Shown: positions 1 through 64,000 of the stretch, in pieces | Position numbering within the stretch: position 1 is the stretch's first letter | Layout of the letters: every line of letters starts with the position of its first letter | NCBI GenBank assembly: GCA_044070495.1 | Contig: JBIPSI010000019.1 | Location: 44,646 to 108,645, forward strand | Source: Spirulina sp. | GTDB lineage: Bacteria; Cyanobacteriota; Cyanobacteriia; Phormidesmidales; Phormidesmidaceae | Length of the DNA stretch: 64,000 bases | Direction of reading: 5' to 3' | Notes under the pieces: generated by a model | What the model was told of the DNA's origin: nothing | Database searches by the model: none | Seen by the model: the letters and a program-made list of their open reading frames with translations, nothing else | Position numbers and translations under genes: made by a program

Positions 1-832
1 AGAGGGCTTGCACGTAGCGGCAGAGGGCCGGGTAGTCTTGAATGCGGCGGCGGTTGCATTTGAACAGACTGTAGTACACCACATCAAAGCGAAACAGCGT
101 CGGGAAAAGGCGCACATCGGCCAGGGTGAGGGTCTCGCCACAGAGGTAGGGCTGACTGGATAGGGTCTGCTCAATGGCGTCTAGAGTCTCAAACAGTTCC
201 CCACAGGCGCGGTCGTAGGCGGCCTGGGTTTGGGCAAAGCCGCAGCGATAAACGCCGTTATTCACGCTGGCGTAGATGCGCTCGTTCCAGGAGTCAATCT
301 CGGCTTTGAGGGCAGCGGGATAAAGGTCGAGATCGGGATAGGCCGCAAATTCATTGAGTGATTGGTTGAGGATCTGGATAATCTCGGCACTGTCGTTATT
401 GACGATGGTTTCAGCCTGAAAATCCCACAGCACCGGAACCGTGGCCCGTCCGGCAATGCCCACCTGACGGTAGAGTTCGGGCAGGGTGCGGCAATTCTGG
501 AACGGCGTAGGGAAAACCCAGCAGCCCTCGTCTGGGGAGGGTTCTACCACCACGACCGTAACGGCATCCTCCAACCCTTTAAGGGCACGGGTCATCAGGG
601 TACGGTGCGCCCAAGGACAACCCATCCCCACCATCAACCCATAGCGTTGGAAGGCCGGGGGATGGGGGCCATTGGGTGCAATCCAGCCCCGGCACTGGCT
701 GGGGGGCCGCTGATAGTCGCCGCCCTCGTTGCTGGGAGCCATCTGGGCCATCATTTGCTGCCAGAGCGTGGTCCACACCCACTTGCCCGTGCGAATTAGC
801 AAACCGGGGGGTAATGATGCTTTCTTAGCCAT
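1..832 (-). CDS. Glutathione S-transferase, glutathionyl-hydroquinone reductase (YqjG/ECM4-like); 3' end runs off the window
   Basis: Read manually (absent from the ORF track): ATG at 832, MAKKASLPPG...GMGCPWAHRT...ATVPVLWD...IVNNDSAEII...NNGVYRCGFAQTQ...LADVRLFPTLFRFD; CPWAHR motif. Confidence 0.9.
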   Translation of the reverse strand, partial: MAKKASLPPGLLIRTGKWVWTTLWQQMMAQMAPSNEGGDYQRPPSQCRGWIAPNGPHPPAFQRYGLMVGMGCPWAHRTLMTRALKGLEDAVTVVVVEPSPDEGCWVFPTPFQNCRTLPELYRQVGIAGRATVPVLWDFQAETIVNNDSAEIIQILNQSLNEFAAYPDLDLYPAALKAEIDSWNERIYASVNNGVYRCGFAQTQAAYDRACGELFETLDAIEQTLSSQPYLCGETLTLADVRLFPTLFRFDVVYYSLFKCNRRRIQDYPALCRYVQAL

Positions 833-840
833 GGAATTTC

Positions 841-1422
841 CTACGGCAAGAGGGTATGGAGGTTCAGCTCAAATCCTGGCAAAACAGCTTCTCCAGACAA
901 GGTCGCCGTGAAGGGTACCGTTTCGGGGGCAACATCAGGACGATACACCTCCACCGTGCGGGTTTTAGGGTTCACCAGCCAGCCCAGCCGACAGCCGTTG
1001 TCAAGGTATTCCTGCATCTTGGCTTGGAGCGTTGCTACGTCATCGGTAGCGGACAGCAGCTCGATAACAAAGTCGGGGCAGAGGGGGGCAAATCCCTGGC
1101 GTTGGTCGGGGCTGAGGGACGTCCAGCGTTCTAGCGCCACCCAAGCCACATCGGGGGAGCGAATCGCCCCATTGGGCAACCGAAACCCGCTAGAGGAATC
1201 AAACGCTTTCCCCAGCCCTGTGCGGCGATTCCAAAGCGTCACATCAGCGGTCAGTTCAGAGTTGTAACTTCCGCTCTCGCTCCCGGTCGGTGCCATGGCG
1301 ATGAGTTCTCCCGTGGCGGTGAGTTCTAGGCGCAGGTCGGGATTGGCCTGGACGATGGCCCTAAACTGCTCCTCGCTGATCCGCAGGGTTTTTGGCAGAG
1401 TAACGGCAACGGTGGCTGGCAT
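841..1422 (-). CDS. Uma2 family (PD-(D/E)xK-like) putative endonuclease
   Basis: FDSSSGFRLPNGAIRSPDVAWV...PLCPDFVIELLS...KMQEYLDNGCRLGWLVNP; likely start MPATV at 1422. Confidence 0.9.
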   Translation of the reverse strand: MPATVAVTLPKTLRISEEQFRAIVQANPDLRLELTATGELIAMAPTGSESGSYNSELTADVTLWNRRTGLGKAFDSSSGFRLPNGAIRSPDVAWVALERWTSLSPDQRQGFAPLCPDFVIELLSATDDVATLQAKMQEYLDNGCRLGWLVNPKTRTVEVYRPDVAPETVPFTATLSGEAVLPGFELNLHTLLP

Positions 1423-1497
1423 AGACAAAACCGCGAAACGCCATGGCCCTATTCTAGCCAGCCAGGATGTCTGGGCAAGCGCCATGCCTCGGTGGCG

Positions 1498-2202
1498 TCA
1501 GGCGTCCTCGTTCCAGGCGGGGTGGGAGAGCAGGGAGGCCATCATTCGCACGCCGCGCAGTTGGTTGGAGAGGGGCAGGTGGCCATCGGGGGCGCTGAGA
1601 TCCCAGATGAAGCCGCCCGGATAGCGCGTCCAAACATTGTCGTCTTTCCAGGCGAGGCGGGGCCAGAGTTTGTCCCAGTTTTGGCCGAGGGCGAGCCAAA
1701 GGCGTCGCTGCACCGAGAAGCCAAACTTGCCTTCAGAGTAGATTTGCCACAGCCGATCAATCGTCTGCAAATCCAGGCTGGGGAACATGTCTACTTCCGT
1801 GAAATACACCCACTTGCGCTTTACCGCCGTGGGGCCAGCCAGTTCACACAGTTTGACAAGGGTAAGGCGGTCAGCTTCTTGGAAGTCTTGGGCCACCAGA
1901 CAATCTTGAAGGGGGGAATAGTCAATCTCGGCGGCAGAGGGCATGGGTACCCGACCTTCGGGCCAGGTCTCTAGCAAAAAATCTTGGATGTCGTCCTGCT
2001 GAGTGGCGTAGAGCACCTGCACCATGCGGCCATCCAAAATCGTGGGCGGCGCATCCTTGCGGTCGAGCAACGCGGTTTTGAGAGCGCCTAGCCCCTCCGC
2101 CCCCAGGGCTACCAATTCGTGAACCGCCGAGAGTTGACGTTTGGGGGAATCGCCCTGAAGTTGCTGCCGCAAGTCCTCCAATGTGCCGCTTTCCGAAACC
2201 AT
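1498..2202 (-). CDS. gun4: GUN4 porphyrin-binding Mg-chelatase activator (Ycf53)
   Basis: IDYSPLQ..L...DFQEADRLT...DLQTIDRLWQIYSEGKFGFSVQRRLW...APDGHLPLSNQLRG; start taken at MVSES. Confidence 0.9.
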   Translation of the reverse strand: MVSESGTLEDLRQQLQGDSPKRQLSAVHELVALGAEGLGALKTALLDRKDAPPTILDGRMVQVLYATQQDDIQDFLLETWPEGRVPMPSAAEIDYSPLQDCLVAQDFQEADRLTLVKLCELAGPTAVKRKWVYFTEVDMFPSLDLQTIDRLWQIYSEGKFGFSVQRRLWLALGQNWDKLWPRLAWKDDNVWTRYPGGFIWDLSAPDGHLPLSNQLRGVRMMASLLSHPAWNEDA

Positions 2203-2275
2203 AGATCCTATGCCATGCGCTGTGAAACTGCCCTTTCCAATGATATGGCAATATCGGCGGTTTCTGGGGCTAGGG

Positions 2276-2698
2276 CTAGGGCAGGGGATGGGTGAGAAAG
2301 GCATATTCCTCGACTACTTGGCCGCCGATTAGGTGTTCTTGGATGATGCGCTCAATCACCTCTGGGGTGGCGCTGTGGTACCATACGCCATCGGGGTAGA
2401 CCAGCAAAATCGGCCCCTTGTGGCAGACCCGCAAACAGTGCACCTTGGTGCGAAAGATGCTGGTAGGCTGCTCGGCGGTGGGGATATCCAGCTTCAGTTC
2501 TTTAAGGCGATTTTTCAGATAGTCCCAGGCTTCTAGGCTGGCGGCCTTATCGCAGCACTTGGGGATAGATTGGTCGGCACAGATAAACACATGGCGCTGA
2601 ATGCTGCCCAGGGCCAGGGCGTCAACACTCTGCTGGAGCACACTTTGCTGGAGGGCTGTTTCGGGAGTTTGGGACGCTGGGGTGGGGGAATTAGTCAT
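2276..2698 (-). CDS. Thioredoxin-like (2Fe-2S) ferredoxin
   Basis: [15 protein letters not shown]...[25 protein letters not shown]...IIQEHLIGG; start at MTNSP overlaps the minE stop. Confidence 0.85.
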
Positions 2699-3218
2699 GG
2701 CGGGCGGGATCTTCGGACGGGGTGGGTGGTGAATCGAGGTCAAGTGCTGTGGAGGACTCGATGGTATCGACGGCCTCAGGGGAGTCGGTACCGGGGGCAG
2801 ATTCCTCGACAGGATTAGCTTCGGCGACGGACTGGGTGGATTCAGCAGGCTCGGCGGACTCGGTAGGGGGGCTGACCTCCTCGGCGGGCGCATCAACCTG
2901 GGCAGTATCGGCCTTGGGAGCGGTATCTAGATTTTCGGGCACCACGGGGGAACTGGGCCGCACTCGACGGATGGGTAGGTTGGCAATCAGGGCGGTCATG
3001 CGCTGGTCGCTTTCCAGGTTAAATTCCAGGTGCTCTTGGTCAAGCTCCACGTAGCGCGAGACCACCTCTAGGATTTCCTGGCGCATTTTTTCCACCAGGT
3101 CGGGGCTGAGGTCGGTGCGGTCGTGGGCGAGGACAAACTGAAGCCGTTGCTTTGCCGACTCCCGGCTGGTGGGGGTGCGGTTGCGGTTAAAGAGTTTATC
3201 GAGCAGTTCGCTGAGCAT
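2691..3218 (-). CDS. minE: Cell division topological specificity factor MinE with acidic, low-complexity C-terminal tail
   Basis: [17 protein letters not shown]...[13 protein letters not shown]...[10 protein letters not shown]; directly downstream of minD. Confidence 0.92.
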
Positions 3219-3341
3219 GGGGACGGGTGGCTGTGGATGACATCGAACACCGGGAGCGGGTGAGGGGGAAAGTTAGGGAGAAGCCCTAAGCTTAGGGGGC
3301 TCCAAGCTTAGGAACTCCAAGCGACGGGCCATTCCCGAAAC

Positions 3342-4139
3342 TTACCCCCGCAGAAAACGACGGATACGGCTAAACAGGTCGTCGTGGGTGGCGGTGAGGT
3401 CGAGCAAGGGCACCTCTTCCCCCAGCAGCCGCCGAGCAATGTTCTGAAAGGCCATCCCTGCCAGGGAGAGCTTGGCATCCAACACCAGGGGTTCGCCCCG
3501 GTTGGAGGACACGATGACCCGCTCGTCGTCGGGGATTACCCCCAACAGCGGCACCGCTAGGATATCTAAAACATCGCGAACGGACATCATTTGATCTTCC
3601 TGCACCATGGCGGGCTTGAGGCGATTTACCAGCAGTTTGGTGTATTTCACGTCGCTGGCCTCCAAGAGTCCCACCACTCGGTCGGCATCGCGCACGGCGG
3701 AGACCTCCGGCGTGGTTACCACAATCGCCTCGTTGGCGGGGGCAATGGCATTTTGAAAGCCCAGCTCAATCCCCGCCGGACAGTCGATAATCACAAAGTC
3801 GTACTGGCCCTTCAGCCCCGCCACCAGTTCCTTCATTTGGTCGGGGGTAATGGCTTCTTTGTTGCGGTTTTGGGCCGCTGCCAGCAGGGCTAAATTGGGC
3901 TGGCGCTTGTCTTTGACCAGGGCTTTTTCAATGGTGCAATCCCCGGCTAGCACATCCAGGGCCGTGTAGACAATGCGGTTTTCTAGCCCCAGCAGTAGGT
4001 CGAGGTTGCGTAGACCAAAGTCGGCATCAATCACCACGACCTTTTGATCCCGCTGCGCTAGGGCCATGCCCAGGTTGGTGGTGCAGGTGGTTTTGCCTAC
4101 CCCGCCCTTGCCAGAGGTCATTACAATGATGCGCGTCAT
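3342..4139 (-). CDS. minD: Septum site-determining ATPase MinD
   Basis: [40 protein letters not shown]-terminal amphipathic helix. Confidence 0.97.
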   Translation of the reverse strand: MTRIIVMTSGKGGVGKTTCTTNLGMALAQRDQKVVVIDADFGLRNLDLLLGLENRIVYTALDVLAGDCTIEKALVKDKRQPNLALLAAAQNRNKEAITPDQMKELVAGLKGQYDFVIIDCPAGIELGFQNAIAPANEAIVVTTPEVSAVRDADRVVGLLEASDVKYTKLLVNRLKPAMVQEDQMMSVRDVLDILAVPLLGVIPDDERVIVSSNRGEPLVLDAKLSLAGMAFQNIARRLLGEEVPLLDLTATHDDLFSRIRRFLRG

Positions 4140-4710
4140 AGGCTAACCCAGCGTTCTACCGTCTAAACTTTACAACTCCACGAATTTTACGAGGAATTTA
4201 CACAACCGAGACACCCGGTTTTAGAATCAACTACCCGGCAGAACGAACGAATGCCCACATTGTTCTTGGATTCACAGAACCTTGGGGGTACACAACCCTG
4301 GGGTGATACGACCGAAACCGAGCCCCCTAGGCTCAGAATTGTCCTTGGGCCAAGGCCGAACCGCGTAGGTCGATCCAGACTCCAATTCCCACACCCCCTA
4401 GGGATACCAGCGATAATGCTCGCCCTAGGTTACATGAAGTTTTCCCCTTTCCCAGAAGGAACGTGCGTAAAGGCACCGCAAGAACTGGTCCACTGGGTTT
4501 AGATGGCGGAGGAATTTGGGTAAACATAGGGTAGACCCTGGGGATAAGGTCATGGCCGCCGCTGGATGTTCCTAGGGAGGGAAGATAGATCGAGGGGAAA
4601 CCTTAGCCATGGTGGCAAGCCCAACGGAAGTAAGCCCAGCGCCCCAGCCCATTCGGCAACGATGGGGGACAGCGCCCTTACCGGAACCGGATTTTAATTA
4701 GGAGTTACGC

Positions 4711-5307
4711 ATGGTCGTCAGCATCGATGAACGGGTCACTCCCTCCAGCCCTCAGGGGGTGGTTGATCAAGCACAGTTCTCGCCCCAGGATCAGGTGGCG
4801 CTGCTGCGGGGTGATGTATTAATTGTGCCGCAGTCCCTGCCCCAGGCCCCGGCAGCGGTAATGGCCCACATGTATGTGCCCCTCCATCGAACCCACATTT
4901 GGCCCCAGGTCACCAGCTATCGCCGCTGGACTCAGTTTTTCCCTAACATCACCCACAGCGAGGTGCTGGAGTCGGTGAAAACGGCCACCCATCGCTACCG
5001 CCGCCTGTATCAGGTGGGGCGCAAGGGGTTCATGATGATCAGCGCCCAGGTGGAAATCTACCTTCAGGTGCTAGAAACCACCTGCGAGCACATTCAATTT
5101 CGCCTAGAACAGGGCACCTTCTCCTACTTCGATGCCGATCTGCACCTGCAAGACATGGGCGAGGGCACCCTACTCACCTACCGCGTCCAGGCGGCCCCCA
5201 CTATTCCTGTCCCCACGTTTCTGATTGAGCAGGGCATGAAGATTGACCTACCCGGTAACATGAGACAGATGCGGCAAGTGTTATGTCAGGGCTATGGTGT
5301 GGTTTAA
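4711..5307 (+). CDS. SRPBCC/polyketide cyclase-dehydrase family protein
   Basis: IWPQVTSYRRWTQFFPNITHSEVL...GTLLTY pattern; AGGAG RBS upstream. Confidence 0.75.
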   Translation: MVVSIDERVTPSSPQGVVDQAQFSPQDQVALLRGDVLIVPQSLPQAPAAVMAHMYVPLHRTHIWPQVTSYRRWTQFFPNITHSEVLESVKTATHRYRRLYQVGRKGFMMISAQVEIYLQVLETTCEHIQFRLEQGTFSYFDADLHLQDMGEGTLLTYRVQAAPTIPVPTFLIEQGMKIDLPGNMRQMRQVLCQGYGVV

Positions 5308-5659
5308 GCGGCTGCGGGGCACCTTTTGGTTGGGGTTAGGCTATCTGCTGTCGCCCCTCTCCTGGTGGAATGATTTGATTTTTAACTTTCCCTTGGCCTA
5401 CGGCTTTGCCTACCTGATTACCTGGGGGCAGCGCGACTGGTTTTGGGCCGCGACGGTGGTGGGCTATTGGCTGTCTAACGTGCTGGGCATGGTGATGATG
5501 CAGTGGGGGGCCACGGATATTCTGTTTACGGATACCCCCCGCAACTGGAAACGAGAATTGTGGTTGGGTTTGGCCAGCTCTACGGCCTACACCCTGGCCA
5601 TTGCGGGCTTAGTCTACTTCCACGTTCTCGATCTGCCGGACTTTTTGGCGGTGAGTTAA
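5294..5659 (+). CDS. Conserved cyanobacterial membrane protein
   Basis: Hydrophobic 121-aa ORF, GYLLSPLSWWNDLIFN; overlaps the upstream gene. Confidence 0.7.
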   Translation: MVWFKRLRGTFWLGLGYLLSPLSWWNDLIFNFPLAYGFAYLITWGQRDWFWAATVVGYWLSNVLGMVMMQWGATDILFTDTPRNWKRELWLGLASSTAYTLAIAGLVYFHVLDLPDFLAVS

Positions 5660-5669
5660 GCATGGGGGG

Positions 5670-5861
5670 TTAATGGTAGCGTTCCACAAAGGCTCGTCCG
5701 GCGGACATGGCGGCGCTGCTAGTGGTGTAAAAGGTGCCGTCGCTCAGCACATCCAGGGTAGGATTGACAATCCAGCACTGGTAGCCCCGATTTTTAGAGT
5801 GGCTGACACCGATAATCCAGCCCGCCATTGCCGATACCTGTACTACCGCATCGTCGTTCAT
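5670..5861 (-). CDS. Small hypothetical protein
   Basis: 63-aa ORF with GAAGGAG RBS upstream of the ATG; convergent with the previous gene. Confidence 0.6.
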   Translation of the reverse strand: MNDDAVVQVSAMAGWIIGVSHSKNRGYQCWIVNPTLDVLSDGTFYTTSSAAMSAGRAFVERYH

Positions 5862-6228
5862 GGGTTTCTCCTTCGGCTAGCCTAGGCTGCGACCCCAGAA
5901 AATTCCCCCTGGGGCGGCGGTTGGGCCATCGTGGTCTACTGGATGATCAAGCCAGGCTTTGCTGGAAACCACCAGGATCGCCGACCTTGATTCCAATATT
6001 CCGATCATTGTATTCCGATTATCCCGCAGGGACGTTGATCCTCTTCGGCTCCCTGCTCCCATGGGCAGTCATTGGAGACTCGTCAATCAAACAAGGGGAA
6101 CCTGAGGTCTAAGGTTCCCTTGTTTTAGACGTATTTGACGTATCTAGCGATGCCACGCGGCTTCCCGCAGGATAGGGAGAATGTCCCATGCCTGAGCGAA
6201 GCCGGGTGGCGTTCCCCATGCACTTACC

Positions 6229-7842
6229 CTATTCCCATTCGATGGTGCCAGGCGGCTTGGAGGTGATGTCGTAGACCACGCGGTTGACGCCTTCCACTTC
6301 GTTAACGATGCGGTTGGAGATGGTCTCCAGCAGGTCGTAGGGCACCCGCGACCAGTCGGCGGTCATCCCGTCTTCGCTGCTGACCAGGCGCAGCACAATC
6401 GGGTAGGCGTAGGTGCGTTGGTCGCCCATCACCCCCACACTGCGGACGGGCAGCAGCACCGCAAAGGCCTGCCAAAAGTCGTGGTACATGCCCTGTTTGC
6501 TGATTTCATCCCGCACCACGAAGTCGGCATTACGGAGGATTTCCAGCCGTTCTTCGGTAATTTCGCCGATGATGCGAATGGCCAAACCGGGGCCAGGGAA
6601 GGGGTGGCGACGGACGATTTCTTCGGGCAGGCCAATGTTGCGACCCACCTTGCGAACTTCATCCTTAAAGAGTTTCCGCAGAGGTTCCACCAGCTTGAAC
6701 TGAAGATCCTTCGGCAGACCGCCCACATTGTGGTGGCTCTTGATCTTCACCGCCACCCGCTCCCCGGTTTTGGGGTCTACATTGGTATCGGCGGATTCGA
6801 TCACGTCGGGATACAGCGTGCCCTGGGCCAGGTAGTCGAAGGGGCCGAGGCGGTTGGATTCTTCCTCAAACACGCGGATGAATTCGTGGCCGATGCGCTT
6901 GCGTTTTTCTTCGGGATCGGTGATGCCCTGCACCACATGCAGGAAGCGTTCCCGTGCTTTGATGTGCTGCACAGGGATATGGAACTGCTCTTGGAAGAGC
7001 TTCACCAGCCGCTCCGGTTCGCCCTTGCGCATAAAGCCCTGGTCGATGAACATACAGGTGAGCTGGTCGCCGATGGCCTCATGGAGCAAAAAGGCCAGGG
7101 TTGAGGAATCCACGCCGCCGGAGAGGGCCAGCAGCACCCGCTTGTCGCCTACCCTAGCCCGGACTTCGCGGATGGCCTCTTCTACAAAGGCTTCCGTGGT
7201 CCAGGTGGGCTGGCACTCGCAGATGTGGTAAACAAAGTTGCGAATTAGGGCAATGCCGCCGAGGGAATGCACCACCTCTGGGTGGAACTGCACGCCATAG
7301 AGCTTGCGGCTGTGGTCGGCGATGGCGGCGCAGGGGGTATTGTCGGTGTGGGCTAGGACTTCAAAGCCATCGGGCAGGCGGGTTACCGAATCGCCGTGGC
7401 TCATCCACATGGTGGTGTTGTCTTCTACATTGGTGAGTAGGTCGGTGGGGTCATCGATGAATAGACCGGCCTTGCCGTACTCGCCTCGCTCCGCCCGTTC
7501 CACTTGGCCACCCAATTGCTGCACCATGAGCTGCATCCCGTAGCACACGCCCAAAATGGGAATGCCCAACTCCCAAATCGCCGGGTCGCAGTGGGGTGCC
7601 CCGGCGTCGTAGACCGAACTGGGGCCACCGGAGAGGATGATGCCCTTGGGGTTGAGCTGTTTAAGCTGCTCGGCGGTGGTGCGGTAGGAGAGCACCTCGG
7701 AATACACCTCGGTTTCGCGAATGCGGCGGGCGATTAGCTCGGAATATTGGGAACCAAAGTCGAGAATCACCAGCATTTGGCGGTTGACCTCTGGCATGGA
7801 GGCGTCGTCGAGGTGGGTGGTGGAGTCGGTTTGAAGGGTCAC
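6229..7842 (-). CDS. guaA: GMP synthase (glutamine-hydrolysing)
   Basis: [37 protein letters not shown]-terminal [13 protein letters not shown]. Confidence 0.98.
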
Positions 7843-8110
7843 TAGCTTAATCCTGTAGATTGACGACGGGGAGTGACGATAGGGCTAAAAGAGCTAAGGC
7901 GAGGGCAACGATATCGACAATGTGGACAATATGAGGGGTTTTAAAGGTACCCGTATTCTGGTGGCAACGCCATCAGAACCAGGATGCTAAGACACGATTC
8001 AGCAGAGGCTTGTAAAGGGAGGTTGGTAAAAAATAATCCTCTCAGTCTAACAAAACTTGCTGAAATAACGTCTGCGCCTCTAGCCCTGATTCCGAGATCC
8101 CAAGGTGGGC

Positions 8111-9376
8111 CTAGGTTTGACCGAAGGGCAGGGCTAGGCGCTGTACCCAGGGGTGAATCTCGCGGGGATAGAGCAGCCAAATGCGCTCGGCGGGCTGACT
8201 GAGGGTGTTCACCAGGGGCGAAAGGTCTTTGATGTCCACAAAGGTATTATCGACGTGCATGTGGATGCCCTGCTGGTAGGTGGTGTAGCCTCGGCTCCAG
8301 GTGTGTTCTAGGGCGGCGTAGGTTTCGCCAGCCAATCCTTGTTCGTTGAGATGGGCCTGCACCTGCGTTAGAAGCCTCTCTTGTTGATCGTCCGACAGAC
8401 GGGTGATTTCCAAGGTCTTCAGCAAATCCCGATCCACGTACCGACGGCAGAGATCCGCCAGCAAAGCATCTTTCCCCCGCTGCCAGCGCTGGAGGTGGTA
8501 GTTCAGTACGGCGTCATCGGCAGCCAGATAGGTTTCCAGGGAAAGGGGAACTTGGGCCGATTGCAGCCAAGCCGCCATGGTCTCATCGGCCTCTAGTTGC
8601 CCGGATGGGTGAAGGACACGGGCGCGGTTGAAGGCGCATTTCAGCAGCCAAGTGGCGGCAATATTTTTGGGATGGTTGTACACCTGGGCATACATGAAAT
8701 GGCGCACCACCAGGTAATGCTCGATGGCCGAAAGCCCCTTGTGGGCCACCACCAGGCGGTTGCTCTCCGGCTCCAACTCCAGCGCCATCAGGATGCGATC
8801 CAAATCTAGTCGCCCGTAGCCAGCCCCGGTGGAGTAGCTGTCGCGCAGCAGGTAATCCAAACGGTCGCAATCTAACTGGCTAGACACCAACTGCCACACC
8901 AGCGGCACCGGATGGGTATGGGTGTAGACCTGCTCGATAGCGGGGATCAGGTCGGCGGAATATTGCGTCAGGGGGTCACGGATGGCAGGGATTTCCTGAA
9001 TGATGCGCTGCGTCCAATACTCGTGGTGTAGGCCAAAGATTTCCTCCGCCGTGTGGCTAAAGGGGCCATGGCCAATGTCGTGCAGCAGGGCAGCACAGAG
9101 CACCGTGGCCCGATGGGGACGCAAACTGGGATAGCGCCCCAATAGCTGATCAAAGGCGCGGCGAGCCAGGGCCATCACCCCCAGGGAGTGGGTAAAGCGC
9201 GAACTTTCGGCCCCGTGGAAGGTGAGGTAGGCTGGCCCCAGTTGCCGAATTCGCCGCAACCGCTGAAAGGCCGGAGTATCAATCAACCGAATCAGCAACG
9301 CCTCTTCGGGGTCGCTGGTGTGCAGGGTAATCGCCCCATGCAGCGGATCGTGGTAGGTGCGGGAGGGCTTGAACAT
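8111..9376 (-). CDS. HD-domain phosphohydrolase (dNTP triphosphohydrolase-like)
   Basis: FQRLRRIRQLG, SRFTHSLG, ALLHDIGHGPFSH, LDCDRLDYLLRD. Confidence 0.9.
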   Translation of the reverse strand: MFKPSRTYHDPLHGAITLHTSDPEEALLIRLIDTPAFQRLRRIRQLGPAYLTFHGAESSRFTHSLGVMALARRAFDQLLGRYPSLRPHRATVLCAALLHDIGHGPFSHTAEEIFGLHHEYWTQRIIQEIPAIRDPLTQYSADLIPAIEQVYTHTHPVPLVWQLVSSQLDCDRLDYLLRDSYSTGAGYGRLDLDRILMALELEPESNRLVVAHKGLSAIEHYLVVRHFMYAQVYNHPKNIAATWLLKCAFNRARVLHPSGQLEADETMAAWLQSAQVPLSLETYLAADDAVLNYHLQRWQRGKDALLADLCRRYVDRDLLKTLEITRLSDDQQERLLTQVQAHLNEQGLAGETYAALEHTWSRGYTTYQQGIHMHVDNTFVDIKDLSPLVNTLSQPAERIWLLYPREIHPWVQRLALPFGQT

Positions 9377-9389
9377 GATGGATGCGTTT

Positions 9390-9662
9390 CTAAGGCCCAG
9401 CGAAAATCGCTTCTTCTAGGTCTTTGCGGCTGAGGGAATATTTGAAGATGCGCTGCACATCCTTGCCATCGGCTCCGGCGTTGATATAGCGCACCACTAG
9501 GGCATCGATATCTAAAATTACATCGGCTTCCCAGAGAGGACGCTGTACATGCCAGCGGTGGGGCACATCGGTATGTTGTTCGCAACCCTGGCGACGCAGC
9601 CAGTCTTCAATATCCGGCAGGGTGTGGTTATAGAGGGGGGTGCTAGCGGTGGGAAGAGCCAT
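9390..9662 (-). CDS. DUF3143 family protein
   Basis: TPLYNHTLPDIEDWL...FKYSLSRKDLEEAIFAGP. Confidence 0.8.
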   Translation of the reverse strand: MALPTASTPLYNHTLPDIEDWLRRQGCEQHTDVPHRWHVQRPLWEADVILDIDALVVRYINAGADGKDVQRIFKYSLSRKDLEEAIFAGP

Positions 9663-9698
9663 AGAAACAACCTAGGGTTCGCAGAAATTAAGGGATTT

Positions 9699-9778
9699 GT
9701 AGGGTGGGCACCGCCCACCGAAGAGAATGTTTTCTCAAAAAATATCGTCTTAAATGAGTAGGGTGGGTACCGCCCACC
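9699..9778 (+). repeat. Two GTAG-type REP-like palindromes (GTAGGGTGGG-yAcc-GCCCACC) 59 bp apart
   Basis: 9699-9719 and 9758-9778; same family at 12211, 21903, 21932 and 59611. Confidence 0.85.
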
Positions 9779-9816
9779 ATCAGCAAAACCGCTTGCTAAA
9801 CAGCATTGTCTTAACT

Positions 9817-9964
9817 TATAGCGGATTTCACTTGGGTGAAGTACATGGCGATGATCCCCCCTCCCCCCTTGATAAGGGGGATACAGAGTGAAGCTTAGAC
9901 GGCTAGGGACTGGGGGATCTAGAACCCAGTAATGGGGTATCTCACTCTATTGAGAACCGCTATA
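9817..9964. mobile_element. MITE-like element with ~28-bp imperfect terminal inverted repeats
   Basis: Left end TATAGCGGATTTCACTTGGGTGAAGTAC; reverse complement of right end TATAGCGGTTCTCAATAGAGTGAGATAC; internal CCCCCTTGATAAGGGGG hairpin; no ORF. Confidence 0.7.
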
Positions 9965-10021
9965 AATTAAATCCTGGCTTAGAAATACCTAGGGCCAAGG
10001 AAAAATCCTGCCATCCTTAGC

Positions 10022-10639
10022 CTACAGCCAAGTGGGTGGCCCCTGGGCAGGGCGAGGGGTGGACGGCAGGCTTGGAGCCGTGCCAGCGGGGCCAGGGGGA
10101 TTCTGGAGTTCTGTGGTGGTCATCGGCGCAGAGGCGGGTGCCCCATCCGAGGTCAGGGTAGCGGCGTCTAGGGGTTCGGGGTTGATGGCATACTCGCCAC
10201 GGGTGAGGCTCACCGTCACCACTAGGGCCAAACAGGCCACAAAGGTGAGTCCCAGGATGAACAGGGCGAAAATTTCCCCGGCTGAAAGGGGCCGATCCGT
10301 GGGGTCGAGGTAGAGGTTGGAGGGTTCCTTGCGACGGGGAACGGCACTACTGGCCCGCGACAGGGGTTCCAGCGGCTGCATCACCGAAATGCGGGAATAG
10401 CCCACCTGTTTATCGTAGGTCCAGCGGCGATCTGGGCTGCTGAGGATGCCGTAGGCTTCGTTGAGCTGCTGAAACTTTGCGGTGGCTTCCTCCGCTGGTA
10501 GGGTAGTGGTGTCGGGGTGGTAGAGCTTGCTCAGTTCCCGAAACGCCTGCCGAATTTGCTGGGGGCTAGCGGTCGGCTTCACCCCTAGGCGGTCGTAGTG
10601 GGTTTCGGGTCTTGGGTTGGGTGCAGGCATAGACGCCAC
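10022..10639 (-). CDS. DnaJ (J-domain) membrane protein
   Basis: HYDRLGV...IRQAFRELSKLYHPD...FQQLNEAYGILS; one C-terminal TM helix. Confidence 0.88.
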   Translation of the reverse strand: MASMPAPNPRPETHYDRLGVKPTASPQQIRQAFRELSKLYHPDTTTLPAEEATAKFQQLNEAYGILSSPDRRWTYDKQVGYSRISVMQPLEPLSRASSAVPRRKEPSNLYLDPTDRPLSAGEIFALFILGLTFVACLALVVTVSLTRGEYAINPEPLDAATLTSDGAPASAPMTTTELQNPPGPAGTAPSLPSTPRPAQGPPTWL

Positions 10640-10677
10640 GGGCCTTTTATCAGCAAAGAAAATCGGTAATGGCTAGG

Positions 10678-11532
10678 CTAACACGGAGCCGATTCCCATT
10701 CCGACAACGAACGGCTGAGGCGAATTTGGGCCAGGGTAAACACCACCGGAATCACCCGACCGTAGTTCGTTGCAATGGCGCGCCACCCTAAATCGGCAAA
10801 GAACCAGGCCCACAGGGCTGGCCCCACCCAAGCCAATAGCGTACGGGTGGCGCTGTAACGAGCCGCATTCATCGCCACCCCACGGGAGGCCATACCCAGA
10901 GCCACGCGACTTTGAATCTGAGCTAAAGCTGTGCCGCCGCCCCGAACTAGGGTTTGTTTGGCCAGTTCATAGCGGGCCACTTGGAGCAATACCTGGCGGG
11001 CCAAATGGTGGAGCAACCAAGGCCGCAGCAGCGCACTCACCGCTAAGGCGCTGCCCCCCTTCACCAACAGCCCTGTGGGATTGGCTTGCAGCGCCTGGGG
11101 TAAGGTCTGGAACTGGGGCGACTGGGCCAGGGTTTGTCGCAGTTCCTTCTGCACCTGTTGCCGTTCCCTTGGAGGGAGTTTCTCCCAGGCCGACTCAATC
11201 AGATGTAGAAAGACCTCCGCCTCCAAGTCCTCCGTGGGCCAAGCCTCGGCGTAGGGCAAGCGTAGGTAGCGGCACACTTGCACCAGCGCTTGGCGATAGG
11301 TCATGGCCTGACTTTGGCCGTGTAGCACCGTCAGCCCATCCGCTGCCAAAAACCGAAACCGCTGTTCTAGCCGATCCAGCCACTGCTGCCGTGACCCACT
11401 TTGCACCGTCAGCGGATCCAGGCGATTGAGGTAATCTAGCGGGTTAAACTTGGGCCGAAACAACATCTCGGTCAGAGCCTGGAGTTCTTCCTCCGTGGCC
11501 AATTCCAGGGCCGAACGCAGCTCATCCACCAC
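10678..11532 (-). CDS. YaaW-like conserved cyanobacterial protein
   Basis: DELRSALELATEEEL...KFNPLDY...RFRFLAADG...NYGRVIPVVFTLAQIRL. Confidence 0.7.
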   Translation of the reverse strand: MVDELRSALELATEEELQALTEMLFRPKFNPLDYLNRLDPLTVQSGSRQQWLDRLEQRFRFLAADGLTVLHGQSQAMTYRQALVQVCRYLRLPYAEAWPTEDLEAEVFLHLIESAWEKLPPRERQQVQKELRQTLAQSPQFQTLPQALQANPTGLLVKGGSALAVSALLRPWLLHHLARQVLLQVARYELAKQTLVRGGGTALAQIQSRVALGMASRGVAMNAARYSATRTLLAWVGPALWAWFFADLGWRAIATNYGRVIPVVFTLAQIRLSRSLSEWESAPC

Positions 11533-11690
11533 CGCTCACCGTTCGATACAATTACCCCTTAATTTTTACACCATATTTTCCTGAGCAGAGGCATACGGCC
11601 TAGGCGAACACCCATCTAACCCCAGCCCGCATCAACAGCCGGGATGTAGGCGCTACCGATATACTGGAAGGGTCGTTGCACCCCCTGGCT

Positions 11691-12095
11691 ATGACTACTT
11701 CGCCTACGGCCAATCCTGCGGCTGCGTCCATCACCGAACTTGCTCCCAGTTACCGCATTCCGCTGGCGCTGGTGGGGCTAGCCATACCGCTAGCAGTGCT
11801 TAACCTCTGGCTGGGCGGCGTGGTCGGGCTGTTTGGCGTGTTTTTGTGGATTCAGGCCATCACCCTGCGGCTGCGCTTTACCGAGACCGCCCTGGATATT
11901 TATCGAGGGCAAAAACAGATTCGCCAGTTTCCCTACGCCGAGTGGGAACACTGGGAGATTTTCTGGTCTCCAGTGCCCATTCTGTTCTATTTTCGGGAGG
12001 TGAAAAGCATTCACTTTTTGCCGATCATCTTTAGCCCCAGCCAGCTTAGGACAGCCCTAGAAGACCGCTGTCCTCTACCCCTAAAACAGGGTTAG
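11691..12095 (+). CDS. DUF3119 family membrane protein
   Basis: ELAPSYRIPL...RLRFT...IFWSPVPILFYFREVKSIHFLP. Confidence 0.8.
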   Translation: MTTSPTANPAAASITELAPSYRIPLALVGLAIPLAVLNLWLGGVVGLFGVFLWIQAITLRLRFTETALDIYRGQKQIRQFPYAEWEHWEIFWSPVPILFYFREVKSIHFLPIIFSPSQLRTALEDRCPLPLKQG

Positions 12096-12210
12096 GAACT
12101 TACAAAAGCGTCCAAAGTAGGTGAGTTTTGGCGTGGGAATACCTACTATCCTGTGAGTGGCCGACTGGAGCAGATGACACGCCAAGATATATCAGCCAGG
12201 ATATTTTGAT

Positions 12211-12231
12211 GGTGGGCAGCGCCCACCCTAC
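12211..12231 (-). repeat. REP-like palindrome
   Basis: GGTGGGCAGCGCCCACCCTAC. Confidence 0.8.
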
Positions 12232-12250
12232 CGTTGATGTTCATTAAAGG

Positions 12251-13429
12251 ATGTCCATGACCCCCGACGAGTTTTCCCCATCGACGCCATCACCCGAAAG
12301 CAGTGCCAGTGGCGAGGGCAGCGGTTCTGCCTCGGTGGATTTTTCGGGTCTGCGATCCGAGGGACTGGGACTGGGGGGAGCATCCTCTGAGGGTTCGCGC
12401 TCCGAGGGATTTCGGTCGGACTGGAGTACGCGCATGGACAGCCTGAAGCAGCAGGAGGCCGACCTGAAGCGCAGCATTGCCGACCTGCAAGCCACCTACA
12501 ACCGTCTCACCCAGGATCAATTTAAGAAAATCCAGACCGATATCAGCCGCATGGTGGAGCAGGGCACCGCCGAGCTAGAACAGCGCAAGCGCACCCTGCA
12601 ACTCGACATCGAAAAGCTAGAGCGTCGCCAGGAGCGCATCCAGGCGGAAATGCGCACCACCTTTGCCGGGGCTTCCCAAGATTTGGCGGTGCGGGTGCAG
12701 GGCTTTAAGGATTACCTGGTAGGCAGTTTGCAGGATTTGGCCACCGCCGCCGAGCAGCTAAACATGGCTCCCGCTGCCGCCCCCCCGCGAGAGCCGGAGG
12801 TGATTCAGTCTGGGGCAGGTCGCCGTCCTCGCCCCCAAGCCCCCGCCCAGCCCCCGGCGGATGGGGCTGCCCTAGGCTTTGCCGCCAGCACCTTCCAAGA
12901 CCAAACCGAACGGGTTCGCAGCCTGCTAGATCAATACCGGATGCGGCCCGACTATTACGGCCCCGTGTGGCAACTGCGGCGCACCTTCGAGCCGATCCAT
13001 GCCGAGCGGGTGTCGGGCTGGTTCTTTGCCCAGGGCGGACGCGGTGCCGTGAAAAGCATGGGCAGCCGCTTGCAGAACGTACTGGTGGCCTCGGCGGCGA
13101 TTTCCATTTTGCACACCCTCTACGGCGGACGACTGCGGACGCTGGTACTCTCCAACAGCCCCGAACGGCTGGGGGAATGGCGACGAGGGCTGCAAGACTG
13201 CCTGGGCGTATCGCGGGCCGACTTTGGCACAGGCCAAGGGCTGATGCTATTTGATGCCCCAGAACCCCTCGCCCAACGGGCGGATCGGATTCGGTCTGAG
13301 GGTGGCCTACCGCTGATTGTGGTAGACGAAGCCGAAGCGGTGATTAGCCTTGCCCTGCTTCAGTTTCCCCTGTGGCTGGCCTTTGCCCCCGACCCGGCTA
13401 ACCCCATCAATGAATATGACTATTTCTAA
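12251..13429 (+). CDS. DUF3086 family coiled-coil protein
   Basis: LAVRVQGFKDYLVGSLQDL, PDYYGPVWQLRR, ERLGEWRRGLQDCLG, FPLWLAFAP; next to DUF3119. Confidence 0.85.
   Translation: MSMTPDEFSPSTPSPESSASGEGSGSASVDFSGLRSEGLGLGGASSEGSRSEGFRSDWSTRMDSLKQQEADLKRSIADLQATYNRLTQDQFKKIQTDISRMVEQGTAELEQRKRTLQLDIEKLERRQERIQAEMRTTFAGASQDLAVRVQGFKDYLVGSLQDLATAAEQLNMAPAAAPPREPEVIQSGAGRRPRPQAPAQPPADGAALGFAASTFQDQTERVRSLLDQYRMRPDYYGPVWQLRRTFEPIHAERVSGWFFAQGGRGAVKSMGSRLQNVLVASAAISILHTLYGGRLRTLVLSNSPERLGEWRRGLQDCLGVSRADFGTGQGLMLFDAPEPLAQRADRIRSEGGLPLIVVDEAEAVISLALLQFPLWLAFAPDPANPINEYDYF
13376..13429 (+). repeat. Copy 1 of a 54-bp direct repeat (3' end of the DUF3086 gene)
   Basis: Encodes LAFAPDPANPINEYDYF*; matches 16157-16210. 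Confidence 0.9.
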
Positions 13430-13466
13430 CCTTCAGCCAGTCAAACAGATTCAGTAGATCACAAAC

Positions 13467-13916
13467 TTGCTCTATTGCCCTGATTTGGCCCTCATCCTCG
13501 AACGCCTCGTTGCCCTCAACGCCCAACGCGCCGAAGAAGAACGCAACGGACTCATCCGCTGGCTGCGGCCAGAGTATCAAGCCCCAGATTCCGTACGGGC
13601 GCACGGCGGTGCGCCCCAACAGGGCATTCTCGAAGGCATTACCTCCCCCGAAGAGACCGTCGTGGAACCCGTAGAACAGCGCAAGTGGCCCACCCAGCCC
13701 AAAGCTCAACTCGCCGCCATTCGAGACTTGCTCCGCACCAGCAGCGGCGAATGGACAGTGCCTCAAATTGCCGCCCAATTTACCGGGAAAAATACTAAGA
13801 AAAAAATCGACACCATCACCGAAAACTTGGAACGCCTAGAATGGTTTGGCTTAGTGATCTGTCAGAAACATAACGGCATTCTCCACTGGCACCACACCGA
13901 ACTCCTAACCGCTTAA
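13467..13916 (+). pseudogene. C-terminal remnant of a MmeI-like/type IIG restriction-modification DNA methyltransferase
   Basis: ILERLVALNAQRAEEERNGLIRWLRPEYQAP and WPTQPKAQLAAIRDLL are typical C-terminal motifs of such enzymes; no MTase motifs and no good start. Confidence 0.7.
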
Positions 13917-16009
13917 TGAGGTAAATATTGATCAAATTGTCTTAGACTATCTGTGCTTTGATACTCTTGCGGACGAATTTGTCGCAACACAATTGCAGCT
14001 TGTAGTGGATCTCTAGTGATGAGTTGCAGAGCCTTGTTAGGCTCTGATAAAAATTCAAAACTGAGCGATGTAATCTCGGTTGCCCCTTCACCACCTTGGC
14101 CGTAATATCTGGATGTATATTGACCTGTGGCTTCGTATGTACCTCGGTATCGACTTTCCGTCGGCATACCGCCTTTTTTGCCTTTGAGGGGGTTATGGCC
14201 GACCCGATTGCCACCACCATTTGCAGCGTGACGTGATCTCAACAACAACTGATTCTCATGCCACAAATCACTGGATATGTTCTCCTCAACATAGTGACCA
14301 ATTTCATGTGCAATGAGATTAGGTTTCTCGTTATAGCCAATGGTGATAACACCTGTAAGCTGACCAGGACGCTCGTATCCTGCTAATAATTTGATTCCCA
14401 TGCCAACAGTATTATCTGCTTTAATACTTTTCCGAGTTGTGACCTGTATTTGAGGTGGATTTAGTTGCTCAAGAATTTGGGGTTCAATAAGTCGCTTGAT
14501 GAATGTTTCGGCTGTCTGAAGGCGTCCTTCTAAAGCATTTCGTTTAACTCCATTGGCTTCAAGATCTTGACGAGAAGCATTACCCATAAAAAGGCGCGTT
14601 TTCTTAGTGACAATTTGAACATTATCCAGAATTGAGCCATCATTTTTCCACTGAGATTCTCTTTGCTGCCCTTGTTCTAAATCGTCATCGTCTACGTCAT
14701 GAGCAACAAACATGTCCTGATTTTGATCAGGATGGATGAGGTACTGTATCGTTGGCATTTGCTGCAACGCTGTAGCAAACTGCTGCTTCACATTATTTGC
14801 AAGATAGGCTTGAGGCAAAGCAACGTTTTCTCGTTCTTTCAGATAATAATCGTGAACTCTAGTAATATATCCAAGTCCTTTTTCTTGCTCGAAATCGGCG
14901 CAGCAATTGCTATAGAAATTAAGAAATTTAGCTTTAAATTCTTGATCGCTTTGATTGATTTCTGTTGATACTGTACCAAGCAAGCCATCAATGCTTGTAA
15001 CATCAATAGTGTTGCGATCTAGCAATTGGACAAAATCTCCAGAGATATCTTGATCGTCAGATTGTTGTGCCTGCGCCTCAAGATAGTCATAGAATTCCTG
15101 TGCGAATCTTTGGGAAACTTCCGTATAACCAGGAGATTGACGAGCATCCATTTCATTAAAACGGCTCCGAGTCAGTGATTGAAGACTATCAATTGGATCG
15201 CCAACTTTGGCTTGAATTCTGACCGGTGCAGTAGCAGCCCCGTTTTGTTGAATGACATGGGTAAGCTCATGAGCAATGAGCTCCTGCCCATTTCGACTGC
15301 TGGGCTGATAGGCCCCTTGGCGGAAGAAAATATCTTGCCCGGTGGTAAAAGCCTTAGCCTGGATGGATCGATTGAGTTGGTCAGCTTGGCTATCCGCATG
15401 GATGGTGACGCCGCTAAAGTCGGCTCCCATGGCTTGGCCCATTTGTTTTTGCAGGTTGGGGTCTAGGGCTTGGCCGCTGCCCCTAGCCTGGGAAATAGCG
15501 GATTCTAAAGATTCTGAGGCTGGCCCACCTGCCACAGCTTCGTTGGCGGGGCGCATTTGCAGTTCGTCTTCTTCCGGGATATTCCGCTGCAAAATGGGTT
15601 TCATTTGCAGCTCTTCTTCTTCGGGCATCTCCAGCCGTTGAAGCATGGGCGACCTTTGTAGTTCGTCTTCTTCCAAAGCATCTCGCTGGAGGGGGGCATT
15701 GGCTTGGGGGGAGTGAATCTGCTGCACCACCTGGCTGGCTACCCGGTCGGCCTCCTGTTCGTACCTATCGCCCGGTGCGCCGATGGTGAGCTTGGGTTGA
15801 ATCGGCTGGCTGCTCGTGCCGGTTGGAGCTTGGATGGAAAAGGTCAGGAAAGATGCCTGATTAAATATCGGGCCAGGGGCGGCGAGAGCCTGATCCGCTG
15901 GGGTCTGAGCCTCTGGGGTGGGCGCAAAGGGGCGAGGCTGAAAAGGGTTAGATCGCTGAGCCGCCGGGGGCTGAAAAGACTGGTCTTTGCGAGATGGATG
16001 TTCTTTCAT
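13913..16009 (-). CDS. DUF4157 (eCIS-core) domain protein with a C-terminal putative metallopeptidase effector
   Basis: QPKLTIGAPGDRYEQEADRVA, GADFSGVTIH, AKAFTTGQDIFF, LIAHELTHVIQQ; second HExxH (AHEIGH) in the AT-richer C-terminus; GAAGGGA RBS before ATG 16009. Confidence 0.85.
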   Translation of the reverse strand: MKEHPSRKDQSFQPPAAQRSNPFQPRPFAPTPEAQTPADQALAAPGPIFNQASFLTFSIQAPTGTSSQPIQPKLTIGAPGDRYEQEADRVASQVVQQIHSPQANAPLQRDALEEDELQRSPMLQRLEMPEEEELQMKPILQRNIPEEDELQMRPANEAVAGGPASESLESAISQARGSGQALDPNLQKQMGQAMGADFSGVTIHADSQADQLNRSIQAKAFTTGQDIFFRQGAYQPSSRNGQELIAHELTHVIQQNGAATAPVRIQAKVGDPIDSLQSLTRSRFNEMDARQSPGYTEVSQRFAQEFYDYLEAQAQQSDDQDISGDFVQLLDRNTIDVTSIDGLLGTVSTEINQSDQEFKAKFLNFYSNCCADFEQEKGLGYITRVHDYYLKERENVALPQAYLANNVKQQFATALQQMPTIQYLIHPDQNQDMFVAHDVDDDDLEQGQQRESQWKNDGSILDNVQIVTKKTRLFMGNASRQDLEANGVKRNALEGRLQTAETFIKRLIEPQILEQLNPPQIQVTTRKSIKADNTVGMGIKLLAGYERPGQLTGVITIGYNEKPNLIAHEIGHYVEENISSDLWHENQLLLRSRHAANGGGNRVGHNPLKGKKGGMPTESRYRGTYEATGQYTSRYYGQGGEGATEITSLSFEFLSEPNKALQLITRDPLQAAIVLRQIRPQEYQSTDSLRQFDQYLPH

Positions 16010-16156
16010 CGCGATTCCCTTCAGATCTGGCTGGGGCAATAGCCTACAGGTCTTTGCACCAATATGGCACAGGGAAGCACGAGAGTCTCCTAGCAAATGG
16101 TCGAACCCTGGTTAGGCGCAGTTAGTCAGTCCCACCGACGGATGCAAGGTTCTAGG

Positions 16157-16210
16157 TTAGCCTTCGCCCCCGCCCCCACCAATCCCATTAACGAGTACGA
16201 CTATTTCTAA
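16157..16210 (+). repeat. Copy 2 of the DUF3086 3'-end repeat (orphan fragment)
   Basis: Encodes LAFAPAPTNPINEYDYF*; 42/54 nt identical to 13376-13429. Confidence 0.9.
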
Positions 16211-16221
16211 GCCTCAGCAGG

Positions 16222-16269
16222 TAAAAAAGATCACGTCGGCTGCATTATCACCACGTAACGCAGCCGACG
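16222..16269 (-). terminator. Probable rho-independent terminator of the DUF2252 gene
   Basis: Stem CGTCGGCTGC (16234-16243) / GCAGCCGACG (16260-16269), followed on the minus strand by a T tract. Confidence 0.7.
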
Positions 16270-16272
16270 GTT

Positions 16273-17718
16273 TCAAAATTCGCTGGCGACTGGAATACGA
16301 CCCGTACGGGCGGCAGCGGCTAGTTGATCGTAGTCCTGCTCGGTTTGGTCAGCATAGGCCTGGGCAAATTTGACGAGGGCATCATCCAGGGCTTCGTTAT
16401 CACCAAGGTAGCCAGACAACATGGCGGCATCCCCCGATTTCGCATGGGCCAGCGCCAATGCCCAGCCACATAGTCCGCAATAAGCTGGGAATCCCGATAA
16501 TTGAACTTTATCCGGTTCCAGTTTGACGCCCCCTTTCATATCGCGTAGCTGGCGCACATAGTAATGCAGACCATCCTGCTCGCCCCAGCCTAGAAAAATG
16601 TCGGGTGCCCCCTGAATTAACCGCTGTCCTACAACTACTCGGTGTCCTTCATTGTCATCAGGAAGTGTCTGTTTGGAATAATCCTTAGCATAGGGGGCTA
16701 AGACAGAGGGCTGAGCTTCTTTGACCTGCAAAAATAGGGGATCATTGATGTCCCTGCCCTGGAAGTAGATGACCCAGCAATGAGTTCCCACACTGCCCAC
16801 CCCGACAACCTTGCGGGCCACGTCCAAAACGCGATATTGCGACATCAGAAAGCGGCGGTCTGCACCCATGGAGGCCAAATATTCTTGCAGAAAGAGTTCT
16901 AGTGCTTCTGCAATAGGTCGGCCCTTGCGGGTGGTTTGATCTCGCACTACCAACGGTCGATCTTCGATAATATGGTGCTGATTATCCAGCAGATCCGTCA
17001 TTTTATCGAGCACTTGAAGATGGGTTCGGCTCCGTGCCTTTTCCATGACTTGAATTGCAATTTTTCGATATTTAGGAGGCAGTTTTTCCAGAATGTCCGC
17101 TTCTTTGATGCTGGCATACCACAGATCTAAGCAGCCCATTTCGGCATACTCGCGCAGATGTTGACGGTAGGACTGCACGACTTCCCGTGCGGCGGTTTCG
17201 CAGAGATCACGATCTCCACCTAAAAACCGTGCGGCCACATTTGCACTGGCTACCAAACGCTTCAAATCCCACTCCCAGGCTCCGGGGTGAGTTTCATCAA
17301 AATCATTAATACCAAAGGTTAAATTGCGCTCGGCGGAGGCAAATAGGCCAAAATTAGACACATGCATATCGCCACAGGCTTGCACCGTTAGGCCCGTGGT
17401 GGGGGCAGGGGCGATGTCTTGAATCATGATGGCCGCTGAACCCCTAAGAAAGGCAAAGGGTGAGGTTAACATGCGGGCGTAGCGGATGGGAATTAATTCT
17501 GGAATGCGGGTGCTGGCTTGGGCTTCCAGAATGGATATCGGATCTGGTCGATTGGGAGACGGTTGATAATTTCCATGTTCAGAGCGTTTAACGGTTTGAC
17601 GGAGAGCTTTCCCGGCAGCAAAACGTTCTTCTAGGGCAAGCAACGTAACCTCAGGGCTGACAACGGAACGATTGATACGCTGCTTTTTTTTAGATGAAGT
17701 TTTAGGCAAAGTCTTCAT
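16273..17718 (-). CDS. DUF2252 family protein (kinase-like fold)
   Basis: RYARMLTSPFAFLRGSA, CGDMHVSNFG, INDFDE, WEWDLKRL, KVVGVGSVG, LQVKEA, YVRQLRDMKG. Confidence 0.9.
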   Translation of the reverse strand: MKTLPKTSSKKKQRINRSVVSPEVTLLALEERFAAGKALRQTVKRSEHGNYQPSPNRPDPISILEAQASTRIPELIPIRYARMLTSPFAFLRGSAAIMIQDIAPAPTTGLTVQACGDMHVSNFGLFASAERNLTFGINDFDETHPGAWEWDLKRLVASANVAARFLGGDRDLCETAAREVVQSYRQHLREYAEMGCLDLWYASIKEADILEKLPPKYRKIAIQVMEKARSRTHLQVLDKMTDLLDNQHHIIEDRPLVVRDQTTRKGRPIAEALELFLQEYLASMGADRRFLMSQYRVLDVARKVVGVGSVGTHCWVIYFQGRDINDPLFLQVKEAQPSVLAPYAKDYSKQTLPDDNEGHRVVVGQRLIQGAPDIFLGWGEQDGLHYYVRQLRDMKGGVKLEPDKVQLSGFPAYCGLCGWALALAHAKSGDAAMLSGYLGDNEALDDALVKFAQAYADQTEQDYDQLAAAARTGRIPVASEF

Positions 17719-18210
17719 TGTTTTTGGAATCCATTCAATTATGGTTAATCAGCCAGTCAATATGGTTAATGTCAGCCTGCTAAGCTGTTAAGACCTAAAA
17801 ATACATTGAATTTTCTAAATGTGCTTTAGGCTTTGTGGCTATAGTCAACACAATCTTGCAGAAGACATGTTAGCTTCCTCCGCCATGTATGAAAGGTTTA
17901 GTTAGTATAGGGTAGCGCATTATCAACTGCGCTAAAATTTTAAAGCTAAAAGTAACAAAAGATTCTAAGAAAGCTATAGGAAACCTAGAAGGAGCCTCCA
18001 TAGCCAGTAGCTCGAATAAAAGAGTTTTACCCTCGCGGCATGAATGACCTGGCTGGTAAGTCTTTTCGCTTCTCTTGTAAAGTTCTGTATCCTGCTCGCC
18101 TAGGGGCGACACAGATTTTTAAGAGAAGAAATTAAGGAATACAGACCAACGGAACTTCCTAAGAGGTGTAGAATCTCAGCACGGATTTATAAGGTTGAAG
18201 GAACGGCCCC

Positions 18211-21200
18211 ATGCTGGATCGCATTTGGGAAGTGCTGGGTTACATCTTTGCCCTTAATGGCGAGGCGTTTCGGATTGCCACCACGGTGCCGAATGGGTTG
18301 ACCTTTGCCCTGGTGATTGTGCTGCTAGCGGGCATTTCCCAGGGCATTGGCCAGAGCGTGGTGCTGTTTCTTAATCAGGTGAAGCCGTCGCGGTTTGCAA
18401 TTAGCCTGCTGATCAATGCGCTGCTGTTCACGGGTGGCTTTCTGGCCCTGGGGCTGAGCACCTGGCTGGTAACGCTGCTGCCGGGAGCGACCCTGGTTCC
18501 CCCCAGCTACATTGTGATTGTGCTGGGTGCGGCCTACGCACCGTTGCTGTTCAGCTTTTTGGGGGCCTTGCCCTACCTGGGTCTGCCGATTTTGAATATT
18601 CTCTCCATCTGGCACCTGTTGGCCATGGTGGTTGGTTTTGGGGCGGTGACGAATTTGCCCATTAGCGATGCCTTCCGCTATGTGGGGCTGGGCTGGGTGC
18701 TGCTGCAAGTGTTGCAAAACACCGTTGGTCGTCCCATTGCCAAGCTGAGCCGGGGCATGGCCAACCGCGCCGCCGGGGTGGATCTGGTCACCAGTCATCG
18801 GGGGTTGTCGGCCTCCATGCAGGATCGGCTCGACCAGGTGCCCACCCGCTGGCAGGAGGAACTGAATCAGCGCATGGCTGCCCTCAACCAGGGGGATGTG
18901 GTGGCGGCGGTGATGGGCAATGATCCACCCACGCTGGCAATGGCGGGCGTTGGGGGATCGGGGGCGACGGTGTTGGGCGCGATGTTGCCCACTGCCGATG
19001 AGTCTGCCAGCCAGGAGCGAAGCTGGAGTGGCACGGTGAAGGCCGTCCTAGGCGTGGTGGCGATGGTGCTGCTCACCCTGCTGATGTTGACGCTGTTGCA
19101 GCCCCTACGACAGTGGTGGTTTGGCTGGTTTTCCACCTTTCCCGATCTGGTGCAGTTCGTGCTGAATTTGGTCTGGGTGGGCGCGGTGGCGCTGGTGGTG
19201 GCGGGGCTGCTGGCTCCCTTAGAAACCCTGGGCTGGTGGGCCGGTTGGTACGAAGATGATGTGAACACCACGGTGAATGCGGGGGAGTTGGCCCAGGCTC
19301 CGGCCCCGAATCAGACCTTTTCCCGCTACGTGGTGTATTTGGACGGCATCGGCAAATCCACCTTTGAATACCTGCCGGACATTGAGGAATTTCTCGACAC
19401 CCTAGCCCCCACCCTGCCGCAGGATGTGGCCCTAGTGCGCGGCATCATGCCCTACTCGGTGATGAACGCGCCCCTGGATGAGGATCGCCCCCTGGCCTTC
19501 CTCTGGCGCTACGCGGATAAGCTGCGGTTTGCTAATCCGGCTAGCATCCTGGGGCTGCTGGTCAACATTCGCAACATCCTGATTGTGGGGGTGTCCGCCG
19601 ATAAGCGCTATGGCCCCCTCTACAACCAAGGCATGGCCCAGGTGGTCTACAACGGCCTGGTGAACAACGGCTACCCCCTCGAAAGCGGTATTCCCATTAC
19701 CTTCATTGGCTACAGCGGCGGTGGGCAGATGTCCTGCGCCAGTGCCCCCTACCTGAAGCGGGCCTTGGGTGCTCCGGTGGATGTGATTTCCCTGGGCGGG
19801 GTGATGAGCGCCAACATCGACATGCTGAAGCTGGAGCACCTCTACCACCTGGTGGGCGAGAAAGACACCGTGGAGAGCCTTGGCCCCAAAATGTTTCCCG
19901 GTCGTTGGAAGATTTTCCCCCTCTCCTACTGGAACCGAGCCAAGCGACGGGGCAAAATTTCCATCATTCCCATGGGGCCAGTGGGCCACCAGGTGCCGGG
20001 GGGAATTCTAGATCCCCATCTTGTCTTAGAAGATGGTCGCAGTTCCCTTCAGCAGACCATCGACACCATCAACGCCATTTTGCAGGGCAATCTGGTCTTA
20101 GGAGATGACGTGGCTAACCAACGCAAACCCAGCCACTACGACCTGTTCCGGGCCAGCCCCCTGGTGCAGTCCCAAAGCTATCCCCTGGATCAACGACCCG
20201 ATCCCAGCCGCTACGTACCCATCGCCGACTGGGTGGGGCGGCTGATTCTTCCGGCCAAGGCAGATCGTTTCGGCGGCGTGTACTACGAAGTTCACCATGC
20301 CCCAGCGGAATACGCTGACCTGATTGGCCAGGTGGTGAAGCTTCGCTGGGCCGAGGATGCCCTGGTGCAGCGGTTTGTGAAAGCCGCCACCCACGACCTC
20401 CACTTCAGCGCCGATGCCGAATACAGCAGCCGGACGAGTGGGGCCGTTCACCCCGTTCGCATTAACCACTGGCTGCGGGTGGATCCGCTAGAGTCCCTGG
20501 CGGGTTCTCTGCCGGAGGACGAGATGATCGTGGCGGTGGAGGATCCCCAGGTGCAGCGACAGGCTGACGAAATCACGCTACGGATCCGGTGGCAACCCAT
20601 GGAAGTCACCGGGCGCTACTACGGTCTAGTGCAGTTTGCGGCTCAGGTGCCAGGGACGGATCGCTTCCAGGTGCGCCACTTTAACCGAGCTAGCCGCGCC
20701 TTTGATGGCCCCACCGAGGAGGTGCGCGTCCCCAAGCCCAGCCACCTGGATTTGTACGGCAGCGATCCCTCCACCAGTGCCGGAATTGAACAATCTCCCC
20801 ACAACGAGCAGGGCTGGTACATTTACGGTGCCACCGATGCCACGGGAACCTTTGTGGTGCAAGCCTGGGGGCCGCGCTCCCTGTTTCGGCTCCAGCCAGA
20901 GCGGGTGGTGTTTGGCGGCTCGAAAGCGGCCTATCGCTACATTCGCAAGGAGTCCTGGGCCGATGTGGTCAACCAAAAGGGCAAGGTGGGGTCGGTGCTC
21001 TGCACCCGGCGAGACAATGGCCGACCGGAGGCGATTGCCGAGGCCATCGACGAGTGGCAGGTGGGAGATCGGGCCTTGTTGCTCCACACCTACGGCGGCA
21101 TTGGCGGCGAAAAGAAAGAACCCGCCGCCTTTAGCCCCATTTTCTTTGGCCACTTTGCCTACGGACGCGCCGAGGTCGTCCACGACCCCCTTGCCGACGA

Positions 21201-21903
21201 ACGCCGCTTTGACATTCGGTACTACCAGGTCTACGCCCACAACATCGATGGCCTGATTGCAGGGACAATCCACTGGTCGCGCTACCAGGGCGACCGACAG
21301 CGGGGCTGGCTGGGCAACCGTCCCACCTGCGATATTCTGGTCAAACTCAACGCCTTCAGCCGCACCTACGACTTCGACAGCGCCCGGATGTCGCCCCTCA
21401 TCCGCATGGAAGCCCACCTCCAAGCCATGACCGCCCGCTACCGCATCGGCGACGGCACCGGGGGCACCTTCGTCGGCCCCTCCAACAACTGCTCCCAAGA
21501 CTCCAACCAAGCCCTCTTTGCCAGTATGCAAGGGCTGATCCAGGGGGTGAAGGGCCACCAAGCCGAACTCAAACTCTGGGCCGAGCGCCACCCCGACCAA
21601 GCCCAGGACTTTGATCAAATGATCGCCTTTAGCGAATCCCTCAAACGCGCCCTCCAGCCCTTCGGCAACCCCCGCCCCGACTGGGAACGCAACGAATTTA
21701 ACCTCGGCAGCACCCTCGAAGACGAACCCCTCCGCAACCTGATTATGGGCCTAGGCAGTTGGCGCACGGTGCTGCCCCGCAAGGCCAGCGATGTGGTGGT
21801 GCAGCAGTTCCTCAAATATGGAGCCTCCGCCTGGGTGCTGCGCACTAGCCAAGTCGGCGGTTACGATCCCACCATCGCCCCCATCGCCCCCATGACCTTC
21901 TAG
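18211..21903 (+). CDS. Large membrane-anchored multidomain protein: TM region + alpha/beta-hydrolase-like domain + C-terminal domain of the type found in cyanobacterial 'CAAX protease'-annotated proteins
   Basis: 1230-aa ORF; N-terminal TM helices, YLDGIG and IGYSGGGQ, then FGHFAYG...NNCSQDS. Confidence 0.7.
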   Translation: MLDRIWEVLGYIFALNGEAFRIATTVPNGLTFALVIVLLAGISQGIGQSVVLFLNQVKPSRFAISLLINALLFTGGFLALGLSTWLVTLLPGATLVPPSYIVIVLGAAYAPLLFSFLGALPYLGLPILNILSIWHLLAMVVGFGAVTNLPISDAFRYVGLGWVLLQVLQNTVGRPIAKLSRGMANRAAGVDLVTSHRGLSASMQDRLDQVPTRWQEELNQRMAALNQGDVVAAVMGNDPPTLAMAGVGGSGATVLGAMLPTADESASQERSWSGTVKAVLGVVAMVLLTLLMLTLLQPLRQWWFGWFSTFPDLVQFVLNLVWVGAVALVVAGLLAPLETLGWWAGWYEDDVNTTVNAGELAQAPAPNQTFSRYVVYLDGIGKSTFEYLPDIEEFLDTLAPTLPQDVALVRGIMPYSVMNAPLDEDRPLAFLWRYADKLRFANPASILGLLVNIRNILIVGVSADKRYGPLYNQGMAQVVYNGLVNNGYPLESGIPITFIGYSGGGQMSCASAPYLKRALGAPVDVISLGGVMSANIDMLKLEHLYHLVGEKDTVESLGPKMFPGRWKIFPLSYWNRAKRRGKISIIPMGPVGHQVPGGILDPHLVLEDGRSSLQQTIDTINAILQGNLVLGDDVANQRKPSHYDLFRASPLVQSQSYPLDQRPDPSRYVPIADWVGRLILPAKADRFGGVYYEVHHAPAEYADLIGQVVKLRWAEDALVQRFVKAATHDLHFSADAEYSSRTSGAVHPVRINHWLRVDPLESLAGSLPEDEMIVAVEDPQVQRQADEITLRIRWQPMEVTGRYYGLVQFAAQVPGTDRFQVRHFNRASRAFDGPTEEVRVPKPSHLDLYGSDPSTSAGIEQSPHNEQGWYIYGATDATGTFVVQAWGPRSLFRLQPERVVFGGSKAAYRYIRKESWADVVNQKGKVGSVLCTRRDNGRPEAIAEAIDEWQVGDRALLLHTYGGIGGEKKEPAAFSPIFFGHFAYGRAEVVHDPLADERRFDIRYYQVYAHNIDGLIAGTIHWSRYQGDRQRGWLGNRPTCDILVKLNAFSRTYDFDSARMSPLIRMEAHLQAMTARYRIGDGTGGTFVGPSNNCSQDSNQALFASMQGLIQGVKGHQAELKLWAERHPDQAQDFDQMIAFSESLKRALQPFGNPRPDWERNEFNLGSTLEDEPLRNLIMGLGSWRTVLPRKASDVVVQQFLKYGASAWVLRTSQVGGYDPTIAPIAPMTF

Positions 21904-21970
21904 TAGGGTGGGCAGTGCCCACCTCATCGCTGGTGGGCACTGCCCACCCTACGGTTACTGCCCACCCTAC
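21903..21970. repeat. REP-like palindrome cluster (inverted doublet plus a partial third copy)
   Basis: GTAGGGTGGGCAGTGCCCACC 21903-21923; GGTGGGCACTGCCCACCCTAC 21932-21952; ACTGCCCACCCTAC 21957-21970. Confidence 0.85.
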
Positions 21971-22001
21971 AGTTCCGAACTATTCTTTCACCCCAACCAT
22001 C

Positions 22002-22826
22002 ATGCGTGTTGAAGCCTGTTGCCAAGCCCTGCTCCGTCACCTGCTGCCGGAGGTTGATCCCCAGCGCCAGGGCGTTTGTTTTGATGTGGGCGTGGGCACC
22101 TTTGCCTTTTATTGCGACCTGTTTTGTCAGTTAGATTTCGCCACCGTGGCTGTAGAGCCGTTGCCGACGGACAAGCTCAAACGCCGCTGCCAACAGCAGG
22201 GCATCACGCTCCTGGAACTGTGTCTGTCTGACCAAGTGGGGCAGGCCACCCTGCACTTGGGCGAATTTGCCAAGGTCGGCAACCGTAATTTTAGTTCCCT
22301 CTCCGCCGACTGGTTTGGCGCTTCTGAGAACACCCAAGTCGTCGAAACCCTGGATTTGGCAACCCTGCTGACCCAGACCAAAACCCAGGCCATCACCGCC
22401 CTCAAGCTGGATATTGAAGGCTGGGAACCCGTGGTGATTCGGCAATTTGAAACCCTGCCTCCCGACCTGCTTCCGGCCTTGGTGATGTTTGAATACGGCG
22501 GCGGCAGCAGCTACGATCAAGGCACCCAGGGCTGGGCACCCACGTTTCTTGAAGGCACCCTCGACAGCCTGAAAATCCTGCAACGGCTGGGCTACCAAAC
22601 CAGCATTATGGTGGACTACGCACCGGGCAGCGAGGCCAAGGTCTTCGACCTACAAGCCCTGGATCTAGATACCGAAACGCCTTTTTTGGCCAACGGGGTC
22701 TACGGCAACATCCTTAGTTTCCGCTACCACCACCCCACCGCCGACCAGATCCAACGACTCTGCGCCCCCTACCGAGGTGGCTTAGTGAATTGGCTTGTGG
22801 GCAGTCTTGTGCAAAGGAAGCGCTAG
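22002..22826 (+). CDS. FkbM family methyltransferase
   Basis: CFDVGVG, VAVEP, ALKLDIEGWE; the ORF-track N-terminus is translated REP sequence, so the start is moved to 22002. Confidence 0.82.
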   Translation: MRVEACCQALLRHLLPEVDPQRQGVCFDVGVGTFAFYCDLFCQLDFATVAVEPLPTDKLKRRCQQQGITLLELCLSDQVGQATLHLGEFAKVGNRNFSSLSADWFGASENTQVVETLDLATLLTQTKTQAITALKLDIEGWEPVVIRQFETLPPDLLPALVMFEYGGGSSYDQGTQGWAPTFLEGTLDSLKILQRLGYQTSIMVDYAPGSEAKVFDLQALDLDTETPFLANGVYGNILSFRYHHPTADQIQRLCAPYRGGLVNWLVGSLVQRKR

Positions 22827-23407
22827 GATGCTGCCCTCGACAGTTTGGCGATATTGACGGCATGAAAGAGGCTTAAAACATCGCATTGCCATTCCGGTAA
22901 GATCAGCGTCATGGCAATTTCCTCTACGCTATTGATGAGACAAAATACAATGGCAAGCTATAGGGTTTGATCGTTATGAAAGCCAAATAAGCCAACTGTT
23001 GCCACTAATAAGGTTAAACCCCACGCCTTGGCTGTATAGGTGTGAAAGCTTGGCATTTTCTTGAACTTAATCAGGCTAATGGCAAAGAGCGTAAGCTGAG
23101 CCAATAGGGCAATGAACAAAGGGATTTTGAAGTCTAGAATCGTTTGGGGAAAGACGAGCCAAGTGCTGACGGCAATGCAGAGATACAGGCAAATATCGGC
23201 CCAGCTATCGGCCTGACGTAATCGATCCGTACTGCCCCCTAACCGCCGAGCAATCATGCCATCAAAAATATCTGAAAGAACAGCGATTACATAGCCCACC
23301 ACAAAGGCCATACCCACGTGATGATCGAGGGCATCAATAAGCAGCAACCATGCGATGACAAATCGTAGGCCAACTAGCCCCATGGGAAGATGGGTAAGGT
23401 GAATCAT
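22823..23407 (-). pseudogene. CDP-alcohol phosphatidyltransferase family gene interrupted by an in-frame TAG
   Basis: SDIFDGMIARRLG...ADSWAD motif; TAG at 22960-22958, then the frame stays open for 44 more codons (LAIVFCLINSVEEIAMTLILPEWQCDV...) to a stop at 22823. Confidence 0.75.
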
Positions 23408-23500
23408 GATCTTGGTTCCTTCACCGTAACGGATGGGTTGTAGCTAGCTGGATATGTCAGACCATCAGGATCACATCTTCCAGATCAAATCCTCCAGAAA

Positions 23501-25738
23501 TTAAGATGAACTAACCAGATAGTTGACCTGAAACGTCACCCATTGGGCATGATCTAAGGCGTAAACATCTCCAGAACTGCGGCCTTCGGGAAGGGCGGAG
23601 TCGCTATGGAGGTCTTGGAGCAGGGCTTGGGCCAGCTTAAGAGGTTGGTCAACCCGGCGCAGATCGGTTTGCACAGGGGCCATGGGGCCATCGGCAGCCA
23701 GGGCCTCTAGGCTGTGGGTAAAGGGTTGCACACTGAGGATAATGTGGGTTTCGACCCGTGCTGTGGAACCTAGGATGCCCCAGCCATTGGCATTATTGGG
23801 CACCAACAGGGTTTGCCGGGGGGCCAGGGGTGGACTATCGAGCGGAGGCTCGTCGGCGTTCCCACTGTCTTCGGGGGGCACCACCAGGGCCGAGCAGTCC
23901 CCTTGGCCATTGAAGCGGATCACCAAAACATGGAGAGGAACATCGCTATGGTTGGTGATGCGGTACTGGAAACGGGTATCCCGCGAGAGGGGGAGGGTGG
24001 TGGGGCCGTTGCCGGGATCGGTGAGACCGGGGTGGGTGAGGCGGCTGGCTTCGGTTTGCTGGCGCAGCAACACGGTGGGCTTGGGGCGCACGGCTTCCAC
24101 GGCCACTAGGGCGGCAAGGCCAGAGGCAAAGCGGTTTTGGGTCAGGCGCACCAGCTTTAGGGCCAATAGGGATCGCAGGGTGGGGGTGAGGCGGGTAATG
24201 GCGGTTTTGACGGCTTCGTCCTTGGCCAGCATGGTGCCCGGTACCAGGGTGCGGTTGGGGGCAAACAGGCCGTAGCTGCTTTCCGTCTGTCGATCCGCCG
24301 TGGCTGGACGGTCGGCTTCGGTGGTATGTCCCACTGGCCCCAGGGGCAAACGGCCAAAGAGACAATCGGTACTACGTTCTCCGACGGTTAGGGCACTGAC
24401 AAAGGGCAACCCCGCCAGGGCACTGGTCGCGTCCACCCGTTCCACCCGCTGGAGCTGGCTATCTAGCACGACACCGAGGGAAATGTTAGTGGGTAGCAGA
24501 CGCACTTTTTCGGAGAGGGGCTGGGCTGTGGTGGGGAGAGGGGCATCGGTGATCACAGGTTTGGCCACACCATGCAAGTTCATGCGCGACTCTAGGCGCA
24601 GTTCTACAACGGGGGCTGGGGCCGCAGAATCCCTAGAAGTGGCGGCATCAGTGGCCGAGGGATTGGGAACGGTAAACCGCGAACCGGGCTGAAGGTGGTG
24701 CAGCAGTTCCGGCGACAGCCCGCCGAGCCAGAGGTCTAGGCTGTGTTGATCGGTGGGCAGGGCTATCCCAGCGGCGTTGGGCTGTTCTGGGGGCAGGCTG
24801 TAGGGCATGGTGATCGCCTTGGGGGCCAGCACGTTACCCAGGGCAGGCACCTGATCCGGGCCAGTCCAGCGCTGGAGCCGATCCCCCGACCGCTGGATCA
24901 GCAGCTTAGGATTGGGGTCGGCCACGGCTTCCCATAGGCTTTGGGTGAGGGCGTAGGTGAACAGTCCGCTACTAAAGCCATCCCACGGCCCCTCTAGGAC
25001 GAGATTACCGGGGGCGCTGGCCCGCAATAGCAGACCGGGCCAAGCGGTTTCCCCTTCTCTGGCCCCCTCCACCGTGCCCAAAAAGGGTTCCGGCAAGTCG
25101 CCCATGGGCACCGTGGGCCGAGACCGCACCTTCATATTGCCCCAGCGCAGATAGCCTGTGTCTTGGCTGCCAGCGTCGATCACTGTCGTCAAATTCGGTG
25201 TAGCGACTCGGCGCAGAATCGCCGCAACTTCCACCTCTAACAGGTCATTCAAGGCAGGTTGATCAACGCTGGGCAGGCGACCGTCCACGGGTACCCAGGC
25301 GCGATAGATGCGGTTAGGATTGCCGTCCCAGCGCACTTGGCTACCGTAGCCACTGAAATGCAGCAGCACCACGTCGTCGGCCTGGGCTTGTTGAACGAGG
25401 TGCTGATCGAGGGCATTGAGGATGCCCTGGCGGGTAGCCGCCTGGTTGGTGAGGGTGAGAATATCCTGGGGGGCAAAGCCAAACCGATGAACCAGCAACT
25501 GTCGCTGCATCTCCACATCGGTGAGGCACCCCTTCAGAGCCACCTCCTGACCAGGCGTTGCGCTGATGACCCGATCCGGGTACTGATTAATGCCGATGAG
25601 TAGGGCTAACCGACGACGGGCGGGCTTACCGAGGGCTTGGGCATAGGGAGTGGGCCAAAGTAGGCTACTTCCTCCTAAGCCCAGCGCCCCTAGCGTCAGA
25701 CTGGCCCCTTGCAAAAACGTCCGTCGATTCAGTGTCAC
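23501..25738 (-). CDS. Caspase-family (C14) protein, pseudo-orthocaspase type, with a Tat-like signal
   Basis: RRTFL N-terminus; RLALLIGINQY, LKGCLTDV, ATRQGI, HFSGYGS, IDAGS. Confidence 0.85.
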   Translation of the reverse strand: MTLNRRTFLQGASLTLGALGLGGSSLLWPTPYAQALGKPARRRLALLIGINQYPDRVISATPGQEVALKGCLTDVEMQRQLLVHRFGFAPQDILTLTNQAATRQGILNALDQHLVQQAQADDVVLLHFSGYGSQVRWDGNPNRIYRAWVPVDGRLPSVDQPALNDLLEVEVAAILRRVATPNLTTVIDAGSQDTGYLRWGNMKVRSRPTVPMGDLPEPFLGTVEGAREGETAWPGLLLRASAPGNLVLEGPWDGFSSGLFTYALTQSLWEAVADPNPKLLIQRSGDRLQRWTGPDQVPALGNVLAPKAITMPYSLPPEQPNAAGIALPTDQHSLDLWLGGLSPELLHHLQPGSRFTVPNPSATDAATSRDSAAPAPVVELRLESRMNLHGVAKPVITDAPLPTTAQPLSEKVRLLPTNISLGVVLDSQLQRVERVDATSALAGLPFVSALTVGERSTDCLFGRLPLGPVGHTTEADRPATADRQTESSYGLFAPNRTLVPGTMLAKDEAVKTAITRLTPTLRSLLALKLVRLTQNRFASGLAALVAVEAVRPKPTVLLRQQTEASRLTHPGLTDPGNGPTTLPLSRDTRFQYRITNHSDVPLHVLVIRFNGQGDCSALVVPPEDSGNADEPPLDSPPLAPRQTLLVPNNANGWGILGSTARVETHIILSVQPFTHSLEALAADGPMAPVQTDLRRVDQPLKLAQALLQDLHSDSALPEGRSSGDVYALDHAQWVTFQVNYLVSSS

Positions 25739-25783
25739 GGAATGGCTTGCCCCACCGATGGATTGCCCTAGGTAGAGGATACC

Positions 25784-26965
25784 TTAGCCGACCGCTTCGG
25801 GCACCCGCATGGCGCGAGCGAGTTCTGCCGCCACTTCAGGACGGGAGAATTCCGGCGGGGGCAGTTCTCCCCGACGCAGCATTTCCCGCACCTTGGTGCC
25901 GGACAGGTGGATGCGTTCCTCCTTGGTGCTGGGGCTAGTTTTAGAGGTGGCCATGCCGCCCGTGCGGGTGCAGTAGAAGGCGTGCTCAAACTTCATCGGC
26001 ACAATCCCCAATTCCCCAGGCTCAAACTCATCGAAGATGTACTGGGCATCGTAGGTGCCGTAGTAGTCGCCCACCCCAGCATGGTCGCGCCCAACGATGA
26101 AGTGGGTGCAGCCGTAGTTTTTGCGAATCAGGGCATGGAAAATCGCTTCCCGTGGCCCTGCGTAGCGCATGGCGGAGGGGTTGATGGCCAGGATGACGCG
26201 ATCCTGCGGGAAGTAGTGCTCCACCATAATTTCGTAGCAGCGCATCCGCACATCGGCGGGGATGTCGTCGGACTTGGTGGCCCCGACTAGAGGGTGCAAG
26301 AACAGGCCGTCCACGGTTTCTAGGGCGCACTTTTGGATGTACTCGTGGGCGCGGTGAATGGGGTTGCGGGTTTGGAAGCCCACCACGGTGTTCCAGCCCT
26401 TCTCCCGGAACATCGCCCTGGAGGCGGCGGGGTCAATTTGGTAGGCCGGAAACAGGGGATGGGGATCCCGCTGCATCAGCCAGATCGGGCCAGCTAGGTT
26501 CACGGCCCCCTGCTCGTAAACCACCTTCACGCCGGGGTGTTTGTCTTCGTCGGTGCGGTAGACGTTAATGGCCTCGCGGGCTTTGTCGTAGGTGTATTTT
26601 TCCTCTAGTTCCAGCACCCCCACAAAGCGCCCGGTGGGGTCATCCAGCCGCACCAGGGAACCTTCCTTCAGGGGAGCCGCCACTTCTTCGCTGACGGACA
26701 GGGTAACGGGCACCGCCCAGGGCAAGCCATTGGCCAACCGCATATCCGTGACGACAGGGTCGTAATCGGCCTTGTGCATAAAGCCGTCCAGGGGGCTAAA
26801 ACCGCCAATGGCAATCATCACCAGGTCGGAAAAGGCCCGCTCATCCAGGGTGACGCGGGGCAGGGTATTGGCCTGCTCCAAAAAGTGCGCTTCCTTTTCT
26901 GGGGAAACCAGGCGATTGATCAGCGTGCCACCGTGGGGGGCAATACCATCCTTATGCATCGTCAT
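25784..26965 (-). CDS. sat: Sulfate adenylyltransferase
   Basis: [55 protein letters not shown]. Confidence 0.97.
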
Positions 26966-27225
26966 TGGGGATACCGTTTTTCCTACACTGGGCGACATTA
27001 GCCGCGAAGTCAGACCAAAGCAGGGGCACAGCCTAGGGGTAACGCTTCGTCGCCATCCCAAAGGCCATGAACCATAAAATGGCCCGATTGACTCGCTTAC
27101 TCCATGAAATTACATCTTGGTACCGATGTCACCTGCAATGGAGATAAATTCCGGCTTAGCTTCAAATTCAATCAAAATTGAAATGAACTTCGTTGCGAAT
27201 TCCGGATGACCTGGGACAGATGGCC

Positions 27226-28407
27226 CTAGGCCGCTGAGCTAAAGCGGATTTTGAGGTAGTCGTCCTCCATTTTGGCCCCAGAGGGTTGCAGGGCGGCGAG
27301 GGCCTGGGGCAGCACCAGGTTGCGGCGGTGGTTGCCGATGCGAATGTTCAGTTCGTCGGCGGATTTGCTTAGCTCGATTTTGTCCTTAGGAATGCCGGGG
27401 AGGTACAGTTCTAGGCTGTAGTTGCTGTCTTCCTGCACCACGCGCAGGGTGGTTTCTTTGTAGTAAACCTGGGCGGGATCTTCGTCTTTATAGAGAGTGT
27501 CCTTCAGGCGGTGCAGGGCTTCGATACCGCACATTTCCTCGGCAAACAGGGGCACTTCCTTCACGGGCAGGGGCCGGAAATCGTCGTGGATTTCCTGCTT
27601 GTATTCCTGCTGCTTTTCCTTCATGCGTTGGAAGAAGGGATCCTGCACCTCTTCGGGGATAATCCGGTTGGCGATCACCAAATCCGTGCCCACGTTGTAC
27701 AGGCTCAGGTAGGCATGGGCGCGGAGGGATTCCTTGATCACCATTTTTTCGGGGTTGGTGACCAGGCGAACGGAGGTAGTGGTGGCATCGGTGAGGACTT
27801 TTTCCAGATCCACCAACTGTTCATAGAACTCGTAGGGGGCATCCATCACCTCGCGGGTGGGCAGAGAAAACCCGGCCACGGGGCGAAACAGCGGTTCCAC
27901 CAGGGGCCGCAGCACCTCAGAAACGGCCTGGAAGGGTTTGTAGAGTTTCCGCATATACCAGCCCGCCACCTCCGGCAGGCTCAGCAGGCGCAGGGCCGTA
28001 CCCGTGGGGGCCGAGTCGATGATCAGCACGTCGTATTCGCCTTCGTCGTGGTGGCGCTTCATGCGAACCAGACTAAAAATTTCGTCCATGCCGGGGAGGA
28101 TGGCCAGTTCTTCCGCCTCGATGCCCTCTAGGCCACGGGCTTGCAGCACGTCGGTGATGTAGCGCTTTACGGCTCCCCAGTTGCCCTCCAGTTCCATCAG
28201 GGCATCGAGTTCGGCCCCCCACAGGTTGGGCTGCACCAGGCGCGGCTCATGGCCCAGTTCCATATCAAAGCTATCCGCCAGGGAGTGGGCCGGATCGGTG
28301 CTCAGCACCAGGGTCTTGTAGCCTAATTCGGCGCAACGCAGCCCGGTGGCCGCCGCCACGGAGGTTTTACCCACGCCGCCTTTACCCGTCATCAACAATA
28401 CCCGCAT
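27226..28407 (-). CDS. ArsA/TRC40/GET3-family ATPase with a C-terminal HSP20-like domain
   Basis: [30 protein letters not shown]-terminal [12 protein letters not shown]. Confidence 0.92.
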
Positions 28408-28697
28408 GTGGGTGTCCTCGTTTTTCTCTAGTGTTCCCTAGTTTCTTAATTTATAGGCTTTTTGAGGTTTCCGCAGGGATTGGCAGAATCCCTTGAGGCT
28501 GATGGCCTGACACCGCTCCCAAGTAGATTGGATGCCGCGACGTGGAACCCAACCCTCACGGAGGATTTTGGATGGGTTGGGTTCTGCTATTTGGGTTCTG
28601 CTATGGCGCTACCTAGCCGACGAGAGATCAAGGCTTTTCGGCCTTGTGTCAGTCAAGCTTCCGCCCTAGGTTGCCCTGGCCTGAGGTGAGCCTGAGG

Positions 28698-29471
28698 TTA
28701 ATAGAGAAATCGCTCAAATCGAAGCACAGGTTCGGTTTGAAGGGGGGTGTAGCTGCCATCGTGGACTTCATACTGGGCCAGGTGGGTATCGCTGATGTGA
28801 TACTGCTGATTGCCGTCGATGGCGATGTAGACCGCCTGGTTGACGGCCACATCCTCCGTGACGAAGGCTGCTTGGGTGGCCTTGTGGGTGCCCACATAGC
28901 GCAGCCCTTGGGTCGTCTTGCAGAGGTAAATCTGGTAGGACTGGGTTTCAAAAAAGGCTTCCTGGCGATCTGCGCCGCAGGGCTGGCTGGTGGTTGCTAG
29001 GACGGTTTGGGCGGTATTGGCCTCTGGGCTGGCGGGGGCATTGGCCAGGGGGGTGGCGTTGCTAATGTCTACAAAATCTCCGCGCACCCAGCCCTCTTGG
29101 TCAGAGTCGGTGTATTGGGCGTAGTACCAGGTGTGGCCGCCCTCCCCCTCTGCTAAGCGCAGTAGACGCACTTCGTCGCCGCCTGTACCCGTGCCCAAAA
29201 TCGGCGAGAGGGTGGTGGGCTGAGAGCGCAGGTTGATCTGGGCCTCTGCGGTTTGGCTGGCCAGGGTGGTGACACGGGGGGGATCAATCACCGTAGCCCG
29301 GAACCCACCGATGGTTTCCTCTTGGGGCACCTCTGCCGCATCCGCAGGGCCATCGATGGGGGTGCTTGCCTCAGGGGAGGGATCGGAGGACGCACTACAG
29401 CCCGTTACCCCCAGCAGCGCGGCCAGTCCTACCCCAAGCCAGATTTGTTTTGCGCTTAAAGACCACAGCAT
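28698..29471 (-). CDS. Lipoprotein with a bacterial SH3-like domain
   Basis: Lipobox-like VTGC; INLRSQPT...WYY...EGWVRGDFV. Confidence 0.75.
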   Translation of the reverse strand: MLWSLSAKQIWLGVGLAALLGVTGCSASSDPSPEASTPIDGPADAAEVPQEETIGGFRATVIDPPRVTTLASQTAEAQINLRSQPTTLSPILGTGTGGDEVRLLRLAEGEGGHTWYYAQYTDSDQEGWVRGDFVDISNATPLANAPASPEANTAQTVLATTSQPCGADRQEAFFETQSYQIYLCKTTQGLRYVGTHKATQAAFVTEDVAVNQAVYIAIDGNQQYHISDTHLAQYEVHDGSYTPLQTEPVLRFERFLY

Positions 29472-29601
29472 AGCGTTCTCCAGGGCGATCAATCGCAGGG
29501 GAATGAATCAGCCGCCATGCTACACCATCCCTCGAAAAGTGAGCCCCCCTGACCTAGAAAAACCCCGACGGGGCCGCCGCCAGGAGCCGTGATGGGCTGG
29601 C

Positions 29602-30135
29602 CTAAAACTGCTCCATGCCCTGAAACTCGGTGTTGCTGTCGGGAATACGGGTGGTACAGGAGGATTCCACCACCAAGGAATCGAAGATCTCAATGCGACA
29701 GGTTCCCGTTGTGTTCATCACCCGCCGATCCTCGAGGGAGGAGGCAAAGCTCGTGACCTGGGTTTCAAGGATGAAGCCGTTGACCCCACGGGTGCCGGGC
29801 AGGCGACGAGTGATGGTGCCGCTGTAGACGGTTTCCAAGTTATTCGCGTAGCGACCGGCCAAAGAGAAGCTGAACCTGTTGGTTTCGTTGAAACTCAGCA
29901 TGGCCTCGGCTTGGCGACCGATGGTGAACACCGACCCCGTGGCAATGCCCCGCCCCGGAAAGGTGCCCTCCACGGGCATGGGGAACGTTTGATAATGGGG
30001 ACGGTTCTGGGCGACCAGATCGGCTCGATTCCCCGTCTGGGCAAGCCCTGAACCCGCCAGCGCCACCACACCACTCAACATCACCGGCACCCAGGTTCCC
30101 ATCGCTAACATCTCCATAATGGTGTCCTTCCACAA
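29602..30135 (-). CDS. Secreted hypothetical protein
   Basis: Signal-peptide-like N-terminus, beta-rich body, two Cys; start uncertain. Confidence 0.55.
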   Translation of the reverse strand: MWKDTIMEMLAMGTWVPVMLSGVVALAGSGLAQTGNRADLVAQNRPHYQTFPMPVEGTFPGRGIATGSVFTIGRQAEAMLSFNETNRFSFSLAGRYANNLETVYSGTITRRLPGTRGVNGFILETQVTSFASSLEDRRVMNTTGTCRIEIFDSLVVESSCTTRIPDSNTEFQGMEQF

Positions 30136-30165
30136 TCAACAACGTAAAAAACGTAAAAGGCTAGG

Positions 30166-30266
30166 GGCGTCGCTGAATTACCCGATCAAGCCCGAGGGGT
30201 AAACGCCTCTTTCAGGGAGTTCCCAAAGCGTCTAGCCTTGGCGGCATCCCCTGCATCAGCGACGCC
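30166..30266. mobile_element. Small MITE-like element with 11-bp perfect terminal inverted repeats
   Basis: GGCGTCGCTGA (30166-30176) ... TCAGCGACGCC (30256-30266), intergenic. Confidence 0.55.
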
Positions 30267-30291
30267 AAAATTGGCCTTCGGCCACAATGCA

Positions 30292-30810
30292 CTACTCGCA
30301 GGCCGCCACAGAAATCGTGTAGAAGTTACCATTGACTCCCCCCAGGCGGGTGTTCACCACCGCTGGCTGTCGTCCTGTGGCCGAGGCAAAGGGAATAATG
30401 AAGGTGCTGCCTGCCACGGCATCGGCACTGTCGCTAAAGACTTGCTCAGACCCGCCGTGGGGCATCCGCAGATGCACATCTAGCCAGTAGGGGGCGGTAT
30501 TTTCCGGCGTGACCACGGCCACAAAGTAGCTGACGTTGGGCTGAGTCGGGACAAGCCAGTCCGTGTGCCAATTATTGCTTCCAAAGGCGCGGTTCTCGAT
30601 GCGCTTGCGCACTTCGGTTTGGCCGGTGGTCACCTCTTGCAGGGCCACACAGGATCGTCCACTACCCGTGGGAGAAGGGTCGGATTGAGCTAATTCCATC
30701 GGCGGGGTTGACTCTATGGCGGCTGGGGGAGTCGCCATCGCCAAGGCGGGTACCAAAACTGCACCAGCGCAGGTGGCCGCTACAGTAGCTAGGGACTGGA
30801 AAGTTTTCAT
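30292..30810 (-). CDS. Secreted hypothetical protein
   Basis: Signal peptide MKTFQSL...ALAMA; AAGGA RBS. Confidence 0.65.
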   Translation of the reverse strand: MKTFQSLATVAATCAGAVLVPALAMATPPAAIESTPPMELAQSDPSPTGSGRSCVALQEVTTGQTEVRKRIENRAFGSNNWHTDWLVPTQPNVSYFVAVVTPENTAPYWLDVHLRMPHGGSEQVFSDSADAVAGSTFIIPFASATGRQPAVVNTRLGGVNGNFYTISVAACE

Positions 30811-30978
30811 GGTTAAACGTCCTTAGGTTATTTCAGGGTTGTTTATGGTCAGGGCTGTTCAAAGCCGCTAGATATCAGACCTCTAGACGTTTTCCAGAGG
30901 CCTGAACATCCCAGGGTTGGCGGGGCCGTCGGGGCAAGTAGAGGTCAACCCACGACCGCCCCATAGTCTGGGGAAACT

Positions 30979-31473
30979 CTACAGCTCAGCGCCAAAGTCT
31001 TCCCGCAGCTTGGCTTCCTGCTCCGCCGACAGGTTGGACTGGATCAGCTCACCCACCTCATCGGGGCCGAAGGCTTCGCTCACCTTGTCCACGGTGACTT
31101 GGCCAGTCAGCAAAAACAGGGCCGAGGTGCCTTCGGTCACCTTGTCGCGCAGGTCTTTGATGAAGTCGTCGTTGATGCCGTAGTCCGTGAACTTGCCGGA
31201 CAGGGCACCCGCCGCTGCCCCCACAATCATGCCGAACAGGGGCACCAAGAAAATGAGGCCAAACAACATGCCCCAGAAGGCACCGCCCAGGGCACCAACG
31301 CCGACGGTGCTAACCGCTTGGTAGGTCTTGGGTTTTTTGCGTCCCTCCGGCCAAGTCACCACGGCAGCATCCAGCACCTTGATCAACTCCTGTTTTTGCA
31401 GACCTTCTAGCTTTGCCAAGGCGTTTTCTGCACCGTCGGCAGCCTTAAATTTCCAAACCGTTAATGTAGACAT
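30979..31473 (-). CDS. DUF1269 family membrane protein
   Basis: MSTLTVWKF...DAAVV...GALGGAFWGMLFG...DYGINDDFIK...GTSALFLL...SNLSAEQE; AGGAG RBS. Confidence 0.88.
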   Translation of the reverse strand: MSTLTVWKFKAADGAENALAKLEGLQKQELIKVLDAAVVTWPEGRKKPKTYQAVSTVGVGALGGAFWGMLFGLIFLVPLFGMIVGAAAGALSGKFTDYGINDDFIKDLRDKVTEGTSALFLLTGQVTVDKVSEAFGPDEVGELIQSNLSAEQEAKLREDFGAEL

Positions 31474-31623
31474 AGAATTCTCCTGGTTAGAAAAATCAGA
31501 GTGATGGCATAACAACCTAGAAACCAGTTGCAGAGTCTCCATGGTGTCGCCCTAGTGTAAGCCATTGCTATTCAAATGAGGTTAACTTGGCTTAAAATTA
31601 CCAATTTTGTTAATCAATGATCG

Positions 31624-32016
31624 CTAATCAAGGGTCGAAACCGTGGCGGAAATTAACCGATGAATTTGGGCAGACAAGGTATGGGGATTGAACGGTTTCG
31701 CAATGGCTCCGAGAAAACCCATTTGATTTAACTCTGCGGTGGTAAACCAGTTGGCCTTGGCGCTGATTAGAACAATCGGTATCGTTAACCGCCTAGAATA
31801 GGACTTTAATTGCTCAATCAGCAGGAGGGCATCAATTTCTGGAGTCGAAGCATCAATCAGGATGATATCTGGATGCTGTTTTTCACACAGGAAAATACCT
31901 TCCCGAATTGACCTAGAGCTAGTCACCTCCCAGCCGCCAAATTCTCTCAGGCAATCGCCTATAACCTCTCGAAGGCTGGATTCATGCTCAATCAAAAGAA
32001 TCATTGGACTGGGCAT
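31624..32016 (-). CDS. Stand-alone response regulator receiver (CheY-like)
   Basis: PDIILID, IPIVLISA, AKPF; AT-richer than its neighbours. Confidence 0.82.
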   Translation of the reverse strand: MPSPMILLIEHESSLREVIGDCLREFGGWEVTSSRSIREGIFLCEKQHPDIILIDASTPEIDALLLIEQLKSYSRRLTIPIVLISAKANWFTTAELNQMGFLGAIAKPFNPHTLSAQIHRLISATVSTLD

Positions 32017-32306
32017 AGATCGCCCCTTAAAAATAGACGAAATTGGAGTTTAGTCGGCTATCCAAATGTCCTCAACTCAAAAAAATCTCCTTTACTTTTT
32101 GTCATATTTCTGAACTAATCTAGAGAATATGGCAGTTCAAGCAGCCCCATTCAAGGAAAGCCAGAGGAGAAAACCTCCCCCCTACGCACGGTTGGATAGA
32201 TTGGAAATTAGGAGCATGGAATTCAGATTGGCTACCAGAAGATCTTCAGGCTATAAAAAGCATCTGATTATGCTAAGTAGTAGCCTAGAGAAAAACTATA
32301 GGAAAG

Positions 32307-33545
32307 TTATAGGAGTGTGTTGGGTGTAGCGGCGATAGGGCTAAGGGAAAATTTCTGGGCCATGTCCTCAGAAACGCTTTGGGGACTGCTGGTTGCCGCA
32401 GCTTGCTGTAGCTGCATCTGTAAAGCATCGTTGGGATCAATCCAGAGAACGGCCCCAGTCCCAGCCATGGAATCGGCACCGAAGGAGGCACCGGAGCGCC
32501 AGACAATCTGACGGCTCCCTGGCGCTAGGGTATGCGCAACGGTCTGGTCTGAGGTCAGCCAAACCGTTGGCACCTCTGGCCAATGCAGGGGTGGTGCTGC
32601 CGTGGCCTCCACTGCTACTCCAGCTAGGGCCATCAGCACCCCAGGGCGATCCTGGAGCAACTCCCCAGAGGGCAACCAAAGGGCCGCTGCAAAGCCCTTG
32701 CCTAGGGCGTAATGGTAGAGGGAAGCCGCCGCTATCACCGCCTGTTCAAAGCTCTCCTCGGCCCAATCGCCCCTGGTGTTGAGGGCAATGACGATCTCCT
32801 GGCTGGCGGTTACTTTTTCGAGTTCTCGCACCCGCAGTTCACCATAGCGAGCGCTGGTGCGCCAGTGAATCAGACGGGTGGGGTCGCCCCAGCGGTAGGG
32901 CCGTAGTGATCGGGTCACGCCCTCGGTGGCGGGTTTGACCACGGGATGATAGTGCCATTGTTGGCCCGATTGATTGCCCAGGGCATCCACGATGGGGCAG
33001 TGCGCCAGGGGCAGGATTTGCGGATACACGATGGCGGTGGTAGGCAGGGGTAACGTTCGACGGTACCAAAACAGCCCCAGCGGAGCCGCCGAACGCAGGG
33101 TTAAGGTTTCCCAGGTATATATTCCTCGCCGGGTGGTGGGTACCCAATAGCGCCAGGGCAGGGTTTGCCCAGAGTCTAAATGGCGCAGGGCGGTACGTTG
33201 GGGTGTACCAAGGACAGGATGAACGGCGTCGATGACTTGAAAGAGTCCCTTGGCGTGGCGGTGGGAGTTGTGTACCAAGACTGTCACCGCCAGGTTCTCC
33301 CCTGCCGCCACGGGTTCGATGGGCATGCGCTCCACGGTGACCCCGTGAAGTTGGCGACGGGGCAGACGAGTTGCCATAGCTAGCAAAGCCAGCATTAAGC
33401 CACTCATCACATAGAGCCAGCCGGCTAGGGTATTGGTCGCCGCTGCGAAGAGAAAAATCGCCAGCCCCAGCAGCAACCCTCCGGCATAGGTGGGCTGTAG
33501 ACCACGCTGTTCTAGAAAATTGCTCAAGCGTCTGAAAAAAGCCAT
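32307..33545 (-). CDS. DUF58 domain protein
   Basis: RRGIY...PLGLF, LRPYRWGDPTRLIHWRTSARYGELRVRE. Confidence 0.88.
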   Translation of the reverse strand: MAFFRRLSNFLEQRGLQPTYAGGLLLGLAIFLFAAATNTLAGWLYVMSGLMLALLAMATRLPRRQLHGVTVERMPIEPVAAGENLAVTVLVHNSHRHAKGLFQVIDAVHPVLGTPQRTALRHLDSGQTLPWRYWVPTTRRGIYTWETLTLRSAAPLGLFWYRRTLPLPTTAIVYPQILPLAHCPIVDALGNQSGQQWHYHPVVKPATEGVTRSLRPYRWGDPTRLIHWRTSARYGELRVRELEKVTASQEIVIALNTRGDWAEESFEQAVIAAASLYHYALGKGFAAALWLPSGELLQDRPGVLMALAGVAVEATAAPPLHWPEVPTVWLTSDQTVAHTLAPGSRQIVWRSGASFGADSMAGTGAVLWIDPNDALQMQLQQAAATSSPQSVSEDMAQKFSLSPIAATPNTLL

Positions 33546-33753
33546 GGCAGAGTGAATTCAGGGTGATGGTAGGGGCTGGCCTAAACCGAGAGATGTTCCC
33601 ATCCTAGTCGTCTCAGATGTCTAGAGCATAGCCAGCCCCCAAGTTTTACCGCCATGACCCCAGACAACGGTGATCCCTGGCCATTCTGGGTCGCCCATCC
33701 ACCGGCCCCCATGCTGTGATTCAATAGGGGCAGTTGTTGTGGAGAGATTAGCC

Positions 33754-33846
33754 ATGGGAGCCATCGCGTTTATTTTGTTTCTGGGGGCGATGCTGGGCCT
33801 AGCCCTGGGCCTCTACTTTGGTCTGCGCACCTTCAAGCTCATCTAA
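33754..33846 (+). CDS. petL: Cytochrome b6f complex subunit VI
   Basis: Read manually: MGAIAFILFLGAMLGLALGLYFGLRTFKLI* (30 aa, one TM helix, LYFGLxxxKLI end); GGAGAG RBS. Confidence 0.85.
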   Translation: MGAIAFILFLGAMLGLALGLYFGLRTFKLI

Positions 33847-33976
33847 TCCCGGATTCTGGTTGATTGATTCCCCCCAGGGGATGGGGACGAGTCCTCCTCG
33901 TCCCTACGGTCGGTTGGATGGGGGAGAAATCGGGGATAGGAAATATGGATGTTGCCCTAGGCTGGCCATGGCTAAC

Positions 33977-34837
33977 CTAGGGCAACTTTTTGGCAGGATG
34001 GCCTGTTTCGGGAGAAATGCGCAGCCGTTTGGCTTCGCGGCATCGACTCACTGAGGGTTGGGGATCACCCTGGGCCAACAGTTCCGAAAGAGTGACAAAC
34101 CGATAGCCCTGGGGGCTGTAGGTGTCCAGAATTTGCCGCACCAGTTCCACCGTATTTTGGCGGTTAACGGGGGGAGAACCGGGGGGAGTGGGGCCAGCGT
34201 CGTGCATCAGCACAATGGCCCCTGGGTGGGCGCTCTGTTGCAGTAGGGTAAGCATGTGCTCCACAGACAGACCGTTCCAGTCCTGTACGTCGATATCCCA
34301 AAAGATGATCGGTCTACCCATGGCCTTTAGGGTGGCCATCACCAGCAGGTTAGCGTGGCCATAGGGGGGACGAAAATAGGACGGCAGGTGCCGTAGCCAG
34401 GGGGTCAGCAGATCGTCTGTGTTCTGAATTTCTTGATAAATGGCTCGGCGGAATTTGCGGTTGAGATCCGGATGAGAAAAGGTGTGATTGGCCAACTCGT
34501 GGCCTTGGGCGACCAGGGTTTGGGCAATATCGGGGTACTGGGCGAGGTGCTGGCCGATGGTGAAAAAGGTGGCCTTGGCTTGATAGTCGTGCAGCAGGTC
34601 GAGGATGGCAGGGGTATAAACCGGATGGGGGCCATCGTCAAAGGTGAGGGCCATGATGGGAGCCTGGGTGTGCACACAGAAGACGGCCTGCCCAGACATC
34701 TGAGTCCACAAAAAGCGCTGGGGCCAGAAACCCTTTGTCCACACCAGGAGGGTGAGGGTGGTGGCTACCAACATCAGCCCCATGCGTACCACCAACCGCC
34801 GCAGCCCCCGAAGACGATGATGACGTGCAGGTATCAT
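33977..34837 (-). CDS. Polysaccharide deacetylase (NodB/CE4)
   Basis: ALTFDDGP, ATFF, HELANHTFSH, FRPPYG, IVLMHD. Confidence 0.92.
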   Translation of the reverse strand: MIPARHHRLRGLRRLVVRMGLMLVATTLTLLVWTKGFWPQRFLWTQMSGQAVFCVHTQAPIMALTFDDGPHPVYTPAILDLLHDYQAKATFFTIGQHLAQYPDIAQTLVAQGHELANHTFSHPDLNRKFRRAIYQEIQNTDDLLTPWLRHLPSYFRPPYGHANLLVMATLKAMGRPIIFWDIDVQDWNGLSVEHMLTLLQQSAHPGAIVLMHDAGPTPPGSPPVNRQNTVELVRQILDTYSPQGYRFVTLSELLAQGDPQPSVSRCREAKRLRISPETGHPAKKLP

Positions 34838-34850
34838 GGTTTCCTAGCCC

Positions 34851-36212
34851 TCATGGTTTAACGGGGGATGAGAACACGGGGTGATGTTCCATCGCCAGAT
34901 CAGAAAGTGCCTGAAGCGCCGCCAGCATGGCCCACCCAAGGAGATTGACTCGGGCATCGAAAAAGGCAATGTCGAAGAGGGAAAACAGAATGCAGGCCAG
35001 AAAGCCAAGACCATAGCCCGCCAGCACGGGCCGGAACCCCCAGGGCAGCAGACGCAGGCTGTAGCATCGCACGGCCCGATAGCATACCCAGCTAACGATG
35101 CCCGTCAGCAGCAGCATCACGGGCAACCCTGCCTCCGCCGCCAGATGCAGCCATAGGTTGTGGCCGTGGTTCAGCAGCGGTTCATCGGGAATGGAGTAGG
35201 GCACGTAATTGGCCTGGAACCCACCAAAGCCAACCCCAAACCAGGGATGCTGCCGAATCAATGGCAGCGACAACTGCCAAATGTTGACTCGCATGGCGCT
35301 ACTGCTGAAGGCATAGGTAATCGAACGCCCCCCAACGCCGCCATAGGCAACCCCTACCAGGGTTGCCATCACTAGGCCTAGCCCTATCCACCGAGCCCAG
35401 CGATGCCGCCGCATCAGCATGATGGTAATCAGCAATTGCACCAGTATCACCAAAATTCCGCTACGTGATCCCGATCCAAAAACACCGAGGGGAATCAGGG
35501 CCGTGGCTGCGTAGATCCAGGCCATGGTGGCGGAGGGGTAAGCGGTCAAGCGCGACCGAGAATCGCCTTGGTCTGCGGTCGTGGGGGAGACCGCAGACCA
35601 GGGCATTGCCTCTGGAGTTTGTAGGGCCAGCATACAGAGCCCTAGCCCTAGGCCAAAGATCATCACCAGGTAGGCGGCCAACACGTTGGGGTGTCCAAAC
35701 ACCGAATCGGCCCGATGACCGTAGTTTTGGGTTTGATAGAGCCATGCCATCCAGGGTGCCTGGCTGAATCGGGACACCATGGCCGGTGCCCGAAAGATAT
35801 ACTCGACCACTGCCCGCAGGCTGATCGGAACCGAGGCCATCAACAGCCAAAATGCTAGTTTTCTCAGGCTTTGGAGGGGGTTGGGTAGGCGGGTGATGTA
35901 GAGGGAGAACCCCGCAAAAAAGAGAAAAAATGGCCAGAGATTTGTGGACTGGAGCGCGGCCTGGAGCGGGTTCTCCGCCGCCGCGATACTGAGACCGATG
36001 CCCAGGGTGAGCCACACCCAGCCCTGTCGCCAAAGCCGCTGCCAGATCGCCTGGGGATAGGCCACCAACCAACCTAGAATCAAAATGAAAAACCCCGTGA
36101 GACCCAGGTAACTGGCGTAGGGCAAAACGATAAAGCTCCCCAGGGCTAAGCGCTCATGGTGTTGTGTTAGCCCCCAGCCCCCCAGGCCGTACCCCTTTGC
36201 TTTGATAGCCAT
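34851..36212 (-). CDS. O-antigen ligase/Wzy_C family membrane protein
   Basis: Multiple TM helices; SVFGHPNVLA, SGSRSG, HPWFGVGFG, HGHNLWLH. Confidence 0.85.
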   Translation of the reverse strand: MAIKAKGYGLGGWGLTQHHERLALGSFIVLPYASYLGLTGFFILILGWLVAYPQAIWQRLWRQGWVWLTLGIGLSIAAAENPLQAALQSTNLWPFFLFFAGFSLYITRLPNPLQSLRKLAFWLLMASVPISLRAVVEYIFRAPAMVSRFSQAPWMAWLYQTQNYGHRADSVFGHPNVLAAYLVMIFGLGLGLCMLALQTPEAMPWSAVSPTTADQGDSRSRLTAYPSATMAWIYAATALIPLGVFGSGSRSGILVILVQLLITIMLMRRHRWARWIGLGLVMATLVGVAYGGVGGRSITYAFSSSAMRVNIWQLSLPLIRQHPWFGVGFGGFQANYVPYSIPDEPLLNHGHNLWLHLAAEAGLPVMLLLTGIVSWVCYRAVRCYSLRLLPWGFRPVLAGYGLGFLACILFSLFDIAFFDARVNLLGWAMLAALQALSDLAMEHHPVFSSPVKP

Positions 36213-36244
36213 GCGCCCCCTTGATATCGATGGTGGTTTCAGGA

Positions 36245-37690
36245 TTAATAGGCCCCATCACCTCGAATCACCACCCCAACCGTTTTAATCAGAATATAGA
36301 TATCTAGCCACACTGACCAGTTCCTGACGTAGTAGGCATCTAAGTTGACCCGCTCGGCATAGGAGACATCGTTGCGCCCTGAAACCTGCCACAGTCCGGT
36401 CAGTCCAGGGAGGACGCGGGTGTAAAGACTGTACTTCTCGGCATAGCGAGGAATTTCCTCCGCAATAATCGGACGGGGGCCAACCAGACTCATCTCCCCC
36501 CGCAGCACGTTCCAAAGCTGGGGCAGTTCATCCAGGCTGGTGCGTCGCAAAAAGCGCCCAATGGCGGTAACTCTGGGGTCGTAACGCAGCTTTTGGTCGG
36601 CTTCCCACTGATGTTTAAGGTGGGGGTGGGAGGTGAGGTAGGCGGCCAAGGCTCGGTCGGCGTTGGGCACCATGGATCGAAACTTCCAGGCCATGAAGGG
36701 ACGGCCATTGCGACCCAGGCGTTTTTGACCATAGAACACGGGGCCAGGGGAACTGAGCTTCACCAAGAGGGCAATGAGCACCAGCAGCGGCAGTAGCGCC
36801 AGCCCCACCACCAAGGTCAAGATGAAATCGAGGAGGGCCTTGGACATCCTTGGCCCCGGCAGCAGTAAGCGCTGGCTAATTTCTAGGCCCAAAATGCCGC
36901 CCAGATCCTTGGCCCCCACCCACAGGCTCGACACCCCGAACAAATCGGGGATCATCAGCAGGTGGGCAAAGGTATTGCCGTACTGCTCCAGAATGGTTAG
37001 CAGGCGCTCCCGTTGCACCCCTGGCATGGCCACAATGGCGTAGTGAATGTCCCGCTGGCGGGCTAGCACCGGGGCGGCGGACAGCCCCCCAAGCACCGGA
37101 ATACCGCAGATTTCACCCCGTTTTTCGGGGTCATCATCGAGGGCGGCCACGGGCTTGAGGCCAAATTCGGGCTGGCGCTGTAGGGTGTGAATCACCATTT
37201 CTCCGGTTTTTCCGGCCCCCAAGATCAGGACGGGATAGCCCCACCAGGCATAGCGGGATACCCCCTGGCGCAGCAGCAACCGTCCTAGCAACACAGATCC
37301 AAGGGAGAGCCCCCAGGCCATGAGGAACACCCCCCGCGAGTAGGTTTCTCCCTCGCCGACCAGGAAAAAGCCAGCCCCCAGCACGAGGTAGGTAAAGGTG
37401 GTAGACAGCACCACCCGCCGTAACTCATCCACCGGGCTAAGCCCCACCCCTGGATAGAGACCAGCCGCCGTATAGGCGAGCAAAAACACGCCCAGGATCG
37501 GCCAAAGCTGCCAATAGAGAATGGGATCGTAGGCTCCATTTAGGGCAAGACGACCGTAGACACTAATGATTCCAGCCAACACGAGGGCTAGCGTATCCGC
37601 CGTAGCCAACGCTCCCACCATCGGGATAGACCGAGTTGACATCCGTAGTGAGGCCATGACTGGACTGATCGCTTGCGGTAGAGGAAACAT
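36245..37690 (-). CDS. wbaP: Undecaprenyl-phosphate sugar phosphotransferase (WbaP-like)
   Basis: [52 protein letters not shown]. Confidence 0.88.
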
Positions 37691-37721
37691 ACTGCCCCTC
37701 AGTACTCCTGAGTCACCGACA

Positions 37722-38873
37722 TTACTCTAATGCATTGCCCTGTTGAAAATTCAGCCATTTTTGCTGGACAAAATCAGCCAATTCTTGGCAAAAGCGAGTT
37801 TCTGAAAAGATTTCAGCATGATCACGAATCATTTCAGCCGAAAAAGTTCCCGCGCACTGCTCAAAATAGCGCAGGGCTTCCGTTAGATCCCGCAGGGTCT
37901 GCTGGCTAAAGAGTACACCGGTTTGTCCTGGAATCACGGTTTCGGCACTGCCGCCCCGCCCCAGGGCAATCACCGGAGCCCCCGCCGCCTGGGCTTCCAC
38001 CACGGTGATGCCAAAATCCTCCTCCGCTGGAAAAACAAAGGCTCGACAGCGCTCCATATAGTCGGCCACGACCGCATCCGTTGGGTTCTGCAAAAAGGTG
38101 ATATTGGGTTGGGCCATCCGCTTTAGATCCGCCAAACCAGGGCCATCGCCAATAATCACCAGCGGTTTTTTTAATTCATTAAAAGCCGCCACCGTCAGAT
38201 CAACCCGTTTGTAGGGCACGCAGCGGGATACCGTAAGGTAAAAATCCTCGCGAACCCGATCACTGCGAAACCTATCCACCGCTACCGGCGGATAGATCAC
38301 CGTGGCGGGACGACGATAGGTTTTCCAAATCCGCCGAGCCACGTAGCGCGAGTTGGCCACGAAGCAGTCTACCCGATGGGCCGAGGCCAAATCCCACAGG
38401 CGCAGGTAGTGTAGAACGATCCGCGTCAGCCACCCCTTCGGGCCACGGCCCTGTCCCGACTGGGCTAGGTATTGCTGCTGGAGATCCCAGGCGTATCGGA
38501 TGGGGGTATGAACATAGCTAATGTGCAACTGATGGGGCCGCGTTAGCACCCCCTTGGCCACGGCATGGCTACTGGAAAGAACCAGGTCGTAGTCCCCTAG
38601 GTCAAACTGCTCAATGGCCAGGGGCATCAGGGGCAGGTATTGCCGAAAGTGCTTCCTGGCAAAGGGTAGATGCTGGATAAACGAGGTGTGCACGGGCACC
38701 TGGGGCGGCAGCTTCGGCGGGGCCTCGGCAGACAGAAACTTGACTAGGGCAAACAAATCCGCCTGGGGATAAAGCCCTAGCAGTTGCTCCACCACCTTCT
38801 CTGACCCCGCCCTAGCCTCCAGCCACTCATGGACAACGGCCACCCGCCTAGGGGAGGAATCGCTAGGGATCAA
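37722..38873 (-). CDS. Glycosyltransferase family 4 (WbaZ-like)
   Basis: VAVVHEWL..AGSEKV, SSSHAVAKG, HTPIRYAWD, EEDFGITVVEAQAAG. Confidence 0.9.
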   Translation of the reverse strand: MIPSDSSPRRVAVVHEWLEARAGSEKVVEQLLGLYPQADLFALVKFLSAEAPPKLPPQVPVHTSFIQHLPFARKHFRQYLPLMPLAIEQFDLGDYDLVLSSSHAVAKGVLTRPHQLHISYVHTPIRYAWDLQQQYLAQSGQGRGPKGWLTRIVLHYLRLWDLASAHRVDCFVANSRYVARRIWKTYRRPATVIYPPVAVDRFRSDRVREDFYLTVSRCVPYKRVDLTVAAFNELKKPLVIIGDGPGLADLKRMAQPNITFLQNPTDAVVADYMERCRAFVFPAEEDFGITVVEAQAAGAPVIALGRGGSAETVIPGQTGVLFSQQTLRDLTEALRYFEQCAGTFSAEMIRDHAEIFSETRFCQELADFVQQKWLNFQQGNALE

Positions 38874-38990
38874 CGGGGTTCACCACAGGTGTGTCGGGAA
38901 GAGGCCTGGTAATAAGGTTGACCAAGACGATGGACTTGAAAGGGCATCCCTCAGCGCATCTCCCCACCAACTTGCCCCCCACCGCAGAGG

Positions 38991-39209
38991 CTAACATTCG
39001 GCTTGCAGTTCACCAGCGGCCACCTTATCACAGACCATCTGGCGAATTAAGGCCAACTCTTCGTAGGTGACCTGGCCATCGGCCCGCATCGCTGCCATAA
39101 TTTGCTGGCGCTCCTCAGCGGTAACCACGCCGTCTTCAATGGCTTTTTCAATCACTTGCCGGAGCTTTTCTAACTCCTGCTGCTCCTCGGCACTGAGGTG
39201 CTGACCCAT
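38991..39209 (-). CDS. Small acidic hypothetical protein
   Basis: 72-aa ORF with repeated DG(V/Q)VT..E motifs; AAGGGGG RBS. Confidence 0.65.
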   Translation of the reverse strand: MGQHLSAEEQQELEKLRQVIEKAIEDGVVTAEERQQIMAAMRADGQVTYEELALIRQMVCDKVAAGELQAEC

Positions 39210-39229
39210 GGTTGCCCCCTTACAATGCG

Positions 39230-39261
39230 TGGTCTACGGGATTAATGGTCTACGGGATTAA
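39230..39261. repeat. Perfect 16-bp tandem duplication
   Basis: TGGTCTACGGGATTAA x2. Confidence 0.9.
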
Positions 39262-39438
39262 ACGAACAGGACGGCTGGGGAGATTACCCCAGCTACCAGA
39301 CCTCAACCTTCGGCCTGAGGTGCCTCGATTTTACCAGGAGATGCCCCACGACTCTCACCCAAGATCAGGGCGTCGTAGGGCCTTAGACCGAAGGCCGTGG
39401 CGCTAGGGCCACAGCCTTCGGAAGGGAAACCAAAGCCG

Positions 39439-39762
39439 CTAGGAGGCCAGGGCCACCTGGACGATTTCCTGGAGTTTGCCGTTTTGGTAGAGTTCGATCA
39501 AAATATCGGAACCGCCGAGGAATTCGCCGTTGACGTAGACCTGGGGAATGGTGGGCCAATTGGAATATTCCTTGATGCCCTGGCGAATGTCGGGATCGGC
39601 CAGCACGTCAAAGGTCTCGAAGGGAGCACCCAAAACGTTCAAAATCTGCACGACGTTGTTGGAAAAGCCACACTGGGGCATGAGCTTATTGCCCTTCATA
39701 AAGACCATGATCGGGTTGGCTTGCACCATCTGGTCAATGCGATCCTTAACGGCAGCGTCCAT
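39439..39762 (-). CDS. grxD: Monothiol glutaredoxin Grx4
   Basis: FMKG...PQCGFS, WPTIPQVYVNGEFLGGSD. Confidence 0.95.
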   Translation of the reverse strand: MDAAVKDRIDQMVQANPIMVFMKGNKLMPQCGFSNNVVQILNVLGAPFETFDVLADPDIRQGIKEYSNWPTIPQVYVNGEFLGGSDILIELYQNGKLQEIVQVALAS

Positions 39763-39914
39763 GGGGTAATTTCTCCAGGGGTGAATGGAATCAAGGGAAC
39801 AAGACTATCTAACAACCTTTGAGGGCTTGAGTTGTGCCTACGGTGAACCCAATCTCAAAGCATTCGGGCTTAGACGACCCTTTGGGGCAGGGAATACCTG
39901 ACCGCTGAGGAGCG

Positions 39915-40172
39915 TTAACTCGCTTGGGCGGCCTGCCAGTCTTCGGGGGTATAGGTTTTGAGGGCGAGGGCATGGATGGCCTCGGAGGACATGGCCTCGC
40001 GCACGGCCCCGTAAACGAGCTGATGCTGCTGCACTAGGCTACGTCCTGCAAAGGCTGAGGAAACCACCGCCACCTGGTAGTGATCACCGCCACCCGTCAG
40101 GTCTTGCACATCCACTTCGGCATCGGGAAGGCTGGCCTTGATCATGGCGGCCACTTGATCTGGGCTAATCAT
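39915..40172 (-). CDS. bolA: BolA family protein
   Basis: GGGDHY...[16 protein letters not shown]...IHALALKT; adjacent to grxD. Confidence 0.9.
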
Positions 40173-40347
40173 GGAAACGACACTCCCACTAGGGTCTAAC
40201 AAGGGAACAGGGCGGATCCCTGAAGCTGAGGAAGGGGGTGAAGGCCACTCCGCTACTGCCATCTTGCCATTGAATGGAGCAGCATCGATAGGGAATTGCC
40301 ATTGATTTTCCCTATATTCCCCTAGGGGAAACAGGCCCTAGCGGCCC

Positions 40348-40965
40348 CTACTCACCTTCGGGGGCCGGGACAGCGGTGGTTTGTCCAGCGTAGGGTTCGC
40401 TGACAAAGCCGAGTTCAAACAACTGTTGGTAGGCGCGTTGCCCCAATTCACGGGTGGGCTGCTGGCTGCGCAGAATTTCCATCAGCAGCGGAATGGCTTC
40501 GTCTGGCTTATTCTGGGCGCGGTAGACCAGCGCTAATTGATAGGTGGCTTGGTCGCGCATCTGGGCGGCCTCTAGGGCCATTTCTCGGTTGCTGCGGTTG
40601 AGCTGGCTGTTAACGCCCACGAACATCTGGGCCAGTTCCTGGTAGTAGCTTGACAACTGGTTGAGGGTCGCACGGGAGGCCTGGAGTTTGACCGCAGCGG
40701 TGTCTAAATCTTGATTGGCAATGGCGGCCTCGGCCTCGGCCATTTGCTGGCGGGCTCCAGCGATGCTGAGGGAGGTGCTGGAGATATTTCCAGGCTGAAC
40801 CGGGGTGATTTCAGACTCTACCGTGCCCTGGGCTAGTTGATCGGGGCTGGCAACGGCTTGGCTTGCCCCCACAACACCACTACCTAGGCCCCCGCCCAAG
40901 GCCACCAGTACCGCCGCCGAAAAGCTGGATAGGGGTTTCCAAACAGAGTGCATTGCAACGACCAT
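40348..40965 (-). CDS. Secreted helical (TPR-like) conserved cyanobacterial protein
   Basis: Signal-like N-terminus; ATYQLALVYRAQNKPDEAIPLL...AYQQLFELGF. Confidence 0.7.
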   Translation of the reverse strand: MVVAMHSVWKPLSSFSAAVLVALGGGLGSGVVGASQAVASPDQLAQGTVESEITPVQPGNISSTSLSIAGARQQMAEAEAAIANQDLDTAAVKLQASRATLNQLSSYYQELAQMFVGVNSQLNRSNREMALEAAQMRDQATYQLALVYRAQNKPDEAIPLLMEILRSQQPTRELGQRAYQQLFELGFVSEPYAGQTTAVPAPEGE

Positions 40966-41238
40966 GACTTACCCAAAATGTGAGGGACAATCGCACCGGC
41001 TAATCTAACGATTTACCAAAGGACGAGCTGCCAAAATACTGAGGTATCTTAACATCTCGTTATGGCCCCCTGGAGAATTCCCCCTGGATTTACCAGGGAT
41101 CCTCCCCTGTGATTGTTAGGGAGACTGGGGTGCTGCACCTGTGACCACAACCGGGCTAAAAAGTTCCCGTTGTGGGGTTACGGTCATCCATCCCCCGTTT
41201 CCCATCCTCTGCCCCTTCTATCCCCCTACGTTCGACCC

Positions 41239-43356
41239 ATGGCACAATCCTCCGATGCCAATGCTTCCGACCTTTCCGCCATGGCTGGCCCCCGCGAGGT
41301 CCTAATTGGCGACATTATTCAGCGAGGGGGCGAAGAACTGCGGGTGGAAAAGGTTGCTACCCGATTGACCACGCGGCTGCATCAGCCGGGGGCGTTGGGG
41401 GCGGTGCAGGCGGCCCTGAGTCCGGTGGGGGTGCGGGCAGTGGCGGCGGGGCAACTGGTGGAATGGCAGGTGAATGCCGCCGAATTAGAGGACACCCTCG
41501 ATCAAGCCCGTCAGCATCCCGATGTCGCCTTTGCCAGCCATGTCTATCGCTTGGTAGATAGCCCCCAAACCTGGGTCTATCTCACGGATGAGCTGACGGT
41601 GCAGGTGGATAGTTCGGTGGATCAGGCCACCCTGGAGAGCTGGCTAGGGCCGCTGGGCCTGGTGATTGAGCGTCCCCTTACCGGGATTCCTCACGCCTTT
41701 GTGGTGCGGGTAACGGCAACGGCCAGGGAGAACCCGATTAAGCTAGCCAACCGACTGCTGCGCCAGCCCGGAGTGATGATCGCGGAGCCGAATTTGGTGA
41801 TCGCCGTTGAGGGGCAGTATCGCCCGACGGATGATCGCTATCCCCAGCAGTGGCATCTATTTCACCAGGGTGGGCACCAACTGGCGGCGGGGTCGCACAT
41901 TAATGTGGAGGCGGCTTGGAACATCACGCGGGGCAGTCGCTCGGTGGTGGTGGCGGTGGCCGATGATGGCTTTGATCTGGAACACACCGACTTGCAAGGT
42001 ATGGGCAAGCTGGTGAACCCCGTTGACCTGAAGGATCGCGATGCCGTGCCCCTACCGATGCAAAGCCATGAGAACCACGGCACCTCGGTGGCGGGGGTGG
42101 CCATTGGCGAGGAAAACGGTAGCGGCATTGTGGGGGTGGCTCCGGGCTGTGCCTTTTTGCCCATTCGCACCACCGGGTTTATTGACGATGCCTCCATGGA
42201 GCAACTGTTTGGCGAAGCGGCGAACCGAGGGGCGGCGGTGATTGCCTGTAGCTGGTCGCCCGCCTCCAACTATTTCCCCCTCACCCTGCGCCAAACCAAC
42301 GCCATCACCCAGGCCGCCACCACCGGACGCAACGGCAAGGGCTGCGTGATTATCTTCTCGGCGGGCAATGCCAACCGCCCGGTCAGCGGCACCATCAACG
42401 AAGCCCAGTGGCCCCGCAATGCCCTCAGCGGCCCCACCAAGTGGCTGAATGGCTTTACCGTCCACCCCGATGTGATTACGGTTTCGGCATCCACTAGCCT
42501 CAATACCAAAGCCGCCTATAGTAATTGGGGGCCACACATTGCCGTTTGCGCCCCAAGCAACAATGCTCCTCCCAGCATGGCCCTGCCCCAGGTGGGTACG
42601 GTAGCCACGGGGCCAGAACTGCGCCAATACCTACCAGGACGGGGGGTGGTCACCAGCGACCGTACAGGCGGGGCGGGCTACGATACCACCGGGGCCTATA
42701 CCCAAAGCTTTGGCGGCACCTCCAGCGCTTGCCCTGTGGTGGCGGGAGTGGTGGGGCTAATGCTGTCGGTGAACCCCACCCTAACCGCCCAGGAGGTGAG
42801 GGAAATTCTGCAAACTACCGCCGATAAAATCATCGATCCCAACCCCGACCCTCAACTGGGCCTGAAGTATGGCACCTACGATGGGCGCGGCCATTCCCAG
42901 TGGTTTGGCTATGGCAAGGTGAACGCCCTGGCGGCGGTACAGTTGGCCCAATCCCGCGCCTGGAGTCAGCGGCGGGTGCGGCAAATTCTCTCCCAGCAAA
43001 ACCGGACGGCTCTGGTGATTCCCGACAACCAGCCCACGGGGGTAGACAGCGCCATCGTGATTTCCCAAAACGGCACCGTCACCGACCTCCAGGTTCAAGT
43101 CAGCCTTCAGCACGAATTTCTAGGCGACATCAGCCTGACGCTGATGGCCCCCAGCGGTCAGACCGTGCTGATCCAGGGGCGCACCCTGGGCCGTCAAACC
43201 AGCCTGCGCCAAACCTACAACCTACAGACCGCCCCCGCCCTGATGGCCATGCTGGGCCAATCGGCCCTAGGAGCCTGGAAACTTCGCATCGTTGACCATG
43301 CCCCTGCGGCCATGGGAAGGCTGCTGGAATGGCGGCTTTCCCTGGGGCTGGGCTAG
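41239..43356 (+). CDS. S8 (subtilisin-like) serine protease with a C-terminal proprotein-convertase P domain
   Basis: Triad VADDG / NHGTSVAG / GGTSSACP; FSAGN oxyanion motif; P domain (LQHEFLGDISLTLMAPSG, GAWKLRIVD). Confidence 0.92.
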   Translation: MAQSSDANASDLSAMAGPREVLIGDIIQRGGEELRVEKVATRLTTRLHQPGALGAVQAALSPVGVRAVAAGQLVEWQVNAAELEDTLDQARQHPDVAFASHVYRLVDSPQTWVYLTDELTVQVDSSVDQATLESWLGPLGLVIERPLTGIPHAFVVRVTATARENPIKLANRLLRQPGVMIAEPNLVIAVEGQYRPTDDRYPQQWHLFHQGGHQLAAGSHINVEAAWNITRGSRSVVVAVADDGFDLEHTDLQGMGKLVNPVDLKDRDAVPLPMQSHENHGTSVAGVAIGEENGSGIVGVAPGCAFLPIRTTGFIDDASMEQLFGEAANRGAAVIACSWSPASNYFPLTLRQTNAITQAATTGRNGKGCVIIFSAGNANRPVSGTINEAQWPRNALSGPTKWLNGFTVHPDVITVSASTSLNTKAAYSNWGPHIAVCAPSNNAPPSMALPQVGTVATGPELRQYLPGRGVVTSDRTGGAGYDTTGAYTQSFGGTSSACPVVAGVVGLMLSVNPTLTAQEVREILQTTADKIIDPNPDPQLGLKYGTYDGRGHSQWFGYGKVNALAAVQLAQSRAWSQRRVRQILSQQNRTALVIPDNQPTGVDSAIVISQNGTVTDLQVQVSLQHEFLGDISLTLMAPSGQTVLIQGRTLGRQTSLRQTYNLQTAPALMAMLGQSALGAWKLRIVDHAPAAMGRLLEWRLSLGLG

Positions 43357-43362
43357 GGTGAA

Positions 43363-43386
43363 TGCCCAATCCTGACGGATTGGGCA
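43363..43386. terminator. Hairpin between the convergent S8 and hemA genes
   Basis: TGCCCAATCC-TGAC-GGATTGGGCA. Confidence 0.6.
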
Positions 43387-43396
43387 GGCGGGGAGG

Positions 43397-44689
43397 CTAG
43401 CTGTACTTCTGATTCGAGACCGGCTCTAGGTCAAACAGCACATGGAGGGTCTGCATGGCGCGTTTGCGGGCTTCGATGTCTCGCTGGGCGCGTAGTTGCA
43501 CCATGGGGTCATGGAGGATTTTGTTGACGATGCCCCGGGTGAGGGCTTCGATCACTTCCTGGTGCTTGTCGGCAAACTCGCTGCCCAGACGGGAGAGGGC
43601 TTTTTCCAGTTCCTGCTCGCGGATGGACTCGACCTTGTTGCGCAGGCTGCTGATGGTGCTGACGGTGTCGAGGGAACGCCACCAGTCCATGAAGCCTTCC
43701 ACTTCTTCGTCGAGGAGCACCTGGGCTTCCATGGCCATGCGGCGACGGCTGGCCTGGTTTTGGGCCACCACGGCCTTCAGGTCATCCACATTAAAGGCGT
43801 GAACGTTGGGCAGTTCGTTGACGTTGCCGTGGACGTTCAGGGGCACGGAAATATCAAACACCATCAGGGGGCGGCTGCCATCGAGGATCGGCTCTAGGTT
43901 TTCCCGGTGCAGAATCGGCTCGGTGGCGGAGGTGCAGGTAAACACCACGTCCGAGGTCTGCACAGTCTCTAGCATGGCGTCGAGGGTGCCCGTGCAGATG
44001 TTGGCATCCGGGAACTGCTTGGCCAGTTCGTTGGCGCGGTTGATGGTGCGGTTGAGGATGGTAATGGTGCAGGATTCCTTGGCGCTCAAATGCTGCACCA
44101 GCAGACGGGCCATTTTGCCGGCACCGAGGATGCTGATCTTACAGCTATCCAGGTTGGGAACTTTGAGTTTGGCCAGTTCCACCGCCGCTGAACTAATGGA
44201 AACGGCCCCGGTGCCAATGCTGGTTTCGCTGCGTACCCGCTTTCCGGCGGTGAGGGACTGCTTCAGCAGCCGATCGAGCACCCGCCCTAGGCTCTTGTGC
44301 TGCTGGGCCAGTTGGTGGGCGTGCTTCACCTGGGCCAAAATTTGCCCTTCACCGAGGACGAGGCTATCTAGCCCCGCCGCCACCCGCATCAGGTGGTTGA
44401 CGGCATCCTGGTGCAGCAGGATGAACAAATGCTGGCGCAGTTCGGGCAGAGGTAGACCGCTGTGCTCAGAGAGAAACTGGGTCACTTCCCGAATGCCCTG
44501 CTCGGTCTCTTCGGTAACGATGTGAATTTCGAGGCGGTTGCAGGTGCTGAGGATAGAGACTTCGTCGATGTGGGGACAGTGGGTGAGATGGGCAATCGCG
44601 TCTCCTGTCTGAGCCGTGGGAATGCTGAGTTTTTCGCGAATTTGAACGGGGGCAGTTTTATGGCTCAGGCCAATTACGGCGATATTCAT
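43397..44689 (-). CDS. hemA: Glutamyl-tRNA reductase
   Basis: [38 protein letters not shown]. Confidence 0.97.
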
Positions 44690-45056
44690 TCTTCCTCCAC
44701 GCGTTAGTTATTCACCTAATTTATGGTGGCCGCTGATCGTGCCCTGAGCTGAGACCCCGCTGCCGCCACCATCAGGACAGTTTGGGCAGGGGGTGGCCCC
44801 AGGGGATCGGGCGCACAAAAGCCAATATGTTTGAACTTAGAGATAAATCGACGCCGACTCAAGGAAACTCAACAAAAGTCCATCAAAAAATGTAAACGGC
44901 CCAAAAAAAGAGATGCGGGGGGCCACATCTCTAGGAAGAAAAGCATGAAGTCGTCACCAACTTCACGCCGTTCTGGATATTGATTCTGCTCTTAGCAGGG
45001 ATTATCTCTAGCCCCTAGTTGACGGACAAAACGGGCCAAAACCCCTATTTGTCAGT

Positions 45057-45127
45057 GGGTCAGGAAACCTGACCCCTACATTCTCCCGACGTTTTCCTGA
45101 CACAGTGTGGGCGCGGTTGTCTCGCCC
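45057..45127. repeat. REP-like palindromes downstream of glpX
   Basis: GGGTCAGGAAACCTGACCCCTAC (ends in CCTAC like the other REPs) and a degenerate GGGCGCGGTTGTCTCGCCC. Confidence 0.55.
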
Positions 45128-45170
45128 GATGCAGGATTGTGGGCCAGTCAACCAGCGATAGACCGATAAC

Positions 45171-46208
45171 CTAGCGGATTTGCAGGGTCTTGGGAGCCTC
45201 AAACATGTGGATGGTGTCCACAAAGCGGGCGGTCTTGGATTGGCTGGAGATGATCAGGGACTGAGTCCGGGCACCGCCGTGGAAGAAGCGGACGCCGTTC
45301 ATCAGTTCGCCGGAGGTGATGCCGGTGGCGGCAAACAGCACGGTTTCGCCGGAGGCCAGTTCTTCGGCATCGTAGACTTTGTCGATGTCGGTGATGCCCA
45401 TTTCGTTGAGACGGGCGATGTTGGCTTCCTTGCTTTCGCCGATCAGTCCGGTCTTCACGACTTCGGGATCGTAGATCAGCTGGCCTTGGAAGTGGCCACC
45501 TAGGCAGCGCATGGCGGCGGCGCTAATCACCCCTTCGGGGGCAGCACCGATGCCCATCAGGGCATGGGTGTTGGTACCGGAGAAGGCGCAGGAGATCGCG
45601 GCCCCCACGTCACCATCGGCGATTAGCTTAACGCGAGCACCCGCATCGCGGATTTCTTTGATCAGGTCGTTGTGGCGATCCCGTTTCATCACCACCACCA
45701 CCAGTTCATCGATGGCCCGATCTAGGCACTCGGCCAGGATTTTCAGGTTCTCGGTGGCAGACTTGTTGATGTCCACATGGCCCTTGGCTTGGGGGGGAGC
45801 GGCCAGCTTCTTCATGTAGAAGTCGGGGGCGGCGAACAGACCACCTTTTTCAGAAATAGCCAGCACCGCCATGGAGCCATTCTGACCGTAGGCCACCAGG
45901 TTGGTGCCTTCACAGGGGTCAACGGCAATGTCGATTTCGACCAGTTCGTCGGGGTTGCAGTAGGCTTTGGCATCGGGCTGGGTGCAAATCCCCACTTCTT
46001 CACCGATGTAGAGCATGGGGGCATCGTCCCGTTCACCCTCACCAATCACAATGCGACCGCGCATGTGAATCTTGTTCATGCGCTCCCGCATGGCTTCCAC
46101 GGCCACTTGGTCAGCGATATTCTTTTCGCCCTTACCCATCCAACGGGCCGAGGCGACCGCCGCCTGTTCGACCACCTCAATAATCTCAAGACCGAGGGTA
46201 CTTTCCAC
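45171..46208 (-). CDS. glpX: Class II fructose-1,6/sedoheptulose-1,7-bisphosphatase
   Basis: [51 protein letters not shown]. Confidence 0.97.
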
Positions 46209-46306
46209 GGGATTAATCCTCCAAGTGCCTATATCTAGTAGGTTTTCGCGTTCCCTATCTCAGTTTCTCAGTCTATCAGACGGTGGGATCAAGGCATAGA
46301 TAATGA

Positions 46307-46987
46307 CTAGATTGGCCCCATGGTTAACACCACCATTCCAACGGCAACCGTCCACCCGATTAGGGTCAAAATGGCCGTCAGCAGAAAGGGCAACCGAGAC
46401 CGGGCCGATTGGGCCGCTTCCAGCACCGACCAGGAGGGCAGCCAGGGCCAGTAGTCAATGGTGATCTCCTCGCCCTGGGGGATGCGGTCGAAGTAGCTTT
46501 TTTTCACCCCGGCTCGTCCGTCGTAGGGTTCTGGCCGCTGGGGCAGGGTGTAGCGATACCGGAGAAAATAGTCGGTGTGGGTAATGCCCGTGTCGGAATC
46601 GTAGCGGAGGGCGGTGGGCTTGTCCGTCACCGTGGCTGTGGCCCGCTGTCCCCATTGGCTAATGGCGGCCTCTTGCAGAAAGGGGATCAGCAGAAAGCCA
46701 TAGATGACGTAGATAAGGCCAATGAGAACCAGGATCAGCGAATTTAGCCGAGAAAAGAGGCTTTTTTGGCGGACGAACCACCACTCCAGGCCAAAACAGG
46801 CTATCCACAGCCCAACCCCCAGGGCCGACAGCCCCAACAGCAGCCCTAGGGACGAGGGGGCCGTGGTTGGGGTCGAATCTCCCACGATAGCCAGCGCCAT
46901 GCGCCGCGCCAAAAGGCCGATCCCCACCGTGAACCCCAGGGCCAGTACCCCGTTCAGGGCGATCCAACGGTTGGCATAATCATCCAT
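46307..46987 (-). CDS. Membrane protein (DUF3592-like)
   Basis: Several TM segments flanking ATATVT...YFLRYRY...ITIDY. Confidence 0.6.
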   Translation of the reverse strand: MDDYANRWIALNGVLALGFTVGIGLLARRMALAIVGDSTPTTAPSSLGLLLGLSALGVGLWIACFGLEWWFVRQKSLFSRLNSLILVLIGLIYVIYGFLLIPFLQEAAISQWGQRATATVTDKPTALRYDSDTGITHTDYFLRYRYTLPQRPEPYDGRAGVKKSYFDRIPQGEEITIDYWPWLPSWSVLEAAQSARSRLPFLLTAILTLIGWTVAVGMVVLTMGPI

Positions 46988-47075
46988 GGGCCTAGGACTG
47001 TGAGAAGTGTTGCGAGATAGTTAGGACTTCGAGATCGTCAGGATTCTGCCCTATCCTACCGAAGGAAGAAGGGGT

Positions 47076-49037
47076 ATGGCGTTAGGGGAGGCCAAGGGCG
47101 TGAGGGGAACCAGTCGATCACTATTCAAGCTGGGGCACGGGCTGATGGTGAGCTGTGCCGTGTTTGGGGCCATTGCCCTGGCCTCCCAGCATCCCTGGAT
47201 TGTGCGTACCGAGGGCTATGCCCAGTCCTTGCTGTGGCGGCTGCGGGGGCCGATTGATCCCCCCGATGATGTGGTGATTTTGGCCATTGATGAATATTCC
47301 CTCAGCCAGGGGGGGACCTACTCGGATAGCCCAGATCGCTATCCCTACCTAGCCCCCCTAGAATCTTGGCCCTGGCAGCGTCAGGTGTATGCGACCGCCA
47401 TTGATCGGCTGATGGAAGCTGGGGCTAGGGCAGTGGCGGTGGATGTGCTCCTGCTGGATCCGAGCCTCTATGGCCCAGCGGATGATGCCGCCCTGGAGGC
47501 CAGTTTGACTCGGTGGGGGGATCGGGTGGTGCTGGCGGCCCTCTACGATTCATCGACCACCGACTGGGGCGGGGTGGCCTCTTTGCTGGTACCCAGCCTC
47601 GGTGGGGCGGCACACCAGGGGTTGATCAACGTCGCTCCCGACAGCGATGGCCAGCTTCGACTTGCGCCGGAAGTGGTGCTGTCCGAATTGCGGCAAGTTC
47701 ACGGTTTTGTCGATACCCTACCCGCCTTTGCCACGGCAACCCTCCAGGCCGCTGGCGATCCCGATCCCCACTGGCCCAGCCAGCGGCTATTTTTCTATGG
47801 GCCGAGGGGCACCATTCCCACCCTGCCCTTTGCCCACGTGATCGAGCCTGAAAATTGGAATCGCTATCGCCACCAGTTTGCCGACAAGATTGTGATCATT
47901 GGCCCCACCGCCCCTTCCCTCCAGGATCTCCATCGCATAGCCTTTGATAACGCCATCCCAGGGCCGGAGGTTCACGCCCAAACTGTGGCGGCTATGCTAG
48001 AAGGCCGTACTCTCAACCCGCTGCTGGCTAATTCCCTCGTCCAGGGACTCGTAACGGCCCTACTGATCGGCGGCCTTGGCCTGGGGCTGGGGTATCGGTT
48101 CAACCAGCCTTTGCCCCGGCTCCTGGGGTTTGGCACGGCCATTACCCTCTGGGGGGCCACCGCCTACCTGCTGATGATGGGGCCACCGGGACGCCTGATT
48201 CCCCTGGCAATTCCGGTGACCTGCCTGGGCATGGGAGGCTTGGCCTACATTGCCACGGGGGCGATTGGGGATCGCCTAGAGGAACAACGCCTGCGCCGCA
48301 CCCTAGAGCGCTATGTATCCCCAGCGGTGGCCAACGAAATTCTGGGCCAACCGGAGGATTTCACCAGCCTGGGGGTGGGCCAACAAATGCAGGCGGCGGT
48401 GCTGTTTTCGGATATTCGGGGCTTTAGCCGTCTGTCTTACCAGCTCGGAGCCGAACAAACCGTTCGGATGCTCAATACCTACCTCACCGATATGGTGGCC
48501 GCCATTCTGGCCGAACGGGGCACCATCGATAAGTTTATTGGCGATGCAGTGATGGCGGAGTTTGGCGCACCCATCTCCCTGGGGGCCAAGCAGGATGCCC
48601 TGGGTGCCGTCCGGGCCGCCCTGGGAATGCGAGCCGCCTTGGCCACCCTGCGCCAACGGTTGCAGGCGGAGGGGTTGCCGCCTCTGTTTAATGGCATCGG
48701 CGTTAGCTATGGCGACCTGGTGGTGGGCAATGTGGGGTCGCCGCAACGGCTGGAATATACGGCCATTGGCGACACCGTGAATGTGGCCAGCCGCATAGAA
48801 GGGCTGACCAAACTGGTGGGCACCGACCTGCTGATTACCCAACCCCTCTACGACCTGGTGCAAGACGACATCATCGCCGTAGACCACGGGCCGCACTTCG
48901 TCGCCGGACGGGAAAAGGAAGCGGTTCAGGTCTATGGCGTAATTAGTCTGCGCGGCGAATCCGACGCCCTCTATCAACAGGTGCAAAGGGATCTCCAAGC
49001 CCATCTGGCCGCCACTCCCAAAGGCCCACCGAAGTAA
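47076..49037 (+). CDS. CHASE2-domain adenylate/guanylate cyclase
   Basis: [58 protein letters not shown]. Confidence 0.93.
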
Positions 49038-49193
49038 AGCGGGGCTAGCCGATCTGAGGATAGGGAAGGCTAGGGTCGCCGATTGGCTCTGGTGAAGGGC
49101 TACCCCCATGGCTTTACCTAAACAGCAGGGGAGCGGCAGGGGCCAGATTTCGCTCGGTACAATGGAAGGGTTAGGGCAGAGGAACTTCTGGTT

Positions 49194-49757
49194 ATGGTGA
49201 CCACCAAACTCTCGCTGGCGGATTATCTGAGCCTAGACCATGGCCCAGAGGGTCGCTGTGAATTTGTGGATGGAGACATTCTTGAAATGCCGCCGGAAAG
49301 TGAAGACAAGGTCATCGTGGGCAGTTATTTGGCCACGCAGTTATTGAGTGTGCTTTCCTTTGACCAAGTGCGCCAGGGCACAACGGAATTAGTCATTTCT
49401 GGGCGGGTACGCATTCCTGATGTCATGGTGTTGGGGGAAGACTTAGTCGCGGCCCTGGCAGGTCGCCGGAGAAGCACCATTACGGAGGAAATGCCGCCGC
49501 CGTTGCTGGTGGTGGAGGTGGTGTCGCCAGGGAAAATTAATGAAGACCGAGACTATCGCTACAAGCGCTCGGAGTATGCGGCACGGGGGATTCCTGAATA
49601 TTGGATTGTTGACCCGGAACGGGAAAAGGTAACGGTGCTGACCCTGGTGGATGGCTGGTATGAGCCGGAGGAATTGGGGCCAGAGGGGGTGTTGGAATCG
49701 CCCCAGGTGCCGGGGTTTTCGGTGTCGGTGGCGAGGCTGTTATCGCCGAGGGGTTAG
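49194..49757 (+). CDS. Uma2 family putative endonuclease
   Basis: [42 protein letters not shown]. Confidence 0.9.
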
Positions 49758-49803
49758 GTCATAAAATTTGGGAAGATGTACCTTTCGCATGGAGCGCTGA
49801 ATC

Positions 49804-50139
49804 ATGGCCAAATCGTCGCCGTCTTTGGTGGGCACCTGGCACATCTATGAGATGGATCTTTGGGATGAGGACTATTTCAATATGGAGGTACAGGCTTACA
49901 TTACGGTGAACCCCCAGGCCACGGGGGAGTTTCAGTTTGGCTTGGTGTCTGGGGGTTTGGATGGAGAGTTTGGCCGCCAGGAGGGCCAAGAACGGCTAGA
50001 TTTTACCTGGGACGGAAATGACGAGTGTGATGAAGCCTCTGGGAGCGGCTGGCTGGTGCTGAAGTCGGCGGATGAGGCGGAGGGGAGTATTAAGCTCCAT
50101 GGGGGAGATCGGTCTGGGTTTTTGGCACGGAGGGCGTGA
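49804..50139 (+). CDS. Conserved hypothetical protein (acidic, beta-rich)
   Basis: 111-aa ORF, GTWHIYEMDLWD...GEFQFG...FTWDGNDE; GTGA overlap with the next ORF. Confidence 0.7.
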   Translation: MAKSSPSLVGTWHIYEMDLWDEDYFNMEVQAYITVNPQATGEFQFGLVSGGLDGEFGRQEGQERLDFTWDGNDECDEASGSGWLVLKSADEAEGSIKLHGGDRSGFLARRA

Positions 50140-50372
50140 GGATGCGGAGGGCGTTTGAGATTGTGACGCGGGATGAGGCGGCGGCGGAACAGTTTATGGC
50201 GGCGGTGCAGGCGGAGGATGTGAGCATTGAGGACTGGAGCGGGGTTTGGCCAGGGCCGGAGTATGAGAGCTATGTGTGTAGCTTTGGCCTGACGCCCCAC
50301 AGCAAGCGCCAGCTAGACCGTACGGCGGATGCCATGGGGGTTTCGTTGATTTATGTAAAGATTGAGCCTTAG
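50136..50372 (+). CDS. Hypothetical protein
   Basis: 78-aa ORF coupled to the previous one. Confidence 0.55.
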   Translation: MRMRRAFEIVTRDEAAAEQFMAAVQAEDVSIEDWSGVWPGPEYESYVCSFGLTPHSKRQLDRTADAMGVSLIYVKIEP

Positions 50373-50520
50373 GCGAGTTGGCTGGGTAACCTAGGCATAG
50401 CACTTTACGGAACCGGGATAACGGTCTGTAAAGAAGGTTGGTTTGGTCGTTAAGGTCTCTGCCAAGGTTTTGGAACTTGGCTACACTGCAAAAAACAACG
50501 GCTAGGACAAGGGAGCCTGC

Positions 50521-52647
50521 GTGAGCCTGAAGGATCTTCGCATTCAGGACGAGTATCGCAGTAGCGAGTGCAATATCGTCAAGGATTTTTACATTCCGTG
50601 CCTGGAGCAGGCCACGGGCTATAGTCGGGCGGTGGGCTATTTTTCTAGCTCATCGATGGCCTGTGTAGCCCAGGGTCTAACGGCGTTTATTCGCTCTGGG
50701 GGACGGATGCGTTTGATCACTTCTCCCCAGCTATCTGAGGAAGATGTGCAGGCGATTGAGCAGGGGCTACAGCAGCGGGAACAGGTGGTTGAGGCGGCGT
50801 TGCGGCGAGAACTGGAGGCTGAGCTACCCCAGGTGATCCAAGACCGTTTGGCGGCGTTGGCCTGGTTGCTGGGCCAAGGGCTTTTGGAGATTAAGCTGGC
50901 GGTGCCTAGGACGTTGCGACGGCGGGGGATTTATCACGAAAAGCTGGGGGTGTTTACGGACGCAGACGGTCATGTGGTGGCGTTTACCGGGTCGGCCAAT
51001 GAAAGCGCCAGTGCGTTGATTGATAATTTTGAATGCCTGGATGTCTTTAGTTCTTGGGATGAGGGGGTGCGGCGGCGGGCGTTGCAGAAGGCCCAAAATT
51101 TTGAGGCGTTGTGGAATGACCAGACCAAGAATGTAGAGGTGATGGCGTTTCCTGATGCGGTGGCGAGGTCGTTACTTCAGTTTTGCCCAACCCAAGCCCC
51201 AACCCAAGAACCTAGGGTTTCTGCGCTAGACGAACACTATGACCTGGAAAACTCGCCACCGGAGTCTCCGCCCCCTGGAATTCCGGCAAGCCCATTTTGG
51301 CTGACACTTCGACCCTACCAGCAGCAGGCCATTGATAACTGGTTTGCTAACAAGGGACGCGGCACCCTGAAGATGGCCACGGGCAGCGGCAAAACCATTA
51401 CAGCTCTAGCAGCGGTGGCACAGCTCTACGAAAAATGCAGAGCTAACAACAAATCCTTGCAGACGTTGCTGATTGTTTGTCCCTATCGCCATCTGGTCAC
51501 GCAATGGGCAACGGAATGCCGCAAGTTTAACCTCGCCCCTATCCTCGCCTTTGACCGGGCCGCCACCTGGCAGGAAACCTTACAAAATCAGTTGGTCGCC
51601 CTATCGGGAGGACGACAACCCTTCGTCACCGTTATCACCACCAATGCCACCCTACGGCAGAATTCGCTGCAATCCCAGCTCTCGTTTTTGCCTCAGCTAG
51701 CGATGATCATTGGTGACGAGGCCCACAACCTAGGGGCCGAGAACCTAGCGGCCTGTCTTCCAGACAATATCCCCCTGCGGCTGGCCCTATCGGCGACCCC
51801 AGAGCGCCACTTTGATCAAGCGGGGACAGAGCGCATCTTCGACTACTTTGGCCCCGTGCTAGAGCCGGAATTTACCCTGCGAGACGCCCTCCAGGCTGGG
51901 GCGCTGGTGCAGTATACCTACACCCCCATGCTGATTGAACTCACCCCGGAGGAGGTGGAGCGCTACGCCGAACTGACCGCAGCCATTGGTCGGGCCATGG
52001 GTATCGGGGGCCGGGACGACAACACGGCCCTAGAACGCCTGCTGTTTGAGCGGGCGAGGCTGATTTGCACCGCCGAAAACAAGCTCACCCAGCTTAGGGC
52101 GTTGATGGAAACGCGGCTCCACAGCGACCACACGCTGTTCTACTGTGGCGATGGCTCAGTGGAAGATGACACCAGCGAGGAAAGCCGCCGCCAACTAGAG
52201 GCGGTGGCCGACTTGCTCAACTATCGCCTGGGCTATAAGGTCGAACCCTACGTGGCCGAAACCAGCCTGACTGAACGGGATGACCTGCGCTACGCCTTTG
52301 AAAAAGGGCATATTAAGGGACTAGTGGCCATTCGGTGTTTGGATGAGGGCATGGATATTCCCGCTATCCAAACCGCTGTGATTTTGGCCAGCAGCAGCAA
52401 CCCGCGCCAGTTCATCCAGCGGCGGGGGCGAATTTTGCGGCCCTCCCCCAATAAACACCAGGCCGAACTGTTTGACATGCTGGTGATACCGCCAGACCTA
52501 GGTGGGGAATATTGGCCCATAGAGCAGCGGATCTTGCGCGGCGAACTGGCCCGCTTTGTGGAATTTGCCGACCTGGCGCTGAATGCCGGGGAAGCCCGTA
52601 AAATTCTGTATCCCCTGCAAGAACGGTACGACTTGTTAGATTTGTGA
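50521..52647 (+). CDS. PLD(HKD)-like domain + SF2 DEAH helicase; 'DNA phosphorothioation system restriction enzyme' type
   Basis: IYHEKLG...FTGSANES; LRPYQ, MATGSGKT, GDEAHN, LSATP, CLDEGMDIP, QRRGRILR. Confidence 0.88.
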   Translation: MSLKDLRIQDEYRSSECNIVKDFYIPCLEQATGYSRAVGYFSSSSMACVAQGLTAFIRSGGRMRLITSPQLSEEDVQAIEQGLQQREQVVEAALRRELEAELPQVIQDRLAALAWLLGQGLLEIKLAVPRTLRRRGIYHEKLGVFTDADGHVVAFTGSANESASALIDNFECLDVFSSWDEGVRRRALQKAQNFEALWNDQTKNVEVMAFPDAVARSLLQFCPTQAPTQEPRVSALDEHYDLENSPPESPPPGIPASPFWLTLRPYQQQAIDNWFANKGRGTLKMATGSGKTITALAAVAQLYEKCRANNKSLQTLLIVCPYRHLVTQWATECRKFNLAPILAFDRAATWQETLQNQLVALSGGRQPFVTVITTNATLRQNSLQSQLSFLPQLAMIIGDEAHNLGAENLAACLPDNIPLRLALSATPERHFDQAGTERIFDYFGPVLEPEFTLRDALQAGALVQYTYTPMLIELTPEEVERYAELTAAIGRAMGIGGRDDNTALERLLFERARLICTAENKLTQLRALMETRLHSDHTLFYCGDGSVEDDTSEESRRQLEAVADLLNYRLGYKVEPYVAETSLTERDDLRYAFEKGHIKGLVAIRCLDEGMDIPAIQTAVILASSSNPRQFIQRRGRILRPSPNKHQAELFDMLVIPPDLGGEYWPIEQRILRGELARFVEFADLALNAGEARKILYPLQERYDLLDL

Positions 52648-52832
52648 TTGATCCCATGACCTCTCCCCCCAACCCCAGCCAGGAAGACATCGAAGCGCCC
52701 ATCACCACGGCTCCCCCAGAAGTTGAGCGGATCATTCGGGAGGTGATTCGGCTGGAGAAGGCCAATTTGTCGAGTGATCGCCCCCGCATTCGGGCCGATG
52801 TGCTCAAGATCATCAAGGACACGATTAAATGA
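52644..52832 (+). CDS. Small helical protein coupled between the helicase and the SMC-like ATPase
   Basis: 62 aa; GTGA overlap with the helicase stop and ATGA overlap with the ATPase start. Confidence 0.7.
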   Translation: MIDPMTSPPNPSQEDIEAPITTAPPEVERIIREVIRLEKANLSSDRPRIRADVLKIIKDTIK

Positions 52833-54880
52833 AGTTGCTATCGCTAAGGCTGTTTAATTTTCGTCAGTTCTGGGGTGAGGTACACCTCGATTTGGCTCAC
52901 CAAAATAGCCACAATGTCACGGTCATCCACGGCAACAATGGGGCGGGCAAAACCACCCTGCTGAATGGCTTTACCTGGGCACTCTACAACCAGCGCAGCC
53001 CTGCCTTTGCCCCTGGCCCTTTGGTGAATAATCGCGCCCTGGGGGAGGTGCCCGTGGGTAGCTTAGTGGAAGGCTGGGTGGAGGTGCTGTTTGAGCACAG
53101 CGGCAAGGAATACCAGGTGCGGCGTTCCTGCGTGGCTCAGAAAGATCCATCTGGGCAAATTGTGGAAGAACCCGGCAGCTTGCAGCTTAAGATCAACGGC
53201 ACGCTGATTACCGAAAAGGACGACATCGAAGATGCCATCGGCAGCGTGTTGCCCAGCAGTTTGCACCGCTACTTTTTCTTTGATGGGGAGCGAATCGAGC
53301 AGATTGTAAAGTCTGAGAACCGGGCGGATATGGCAACGGCCATTAAGACCCTCTTGAGTGTGGAAATGCTGGAGCGGGGCATCAACCACCTGGACTATGC
53401 CCGCAAGCAGCTTGAAAAGGAACTCAGCGCCATTGGCGACACCGAAACCAAGCGGCTGATGGCCGAAAAGAACCGCCGAGAGGAAGAAAAAGCCCAAAAG
53501 GAAACCCGCCGCGAAGCCATTGTGCAAGATTTGCTGGATCAGGAAGACCTGAAGCAGCGCTACAGCGCCCAACTGCGCGATCTAGATCAGGTGAAGGGGA
53601 TTCAGCAGCGGCGCGACGACCTGCAAAGCCAAATGGAAGACCTAGAGCAGCAGTTGGGCCGCAATGAAGACCGTCTGCGGCGGACGATTTCGTCGCGGGG
53701 CTACATGGTGTTTTTAGGCGATACCATTGCCCAATTCAAAGATCTCGCCGCCGACCTGCGCCGCAAGGGAGAACTGCCCGCTGGCATTAAGCGCCAGTTT
53801 GTGCAGGATTTGCTGGATCAAGAAGCCTGTATTTGCGGTGCCCCCCTCACCACGGGCACGGCCAACCGTCGGGAGGTAGAAACCTGGCTGGGCAAGGGGG
53901 GCTTGCAGGATGTGGAGGAGGCCGTGATTAAAATGAGCGGCGAGGTGGAAAGCCTGGAGCGGCAAATCCCGGAATTTTGGGATGAAATTGATCAGGAACA
54001 GGCCAGTATCGAAAATCTGCGGGCTCGGATTAGCAAATTGCAAGACCAAATTAGCGACATCCGCACCCAGCTCAAGGGCAATGAGGATGTAAATGTGCAG
54101 GGCATTGAGCGGCGGCTGGAAGAAACGGAGCAGGCCATTACTGCTCGCCACCGGGAAGATGCGGTGCTGAAGGATGAGATCAAGCGCCTAGAGGAGGCTA
54201 TCGCCGAGGTGGATAAGCAGATCAAGGCCCACGAGGCGAAGGATCAGGAGCAGGCGCGGGTGAAGCGGCAGATCGCAGCGGCCCAGGATGCCATTGCCCG
54301 CCTGAATGAGGTGAAGCACCGGGTAGACCTGAAGTTTCGGGCGGTGCTGGAGGAGAAGGTGCGGGAGATCTTTCGGCGCATTTCCTTTACGCCCTACCTG
54401 CCCCAACTCACCGAAAACTACGAGCTACGGCTGATTGACCCCAACCTAGAGGGCGAGGCCACGGTGGCCGCTTCTACGGGGCAAAACCAGATTCTCAGTC
54501 TGGCCTTTATTGGCAGCGTAATTGACCGGGTACGGGCCTGGAGCAAAAAGCATTCCGCCATTGGGCTAGATGGTGGTGGCTTCCCGATTGTGATGGATTC
54601 GCCCTTTGGTAGCCTCGATTCGGGCAACCGCAGCAACATTGCCAATGCCATTACCGAGCTGTCGGATCAGTTGGTGGTGATGGTGAGCAAAACCCAGTGG
54701 CTAAATGAGGTGGAGCGGGAAATGGAACCCTCCATCGGGGCGGAATATGTGTTGGTTTACCACACGGCCAAGGAGGATGCCGGCCTGGAGGATATGGAGC
54801 GCTATGGTCGCCGCTACCCACTGGTGAAGCGCAGCCCCAATACCTTTACCTGGACGGAGGTGGTGCGGGTGGAGCAGTAG
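52829..54880 (+). CDS. SMC/Rad50-like ABC ATPase with a CxC hook (DndD paralog)
   Basis: GNNGAGKTT, YFFFDGE, coiled coil with central CICG, ASTGQ signature, VMDSPFGSLD. Confidence 0.88.
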   Translation: MKLLSLRLFNFRQFWGEVHLDLAHQNSHNVTVIHGNNGAGKTTLLNGFTWALYNQRSPAFAPGPLVNNRALGEVPVGSLVEGWVEVLFEHSGKEYQVRRSCVAQKDPSGQIVEEPGSLQLKINGTLITEKDDIEDAIGSVLPSSLHRYFFFDGERIEQIVKSENRADMATAIKTLLSVEMLERGINHLDYARKQLEKELSAIGDTETKRLMAEKNRREEEKAQKETRREAIVQDLLDQEDLKQRYSAQLRDLDQVKGIQQRRDDLQSQMEDLEQQLGRNEDRLRRTISSRGYMVFLGDTIAQFKDLAADLRRKGELPAGIKRQFVQDLLDQEACICGAPLTTGTANRREVETWLGKGGLQDVEEAVIKMSGEVESLERQIPEFWDEIDQEQASIENLRARISKLQDQISDIRTQLKGNEDVNVQGIERRLEETEQAITARHREDAVLKDEIKRLEEAIAEVDKQIKAHEAKDQEQARVKRQIAAAQDAIARLNEVKHRVDLKFRAVLEEKVREIFRRISFTPYLPQLTENYELRLIDPNLEGEATVAASTGQNQILSLAFIGSVIDRVRAWSKKHSAIGLDGGGFPIVMDSPFGSLDSGNRSNIANAITELSDQLVVMVSKTQWLNEVEREMEPSIGAEYVLVYHTAKEDAGLEDMERYGRRYPLVKRSPNTFTWTEVVRVEQ

Positions 54881-54925
54881 TGGGGTGAATAGGATAAGTA
54901 CAATGGGGAAAACTGCTGATGGACA

Positions 54926-55597
54926 ATGGGGAACGCTATGGTTAGCACGGCACCACAACCCATCGTTACCGATGAATGGGTACCCGCCTCGTGGGTGGAG
55001 TATATGGCGCGGCTAGAATCCGTGGTGCCGCAGGAGGCCCGCTGCTATTTTGATGCCGATTGGATGAGGGTAGAAATGTCGCCCCTGGGTGCGCTCCACG
55101 GACGGGAAAACTCGATTGTTTCGACGCTGGTGGTGCTGTATGCCACGCTGAAGGGTCTGCGCATGGTGGAGCTGACCAACACCACGTTTCGCAAGACGGG
55201 GCTGCAAGAGGCTCAGCCTGATATTGCCTTTTATGTGGGGCAGGGGTTTGATCTGCCGCCACGGGACAACCGACCGATTGATGTGTTGACCCACGGTGCG
55301 CCTCAGTTGGTGATAGAAATTGCCTCGACGACGCTCAATGATGATCTGGGCAAGAAGCGGCTGCTCTATGAACGGCTGGGCGCGGCTGAATATTGGGTGG
55401 TGGATGTGCAGGCGGCCCAGGTGATTGCCTTCGAGATTGCGGATCGCCGCAGTGGGCAAATTACGGAGTCCCAGGTATTGCCCGGTTTGGCGATGACGAC
55501 GCTGGAAATGGCGCTGGAGCGTTCGCAGCATGAGGATGATGCCACCATCACGCGCTGGCTGTTGGAGTTGTTTAGCCACGGCGCACAGGAAGACTAA
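54926..55597 (+). CDS. Uma2 family putative endonuclease
   Basis: AQPDIAFY, PQLVIEIAST, DDLGKKRLLYERLGAAEYWVVDV; start may be 54938. Confidence 0.88.
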   Translation: MGNAMVSTAPQPIVTDEWVPASWVEYMARLESVVPQEARCYFDADWMRVEMSPLGALHGRENSIVSTLVVLYATLKGLRMVELTNTTFRKTGLQEAQPDIAFYVGQGFDLPPRDNRPIDVLTHGAPQLVIEIASTTLNDDLGKKRLLYERLGAAEYWVVDVQAAQVIAFEIADRRSGQITESQVLPGLAMTTLEMALERSQHEDDATITRWLLELFSHGAQED

Positions 55598-55676
55598 ATG
55601 ATCTCGACTGCCTGAGTTCTAGAAGCTTCTGGCGGAATGCTAAGACCAGACAACGAAGAATTGATGGGGAAACAAA

Positions 55677-56126
55677 ATGGCAGATATACGAATTAAGGTT
55701 GCGAAGGATAAGGCGAAGCTGGTAAAGGCGCTACGATCTGGCGAGGGTTCGACCGGGCCGTTTCAGACTTATGCAGATGTAGTGGCTTTTGGTGCAGCTT
55801 TTGGTTTTAGCAAGAGGAAGCGAGTTCCTTTTGATCAAATCTCACGCGGAAATCCTGATCCAATACCAGCCGATCAGTTCAAAAACAGATCACTTATAGA
55901 CTTAATAGCTGTAGCAGAAACTCATGATCCTAATATTCTGAGTAGTATTGACGAGAAGCTTCAGGAAAAGGCAACAATCTTCGAAGAATACGCAAATGGA
56001 GGCTTTGAAATCTTGGAGTCTTACATATCTGGAGTTATTGATGTATCTAAACAAATATTACTACTTGTAAAATCTGGCGAAGTTAAGATTGACTCAGAAG
56101 ACCTTGATGTTTTAAATTTTCTTTAA
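55677..56126 (+). CDS. DNA phosphorothioation-associated protein 4-like
   Basis: RIKVAKDKAKLVKAL...GPFQTYADVVAFGAAFG...IFEEYANGGFEIL; dnd context. Confidence 0.75.
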   Translation: MADIRIKVAKDKAKLVKALRSGEGSTGPFQTYADVVAFGAAFGFSKRKRVPFDQISRGNPDPIPADQFKNRSLIDLIAVAETHDPNILSSIDEKLQEKATIFEEYANGGFEILESYISGVIDVSKQILLLVKSGEVKIDSEDLDVLNFL

Positions 56127-56154
56127 AGCAATCTAAGAAATAAATTAGATAAAC

Positions 56155-56676
56155 TTGAGAGTTCACCAAATACCAAGTCAGCTAGAAATACTTTCGTACT
56201 ACTCTAAGAGATTTCAGAGAATTCGAGTAGATCGTGCTCATGGTATTGCACCTCATAAGCCATTGTTATTGCTCTCAGTTATCGAAATGATCTCTCATAA
56301 GGAGATTCAGGAGAACAAGATCTACTTGTCAAGTGAACTAATCCAGAAGTTCCTTAAGTATTGGAGCTATTTAGGCTCAGAATCCCATCATCCTGATATT
56401 TCGCGGCCATACTTCCATATGAGAAGCGGAAAATTTTGGCATCTCATGGCAAATCCAGGTTACGAAAATGTCATTTCTTCTAAAGTGAAATTAAAAACTT
56501 TCTTTGAGGTTAAACGAAGCATTGAATATGCTTATCTTGACGAGGATTTATTTGATCTTATGAATATTAGTAAATACAGAGAGAGTTTATTATCTGTTCT
56601 GGTAGGCCAGTGGTTTCCTGGCAGATTAGACGAGGTTATGAGTATTGCAGAAACCAATCTTTTTAGCGAAGAATAA
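56155..56676 (+). CDS. Stand-alone sulfur-binding-domain (SBD)-like protein
   Basis: APHKPLLLLSVI...RPYFHMRS.KFWHL...YAYLDEDLF; no nuclease domain; AT-rich. Confidence 0.65.
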   Translation: MRVHQIPSQLEILSYYSKRFQRIRVDRAHGIAPHKPLLLLSVIEMISHKEIQENKIYLSSELIQKFLKYWSYLGSESHHPDISRPYFHMRSGKFWHLMANPGYENVISSKVKLKTFFEVKRSIEYAYLDEDLFDLMNISKYRESLLSVLVGQWFPGRLDEVMSIAETNLFSEE

Positions 56677-56699
56677 TTGCGACAGGTTGAATCAGCTTT

Positions 56700-57671
56700 A
56701 TGGAAAAGAATCTTGCTTACTATGCAAGTAAACTTAGAGGGCTTCGAGTTAATACTAACAAAGGAGTTACACCATATCAACCGCTATTGCTTTTGGCAGT
56801 TATGGAACTGGTCGGACAGCAATATATCTCAGAAAACAAGATATACCTAACTCCAGAATTAATTTCAATATTTGTGAAATATAGAAGTCAACTAAGCCCG
56901 GCACATTATCAAGCTGATTTAGCGCAACCCTTTTTCTTCATGAGTAAAATAAATGAACCTTTTTGGCACTTAAAGCCAAAGTTGGGCCAGGAAGCTGTCT
57001 TAAATTCTGGAACAAGACTTAACACAATTCCTTTACTAAGAAGAAATATTGAATATGCGTATTTAGATGTAGAGTTATTTGGTTATCTTCAAGCTCCTAT
57101 ATCCAGAAATTCTTTAATATCAGTTTTGGTAGAAAAATGGTTCTCAGATCAGCCTAGGCGAATTGAAAAACTCATGGGTGTTAACCCTTTTCAAAAATTT
57201 TCATACTCACAATCTGAGGAGCATCGTCAGTTACCTCTTGTTAGTGAGCTAGATGCAGTAAAGCCCTATGAGGCAATAGAAACAGTACGAGATGCTACTT
57301 TTAGAAAAAATATAGTGAAGCTGTACGATAATAGGTGTGCATTTTGCCAATTAAGAATCATTGCAGGTGATGAAACTAACATTGTTGATGGAGCGCATAT
57401 TAAACCGTTCTCAAAATTCAAAGATGATAGCTACACAAATGGCATTTCTCTCTGTAAAAACCATCATTGGGCTTTTGATCATGGGTGGTTTAGCCTTGAT
57501 CAGGAATATCGAATACTAATTCGAGAGAATTGGATTAGTGAAAATGCACCTTCAAATATTAAAGCGATGAGTGAGTATCATCTTGAGAGTATTTTCTTGC
57601 CTCATGATGAAGAATTTTTGCCTGATCAAAATGCCTTAGCTTGGCATCGTGAGAACTGGCATATTGCATAG
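56700..57671 (+). CDS. SBD-like + HNH endonuclease (modification-dependent restriction type)
   Basis: TPYQPLLLLAV...QPFF...FWHL...YAYLD; RDATFR...YDNRCAFC...DGAHIKPF...NGISLCKNHHWAFDHG. Confidence 0.82.
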   Translation: MEKNLAYYASKLRGLRVNTNKGVTPYQPLLLLAVMELVGQQYISENKIYLTPELISIFVKYRSQLSPAHYQADLAQPFFFMSKINEPFWHLKPKLGQEAVLNSGTRLNTIPLLRRNIEYAYLDVELFGYLQAPISRNSLISVLVEKWFSDQPRRIEKLMGVNPFQKFSYSQSEEHRQLPLVSELDAVKPYEAIETVRDATFRKNIVKLYDNRCAFCQLRIIAGDETNIVDGAHIKPFSKFKDDSYTNGISLCKNHHWAFDHGWFSLDQEYRILIRENWISENAPSNIKAMSEYHLESIFLPHDEEFLPDQNALAWHRENWHIA

Positions 57672-57899
57672 TCAAGTTTCATTGCCTAAGTACAAATCAG
57701 CAAAAGTCTTTGCCGCTTCAGGGTTCAACGTTTTTAGTGCCCTAACAATTTCAACCACCGTTTCCGCTGTTGGGTCGCGCTTCTCATTCACCCAGCGGTA
57801 AACATTATTGCGTTCCACATCCATCGCCACCGCCAAGGCAAACTGGCTGATGCTGTAATCCTCTAGAACCTGTTTCAGCGCTTGTCCTGCTTTTCCCAT
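57672..57899 (-). CDS. XRE-family helix-turn-helix transcriptional regulator
   Basis: LKQVLEDYSISQFALAVAMDVERNNVYRWVNEKRDP. Confidence 0.85.
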   Translation of the reverse strand: MGKAGQALKQVLEDYSISQFALAVAMDVERNNVYRWVNEKRDPTAETVVEIVRALKTLNPEAAKTFADLYLGNET

Positions 57900-57936
57900 G
57901 CGTCCATGGTTTCAGAGAATCACCCATCTAGACACA

Positions 57937-58002
57937 TCCTAGTGGTTGACAGTCAACCTTTAGGCAGGCTAGACTGCATCACATCGTCCTAGTGGTTGAC
58001 AG
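57937..58002. promoter_or_regulatory. Putative operator/promoter between the divergent XRE gene and its partner
   Basis: 16-bp direct repeat TCCTAGTGGTTGACAG at 57937-57952 and 57987-58002; palindrome GGTTGAC-A-GTCAACC at 57944-57958; contains TTGACA. Confidence 0.65.
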
Positions 58003-58005
58003 ATT

Positions 58006-58299
58006 ATGCAAACCCCCACCGCCCGCTACAGCACCCGCCTCACCAGTCCCGACCCCGTCCACCTAGAACTCACCCTCAAACTCCACACCTACCCCCACCC
58101 CGACCGCGAACCCGTTAAAATTCTCATCATCGGCAGTAAACCCGCCGTTAGCTCCATCGTCGTGGCCCTACATCAGCTTGGCTTTGCCGAAATCTTTGAA
58201 TGGACGGACTTCCTCAGCGCCCCCAATGCCGATAGACCGTTGCAGTTTCAGCCCTATGAGGTCATGAAAGCTCTCATAAAGTATTTACCTAAAAATTAA
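58006..58299 (+). CDS. Hypothetical protein divergent from the XRE regulator
   Basis: 97-aa ORF, ILIIGS...LHQLGFAEIFEW. Confidence 0.65.
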   Translation: MQTPTARYSTRLTSPDPVHLELTLKLHTYPHPDREPVKILIIGSKPAVSSIVVALHQLGFAEIFEWTDFLSAPNADRPLQFQPYEVMKALIKYLPKN

Positions 58300-58312
58300 T
58301 CATGAAAGCTAA

Positions 58313-58603
58313 ATCAGGAGGTTTTCCGGTGACGGGAAAATTTACAGGAACGTTATCAGAGTGGTTGATATTTCTAAAATGTCTACCAGAGGTGTTGTAG
58401 ATGTCATCGTACTAGGTTGGAATCCTAACATTTCCATAGAACTATCACTAGCATTGGTTCGTGAGTGGATCTCTGATTTCGAGCCTACAGAAGGTTGCCG
58501 CCTGATTGCAAAAGTAAATATTAGTGCTGAGAAACTAGAAGATTTGTATCTTACTGATTTTGAGAGAGCGATTGAACCGGAAGAAATTGATAAATTTAGA
58601 TGA
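58313..58603 (+). pseudogene. Probable 3' fragment of an unidentified gene
   Basis: AT-rich frame open from 58313 (YRNVIRVVDI...VIVLGWNP...AKVNISAEKLEDLYLTDFE) with no convincing start; abuts the dndC-like remnant. Confidence 0.4.
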
Positions 58604-58976
58604 CTCTCTTTCTGCCATCTACCACGAAATCACTGGCGAAAAATTCCACGATCCCCGTGCCACCGCCGACACCACCACCCTCAGCCCCGACGAATGGGCC
58701 ATCCTAGAAACCCTCTGCAACGACGACCCCATGTATCTCGAACTCGTCGCCAAACTCCTCGACACCGAACGCAAATATCAAACCATGAGCCGCCGCACCG
58801 GAATCTACAAAGCCCTCCAAACCTGCTTTGAAACCAGCGCCCTCGCCAAAGCCCCCGCCATCCAACGCGCCGAAACCATCCGTACCCTCAAACAAGCCGA
58901 AGAAAACGGCGACATCGATACCTTTCAAAATGCTTGGGCCAACCTGAAGTTTGGGCAAAGGGGAGAAAGAACGTGA
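58596..58976 (+). pseudogene. dndC: C-terminal remnant of the DNA phosphorothioation sulfurtransferase DndC
   Basis: DDSLSAIYHEITGEKFHDPR...DEWAILETLC...LELVAKLLDTERKYQTMSRRTGIY...CFETS resembles cyanobacterial DndC C-termini as recalled; lies upstream of dndD; no PAPS-reductase domain. Confidence 0.65.
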
Positions 58977-59024
58977 GGTGGTGGGATAGCTACAATAAAA
59001 CCAACCTCGCTAGGCAAGGCATCC

Positions 59025-59225
59025 ATGTTGATTCAGAAAATCGTGCAAGAACTGCAAGGCATCCCCGAAGACAAGCTAGAAGAACTCTTCGACCTCATCC
59101 ACTACTTCCGTTTGGGCCTAGCCAACGAGGCATCCCAACCCCGCAGCCCCGGTCTTCTCCCCGGACAACTCAGCGATACCTTCTTTGACCCCCTCCCAGA
59201 AGAGGAACTTCAACAGTGGGAATAA
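59025..59225 (+). CDS. Antitoxin (DUF2281/VapB-like)
   Basis: IPEDKLEELFDLIHYFR...PGLLPG..SDTFFDPLPEEEL; overlaps the PIN gene. Confidence 0.75.
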   Translation: MLIQKIVQELQGIPEDKLEELFDLIHYFRLGLANEASQPRSPGLLPGQLSDTFFDPLPEEELQQWE

Positions 59226-59611
59226 CCTACCTACTCGATACCCACATTTTGCTGTGGTGGATCTTCAACGATTCAAAGCTAGACGAGACGTGCCGCACCA
59301 TTATCGCCAACCCTAGCCATCGCATCCTCGTCAGCAGCGCCTCGGCCTGGGAAATTGCCACCAAACATCGCATTGGCAAATTACCAGAGGCTAAAACCCT
59401 AGTCGCTACCTATTCAGAGACTCTGAACCGCGCTAATTTTGAAGAACTTGCCATCACCGCCAAACATGCCCTAAGAGCCGGAGGGCTGCCCATCGCCCAT
59501 CGCGACCCCTTTGATCGTATGCTGATGGCCCAAGCAGAACTAGAAAATATCCCTATCATCACCTACGATCCAGCCTTCCAGACTGGTTTCATTCAAGTGA
59601 TTCCCAGGTAG
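59216..59611 (+). CDS. vapC: VapC family PIN-domain toxin
   Basis: YLLDTHILLW, SASAWEIATK, HRDPFDRMLMAQA, ITYD. Confidence 0.9.
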   Translation: MGITYLLDTHILLWWIFNDSKLDETCRTIIANPSHRILVSSASAWEIATKHRIGKLPEAKTLVATYSETLNRANFEELAITAKHALRAGGLPIAHRDPFDRMLMAQAELENIPIITYDPAFQTGFIQVIPR

Positions 59612-59631
59612 TAGGGTGGGCACTGCCCACC
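59611..59631 (+). repeat. REP-like palindrome
   Basis: GTAGGGTGGGCACTGCCCACC at the vapC stop. Confidence 0.85.
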
Positions 59632-59727
59632 ACCTAGCTAGGAAAGTCCTCCCTGTTGATTGCCCTCCCCAAAGAGGAAGCGTGTAGAACCTTGTTACGG
59701 TAGATAAGTAGACTTGAGGTGTAAGCC

Positions 59728-59994
59728 ATGACATTACAAGAACTACAACAACAGATGACCCAGCTAACGGTGCAGGATCGCCTGCAACTCGTGCAAATTT
59801 TAATTGCCTCGATTCAACAAGACACCCAAGACTTTCAAGCAGCCAACCCTAATCAACCCCAGGATGAGACTACCCTTGACGCAGACTTAGTCAACCTCCA
59901 TCCTTGGACAAAAAGCTTCATCGGTATTCTGCAACAACCCCTCGATGATAACAAAGAGACTTACATTGACTATCTAGAGGAGAAATACGCTTGA
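59728..59994 (+). CDS. Putative antitoxin
   Basis: 88 aa ending YIDYLEEKY; TTGA overlap with the following PIN gene. Confidence 0.7.
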   Translation: MTLQELQQQMTQLTVQDRLQLVQILIASIQQDTQDFQAANPNQPQDETTLDADLVNLHPWTKSFIGILQQPLDDNKETYIDYLEEKYA

Positions 59995-60413
59995 AAAAAG
60001 TATTATTTGACAGCGATGTTTTGCTAGATGTTCTACTGAATCGCCATCCCTTCATAATAGACTCGGCCCAGGCATTGAATGTTGTTGCAACCGAAAAGGT
60101 AAAAGGATATCTCTCTGGGCACGCCGTTACTAACCTTTACTACATTATGCGTCGCCAGCTTAATAGCAACGTAGCCCATGAAAAGTTAAGTCAATTGCTG
60201 CAACGCATTCAGGTAGCTAGTGTAACGGATAGCGTGATTCGAGCCGCATTACAAAATTCAATGACTGATTTTGAAGATGCCGTCACTAGCGAAGCAGCTC
60301 ATGCCACCCAGATAGACCTGATCGTAACTCGAAATATCTCAGACTTTGAGAAGTCTCCTACCCCTGCTGTTCTGCCAGGTAAGCTAGTTGAAATATTGTC
60401 AAATGAAGTCTGA
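59991..60413 (+). CDS. PIN-domain toxin
   Basis: VLFDSDVLLD, DFEDAV, IVTRNISDF. Confidence 0.88.
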   Translation: MKKVLFDSDVLLDVLLNRHPFIIDSAQALNVVATEKVKGYLSGHAVTNLYYIMRRQLNSNVAHEKLSQLLQRIQVASVTDSVIRAALQNSMTDFEDAVTSEAAHATQIDLIVTRNISDFEKSPTPAVLPGKLVEILSNEV

Positions 60414-60486
60414 TTCTCTGGCAATGAAACCTATCGGTTAGAATGTCAGACCAGTGAAATAGCTACAATGGGAAAGAGCAAAGAGG

Positions 60487-60678
60487 ATGGCAATCCGCAT
60501 GGAAATACGCGATCACCAAATCCTGAAGGAGTTTTCTGCCAACGTGCGCCAGCAATTTCCTGATGCACAAATTTGGGCCTTTGGCTCACGGGCAAGGGGT
60601 AATGCTCAGTTTGAGTCTAGCCCTTATAAGGCCAGTCCTCTGGTTCACAGCATCCTTGCAGAAGGCATTGCCGCATGA
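60487..60678 (+). pseudogene. Minimal nucleotidyltransferase (MNT) with an internal deletion
   Basis: IWAFGSRARG is present but the DxD motif and core are missing; ends SPLVHSILAEGIAA; 63 aa. Confidence 0.6.
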
Positions 60679-61052
60679 GTCAGCCTATCAACCAGCCATC
60701 AGCTAATTTAGCGACTCTACCCGCCATTCGCGAAATCATGGATCGGTCTGCTAAAATTGCTGAGATTTGCCAGCATAACCAAGTTGCTCGCCTAGAACTC
60801 TTTGGTTCTGCCGTCACCACAGCCTTCGACCCTGCTACCAGCGACCTAGATTTTTTGGTAGAGTTTTCTACCGACATTCCCGAAGGTGCATCGGAACGCT
60901 TTTTTGGACTCAAACAAGGTCTGTCCGAAATTTTAGGCCGTAGCATTGACCTAATTGAAGTAAACACCATTCAAAATCCTTACTTTCTTCGAGCCATTTC
61001 TAATAACCGATTAACCATCTATGGAAACCGAAATCCAGAAGTATCTGTATGA
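60675..61052 (+). CDS. MNT nucleotidyltransferase antitoxin (MntA-like)
   Basis: LELFGSAV...SDLDFLVEF...GRSIDL. Confidence 0.85.
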   Translation: MSQPINQPSANLATLPAIREIMDRSAKIAEICQHNQVARLELFGSAVTTAFDPATSDLDFLVEFSTDIPEGASERFFGLKQGLSEILGRSIDLIEVNTIQNPYFLRAISNNRLTIYGNRNPEVSV

Positions 61053-61365
61053 CATTCAAAAATCCTGTGAGTTTATCGGTGAATTTACAGATGGCCAAGA
61101 TTTTGAAGGTTATCGAAATAATCGCCTCCTAAAATCTGCCGTAGAGCGTCAGTTTATCACCATTGGTGAAGCATTGAATCAAGCGATTAGGCGTAATCCA
61201 GACCTAGTTTCATATATTTCTAATACCCGTAAGATCATTGATTTCCGTAACCTTCTGACCCATCAATATGGTGCTGTTTCAGATGCCGTTGTTTGGGATA
61301 TTATCCAAACTAACCTACCTAAACTTATGGATGAAGTGACTCAACTCTTGGGTGCAGCATTATGA
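61021..61365 (+). CDS. HEPN/DUF86 (HepT-like) RNase toxin
   Basis: AVERQFITIGEA, FRNLLTHQY (RxxxxH), VWDII. Confidence 0.88.
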   Translation: METEIQKYLYDIQKSCEFIGEFTDGQDFEGYRNNRLLKSAVERQFITIGEALNQAIRRNPDLVSYISNTRKIIDFRNLLTHQYGAVSDAVVWDIIQTNLPKLMDEVTQLLGAAL

Positions 61366-63332
61366 TCTTCCTCGAACTCACCCTAGAAAACGTTGGTCCC
61401 TACCACGGTCGCCATACCCTCAACCTGCGCCCCCAAGACGGTCGCCCCATCATCCTCATCGGTGGGCTAAATGGCGGTGGCAAAACCACCCTGATGGATG
61501 CCCTACGCCTCGCCCTCTACGGCCAACGCGCCCACATTGACCGCCGTCGCAACCTAGCCTATGCCGACTTTTTGGCCCAGTGCATCAACAACCAGGCCGC
61601 CCCCGAATCCAGCGCCGCCGTCGAACTAACCTTTGAGCGTGTGATCTACATCAGCGGCATCGAAAAGCTGGGGCAAGTGCGGGTACGGCGCACCTGGCAA
61701 CGAGGCACAAAAGACACTCTTACCATCGAGCTAGACGGCTGGCCCAACGAATACCTCACCCAAAACTGGGATGAGCAGGTCGAAGATTGGCTACCCCTGG
61801 GGCTTTCTAACCTATTTTTGTTTGATGGCGAACAGGTTAAAGCTTTGGCCGAGCAAGACACCCCACCCCCCAGCGTGGTCAGCGCCATTCGGGCCGTGTT
61901 GGGCCTAGAACTAGCGGATCGCCTTGCCAACGACCTGGCGGTTTTGGTCAGCCGCAAACGGGCCGAACTCGGCGACACCGCCGCCCAGCAACAGGTCGAT
62001 AGCCTGCGCCACCAGATCACCCAGGTCGATCTCGATTTAGCCTCGGAAGCCAACCTCCTCGAACAGCACGAAGCCAACCTGAAAGCCGCCGAAACGGCCC
62101 TCAGCGAGGCTGAAGACCGCTTTTTTGCCGGGGGCGGGCACATCACCGAACAGGCCGAACCCCTTCAGCAGCAAGTCAAAACCTGGCGCACTGAGATCAA
62201 AATTCAAACCCAAGCCCTCCATGACCTAGCGGCCTCAGCCTTGCCCTTGGCCATGGTTCAGAATTTGCTGATGGCCGGAGCCGCCCAGGGGCAACGGGAA
62301 CAAGCCCAGCAAAAAGCCGACATTGCCCGCGAAGCCCTCCTTGACCACGACCAGCGCCTCTTAGATCTGCTGGGCCAGCTTAAGCTCAAACCAACCCAGC
62401 AGCAAAAAATCCAGGCGTTTATCCAGCAAGAAACCCAAAGCCTCAGCCCCATTGCCAGCGCTGAACCCTGGCTGGCAGCCTCCGACGACAGCTTGGCTCA
62501 GCTCAGCCATATGCTTCAGCACCAGATCGCCACCGAGCAACACCTCACCCGCACCCACATCAACACCCTGCAACGGCTTAACGACGACATCGATGCCCAA
62601 GAAGCCAAGCTTGCCAAGGCAGCCTCCGCCGAAGATTACGAAGCCCTCAAGTCGGCCCGTAGTGCGGCCAAAACCCATTTACAAGAATGCCAGATGACCC
62701 TAGAAATCCATCGTCGCCGCTATGGTGAGTTAGAACGGCAGCGGCAAACCCTCCAGAAAAGCCTGAGCCGCCACGGCAACGACGCCATCGCCGAAAGCCA
62801 GACCCACATTTTGCTAGAAACCGCCCCCAGGGTGCAGGCCACCCTCACCGCCTTCCAGGAAAAATTGACCGAGAAAAAACTAGCCACCCTAGAAACCCAA
62901 GTCACCCAATACTTCAAACTGCTGCTGCACAAGGCCAGCCTGGTCAGCCAGGTGATGATTGATCCCACCACCTTTCGGCTTGATCTCTACGACACCGAAG
63001 GCTCCCCGCTCCCCATTCAACGCCTCTCTGCCGGAGAAAAGCAGCTTCTTGCTATTGCCTTCCTCTGGGGCTTAGCCAGTACCTCCGGGAAGCAACTTCC
63101 GGTGGCCATCGATACCCCCCTCGGACGGCTCGACTCCGAACACCGCAACCACCTAGTCGATCGCTACTTTCCCCAAGCCAGCCACCAGGTCATCCTGCTC
63201 TCTACCGATACCGAAATTCGCGCCGAAGAAGTGGAGCGATTGCGAGAGGCAGAGGCCATTGCCCGTGAGTATTTGCTGGAGTACGATCCAAAGCAGCGGC
63301 AGACTGCCGTGGTATCGGGGTATTTCTGGTAA
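61362..63332 (+). CDS. dndD: DNA sulfur modification protein DndD
   Basis: GGLNGGGKTT, LFLFDGEQ, LSAGEKQLLAIAFLWGL, IDTPLGRLDSEHR, SHQVILLSTDTEI, terminal GYFW. Confidence 0.92.
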   Translation: MIFLELTLENVGPYHGRHTLNLRPQDGRPIILIGGLNGGGKTTLMDALRLALYGQRAHIDRRRNLAYADFLAQCINNQAAPESSAAVELTFERVIYISGIEKLGQVRVRRTWQRGTKDTLTIELDGWPNEYLTQNWDEQVEDWLPLGLSNLFLFDGEQVKALAEQDTPPPSVVSAIRAVLGLELADRLANDLAVLVSRKRAELGDTAAQQQVDSLRHQITQVDLDLASEANLLEQHEANLKAAETALSEAEDRFFAGGGHITEQAEPLQQQVKTWRTEIKIQTQALHDLAASALPLAMVQNLLMAGAAQGQREQAQQKADIAREALLDHDQRLLDLLGQLKLKPTQQQKIQAFIQQETQSLSPIASAEPWLAASDDSLAQLSHMLQHQIATEQHLTRTHINTLQRLNDDIDAQEAKLAKAASAEDYEALKSARSAAKTHLQECQMTLEIHRRRYGELERQRQTLQKSLSRHGNDAIAESQTHILLETAPRVQATLTAFQEKLTEKKLATLETQVTQYFKLLLHKASLVSQVMIDPTTFRLDLYDTEGSPLPIQRLSAGEKQLLAIAFLWGLASTSGKQLPVAIDTPLGRLDSEHRNHLVDRYFPQASHQVILLSTDTEIRAEEVERLREAEAIAREYLLEYDPKQRQTAVVSGYFW

Positions 63333-63402
63333 AGGGTGGTGAGAGGGTGAGGATGGTGGGGGAGTGAGGATGGTGGGGTGGGGTGGATGGTGGGGGAGTG
63401 GG
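63333..63402 (+). repeat. Degenerate G-rich short tandem repeats (GGGTGAGGA/GGATGGTGGGG)
   Basis: AGGGTGGTGAGAGGGTGAGGATGGTGGGGGAGTGAGGATGGTGGGG... Confidence 0.75.
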
Positions 63403-63801
63403 TTAGGGTTTGGCGGGGTTGGGGACTGTCCAGGCTTTGGAGTTTCGGGTGAGGTTGATGAGCATACCGATGATGCGGTCGTAGGTTTTGAGGAGGTTTG
63501 CTCCGGTGGTTGCATCCAGATACTGACAACGAATGGCAAAGTGAATCCAGGTCTGGGTTTCTGCAGCTTCAGCCGTAGAATCCGATAGCTTGGCCACGAA
63601 GGAAGCTTCATAAATGCGCTTTCGCCATGCTTCAGCCAAATTGGCACAAATAGAGCGAGAAGACCGCCGAATTTGATCAGTCAGTGAATATCGCTCTTCG
63701 ACCGGGAATTTTCTAGACAGCTCAAAAATCTGCATCGCTGCTTCAAAGGCAACCTGATAAATCTCCAAATCCTCATGCCGCCGCACCACCCCGTTGTCCA
63801 T
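63403..63801 (-). CDS. Four-helix-bundle protein (23S rRNA IVS protein / TIGR02436-like)
   Basis: HEDLEIYQ...FPVEERYSLTDQIRRSSRSICANLAEAW...EAAETQTW. Confidence 0.9.
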   Translation of the reverse strand: MDNGVVRRHEDLEIYQVAFEAAMQIFELSRKFPVEERYSLTDQIRRSSRSICANLAEAWRKRIYEASFVAKLSDSTAEAAETQTWIHFAIRCQYLDATTGANLLKTYDRIIGMLINLTRNSKAWTVPNPAKP

Positions 63802-63848
63802 CTCAACTCACCCTTCCCTAGACACCCCCCCCTATCATTCCCACCCTT

Positions 63849-64000
63849 CTCACCCCCCTCACCCTCCTCACCCCCCTCACCTTCCTCACCCCCCTCACCC
63901 TCCTCACCCCCCTCACCCTCCTCACCACCCTCACCCTCCTCACCCCCCTCACCCTCCTCATCACCCTCACCCTCCTCACCACCCTCACCCTCCTCACCAC
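63849..64000 (+). repeat. 9-bp tandem repeat array (CTCACCnyC)n, about 17 units, continuing past the window edge
   Basis: Alternating CTCACCCCC/CTCACCCTC units with variants (18-bp higher-order period). Confidence 0.95.

Follow-up and report, generated by a model that had tools for sequence, protein, structure and literature searches.

The window, a 64,000-nucleotide stretch of Spirulina sp. DNA, very probably carries a cyanobacterial copy of the PbeABCD defence module, lying head-to-tail with a dnd phosphorothioate (PT) modification cluster, and this confidence extends to the mechanism set out below. Since PbeABCD is already known, the locus does not open up a new system; what is new is the cyanobacterial copy with extra genes of its own (Table 1).

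Table 1. Features of the Pbe-Dnd island in the window and at the start of contig C5 (positions marked C5).
Feature	Position	Strand	Remarks
Uma2 (PD-(D/E)XK fold) gene, upstream island edge	49194..49757	+	Pfam Uma2 115 bits; PADLOC PDC-S03 E 3.6e-60
pbeA	50521..52647	+	708 aa; HKD/PLD nuclease domain and SF2 (ResIII/XPB-like) helicase
Single HKD motif of PbeA	50935..51006	+	HEK 50935-50943, GSANES 50989-51006
pbeB	52644..52832	+	62 aa from GTG, 58 aa from ATG at 52656; assigned by synteny
pbeC	52829..54880	+	683 aa; ABC ATPase with a Zn-hook-type CxC, sister to DndD
CICG hook, mid coiled coil	53828..53839	+	PbeC residues 334-337
Uma2 nuclease-fold gene in pbeC-pbeD gap	54926..55597	+	223 aa; Pfam Uma2 92.5 bits
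pbeD	55677..56126	+	149 aa; "dnd-associated protein 4", predicted DndE-like fold
Stand-alone SBD protein	56155..56676	+	173 aa; solved SBDHga 8h0l, E 8.1e-22, residues 10-149
SBD-HNH endonuclease, PT-sensing nuclease type	56700..57671	+	SBDHga and TagI matches; Pfam HNH_2
Cro/C1-type HTH gene, divergent from dnd string	57672..57899	-	Pfam HTH_3; place conserved in relatives
Conserved ORF, 97 aa	58006..58299	+	precedes dndC in relatives
C-terminal remnant of canonical dndC	58560..58976	+	138-aa ORF; TIGR03183 positions 367-446 of 447, 55.7 bits
Toxin-antitoxin-type inserts, dndC remnant to dndD	59216..61365	+	Pfam PIN, PIN_3, NTP_transf_2 (MNT), HepT-like
dndD	61362..63332	+	TIGR03185 604.5 bits, cut-off 245.85
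18-nt tandem repeat, contig end	63842..63998	.	TRF; same repeat opens contig C5
dndE	C5:84-473		above its cut-off
Third Uma2 gene	C5:589-1146
DndC-like paralogue	C5:1150-2352	-	400 aa; convergent with dndE

A preliminary description of this DNA had proposed the four pbe genes as a defence module lacking any experimental characterisation. The first part agrees with the match to PbeABCD, which is antiviral in archaea, while the second part had to be dropped, since passages of PMC6459918 report that PbeABCD was tested in a haloarchaeon against virus SNJ1. The module therefore largely corresponds to a characterised system. A PADLOC scan, as suggested in that description, recovered both the PbeA model (E 1.3e-243) and the PbeC model (E 6.6e-240) over their full length, and gave no hit for PbeB or PbeD at E <= 0.01.

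The reported gene positions, overlaps and motifs were all present in the sequence, including the open reading frames, the GTGA overlap of pbeA and pbeB (52644-52647), the ATGA overlap of pbeB and pbeC (52829-52832) and the intervening Uma2 gene. All four pbe genes and this Uma2 gene are located on the + strand, with gaps of 45 nt and 79 nt on either side of the latter. Scanning the + strand for terminators yielded three terminator-like sites, none of them in the pbeC-Uma2-pbeD gaps and their count not above that in shuffled sequence; promoter- and terminator-like sites in general were no commoner than in shuffled sequence. The dN/dS of pbeA to pbeD was 0.04-0.16 (against two same-genus genomes, at synonymous distances of 0.5-2.0), and the catalytic motifs of PbeA and PbeC were intact.

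Compared by domains, sizes and order, the locus resembles PbeABCD of Haloterrigena jeotgali A29 as described in passages of PMC6459918: the same four genes stand in the same order and adjoin dnd genes (dndCDE in A29), PLDc_2, ResIII and Helicase_C (PbeA) and AAA_23 (PbeC) form a common Pfam set, and the small proteins of 66 and 152 aa in A29 correspond to 58-62 and 149 aa here. Unlike in A29, however, the host is a bacterium, an Uma2 gene splits pbeC from pbeD, genes for a sulfur-binding-domain (SBD) protein and an SBD-HNH protein come after pbeD, canonical dndC is cut short and the cluster is without dndA. Passages of a 2024 NAR paper (PMC10853773) rename the Pbe-type module as CxC ABC-ATPase / DndE-cognate system. 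Shared with the present locus are the HKD-SF2 helicase, the small protein, the CxC ATPase and the DndE cognate; those systems often stand in tandem with canonical DndD-DndE, as here, and in both cases PIN/HEPN RNases and stand-alone nucleases occur inside the neighbourhood or along its edge.

In the haloarchaeon, PbeABCD protects ~10^4-fold against SNJ1, with all four genes being needed for full protection and a pbeA deletion retaining low-level resistance (passages of PMC6459918). We envisage that PbeC and its DndE-like, DNA-binding partner PbeD would scan DNA as a pair, as inferred in the published work, and that PbeA, which joins an HKD nuclease to an SF2 translocase, would be the effector. 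In the archaeal prototype, PT marks on host DNA are needed and replication of viral DNA is stopped, and the same would apply here. To this the present lineage adds a Uma2 gene in the pbeC-pbeD gap and the SBD and SBD-HNH genes, putative PT readers, behind pbeD.

Putative PT readers and the dnd cluster

Judged by their sequences, the two genes directly behind pbeD are candidate PT readers. Of the five sulfur-cavity residues listed in passages of PMC10602919, the stand-alone SBD protein keeps four (H, K, P, H) and has R in place of L75. In the SBD-HNH protein, the N-terminal half matched SBDHga (E 1.1e-10) and the HNH part matched TagI (E 2.3e-4); against NF045808 the protein scored 84.4 bits, below the cut-off of 180. 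The sulfur-binding domain and, in the stand-alone copy, the H, K, P, H cavity are common to these proteins and to the PT-dependent SBD-HNH endonucleases of ScoMcrA/SprMcrA type and SBDHga. The passages of PMC10602919 present SBD homologues joined to HNH, kinase, PD-(D/E)XK or uncharacterised domains and do not mention a stand-alone form, whereas here one SBD stands alone and both genes are located inside a Pbe-Dnd island. Their place directly behind pbeD offers a testable lead.

Further downstream, the 97-aa ORF had no family match; its counterparts in relatives G012, G032 and G018 are 79-83% identical and immediately precede dndC or a remnant of it. The dndC remnant contains no stops, displays a dN/dS of 0.20 against G012, and has counterparts with the same truncation in G012, G011 and G024; a full-length DndC was not found in the window's genome. 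The toxin-antitoxin-type inserts fell below the cut-offs of the NCBIfam MntA and HepT models. At its end, the window matched the start of contig C5 at 90-97% identity on the same strand (blastn), and the gene order across both is found on one contig in G012.

The short DndC paralogue on C5 reached 133-134 bits (cut-off 290) and keeps the SGGKDS (PP-loop), RWCT and GCxxC motifs. In relatives, it lies ~1-2.5 kb from dndD on one contig (G011, G034, G003), adjoins dndE (G012, G032, G018) or co-exists with full-length DndC (G018, G032). An inversion that split dndC and left its N-terminal part on C5 was ruled out, as the gene is a whole ORF of ~400 aa in many relatives (74-93% identity); an inverted repeat joining it to the dndC remnant was not found either. 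No dndB was found, and no dedicated dndA reached the cut-off of 480 (best score 437.9), the genome holding four desulfurase homologues at 324-438 bits.

If the module needs PT as its prototype does, the mark to be read may be missing. From four intact genes beside a broken dndC, the preliminary description had drawn a hint of PT-independent function. The intactness of the genes (motifs, dN/dS) and the truncation of canonical dndC hold up, but the hint is weakened by the intact-looking short DndC paralogue and by two SBD genes in the same gene string as pbe. That Pbe works without PT, on its own as an abortive or suicide system or in partnership with another mark, is in our view possible but rather doubtful. 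It would fit a canonical dndC reduced to the last ~80 profile positions, in three relatives as well, next to pbe genes that stay under purifying selection, and the presence of full-length DndC in only 4 of the 12 relatives (among 61) with DndD above cut-off. Moreover, the module also occurs without dnd genes nearby: among the 52 loci having 9 kb or more of downstream sequence, dndC or dndD was present within 10 kb downstream in 38 and neither in 14. Likewise, 320 of the 553 pbeAC counted in passages of PMC6459918 are solitary, with 155 of the 320 near methyltransferases, and passages of PMC10853773 argue for a cell-suicide use of the nuclease. Against this reading stand the motif-bearing 400-aa DndC paralogue near dndD or dndE in relatives, the intact DndD and DndE, the two SBD genes, which make little sense in a PT-free cell, and the prototype itself, in which protection requires PT modification and is lost when PT is abolished (passages of PMC6459918).

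We regard it as very unlikely that the island is decaying, with the pbe genes intact only for lack of time and the Uma2 inserts, toxin-antitoxin inserts and dndC deletion being steps of erosion. The deletion, the toxin-antitoxin genes wedged in front of dndD, the split pbeC of G012 (residues 1-137 with a TGA, residues 127-682 ~730 bp further on), the interrupted dndD of G018 and the mere fragments in G024, G028 and G036 would suit such decay, whereas the dN/dS values of the four pbe genes and of the Uma2 gene in the gap (0.10-0.12), the intact motifs and the preserved pbeB/pbeC overlap argue against it.

Uma2 genes

Of 61 cyanobacterial loci, 36 have Uma2 genes between pbeC and pbeD. The Uma2 gene in this gap of the window is kept in place in three same-genus genomes at 90-93% identity, and is missing from a contig ~92% identical, where a 79-nt spacer is found instead; it is most likely an accessory insert. 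In the alignment, its motif columns D, E and K, taken to hold the catalytic residues, are kept. An inactive protein that had lost the catalytic Asp was ruled out, as the correct alignment preserves these columns.

The idea that the Uma2 "mid" subtype might be a Pbe-specific fifth subunit was weakened by its distribution, as 93 of 401 genomes across the phylum carry it, frequently as several copies. This subtype also occurs in G051, in which PbeC was not found, and at another site of the window's genome, which holds 71 Uma2 copies. The literature passages on the Uma2 family give no function, and the terms "Uma2", "DUF820" and "cyanobacteria" are absent from the main text of PMC10853773. The recurrence of Uma2 nuclease-fold genes in the pbeC-pbeD gap of many cyanobacterial loci provides a testable lead.

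The Pbe proteins

PbeC is a Rad50/DndD-like ABC ATPase, the coiled coil of which ends in a CxC hook. It scored 795.9 bits against the PADLOC PbeC model, matched Pfam AAA_23, and reached 136.6 bits against the DndD model TIGR03185, below the cut-off of 245.85. Its motifs are GNNGAGKT (residues 35-42), CIC(G) (334-337), (A)STGQ (548-552) and VMDSP (588-592). Among 29 PbeC sequences, C334, C336 and G337 are invariant, as are Walker A, Walker B and the signature (S549, T550, G551, N553 and Q554), so the hook at the coiled-coil apex is as previously described, and the ASTGQ signature is indeed present but represents the family norm rather than a degenerate form. The ATPase was also rightly set apart from dndD: the window's own DndD, which starts 6.48 kb past the PbeC stop, aligns with it end-to-end at 23% identity (E 9e-12) and lacks a CxC at the corresponding position.

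In Mre11-Rad50 / SbcCD, an ABC ATPase head is followed by an antiparallel coiled coil with a cysteine hook at its apex. PbeC shares this arrangement, but its hook is CxC instead of CxxC, and the nuclease here is of HKD type and fused to a helicase.

The designation of this ATPase as SMC did not hold, given its Rad50-like CxC hook, the lack of a hinge and a coiled coil of roughly 300 residues (~175-500, with CICG at 334 of 683). Pfam SMC_N scored 27.6 bits (cut-off 40), and passages of PMC10853773 consider PbeC misidentified as SMC, contrasting coiled coils of 800-1000 residues in SMCs with ~400 in the PbeC clade. The likeness to Lamassu and Wadjet is a loose analogy only, because the best PADLOC matches are PbeC and then DndD. 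An SMC-type system of either kind can practically be dismissed as an explanation of the module: such systems also combine a coiled-coil ABC ATPase, a small subunit and a nuclease effector, and PbeC weakly matches NCBIfam SMC/Rad50 models (E 1e-6 to 1e-17, all far below cut-offs), but the best 25 of 96 PADLOC matches are all PbeC or DndD models, a CxC hook on a short coiled coil takes the place of a hinge, and passages of PMC10853773 reject the SMC label.

PbeA matched the PADLOC PbeA model over residues 3-692 (808.5 bits), together with Pfam ResIII and Helicase_C; PLDc_2 (23.9 bits, cut-off 27) and TIGR04095 (581.7 bits, slightly under the cut-off of 600) fell short. Its closest solved helicases are XPB/Rad25, and its motifs comprise HEK (139-141), GSANES (157-162), GSGKT (288-292) and DEAH (399-402). 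Because each protein carries one HxK...GSxN unit, its active site would need a dimer, as in single-HKD proteins of the PLD family. In passages of Xiong 2019 (PMC6459918), cleavage of viral DNA was not seen, an observation hard to reconcile with an intact HKD nuclease.

PbeD scored 129.9 bits against TIGR04062 (cut-off 74.25). The two best PDB matches of its AlphaFold model (pLDDT 78.9) among 48,161 chains were DndE structures (7x4e, Z 8.7; 5wtu, Z 8.1; next Z 6.2), while Foldseek returned 4lrv with a probability of 0.94 and DndE in 7 of its top 10 rows. This supports the suggestion that the ATPase and dnd-associated-4 pair mirrors DndD and DndE, a reading already published in passages of PMC10853773. 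However, PbeD is ~40 residues longer than DndE and without profile-level similarity to it. No link at sequence level was found: neither phmmer nor a profile search of the PDB recovered DndE, and hhalign (38 PbeD versus 28 DndE sequences) gave a probability of 1.3%, so that the relation depends on the predicted fold and its moderate Z scores. GC content is 0.40 in pbeD and 0.36-0.40 across pbeD and the two SBD genes, against 0.57 in pbeA to pbeC; this says little about recent transfer because pbeD of relatives is low as well (0.38-0.47, including the other Pbe lineage), and pbeD as a foreign low-GC replacement was discarded.

PbeB had no match in the Pfam, PADLOC and NCBIfam libraries. Its GTG start is uncertain, as most homologues are ~57 aa long and start at a Met equivalent to the ATG at 52656, 9 nt past the pbeA stop. 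The 4-nt overlap of the pbeB stop and pbeC start was kept in all 29 loci with both genes (28 ATGA, 1 GTGA), and PbeB, a protein of ~57 aa predicted to be helical, would be translated in concert with PbeC. Across 23 cyanobacterial sequences, it has 13 invariant columns (P15, I16 and A19 among them) and 66% mean column identity. Complex prediction with PbeC gave an ipSAE of 0.61 (runs 0.59-0.62; best of three controls 0.00), and 116 of 157 solved complexes attained the mark for this score, as did 2 of 215 mismatched pairs. The runs had 95% or more of their contacts in common, with partner pLDDT of at least 76.

The predicted interface on PbeC comprises residues 179-195 and 477-505 of the head-proximal coiled coil, suggesting that PbeB may clamp the two coiled-coil helices where they exit from the ATPase head. 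Solved nuclease-Rad50 neck complexes resemble this arrangement, and the score may partly reflect that likeness. In Mre11-Rad50 / SbcCD, a helix pair on the nuclease side grips the coiled coil beside the head; the predicted PbeB site is in the same place, with PbeB being a separate gene. The small protein in passages of PMC10853773 is rapidly evolving and mostly disordered, whereas cyanobacterial PbeB is well conserved, predicted helical and predicted to be bound to the PbeC neck. This predicted contact is a further testable lead, and the value of the locus lies in such details, which bear on PT sensing and on the roles of the two small subunits in Pbe.

A more extended version of the cyanobacterial Pbe, which taken jointly we consider unlikely, would have PbeB as a fixed PbeC-neck clamp and not a disordered decoy (the counterpart of the Mre11 helices, which may tether PbeA), the SBD and SBD-HNH proteins as suppliers of PT sensing, the pbeC-pbeD gap as a dedicated slot for Uma2 back-up effectors, and the short DndC paralogue, perhaps with the C-terminal dndC ORF, as keeping PT going after the loss of canonical dndC. 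If true, PD-(D/E)XK back-up effectors in this slot would be a first function for the large, orphan Uma2 family.

An Rfam scan of 46000-64000 returned no family, and no usable tRNA was found at the island edges. While RNA-library contigs do not by themselves demonstrate transcription, two metatranscriptome runs (shares of sampled words 0.05-0.07) contained short contigs over parts of the pbeA, pbeC, Uma2, SBD and HNH genes at 90-100% identity.

The pbe module and its layout

The region between 50.5 and 56.1 kb of the window contains five ORFs, all in one direction. The first and third were covered over their full length by the PADLOC models PbeA (808.5 bits, E 1.3e-243) and PbeC (795.9 bits, E 6.6e-240), with the Pfam domains PLDc_2, ResIII and Helicase_C in the former and AAA_23 in the latter, while the pbeD product scored above the cut-off of NCBIfam model TIGR04062 ("DNA phosphorothioation-associated protein 4"; 129.9 bits vs 74.25). 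PbeA and PbeC of the Haloterrigena jeotgali prototype have the same Pfam domains, and its PbeB and PbeD measure 66 and 152 aa (PMC6459918). This identity as PbeABCD bears out the defensive role proposed in the preliminary description, which was mistaken, however, in knowing of no experimental characterisation: according to Xiong et al. 2019, plaquing of the SNJ1 virus was ~10^4-fold lower with dndCDEA-pbeABCD (PMC6459918). Protection in the prototype is reported there to need phosphorothioate (PT) modification and to be impaired by deletion of any one pbe gene, being abolished in the pbeB and pbeD deletions and leaving low-level resistance in the pbeA deletion; viral DNA replication halted, with no cleavage visible (PMC6459918). 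A 2024 NAR re-annotation presents PbeA as an HKD endoDNase with an SF2 helicase, PbeB as a small protein, PbeD as the DndE cognate and PbeC as a CxC-type ABC ATPase rather than an SMC, which also corrects the SMC label of the preliminary description, and argues that DNA cleavage must belong to the mechanism (PMC10853773). Cyanobacterial loci of this kind may already be listed in the supplements of PMC6459918 or PMC10853773. The locus belongs to a known system and carries lineage-specific additions, namely a Uma2 slot, putative sulfur-binding-domain (SBD) readers and a short DndC paralogue.

Features of the pbe-dnd island and its surroundings (window positions unless a contig is named; C5 is the contig of the source genome, G000, that adjoins the window end)
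Feature	Position	Strand	Details
CHASE2-sensor nucleotide cyclase	47076-49037		just upstream of island
pbeA	50521-52647		708 aa
pbeB	52644-52832		62 aa as called from GTG
pbeC	52829-54880		683 aa
Uma2 gene	54926-55597		223 aa; Pfam Uma2
pbeD	55677-56126		149 aa
Stand-alone SBD ORF	28 nt downstream of pbeD		173 aa
SBD-HNH ORF	further 23 nt downstream		323 aa
Cro/C1-type HTH gene and divergent ORF	57672-58299	minus (HTH), plus (ORF)	ORF of 97 aa
dndC C-terminal remnant	58560-58976		138-aa ORF
dndD	61362-63332		intact; 604.5 bits
G-rich and C-rich 17/18-nt tandem repeats	63347-63400, 63842-63998; G000:C5:1-83
dndE	contig C5		123 bits (cut-off 71.85)
Third Uma2 gene	contig C5, after dndE
Short DndC paralogue	G000:C5:1150-2352	minus	400 aa; 134 bits, profile positions 16-360

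Every motif previously named was found, with HEK (139-141), GSANES (157-162), GSGKT (288-292) and DEAH (399-402) in PbeA, and GNNGAGKT (35-42), CICG (334-337), ASTGQ (548-552) and VMDSP (588-592) in PbeC. The ASTGQ signature had been called degenerate but is not decayed, as all 29 homologues share S549, T550, G551, N553 and Q554 without exception. Both coupled overlaps (GTGA at 52644 and ATGA at 52829) were confirmed in the sequence, and pbeB stop and pbeC start share 4 nt in 29/29 loci. Because most PbeB homologues are ~57 aa long and begin at the matching Met, the probable start of pbeB is not the GTG but the ATG at 52656, 9 nt past the pbeA stop. The dN/dS values of pbeA, pbeB, pbeC and pbeD ranged from 0.04 to 0.16 against the related genomes G012 (same genus) and G006.

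The helicase part of PbeA is 76-100% identical to same-genus homologues, whereas identity in 50-residue blocks drops to 30-60% over residues 1-250 (window 50521-51270), which hold the HKD domain with its linker. This much greater divergence suggests fast evolution or domain exchange. GC content falls sharply at window 55600-57700, from 0.57 in pbeA-C and the Uma2 gene to 0.36-0.40 in pbeD and the two SBD genes, and the low GC of pbeD is also seen in relatives of both Pbe lineages. G012 carries the entire island on two contigs, C2 and C31, and its pbeC is split (G012:C2:190457-193267) into residues 1-137 with a TGA and residues 127-682 ~730 bp later; decay therefore does happen within the genus.

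Predicted structures of PbeB and PbeD

PbeB is well conserved in cyanobacteria, with a mean column identity of 66% over 23 sequences and a consensus DDVQEPITxAPPEV, after which hydrophobic residues recur at heptad-like intervals. Complex prediction from a 29-row PbeC alignment and 21 rows of PbeB gave an ipSAE of 0.61 (0.59-0.62 in three runs), against 0.00 for the best of three controls, with at least 95% of contacts in common between runs and a partner pLDDT of at least 76. The pair thereby reached a mark that is attained by 116/157 solved complexes vs 2/215 mismatched pairs. The predicted interface on PbeC (residues 179-195 and 477-505) lies on both helices of the coiled coil at their exit from the ATPase head, and this new in-silico lead supports a model in which PbeB would bind the PbeC neck. 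The score may owe something to likeness with solved nuclease-Rad50 neck complexes.

PbeD was folded from a 38-sequence alignment (pLDDT 78.9, pTM 0.75) and compared with 48,161 PDB representatives by a structural aligner. The two top matches were both DndE, namely 7x4e (Z 8.7; rmsd of 3.3 across 109 residues) and 5wtu (Z 8.1), and the next reached Z 6.2. Foldseek likewise placed DndE in 7/10 top rows (best E 0.15, probability 0.94, target TM 0.66). Neither phmmer nor a profile search of the PbeD sequence against the PDB returned DndE, and hhalign against a 28-sequence DndE alignment gave a probability of 1.3%, so that it is solely through its predicted fold that PbeD would be DndE-like. PbeC and the DndD encoded in the window aligned over their whole lengths (23% identity, E 9e-12), and this DndD, unlike PbeC, is without a CxC at the aligned position. 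The proposal that the ATPase and PbeD mirror DndD and DndE, already in print (PMC10853773), holds as judged by the best PDB matches of the PbeD model.

Genes inserted around pbeD

The Uma2 gene between pbeC and pbeD occupies the same site in three same-genus genomes (90-93% identity, dN/dS 0.10-0.12). To survey this gap, the best 80 of 550 confirmed loci were fetched with the PbeD alignment; removal of L034 as a duplicate of L035 left 79, of which 61, many of them Nostocales and not independent, had pbeC upstream of pbeD. In gaps of more than 300 nt, 103 ORFs reached 100 aa or more, and 92 of these were searched against Pfam, the 11 minus-strand ORFs being left out; the gaps >300 nt of loci L040, L076, L078, L079, L088 and L094 had no 100-aa ORF and fell outside the Pfam test. 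Among these loci from the best 80 of 550, the gap contained at least one Uma2 gene in 36/61 (up to three copies), DUF2887 only in 3/61 and an MNT/HepT pair only in 3/61, and was no longer than 120 nt in 6/61. With 71 Uma2 matches across the 5.3-Mb genome, chance fails to explain three copies in an island of ~16 kb. A 22.7-kb contig from sequencing run X3 (probably DNA), ~92% identical, runs from pbeC stop to pbeD start via 79 other letters, which replace the 796 bases holding Uma2. The Uma2 subtype of the insert is not Pbe-specific, occurring in 93/401 genomes of the phylum, one of them without PbeC, and Uma2 (DUF820) genes have been described in the Synechocystis hox operon, beside toxin-antitoxin modules (PMC4963859). 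We read the pbeC-pbeD gap as a permissive slot gathering small nuclease and toxin-type genes. By analogy with the back-up effector role proposed for stand-alone nucleases (PMC10853773), the Uma2 insert could possibly be such an effector.

In Nostoc loci L058, L065, L067 and L086 a Uma2 gene also lies between dndC and dndD, and G012 has MNT/HepT pairs between dndD and dndE; several intergenic slots of pbe-dnd islands are thus occupied by small nuclease or toxin-type genes.

Downstream of pbeD, the 173-aa ORF matched SBDHga (the solved SBD of PDB 8h0l; E 8.1e-22). Of the five residues that PMC10602919 names for the sulfur cavity, this ORF keeps four (H, K, P and H), and L75 is replaced by R. The 323-aa ORF combines an N-terminal SBD (E 1.1e-10) with a C-terminal HNH nuclease. 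Over the 63 PbeD loci having at least 2 kb downstream, an SBD-HNH-like gene was present within 1.5 kb of pbeD in 24, a stand-alone SBD-like gene in 8, and either type in 26. Nucleases of the wHTH(SBD)-SAD-HNH type have already been noted in Dnd neighbourhoods (PMC10853773); mention of a stand-alone SBD was not found in the available text of the literature on these systems.

The dnd genes and PT status

An 18-nt tandem repeat closes the window's contig, and C5 opens with the same repeat in the same orientation; G012 carries the same gene order on a single contig. The assembly broke at this repeat between dndD and dndE, where the repeats flank a minus-strand four-helix-bundle gene of the 23S rRNA-intervening-sequence protein family.

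The claim that dndC is broken stands for the canonical copy, of which only the last ~80 profile positions survive, but not beyond it, as the 400-aa paralogue retains the SGGKDS PP-loop, the RWCT cysteine and the GCxxC pair, and is without the last ~85 residues of DndC. That this paralogue is the missing half of dndC was ruled out, because an ORF of ~400 aa is kept in many relatives, beside full-length DndC in G018 and G032. It is convergent with dndE in G012, G032 and G018, lies on the opposite strand ~1-2.5 kb past dndD in G011, G034 and G003, and is found both with and without full-length DndC. G012, G011 and G024 share the truncated dndC ORF, with a dN/dS of 0.20 over 116 codons and zero stops against G012, and as judged from these codons the remnant may be kept as a small gene in its own right and not be mere debris. 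In a set of 61 related genomes, DndD scored above cut-off in 12 and full-length DndC was present in only 4. No dedicated dndA scored above cut-off in the genome, which has four desulfurase homologues at 324-438 bits. The suggested hint of PT-independent function is weak.

In many cyanobacterial loci the HTH gene and the divergent 97-aa ORF (without family match) are conserved immediately upstream of dndC or of what remains of it. No dndB was found in the genome, and the two genes may form a local regulator pair replacing DndB. The CHASE2 cyclase upstream of the island has PADLOC Pycsar-cyclase matches (best E 1.5e-25) and is probably an ordinary signalling cyclase.

Follow-up and report, generated by a model that had tools for sequence, protein, structure and literature searches.

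A composite Dnd/Pbe island in a cyanobacterium that combines a DndC tail, a short DndC paralogue and a pair of sulfur-binding domain proteins

The 64,000-nucleotide stretch of cyanobacterial DNA analyzed here (the window) contains, at positions 55677 to 58976, the middle of a composite Dnd and CxC/Pbe defence island. The catalytic part of canonical DndC has been lost, but the tail of the enzyme is kept, as are a short paralogue of DndC (sDndC) and a pair of proteins with sulfur-binding domains (SBD), and the locus is therefore better described as a rearranged writer-plus-reader island than as a proven switch to reading only. Composite islands of such layout are common in filamentous cyanobacteria.

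Layout of the island

The genes are arranged in the following order, with positions given for the window or, where so marked, for the adjoining contig C5.

50521-52647, + strand: PbeA, HKD (PLD-like) nuclease fused to an SF2 helicase (PADLOC PbeA E 1.3e-243; Pfam PLDc_2, ResIII, Helicase_C)
52644-52832, + strand: small PbeB-like protein of 62 aa, overlapping PbeA on one side and PbeC on the other
52829-54880, + strand: PbeC, CxC-type DndD-like ABC ATPase (PADLOC PbeC E 6.6e-240)
54926-55597, + strand: gene for a Uma2-family nuclease, an insertion separating PbeC from PbeD (Pfam Uma2 E 2.7e-26)
55677-56126, + strand: PbeD, dnd-associated protein 4 (TIGR04062 129.9 bits, cut-off 74.25)
56155-56676, + strand: SBD1, stand-alone sulfur-binding domain protein, 173 aa (PDB 8H0L (SBDHga), E 8.1e-22)
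56700-57671, + strand: SBD-HNH nuclease, 323 aa, variant-cavity subtype (8H0L E 1.1e-10, residues 5-148; Pfam HNH_2 E 2.4e-11)
57672-57899, - strand: XRE-type HTH protein, convergent with SBD-HNH at zero spacer (Pfam HTH_3 E 7.4e-06)
58006-58299, + strand: o97, conserved 97-aa protein that precedes dndC in relatives
58300-58595, no strand: AT-rich 296-nt insert (GC 0.39) holding ORF 58361-58603
58596-58976, + strand: DndC C-terminal domain, small ORF of ~125 codons (DndC models match at their C-terminal ends only)
59216-61365, + strand: three toxin-antitoxin-like modules between DndC remnant and dndD (PIN; antitoxin and PIN_3; MNT and HepT; Pfam PIN E 2.9e-18, PIN_3 E 2.3e-23, NTP_transf_2 E 4.9e-10, HepT-like E 5.6e-19)
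61362-63332, + strand: DndD, intact (TIGR03185 604.5 bits over positions 1-650, cut-off 245.85)
63403-63801, - strand: four-helix-bundle protein of the 23S rRNA intervening-sequence type in the dndD-dndE gap (Pfam 23S_rRNA_IVP E 1.7e-30)
63842-63998, no strand: 18-nt tandem array of 8.7 copies (TRF) with which the contig ends; C5 opens with the same 18-nt unit
C5:84-473, + strand: dndE (TIGR03184 123 bits)
C5:589-1146, + strand: Uma2 gene following dndE
C5:1150-2352, - strand: sDndC, 400-aa short DndC paralogue with a PAPS-reductase domain

The preliminary description of this DNA had rightly called dndD intact; PbeA, PbeB and PbeC upstream as well as dndE and sDndC beyond the window end had been overlooked. 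PbeA scores slightly below the cut-off of TIGR04095 (581.7 bits, cut-off 600). The PbeB-like protein, 95% identical in the related genome G012, gave no family match in PADLOC, NCBIfam-type and Pfam profile searches, and its role was assigned by position, after section 16 of PMC10853773. PbeC contains a CIC motif (residues 334-336) that is absent from DndD, and reaches only 136.6 bits with the DndD model TIGR03185, below its cut-off. The Uma2 gene between PbeC and PbeD occupies the same position in G012 and G024. PbeD has been named as the CxC system's cognate of DndE (PMC10853773); BLASTP revealed no similarity to the DndE of the window genome itself. For o97, profile searches returned no family match and the protein atlas only cyanobacterial hypothetical clusters. 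The order dndE-Uma2-sDndC after the array is the same on single contigs in relatives.

The AT-rich cassette for SBD and HNH proteins reported earlier is borne out by a GC content of 0.35-0.37 at 56000-57500 compared with 0.56-0.62 in the flanks and by the 8H0L and HNH_2 matches. Two of the SBD-like proteins claimed there stand, SBD1 and SBD-HNH, while 55677-56126 encodes PbeD, and the segment 56155-57671, formerly treated as one unit, consists of two ORFs.

A truncated dndC, an AT-rich insert and interspersed Uma2 and toxin-antitoxin genes could also be taken for signs of an inactive remnant, and many related loci are eroded: of 19 loci with the SBD cassette, 11 have dndD only in part or not at all, and dndE is often lost too. 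Such decay is nevertheless very improbable for the present island, in which all genes except the DndC remnant are intact open frames and dN/dS lies at 0.04-0.36 for every gene tested, remnant included (0.04-0.09 for the HTH protein, which is 82-92% identical in relatives; 0.06-0.26 for o97). The values for DndD (0.11-0.12, versus G012 and G011), DndE (0.06-0.09) and sDndC (0.04-0.08) were computed between species that share the dndC truncation, and these three genes have stayed under strong purifying selection after it.

The DndC remnant and the short DndC paralogue

Profile searches confirmed the earlier assignment of 58596-58976 to the C-terminus of DndC. The matches comprise positions 367-446 of 447 in TIGR03183 (56.6 bits, cut-off 290.4), 378-490 of 505 in NF005316 and 377-472 of 481 in the PADLOC DndC model; Pfam gave no PAPS-reductase match for this ORF. 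Against a full-length DndC from a cyanobacterium, the remnant aligns with residues 395-524 at 62% identity. Its ORF (58560-58976) lacks an ATG start and offers TTG as a possible one at 58560, 58572 and 58587; the corresponding position in G024 reads GTA. Of the proposed fusion to an unrelated fragment, about 11 unrelated codons before the DndC homology remain, while the 80-codon ORF upstream (58361-58603) is in a different frame. Neither the rest of the genome nor any of the fetched loci holds another copy of the 296-nt insert, and it is missing from the junctions of four relatives. The insert is covered by a metagenome contig spanning 58138-58566 (X6 record 25), and the truncation junction of the window genome is real, as it is bridged by another (X1 record 7, 58481-58631). 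Directly downstream of o97 lies a full dndC in G018 and the remnant in G012, G011, G024 and G048; the latter four have one o97-tail junction in common, which is also seen in metagenome contigs. The catalytic core of canonical dndC was removed by a deletion predating the split of several Nodosilinea species.

With open frames of 137-145 codons in five species and dN/dS of 0.17-0.36 in ten of ten species pairs (bootstrap upper bounds 0.35-0.70), the remnant is kept under purifying selection and is not junk. In E. coli B7A DndC, DndD binds residues 433-482 and the last helix, and L458D/E462A/R471A abolish binding, as stated in the part of PMC12193691 drawn on here. The invariant motif of the cyanobacterial DndC tail, kept in the window remnant, fits the spacing L-x3-E-x8-R, a mapping onto E. 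coli DndC that was made by motif spacing and not by aligning that sequence. Structure prediction for a full-length relative, of high confidence (pLDDT 91, pTM 0.89), shows the DndC tail as an all-helical block from residue 407. By homology, the remnant matches the published DndD-docking region of DndC, the part that is missing from sDndC.

A profile search of the window genome yielded no second canonical DndC copy. The reported absence of dndB from the interval holds for the whole genome, which is 97% complete and has no DndB match anywhere. The suggested search for dndC and dndE elsewhere did uncover dndE together with sDndC on contig C5. Apart from one CysH-like gene, sDndC is the only gene in the genome with a PAPS-reductase domain. 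The protein aligns with residues 42-411 of canonical DndC, contains the motifs SGGKDS, FRWC and GCxxC and is of full length (~400 aa) in relatives. Since it scores below the DndC cut-off (134 bits, cut-off 290), retains three of the four Fe-S cysteines (the fourth has no counterpart in the pairwise alignment) and is devoid of the docking tail, it may do something other than DndD/DndE-directed phosphorothioation (PT). Among 36 sDndC-bearing genomes, 19 have an intact sDndC without full-length DndD.

The SBD pair and its relation to dndC

SBD1 and the SBD of the nuclease are 41% identical. At the positions of the SBDHga cavity residues H25, K26, L75, P76 and H79, SBD1 has H, K, R, P and H, that is four of five are kept, and PHK is invariant in all 19 aligned SBD1 sequences (window's included). 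SBD-HNH has Y, Q, Q, P and F instead, with the central proline kept, a subtype encountered in six of 19 aligned SBD-HNH sequences; the HNH motif is invariant in all 19 (window's included in both counts). A TagI HNH match extends over residues 193-273; profile searches found no SAD(SRA) domain, and the stretch linking the SBD to the HNH domain matched nothing.

The variant cavity bears the possibility that no PT logic is left in the island. DndD-DndE capped by the DndC tail would then be a DNA-scanning pair for a non-PT task, the variant SBD would read a non-sulfur feature or just bind DNA, and sDndC, with its score under the DndC cut-off, would make a different modification. Many DndD-DndE pairs occur without PT genes and other modifications have been suggested for them (PMC10853773, in the sections considered). 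We hold this to be improbable in light of the conserved cavity of SBD1, the proline retained in the nuclease SBD, and the DndC-specific FRWC loop and Fe-S cysteines of sDndC.

The preliminary description had put forward a switch from writer to reader: PT writing would have been lost with the DndC core, SBD-HNH and SBD1 would form a PT-dependent type IV nuclease directed against PT-modified incoming DNA, and dndD, dndE and the tail would persist as scaffold or for another task. The truncation of the sole canonical dndC and the lack of a docking tail in sDndC agree with this, as does the behavior of characterized enzymes of the SBD-HNH and SBD-nuclease types, which cleave PT-DNA and exert restriction on dnd clusters (PMC7461809 and PMC10602919, in the portions used). 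Within islands of the sDndC type, an intact canonical dndC remains in two of 19 SBD-cassette loci versus ten of 17 cassette-less ones (Fisher p 0.004, uncorrected for relatedness), the lesions being stop codons, internal deletions and a tail-only remnant. Among seven phylogenetically independent pairs, dndC and the cassette opposed each other in ~4.6 and agreed in 0.1 (median p 0.06). Loss of dndC, and often of dndD and dndE, in cassette-bearing islands of the sDndC type is the outcome expected of a conflict between reader and writer. One relative, G024, is reader-only: it keeps PbeD-SBD1-SBD-HNH-HTH-o97-remnant, its dndD is in pieces, and neither dndE nor sDndC was found there.

A general incompatibility of PT-dependent nucleases with dndC, on which the switch had been founded, is contradicted by a class sample of 401 cyanobacterial genomes, in which the SBD-HNH and DndC lists were compared by hand. 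SBD-HNH was matched in 91 genomes (near full length without stops in 74) and full-length canonical DndC in 56. The latter is present in 26 of the 74 genomes with intact SBD-HNH versus 30 of 327 others (odds ratio 5.4), and in 22 of these 26 the two genes are at most 7 kb apart on one contig. A DndC-family gene of any kind accompanies SBD-HNH in 45/74 genomes versus 44/327 others (Fisher test), the remaining 29 of the 74, which favor PT loss, having none. Among sDndC-bearing genomes of the sample, an intact canonical dndC is again rarer with SBD-HNH (3/17) than without (10/19; p 0.04); sDndC itself is enriched with SBD-HNH, which is present in 17/36 sDndC-bearing genomes versus 57/365 others. 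G018, from the window's own genus, possesses SBD-HNH plus full dndC, dndD, dndE and sDndC; in G332 PbeA-PbeC-PbeD-SBD-HNH-DndC-DndD-DndE all lie on one strand, and co-linear arrays exist in G052, G300 and G354. The cassette had been said to sit in the place of dndB and 5'-dndC. Some relatives do have dndB-dndC in the slot from PbeD to the HTH gene, but the SBD1/SBD-HNH pair is a resident module of such islands and no stand-in for these genes. Together with the persistent selection on dndD, dndE and sDndC and an intact PbeA-D set, a system that relies on a self mark according to the literature as far as covered, these observations leave the switch only partly supported and rather unlikely.

Proposed function and known systems

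The explanation we prefer, tentatively and at a little less than an even chance, is that SBD-HNH serves as the restriction or effector arm of an island that still marks its own DNA and is not a classical type IV enzyme in an unmodified host. sDndC, which retains the PP-loop, the DNA 'specificity loop' motif and three of four Fe-S cysteines, would be the only sulfur-inserting enzyme left and would work without the DndD-docking route. The DndC tail may still serve DndD-DndE, e.g. as cap or adaptor. SBD1 with its canonical cavity and the nuclease SBD with its variant one would read the mark and steer or restrain the HNH nuclease.

The nuclease resembles the SBD-HNH PT-dependent endonucleases (SprMcrA, EcoWI; NF045808) and the SBD of Hga (8H0L) in its N-terminal SBD, C-terminal HNH and invariant HNH motif. 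It differs from SprMcrA/EcoWI in its low NF045808 score (84.4 bits, cut-off 180), its cavity, its stand-alone SBD paralogue as partner and its location within a dnd/pbe island instead of a dnd-free host, a dnd-linked setting given for <3.6% of predicted PT-dependent enzymes in the part of the Xu laboratory's work used here (PMC7461809). In 698 taxa, Rakesh, Aravind and Krishnan (2024, PMC10853773 section 17) described nucleases composed of wHTH(SBD), SAD(SRA) and HNH inside Dnd loci. The window shares with these a nuclease with a PT-reading wHTH domain, a 'mix and match' neighborhood of DndD-DndE and CxC-DndE and flanking HEPN and PIN genes, and departs from them by the missing SAD(SRA), the extra stand-alone SBD and the canonical DndC cut to its tail; in the sections of that paper considered, no mention of the short DndC paralogue was found.

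The dndCDEA-pbeABCD system (Xiong et al. 2019, PMC6459918, as far as used here), equivalent to the CxC ABC-ATPase system, likewise has PbeA (HKD and SF2 helicase), a small PbeB, a CxC-motif PbeC and PbeD adjoining dnd genes. The window version, in contrast, is bacterial (cyanobacterial), carries the SBD/SBD-HNH module after PbeD and has neither an intact canonical DndC nor a dedicated DndA. Compared with E. coli B7A DndC of the DndCDE complex (PMC12193691, same part), the remnant corresponds to the C-terminal helical DndD-binding surface and sDndC to the catalytic core with PP-loop, specificity loop and Fe-S cysteines. Unlike in E. coli, the two halves differ in ancestry and are encoded separately on opposite strands, ~6 kb plus an unassembled repeat gap apart; the cores of sDndC and canonical DndC are 25-27% identical, and neither remnant nor sDndC reaches the family cut-off.

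Anatomy of the island across the contig break

Contig C19, and with it the window, stops inside an 18-nt tandem array, and an identical array begins contig C5 of the same genome. Since relatives show the same gene order on single contigs, the join between C19 and C5 is sound, apart from the length of the repeat.

Features of the island (on C19 unless C5 is stated)
Upstream part of the island: PbeA, HKD nuclease plus SF2 helicase
PbeB-like ORF of 62 aa, assigned from position and conservation only
PbeC, with a CIC motif at residues 334-336, hallmark of the CxC ABC-ATPase clade
49194-49757: Uma2-family nuclease gene
54926-55597: Uma2-family nuclease gene
55677-56126: PbeD (TIGR04062)
56155-57671: SBD cassette, that is the stand-alone sulfur-binding-domain protein SBD1 (173 aa) and the nuclease SBD-HNH (323 aa)
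58596-58976: C-terminal piece of canonical DndC (the remnant or tail), in ORF 58560-58976
60487-60678 and 60675-61052: overlapping ORFs (60487-61052), each matching the nucleotidyltransferase (MNT) family
61362-63332: dndD
63347-63400 and 63842-63998: tandem arrays
63403-63801, minus strand: four-helix-bundle gene between the two arrays
C5, past the array: dndE (TIGR03184, 123 bits)
C5:589-1146: Uma2-family nuclease gene
C5:1150-2352, opposite strand: sDndC, a DndC paralogue of about 400 aa

The preliminary description had proposed a dnd island possibly switched from writing to reading phosphorothioates (PT), and several of its observations on gene content were confirmed: dndD is intact (604.5 bits versus a cut-off of 245.85), no DndB match exists across the genome (97% complete), and the stretch called AT-rich has a GC content of 0.35-0.37 over 56000-57500. 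Searched for genome-wide, dndE was found on C5, canonical dndC occurred in truncated form and dndB not at all. With regard to a dedicated dndA, all six cysteine-desulfurase-like matches (best 437.9 bits) stay below the cut-off of 480.

Three Uma2 genes are dispersed in the island; PbeC and PbeD enclose one of them, and a second separates dndE from sDndC. The arrays flanking the four-helix-bundle gene consist of 17-18-nt units and are apparently mutual reverse complements; it is the right-hand one that breaks the assembly. The MNT pair points to an antitoxin gene, duplicated or frameshifted, that precedes a HepT toxin gene. The related genome G012 carries the island in two copies (L018 on G012:C2, and G012:C31) with identical sDndC and DndC-tail matches, and in the copy examined PbeC is broken by ~750 nt. 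Promoter and terminator scans gave signals at or below shuffled expectation.

The DndC tail and the short DndC paralogue

The stretch 58596-58976 is homologous to the DndC C-terminus, as had been proposed: profile matches cover positions 367-446 of 447 in TIGR03183, 378-490 of 505 in NF005316 and 377-472 of 481 in the PADLOC DndC model, and a PAPS_reduct match is absent. The proposed fusion to an unrelated fragment had to be abandoned, as the upstream 80-codon ORF is not in frame with the remnant. At 56.6 bits the remnant ORF does not reach the canonical TIGR03183 cut-off of 290.4; the PP-loop/Fe-S catalytic domain is missing and homology begins at about residue 405 of a 530-aa DndC. Complementary matches, at model positions 16-360 on C5 and 367-446 in the window, prompted the idea of one dndC split by inversion. 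This was ruled out, because the C5 protein belongs to a full-length family of ~400 aa (frames of 400-412 aa with 82-93% identity in same-genus relatives) and the break points are without inverted repeats. Judged from the sequences, the remnant derives from a separate canonical dndC and not from sDndC.

Comparison with relatives documents the origin of the truncation. In G018 a conserved 97-aa ORF (o97) is followed by a full dndC of 544 aa; four relatives (G012, G011, G024 and G048) carry a truncation as here, with the stop of o97 abutting a shared C-terminal DndC piece. In the present genome the remnant has ~5 extra DndC codons and is separated from o97 by a unique AT-rich insert of 296 nt, of which no further copy was found. 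Metagenome contigs from other samples recover both junction types and span the truncation junction, which excludes an assembly artefact. Within the genus (53 genomes surveyed) four genomes encode full canonical DndC and five the tail only, in open frames of 137-145 codons. o97 itself matched no family, and the protein atlas returned hypothetical cyanobacterial clusters only.

The tail is under purifying selection, with dN/dS values of 0.17-0.36 in all ten pairs from five species (bootstrap upper bounds 0.35-0.70). Six of these pairs share one junction, so that their divergence postdates the deletion and the purifying values hold there, too. At the homologous start position three of four relatives have GTG or TTG (GTA in G024), and the present genome has TTG codons slightly upstream of it. 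Plain decay of the island, which the truncated dndC might bring to mind, is very improbable beside this selection on the fragment that was left.

What the tail may do is indicated by its place in DndC. A full-length cyanobacterial DndC model built from 68 sequences (pLDDT 91, pTM 0.89; it replaced an 11-sequence model of pLDDT 51) shows an all-helical block at residues 407-522, and residues 395-524 of the modelled relative are 62% identical to the remnant. According to the available text of PMC12193691, the part of E. coli B7A DndC that is bound by DndD comprises residues 433-482 together with the last helix (AlphaFold3 models backed up by pull-downs), and L458D/E462A/R471A in B7A DndC abolish DndD binding. 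The L-x3-E-x8-R spacing of these residues fits an invariant motif of cyanobacterial tails which is kept in the remnant, the mapping onto B7A being by motif spacing only. On the basis of this homology and motif the remnant is read as the predicted DndD-docking domain of DndC that has persisted as an independent protein of 126 aa. Sub-threshold matches to Pfam Sp-DndD (tail 21.2 and full DndC 20.1 bits, cut-off 27.2) serve as a lead only. A fold search with the DndC model matched only PAPS/APS-reductase-like and TtuA-like cores and sequence searches of the PDB found no DndC, so that the tail fold is without a solved counterpart here. Elsewhere, stand-alone tails amounted to 13 small proteins, all close relatives (57-100% identity), in a search that depends on shared words and that distant tails may escape.

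sDndC aligns to residues 42-411 of full-length DndC, and the two therefore cover complementary parts of the protein; nothing in sDndC extends beyond canonical residue ~425, that is, it has no docking tail. It scores 134.1 bits, short of the DndC cut-off of 290.4, and retains the PP-loop SGGKDS, the GCxxC pair and the G-x-G-x-P-x-P-x3-FRWC loop, whose FRWC-type counterpart in DndC is the DNA specificity loop in the available text of PMC12193691. An equivalent of the fourth Fe-S cysteine did not align in the pairwise alignment. sDndC is strongly conserved (dN/dS 0.04-0.08) and, together with a single CysH-like gene, makes up the entire set of PAPS-reductase-domain genes in the genome. Matches of the sDndC type occur in 36 of 401 sampled cyanobacterial genomes, and since 19 of the 36 have no full-length DndD, sDndC is independent of DndD. 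Membership in the Pbe module was considered and rejected: PbeA occurs in 107 of the 401 genomes, some of them without sDndC, and about one third of the sDndC genomes have no PbeA match, hence the link is not obligatory. A full-text search of the Dnd literature included, no description of a short DndC paralogue was found; supplementary tables may list one. In the Allocoleopsis/Waterburya-type loci L084 and L086-L089 a PbeD-like gene immediately precedes sDndC in the same orientation, a gene order that hints at a pairing of sDndC with a DndE cognate.

The SBD proteins and the association of reader and writer

The SBD-like proteins described for the AT-rich stretch proved to be two in number, 55677-56126 being PbeD and not an SBD; 56155-57671 is not a single unit and comprises two genes. 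Both are homologous to the solved SBDHga (PDB 8H0L; E = 8.1e-22 for SBD1 and 1.1e-10 for SBD-HNH), their SBDs are 41% identical, and the HNH nuclease reported for the cassette is borne out by an HNH_2 domain in the second ORF (E = 2.4e-11). The sulfur cavity of SBDHga is formed by H25, K26, L75, P76 and H79 (PMC10602919, in the available text). At these positions SBD1 carries H, K, R, P and H and the nuclease's SBD carries Y, Q, Q, P and F, the central proline being retained in both. This variant subtype occurs in six of 19 aligned SBD-HNH sequences, the present one included, and the other 13 are canonical; the HNH motif does not vary among the 19. That no PT logic at all is left in the island, as the altered cavity of the nuclease might suggest, appears quite improbable next to the cavity residues of SBD1 and the conserved motifs of sDndC. 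A complex prediction for SBD-HNH with SBD1 (score 0.00, mark 0.32) weighs neither for nor against binding. In most related loci the GC content of the SBD cassette is below that of its own locus. Contigs of metatranscriptome X18 match 56285-56468 and 57157-57396, contigs from an RNA library not being proof of transcription. SBD-HNH and an XRE HTH gene are convergent with zero bases between their stop codons (57671/57672), and where dndCDE has been lost, sDndC and the HTH gene share a strand, at a distance of ~470 nt.

A general incompatibility of reader and writer, as implied by the proposed switch, was not borne out across cyanobacteria; the reversed sign inside sDndC-type islands would fit a conflict within that family. 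In the class sample of 401 genomes, 74 encode a near-full-length SBD-HNH without stops and 56 a full canonical DndC. Both occur together in 26, in 22 of them within 7 kb, compared with full DndC in 30 of the 327 genomes without intact SBD-HNH (odds ratio 5.4); genomes of this sample are related to one another, so that its p-values overstate the significance. Co-linear arrays run PbeA-PbeC-PbeD-SBD-HNH-DndC-DndD-DndE in G332 and DndB-SBD-HNH-DndC-DndD-DndE in G300. Our findings agree with PMC10853773 (available text), where 698 taxa are listed with nucleases of this kind in their Dnd loci, and contrast with the available text of PMC7461809, which puts this setting at under 3.6% of predicted PT-dependent enzymes. 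Decay runs in both directions: SBD-HNH is decayed beside intact dndC in G447 (a remnant with seven stops) and broken in G420, and dndC is broken or reduced beside intact SBD-HNH in G106, G343 and G204.

Inside sDndC-type islands the sign is reversed. Among the best 80 of 248 sDndC loci, 37 extend at least 8 kb past sDndC, or 36 after removal of a same-genome duplicate; of the 19 that carry the SBD cassette, two (L054, L042) have an intact canonical dndC, versus ten of the 17 without it. Two genes were rescored as broken (L053 with two stops; L102 with one stop and the first 60 residues missing), and L103 was scored dndC-negative, its dndC lying upstream of sDndC, outside the counted side. Out of seven phylogenetically independent pairs, ~4.6 had dndC going the opposite way, compared with 0.1 for the same direction (median p 0.06). 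The sDndC-bearing genomes of the class sample, which stem from the same species pool and are therefore not an independent replicate, gave three of 17 with intact dndC in the presence of SBD-HNH versus ten of 19 in its absence (p 0.04). Seven of the ten cassette-free loci with intact dndC have dndB upstream of it, and in other cassette-free loci GmrSD-, AIPR- or MORC-type genes follow PbeD. From these counts it is plausible that the SBD cassette conflicts with the DndB/DndC writer; the same pattern could also arise if alternative cassettes replace one another at a single position, or from redundancy with sDndC. In L030, L033, L035, L064, L077 and L096 the slot after PbeD, occupied by SBD1/SBD-HNH in the present island, holds GmrSD-type (DUF262/DUF1524) nucleases, AIPR, a MORC-like HATPase or an O-methyltransferase, and thus has the look of an exchangeable effector position.

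Explanations and relation to known systems

The data show how the island is built, how old the deletion is, that tail, dndD, dndE and sDndC are under selection, and that SBD-HNH is linked in genomes with DndC-family genes. The joint explanation we consider best, held tentatively and with not quite even confidence, is that the tail would still bind DndD, that sDndC would be the remaining sulfur-inserting enzyme, and that the SBD pair would read the resulting mark and direct or restrain the HNH nuclease. The reader-only state of the preliminary description, with which the loss of canonical dndC in cassette-bearing islands is consistent and against which the conserved sDndC has to be weighed, is unlikely, though it deserves to be kept in mind. 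A wider reading is more speculative and rather doubtful: sDndC, an XRE regulator, stand-alone SBD and SBD-HNH would constitute an undescribed DndD/DndE-independent module of filamentous cyanobacteria, in which sDndC, alone or jointly with the CxC/Pbe pair, would write a backbone mark to be read by the SBD proteins. Wherever the module becomes established, canonical DndB/DndC would turn incompatible or dispensable and be repeatedly inactivated, and in Nodosilinea the DndD-docking tail alone would persist as a selected mini-protein of ~13 kDa keeping DndD-DndE usable.

PT-reading nucleases are commonly portrayed as opponents of PT-writing systems. In this locus and its relatives the relation depends on context: across cyanobacteria the reader nuclease accompanies the writer, and in one family of islands the canonical writer enzyme has repeatedly been lost in loci with the reader cassette. 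The tail may represent a natural, selected stand-alone version of the DndC region mapped as DndD-binding surface in published pull-downs, and sDndC, which persists without DndD in about half of its carrier genomes, may be a simpler sulfur-inserting enzyme. Cultured strains of a single genus cover several states of the island, which makes its logic directly testable: Nodosilinea nodulosa PCC 7104 has SBD-HNH together with a full dndC, Nodosilinea sp. FACHB-131 has dndB-dndC and lacks the SBD cassette, Nodosilinea sp. LEGE 06152 shares the present truncation, and G024 stands for a reader-only type.

Compared with known systems, the island departs from a DndBCDE(A) writer cluster in having no dndB and a truncated canonical dndC next to dndD and dndE. 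Against NF045808, the model of SBD-HNH PT-dependent enzymes, its nuclease scores 84.4 bits over positions 20-281 of 284 and does not reach the cut-off of 180. Type IV logic would call for a host without a writer of the recognised mark; here canonical DndC is absent and sDndC, DndD and DndE are present under selection. A PT-reading nuclease within dnd/pbe islands is already published. As far as the literature was searched, a selected stand-alone DndD-docking tail, a short DndC paralogue outliving DndD and a reader-writer association changing sign by context are apparently new. With its HKD+SF2 PbeA, small PbeB, CxC-type PbeC and PbeD, the island corresponds to the PbeABCD (CxC) system.
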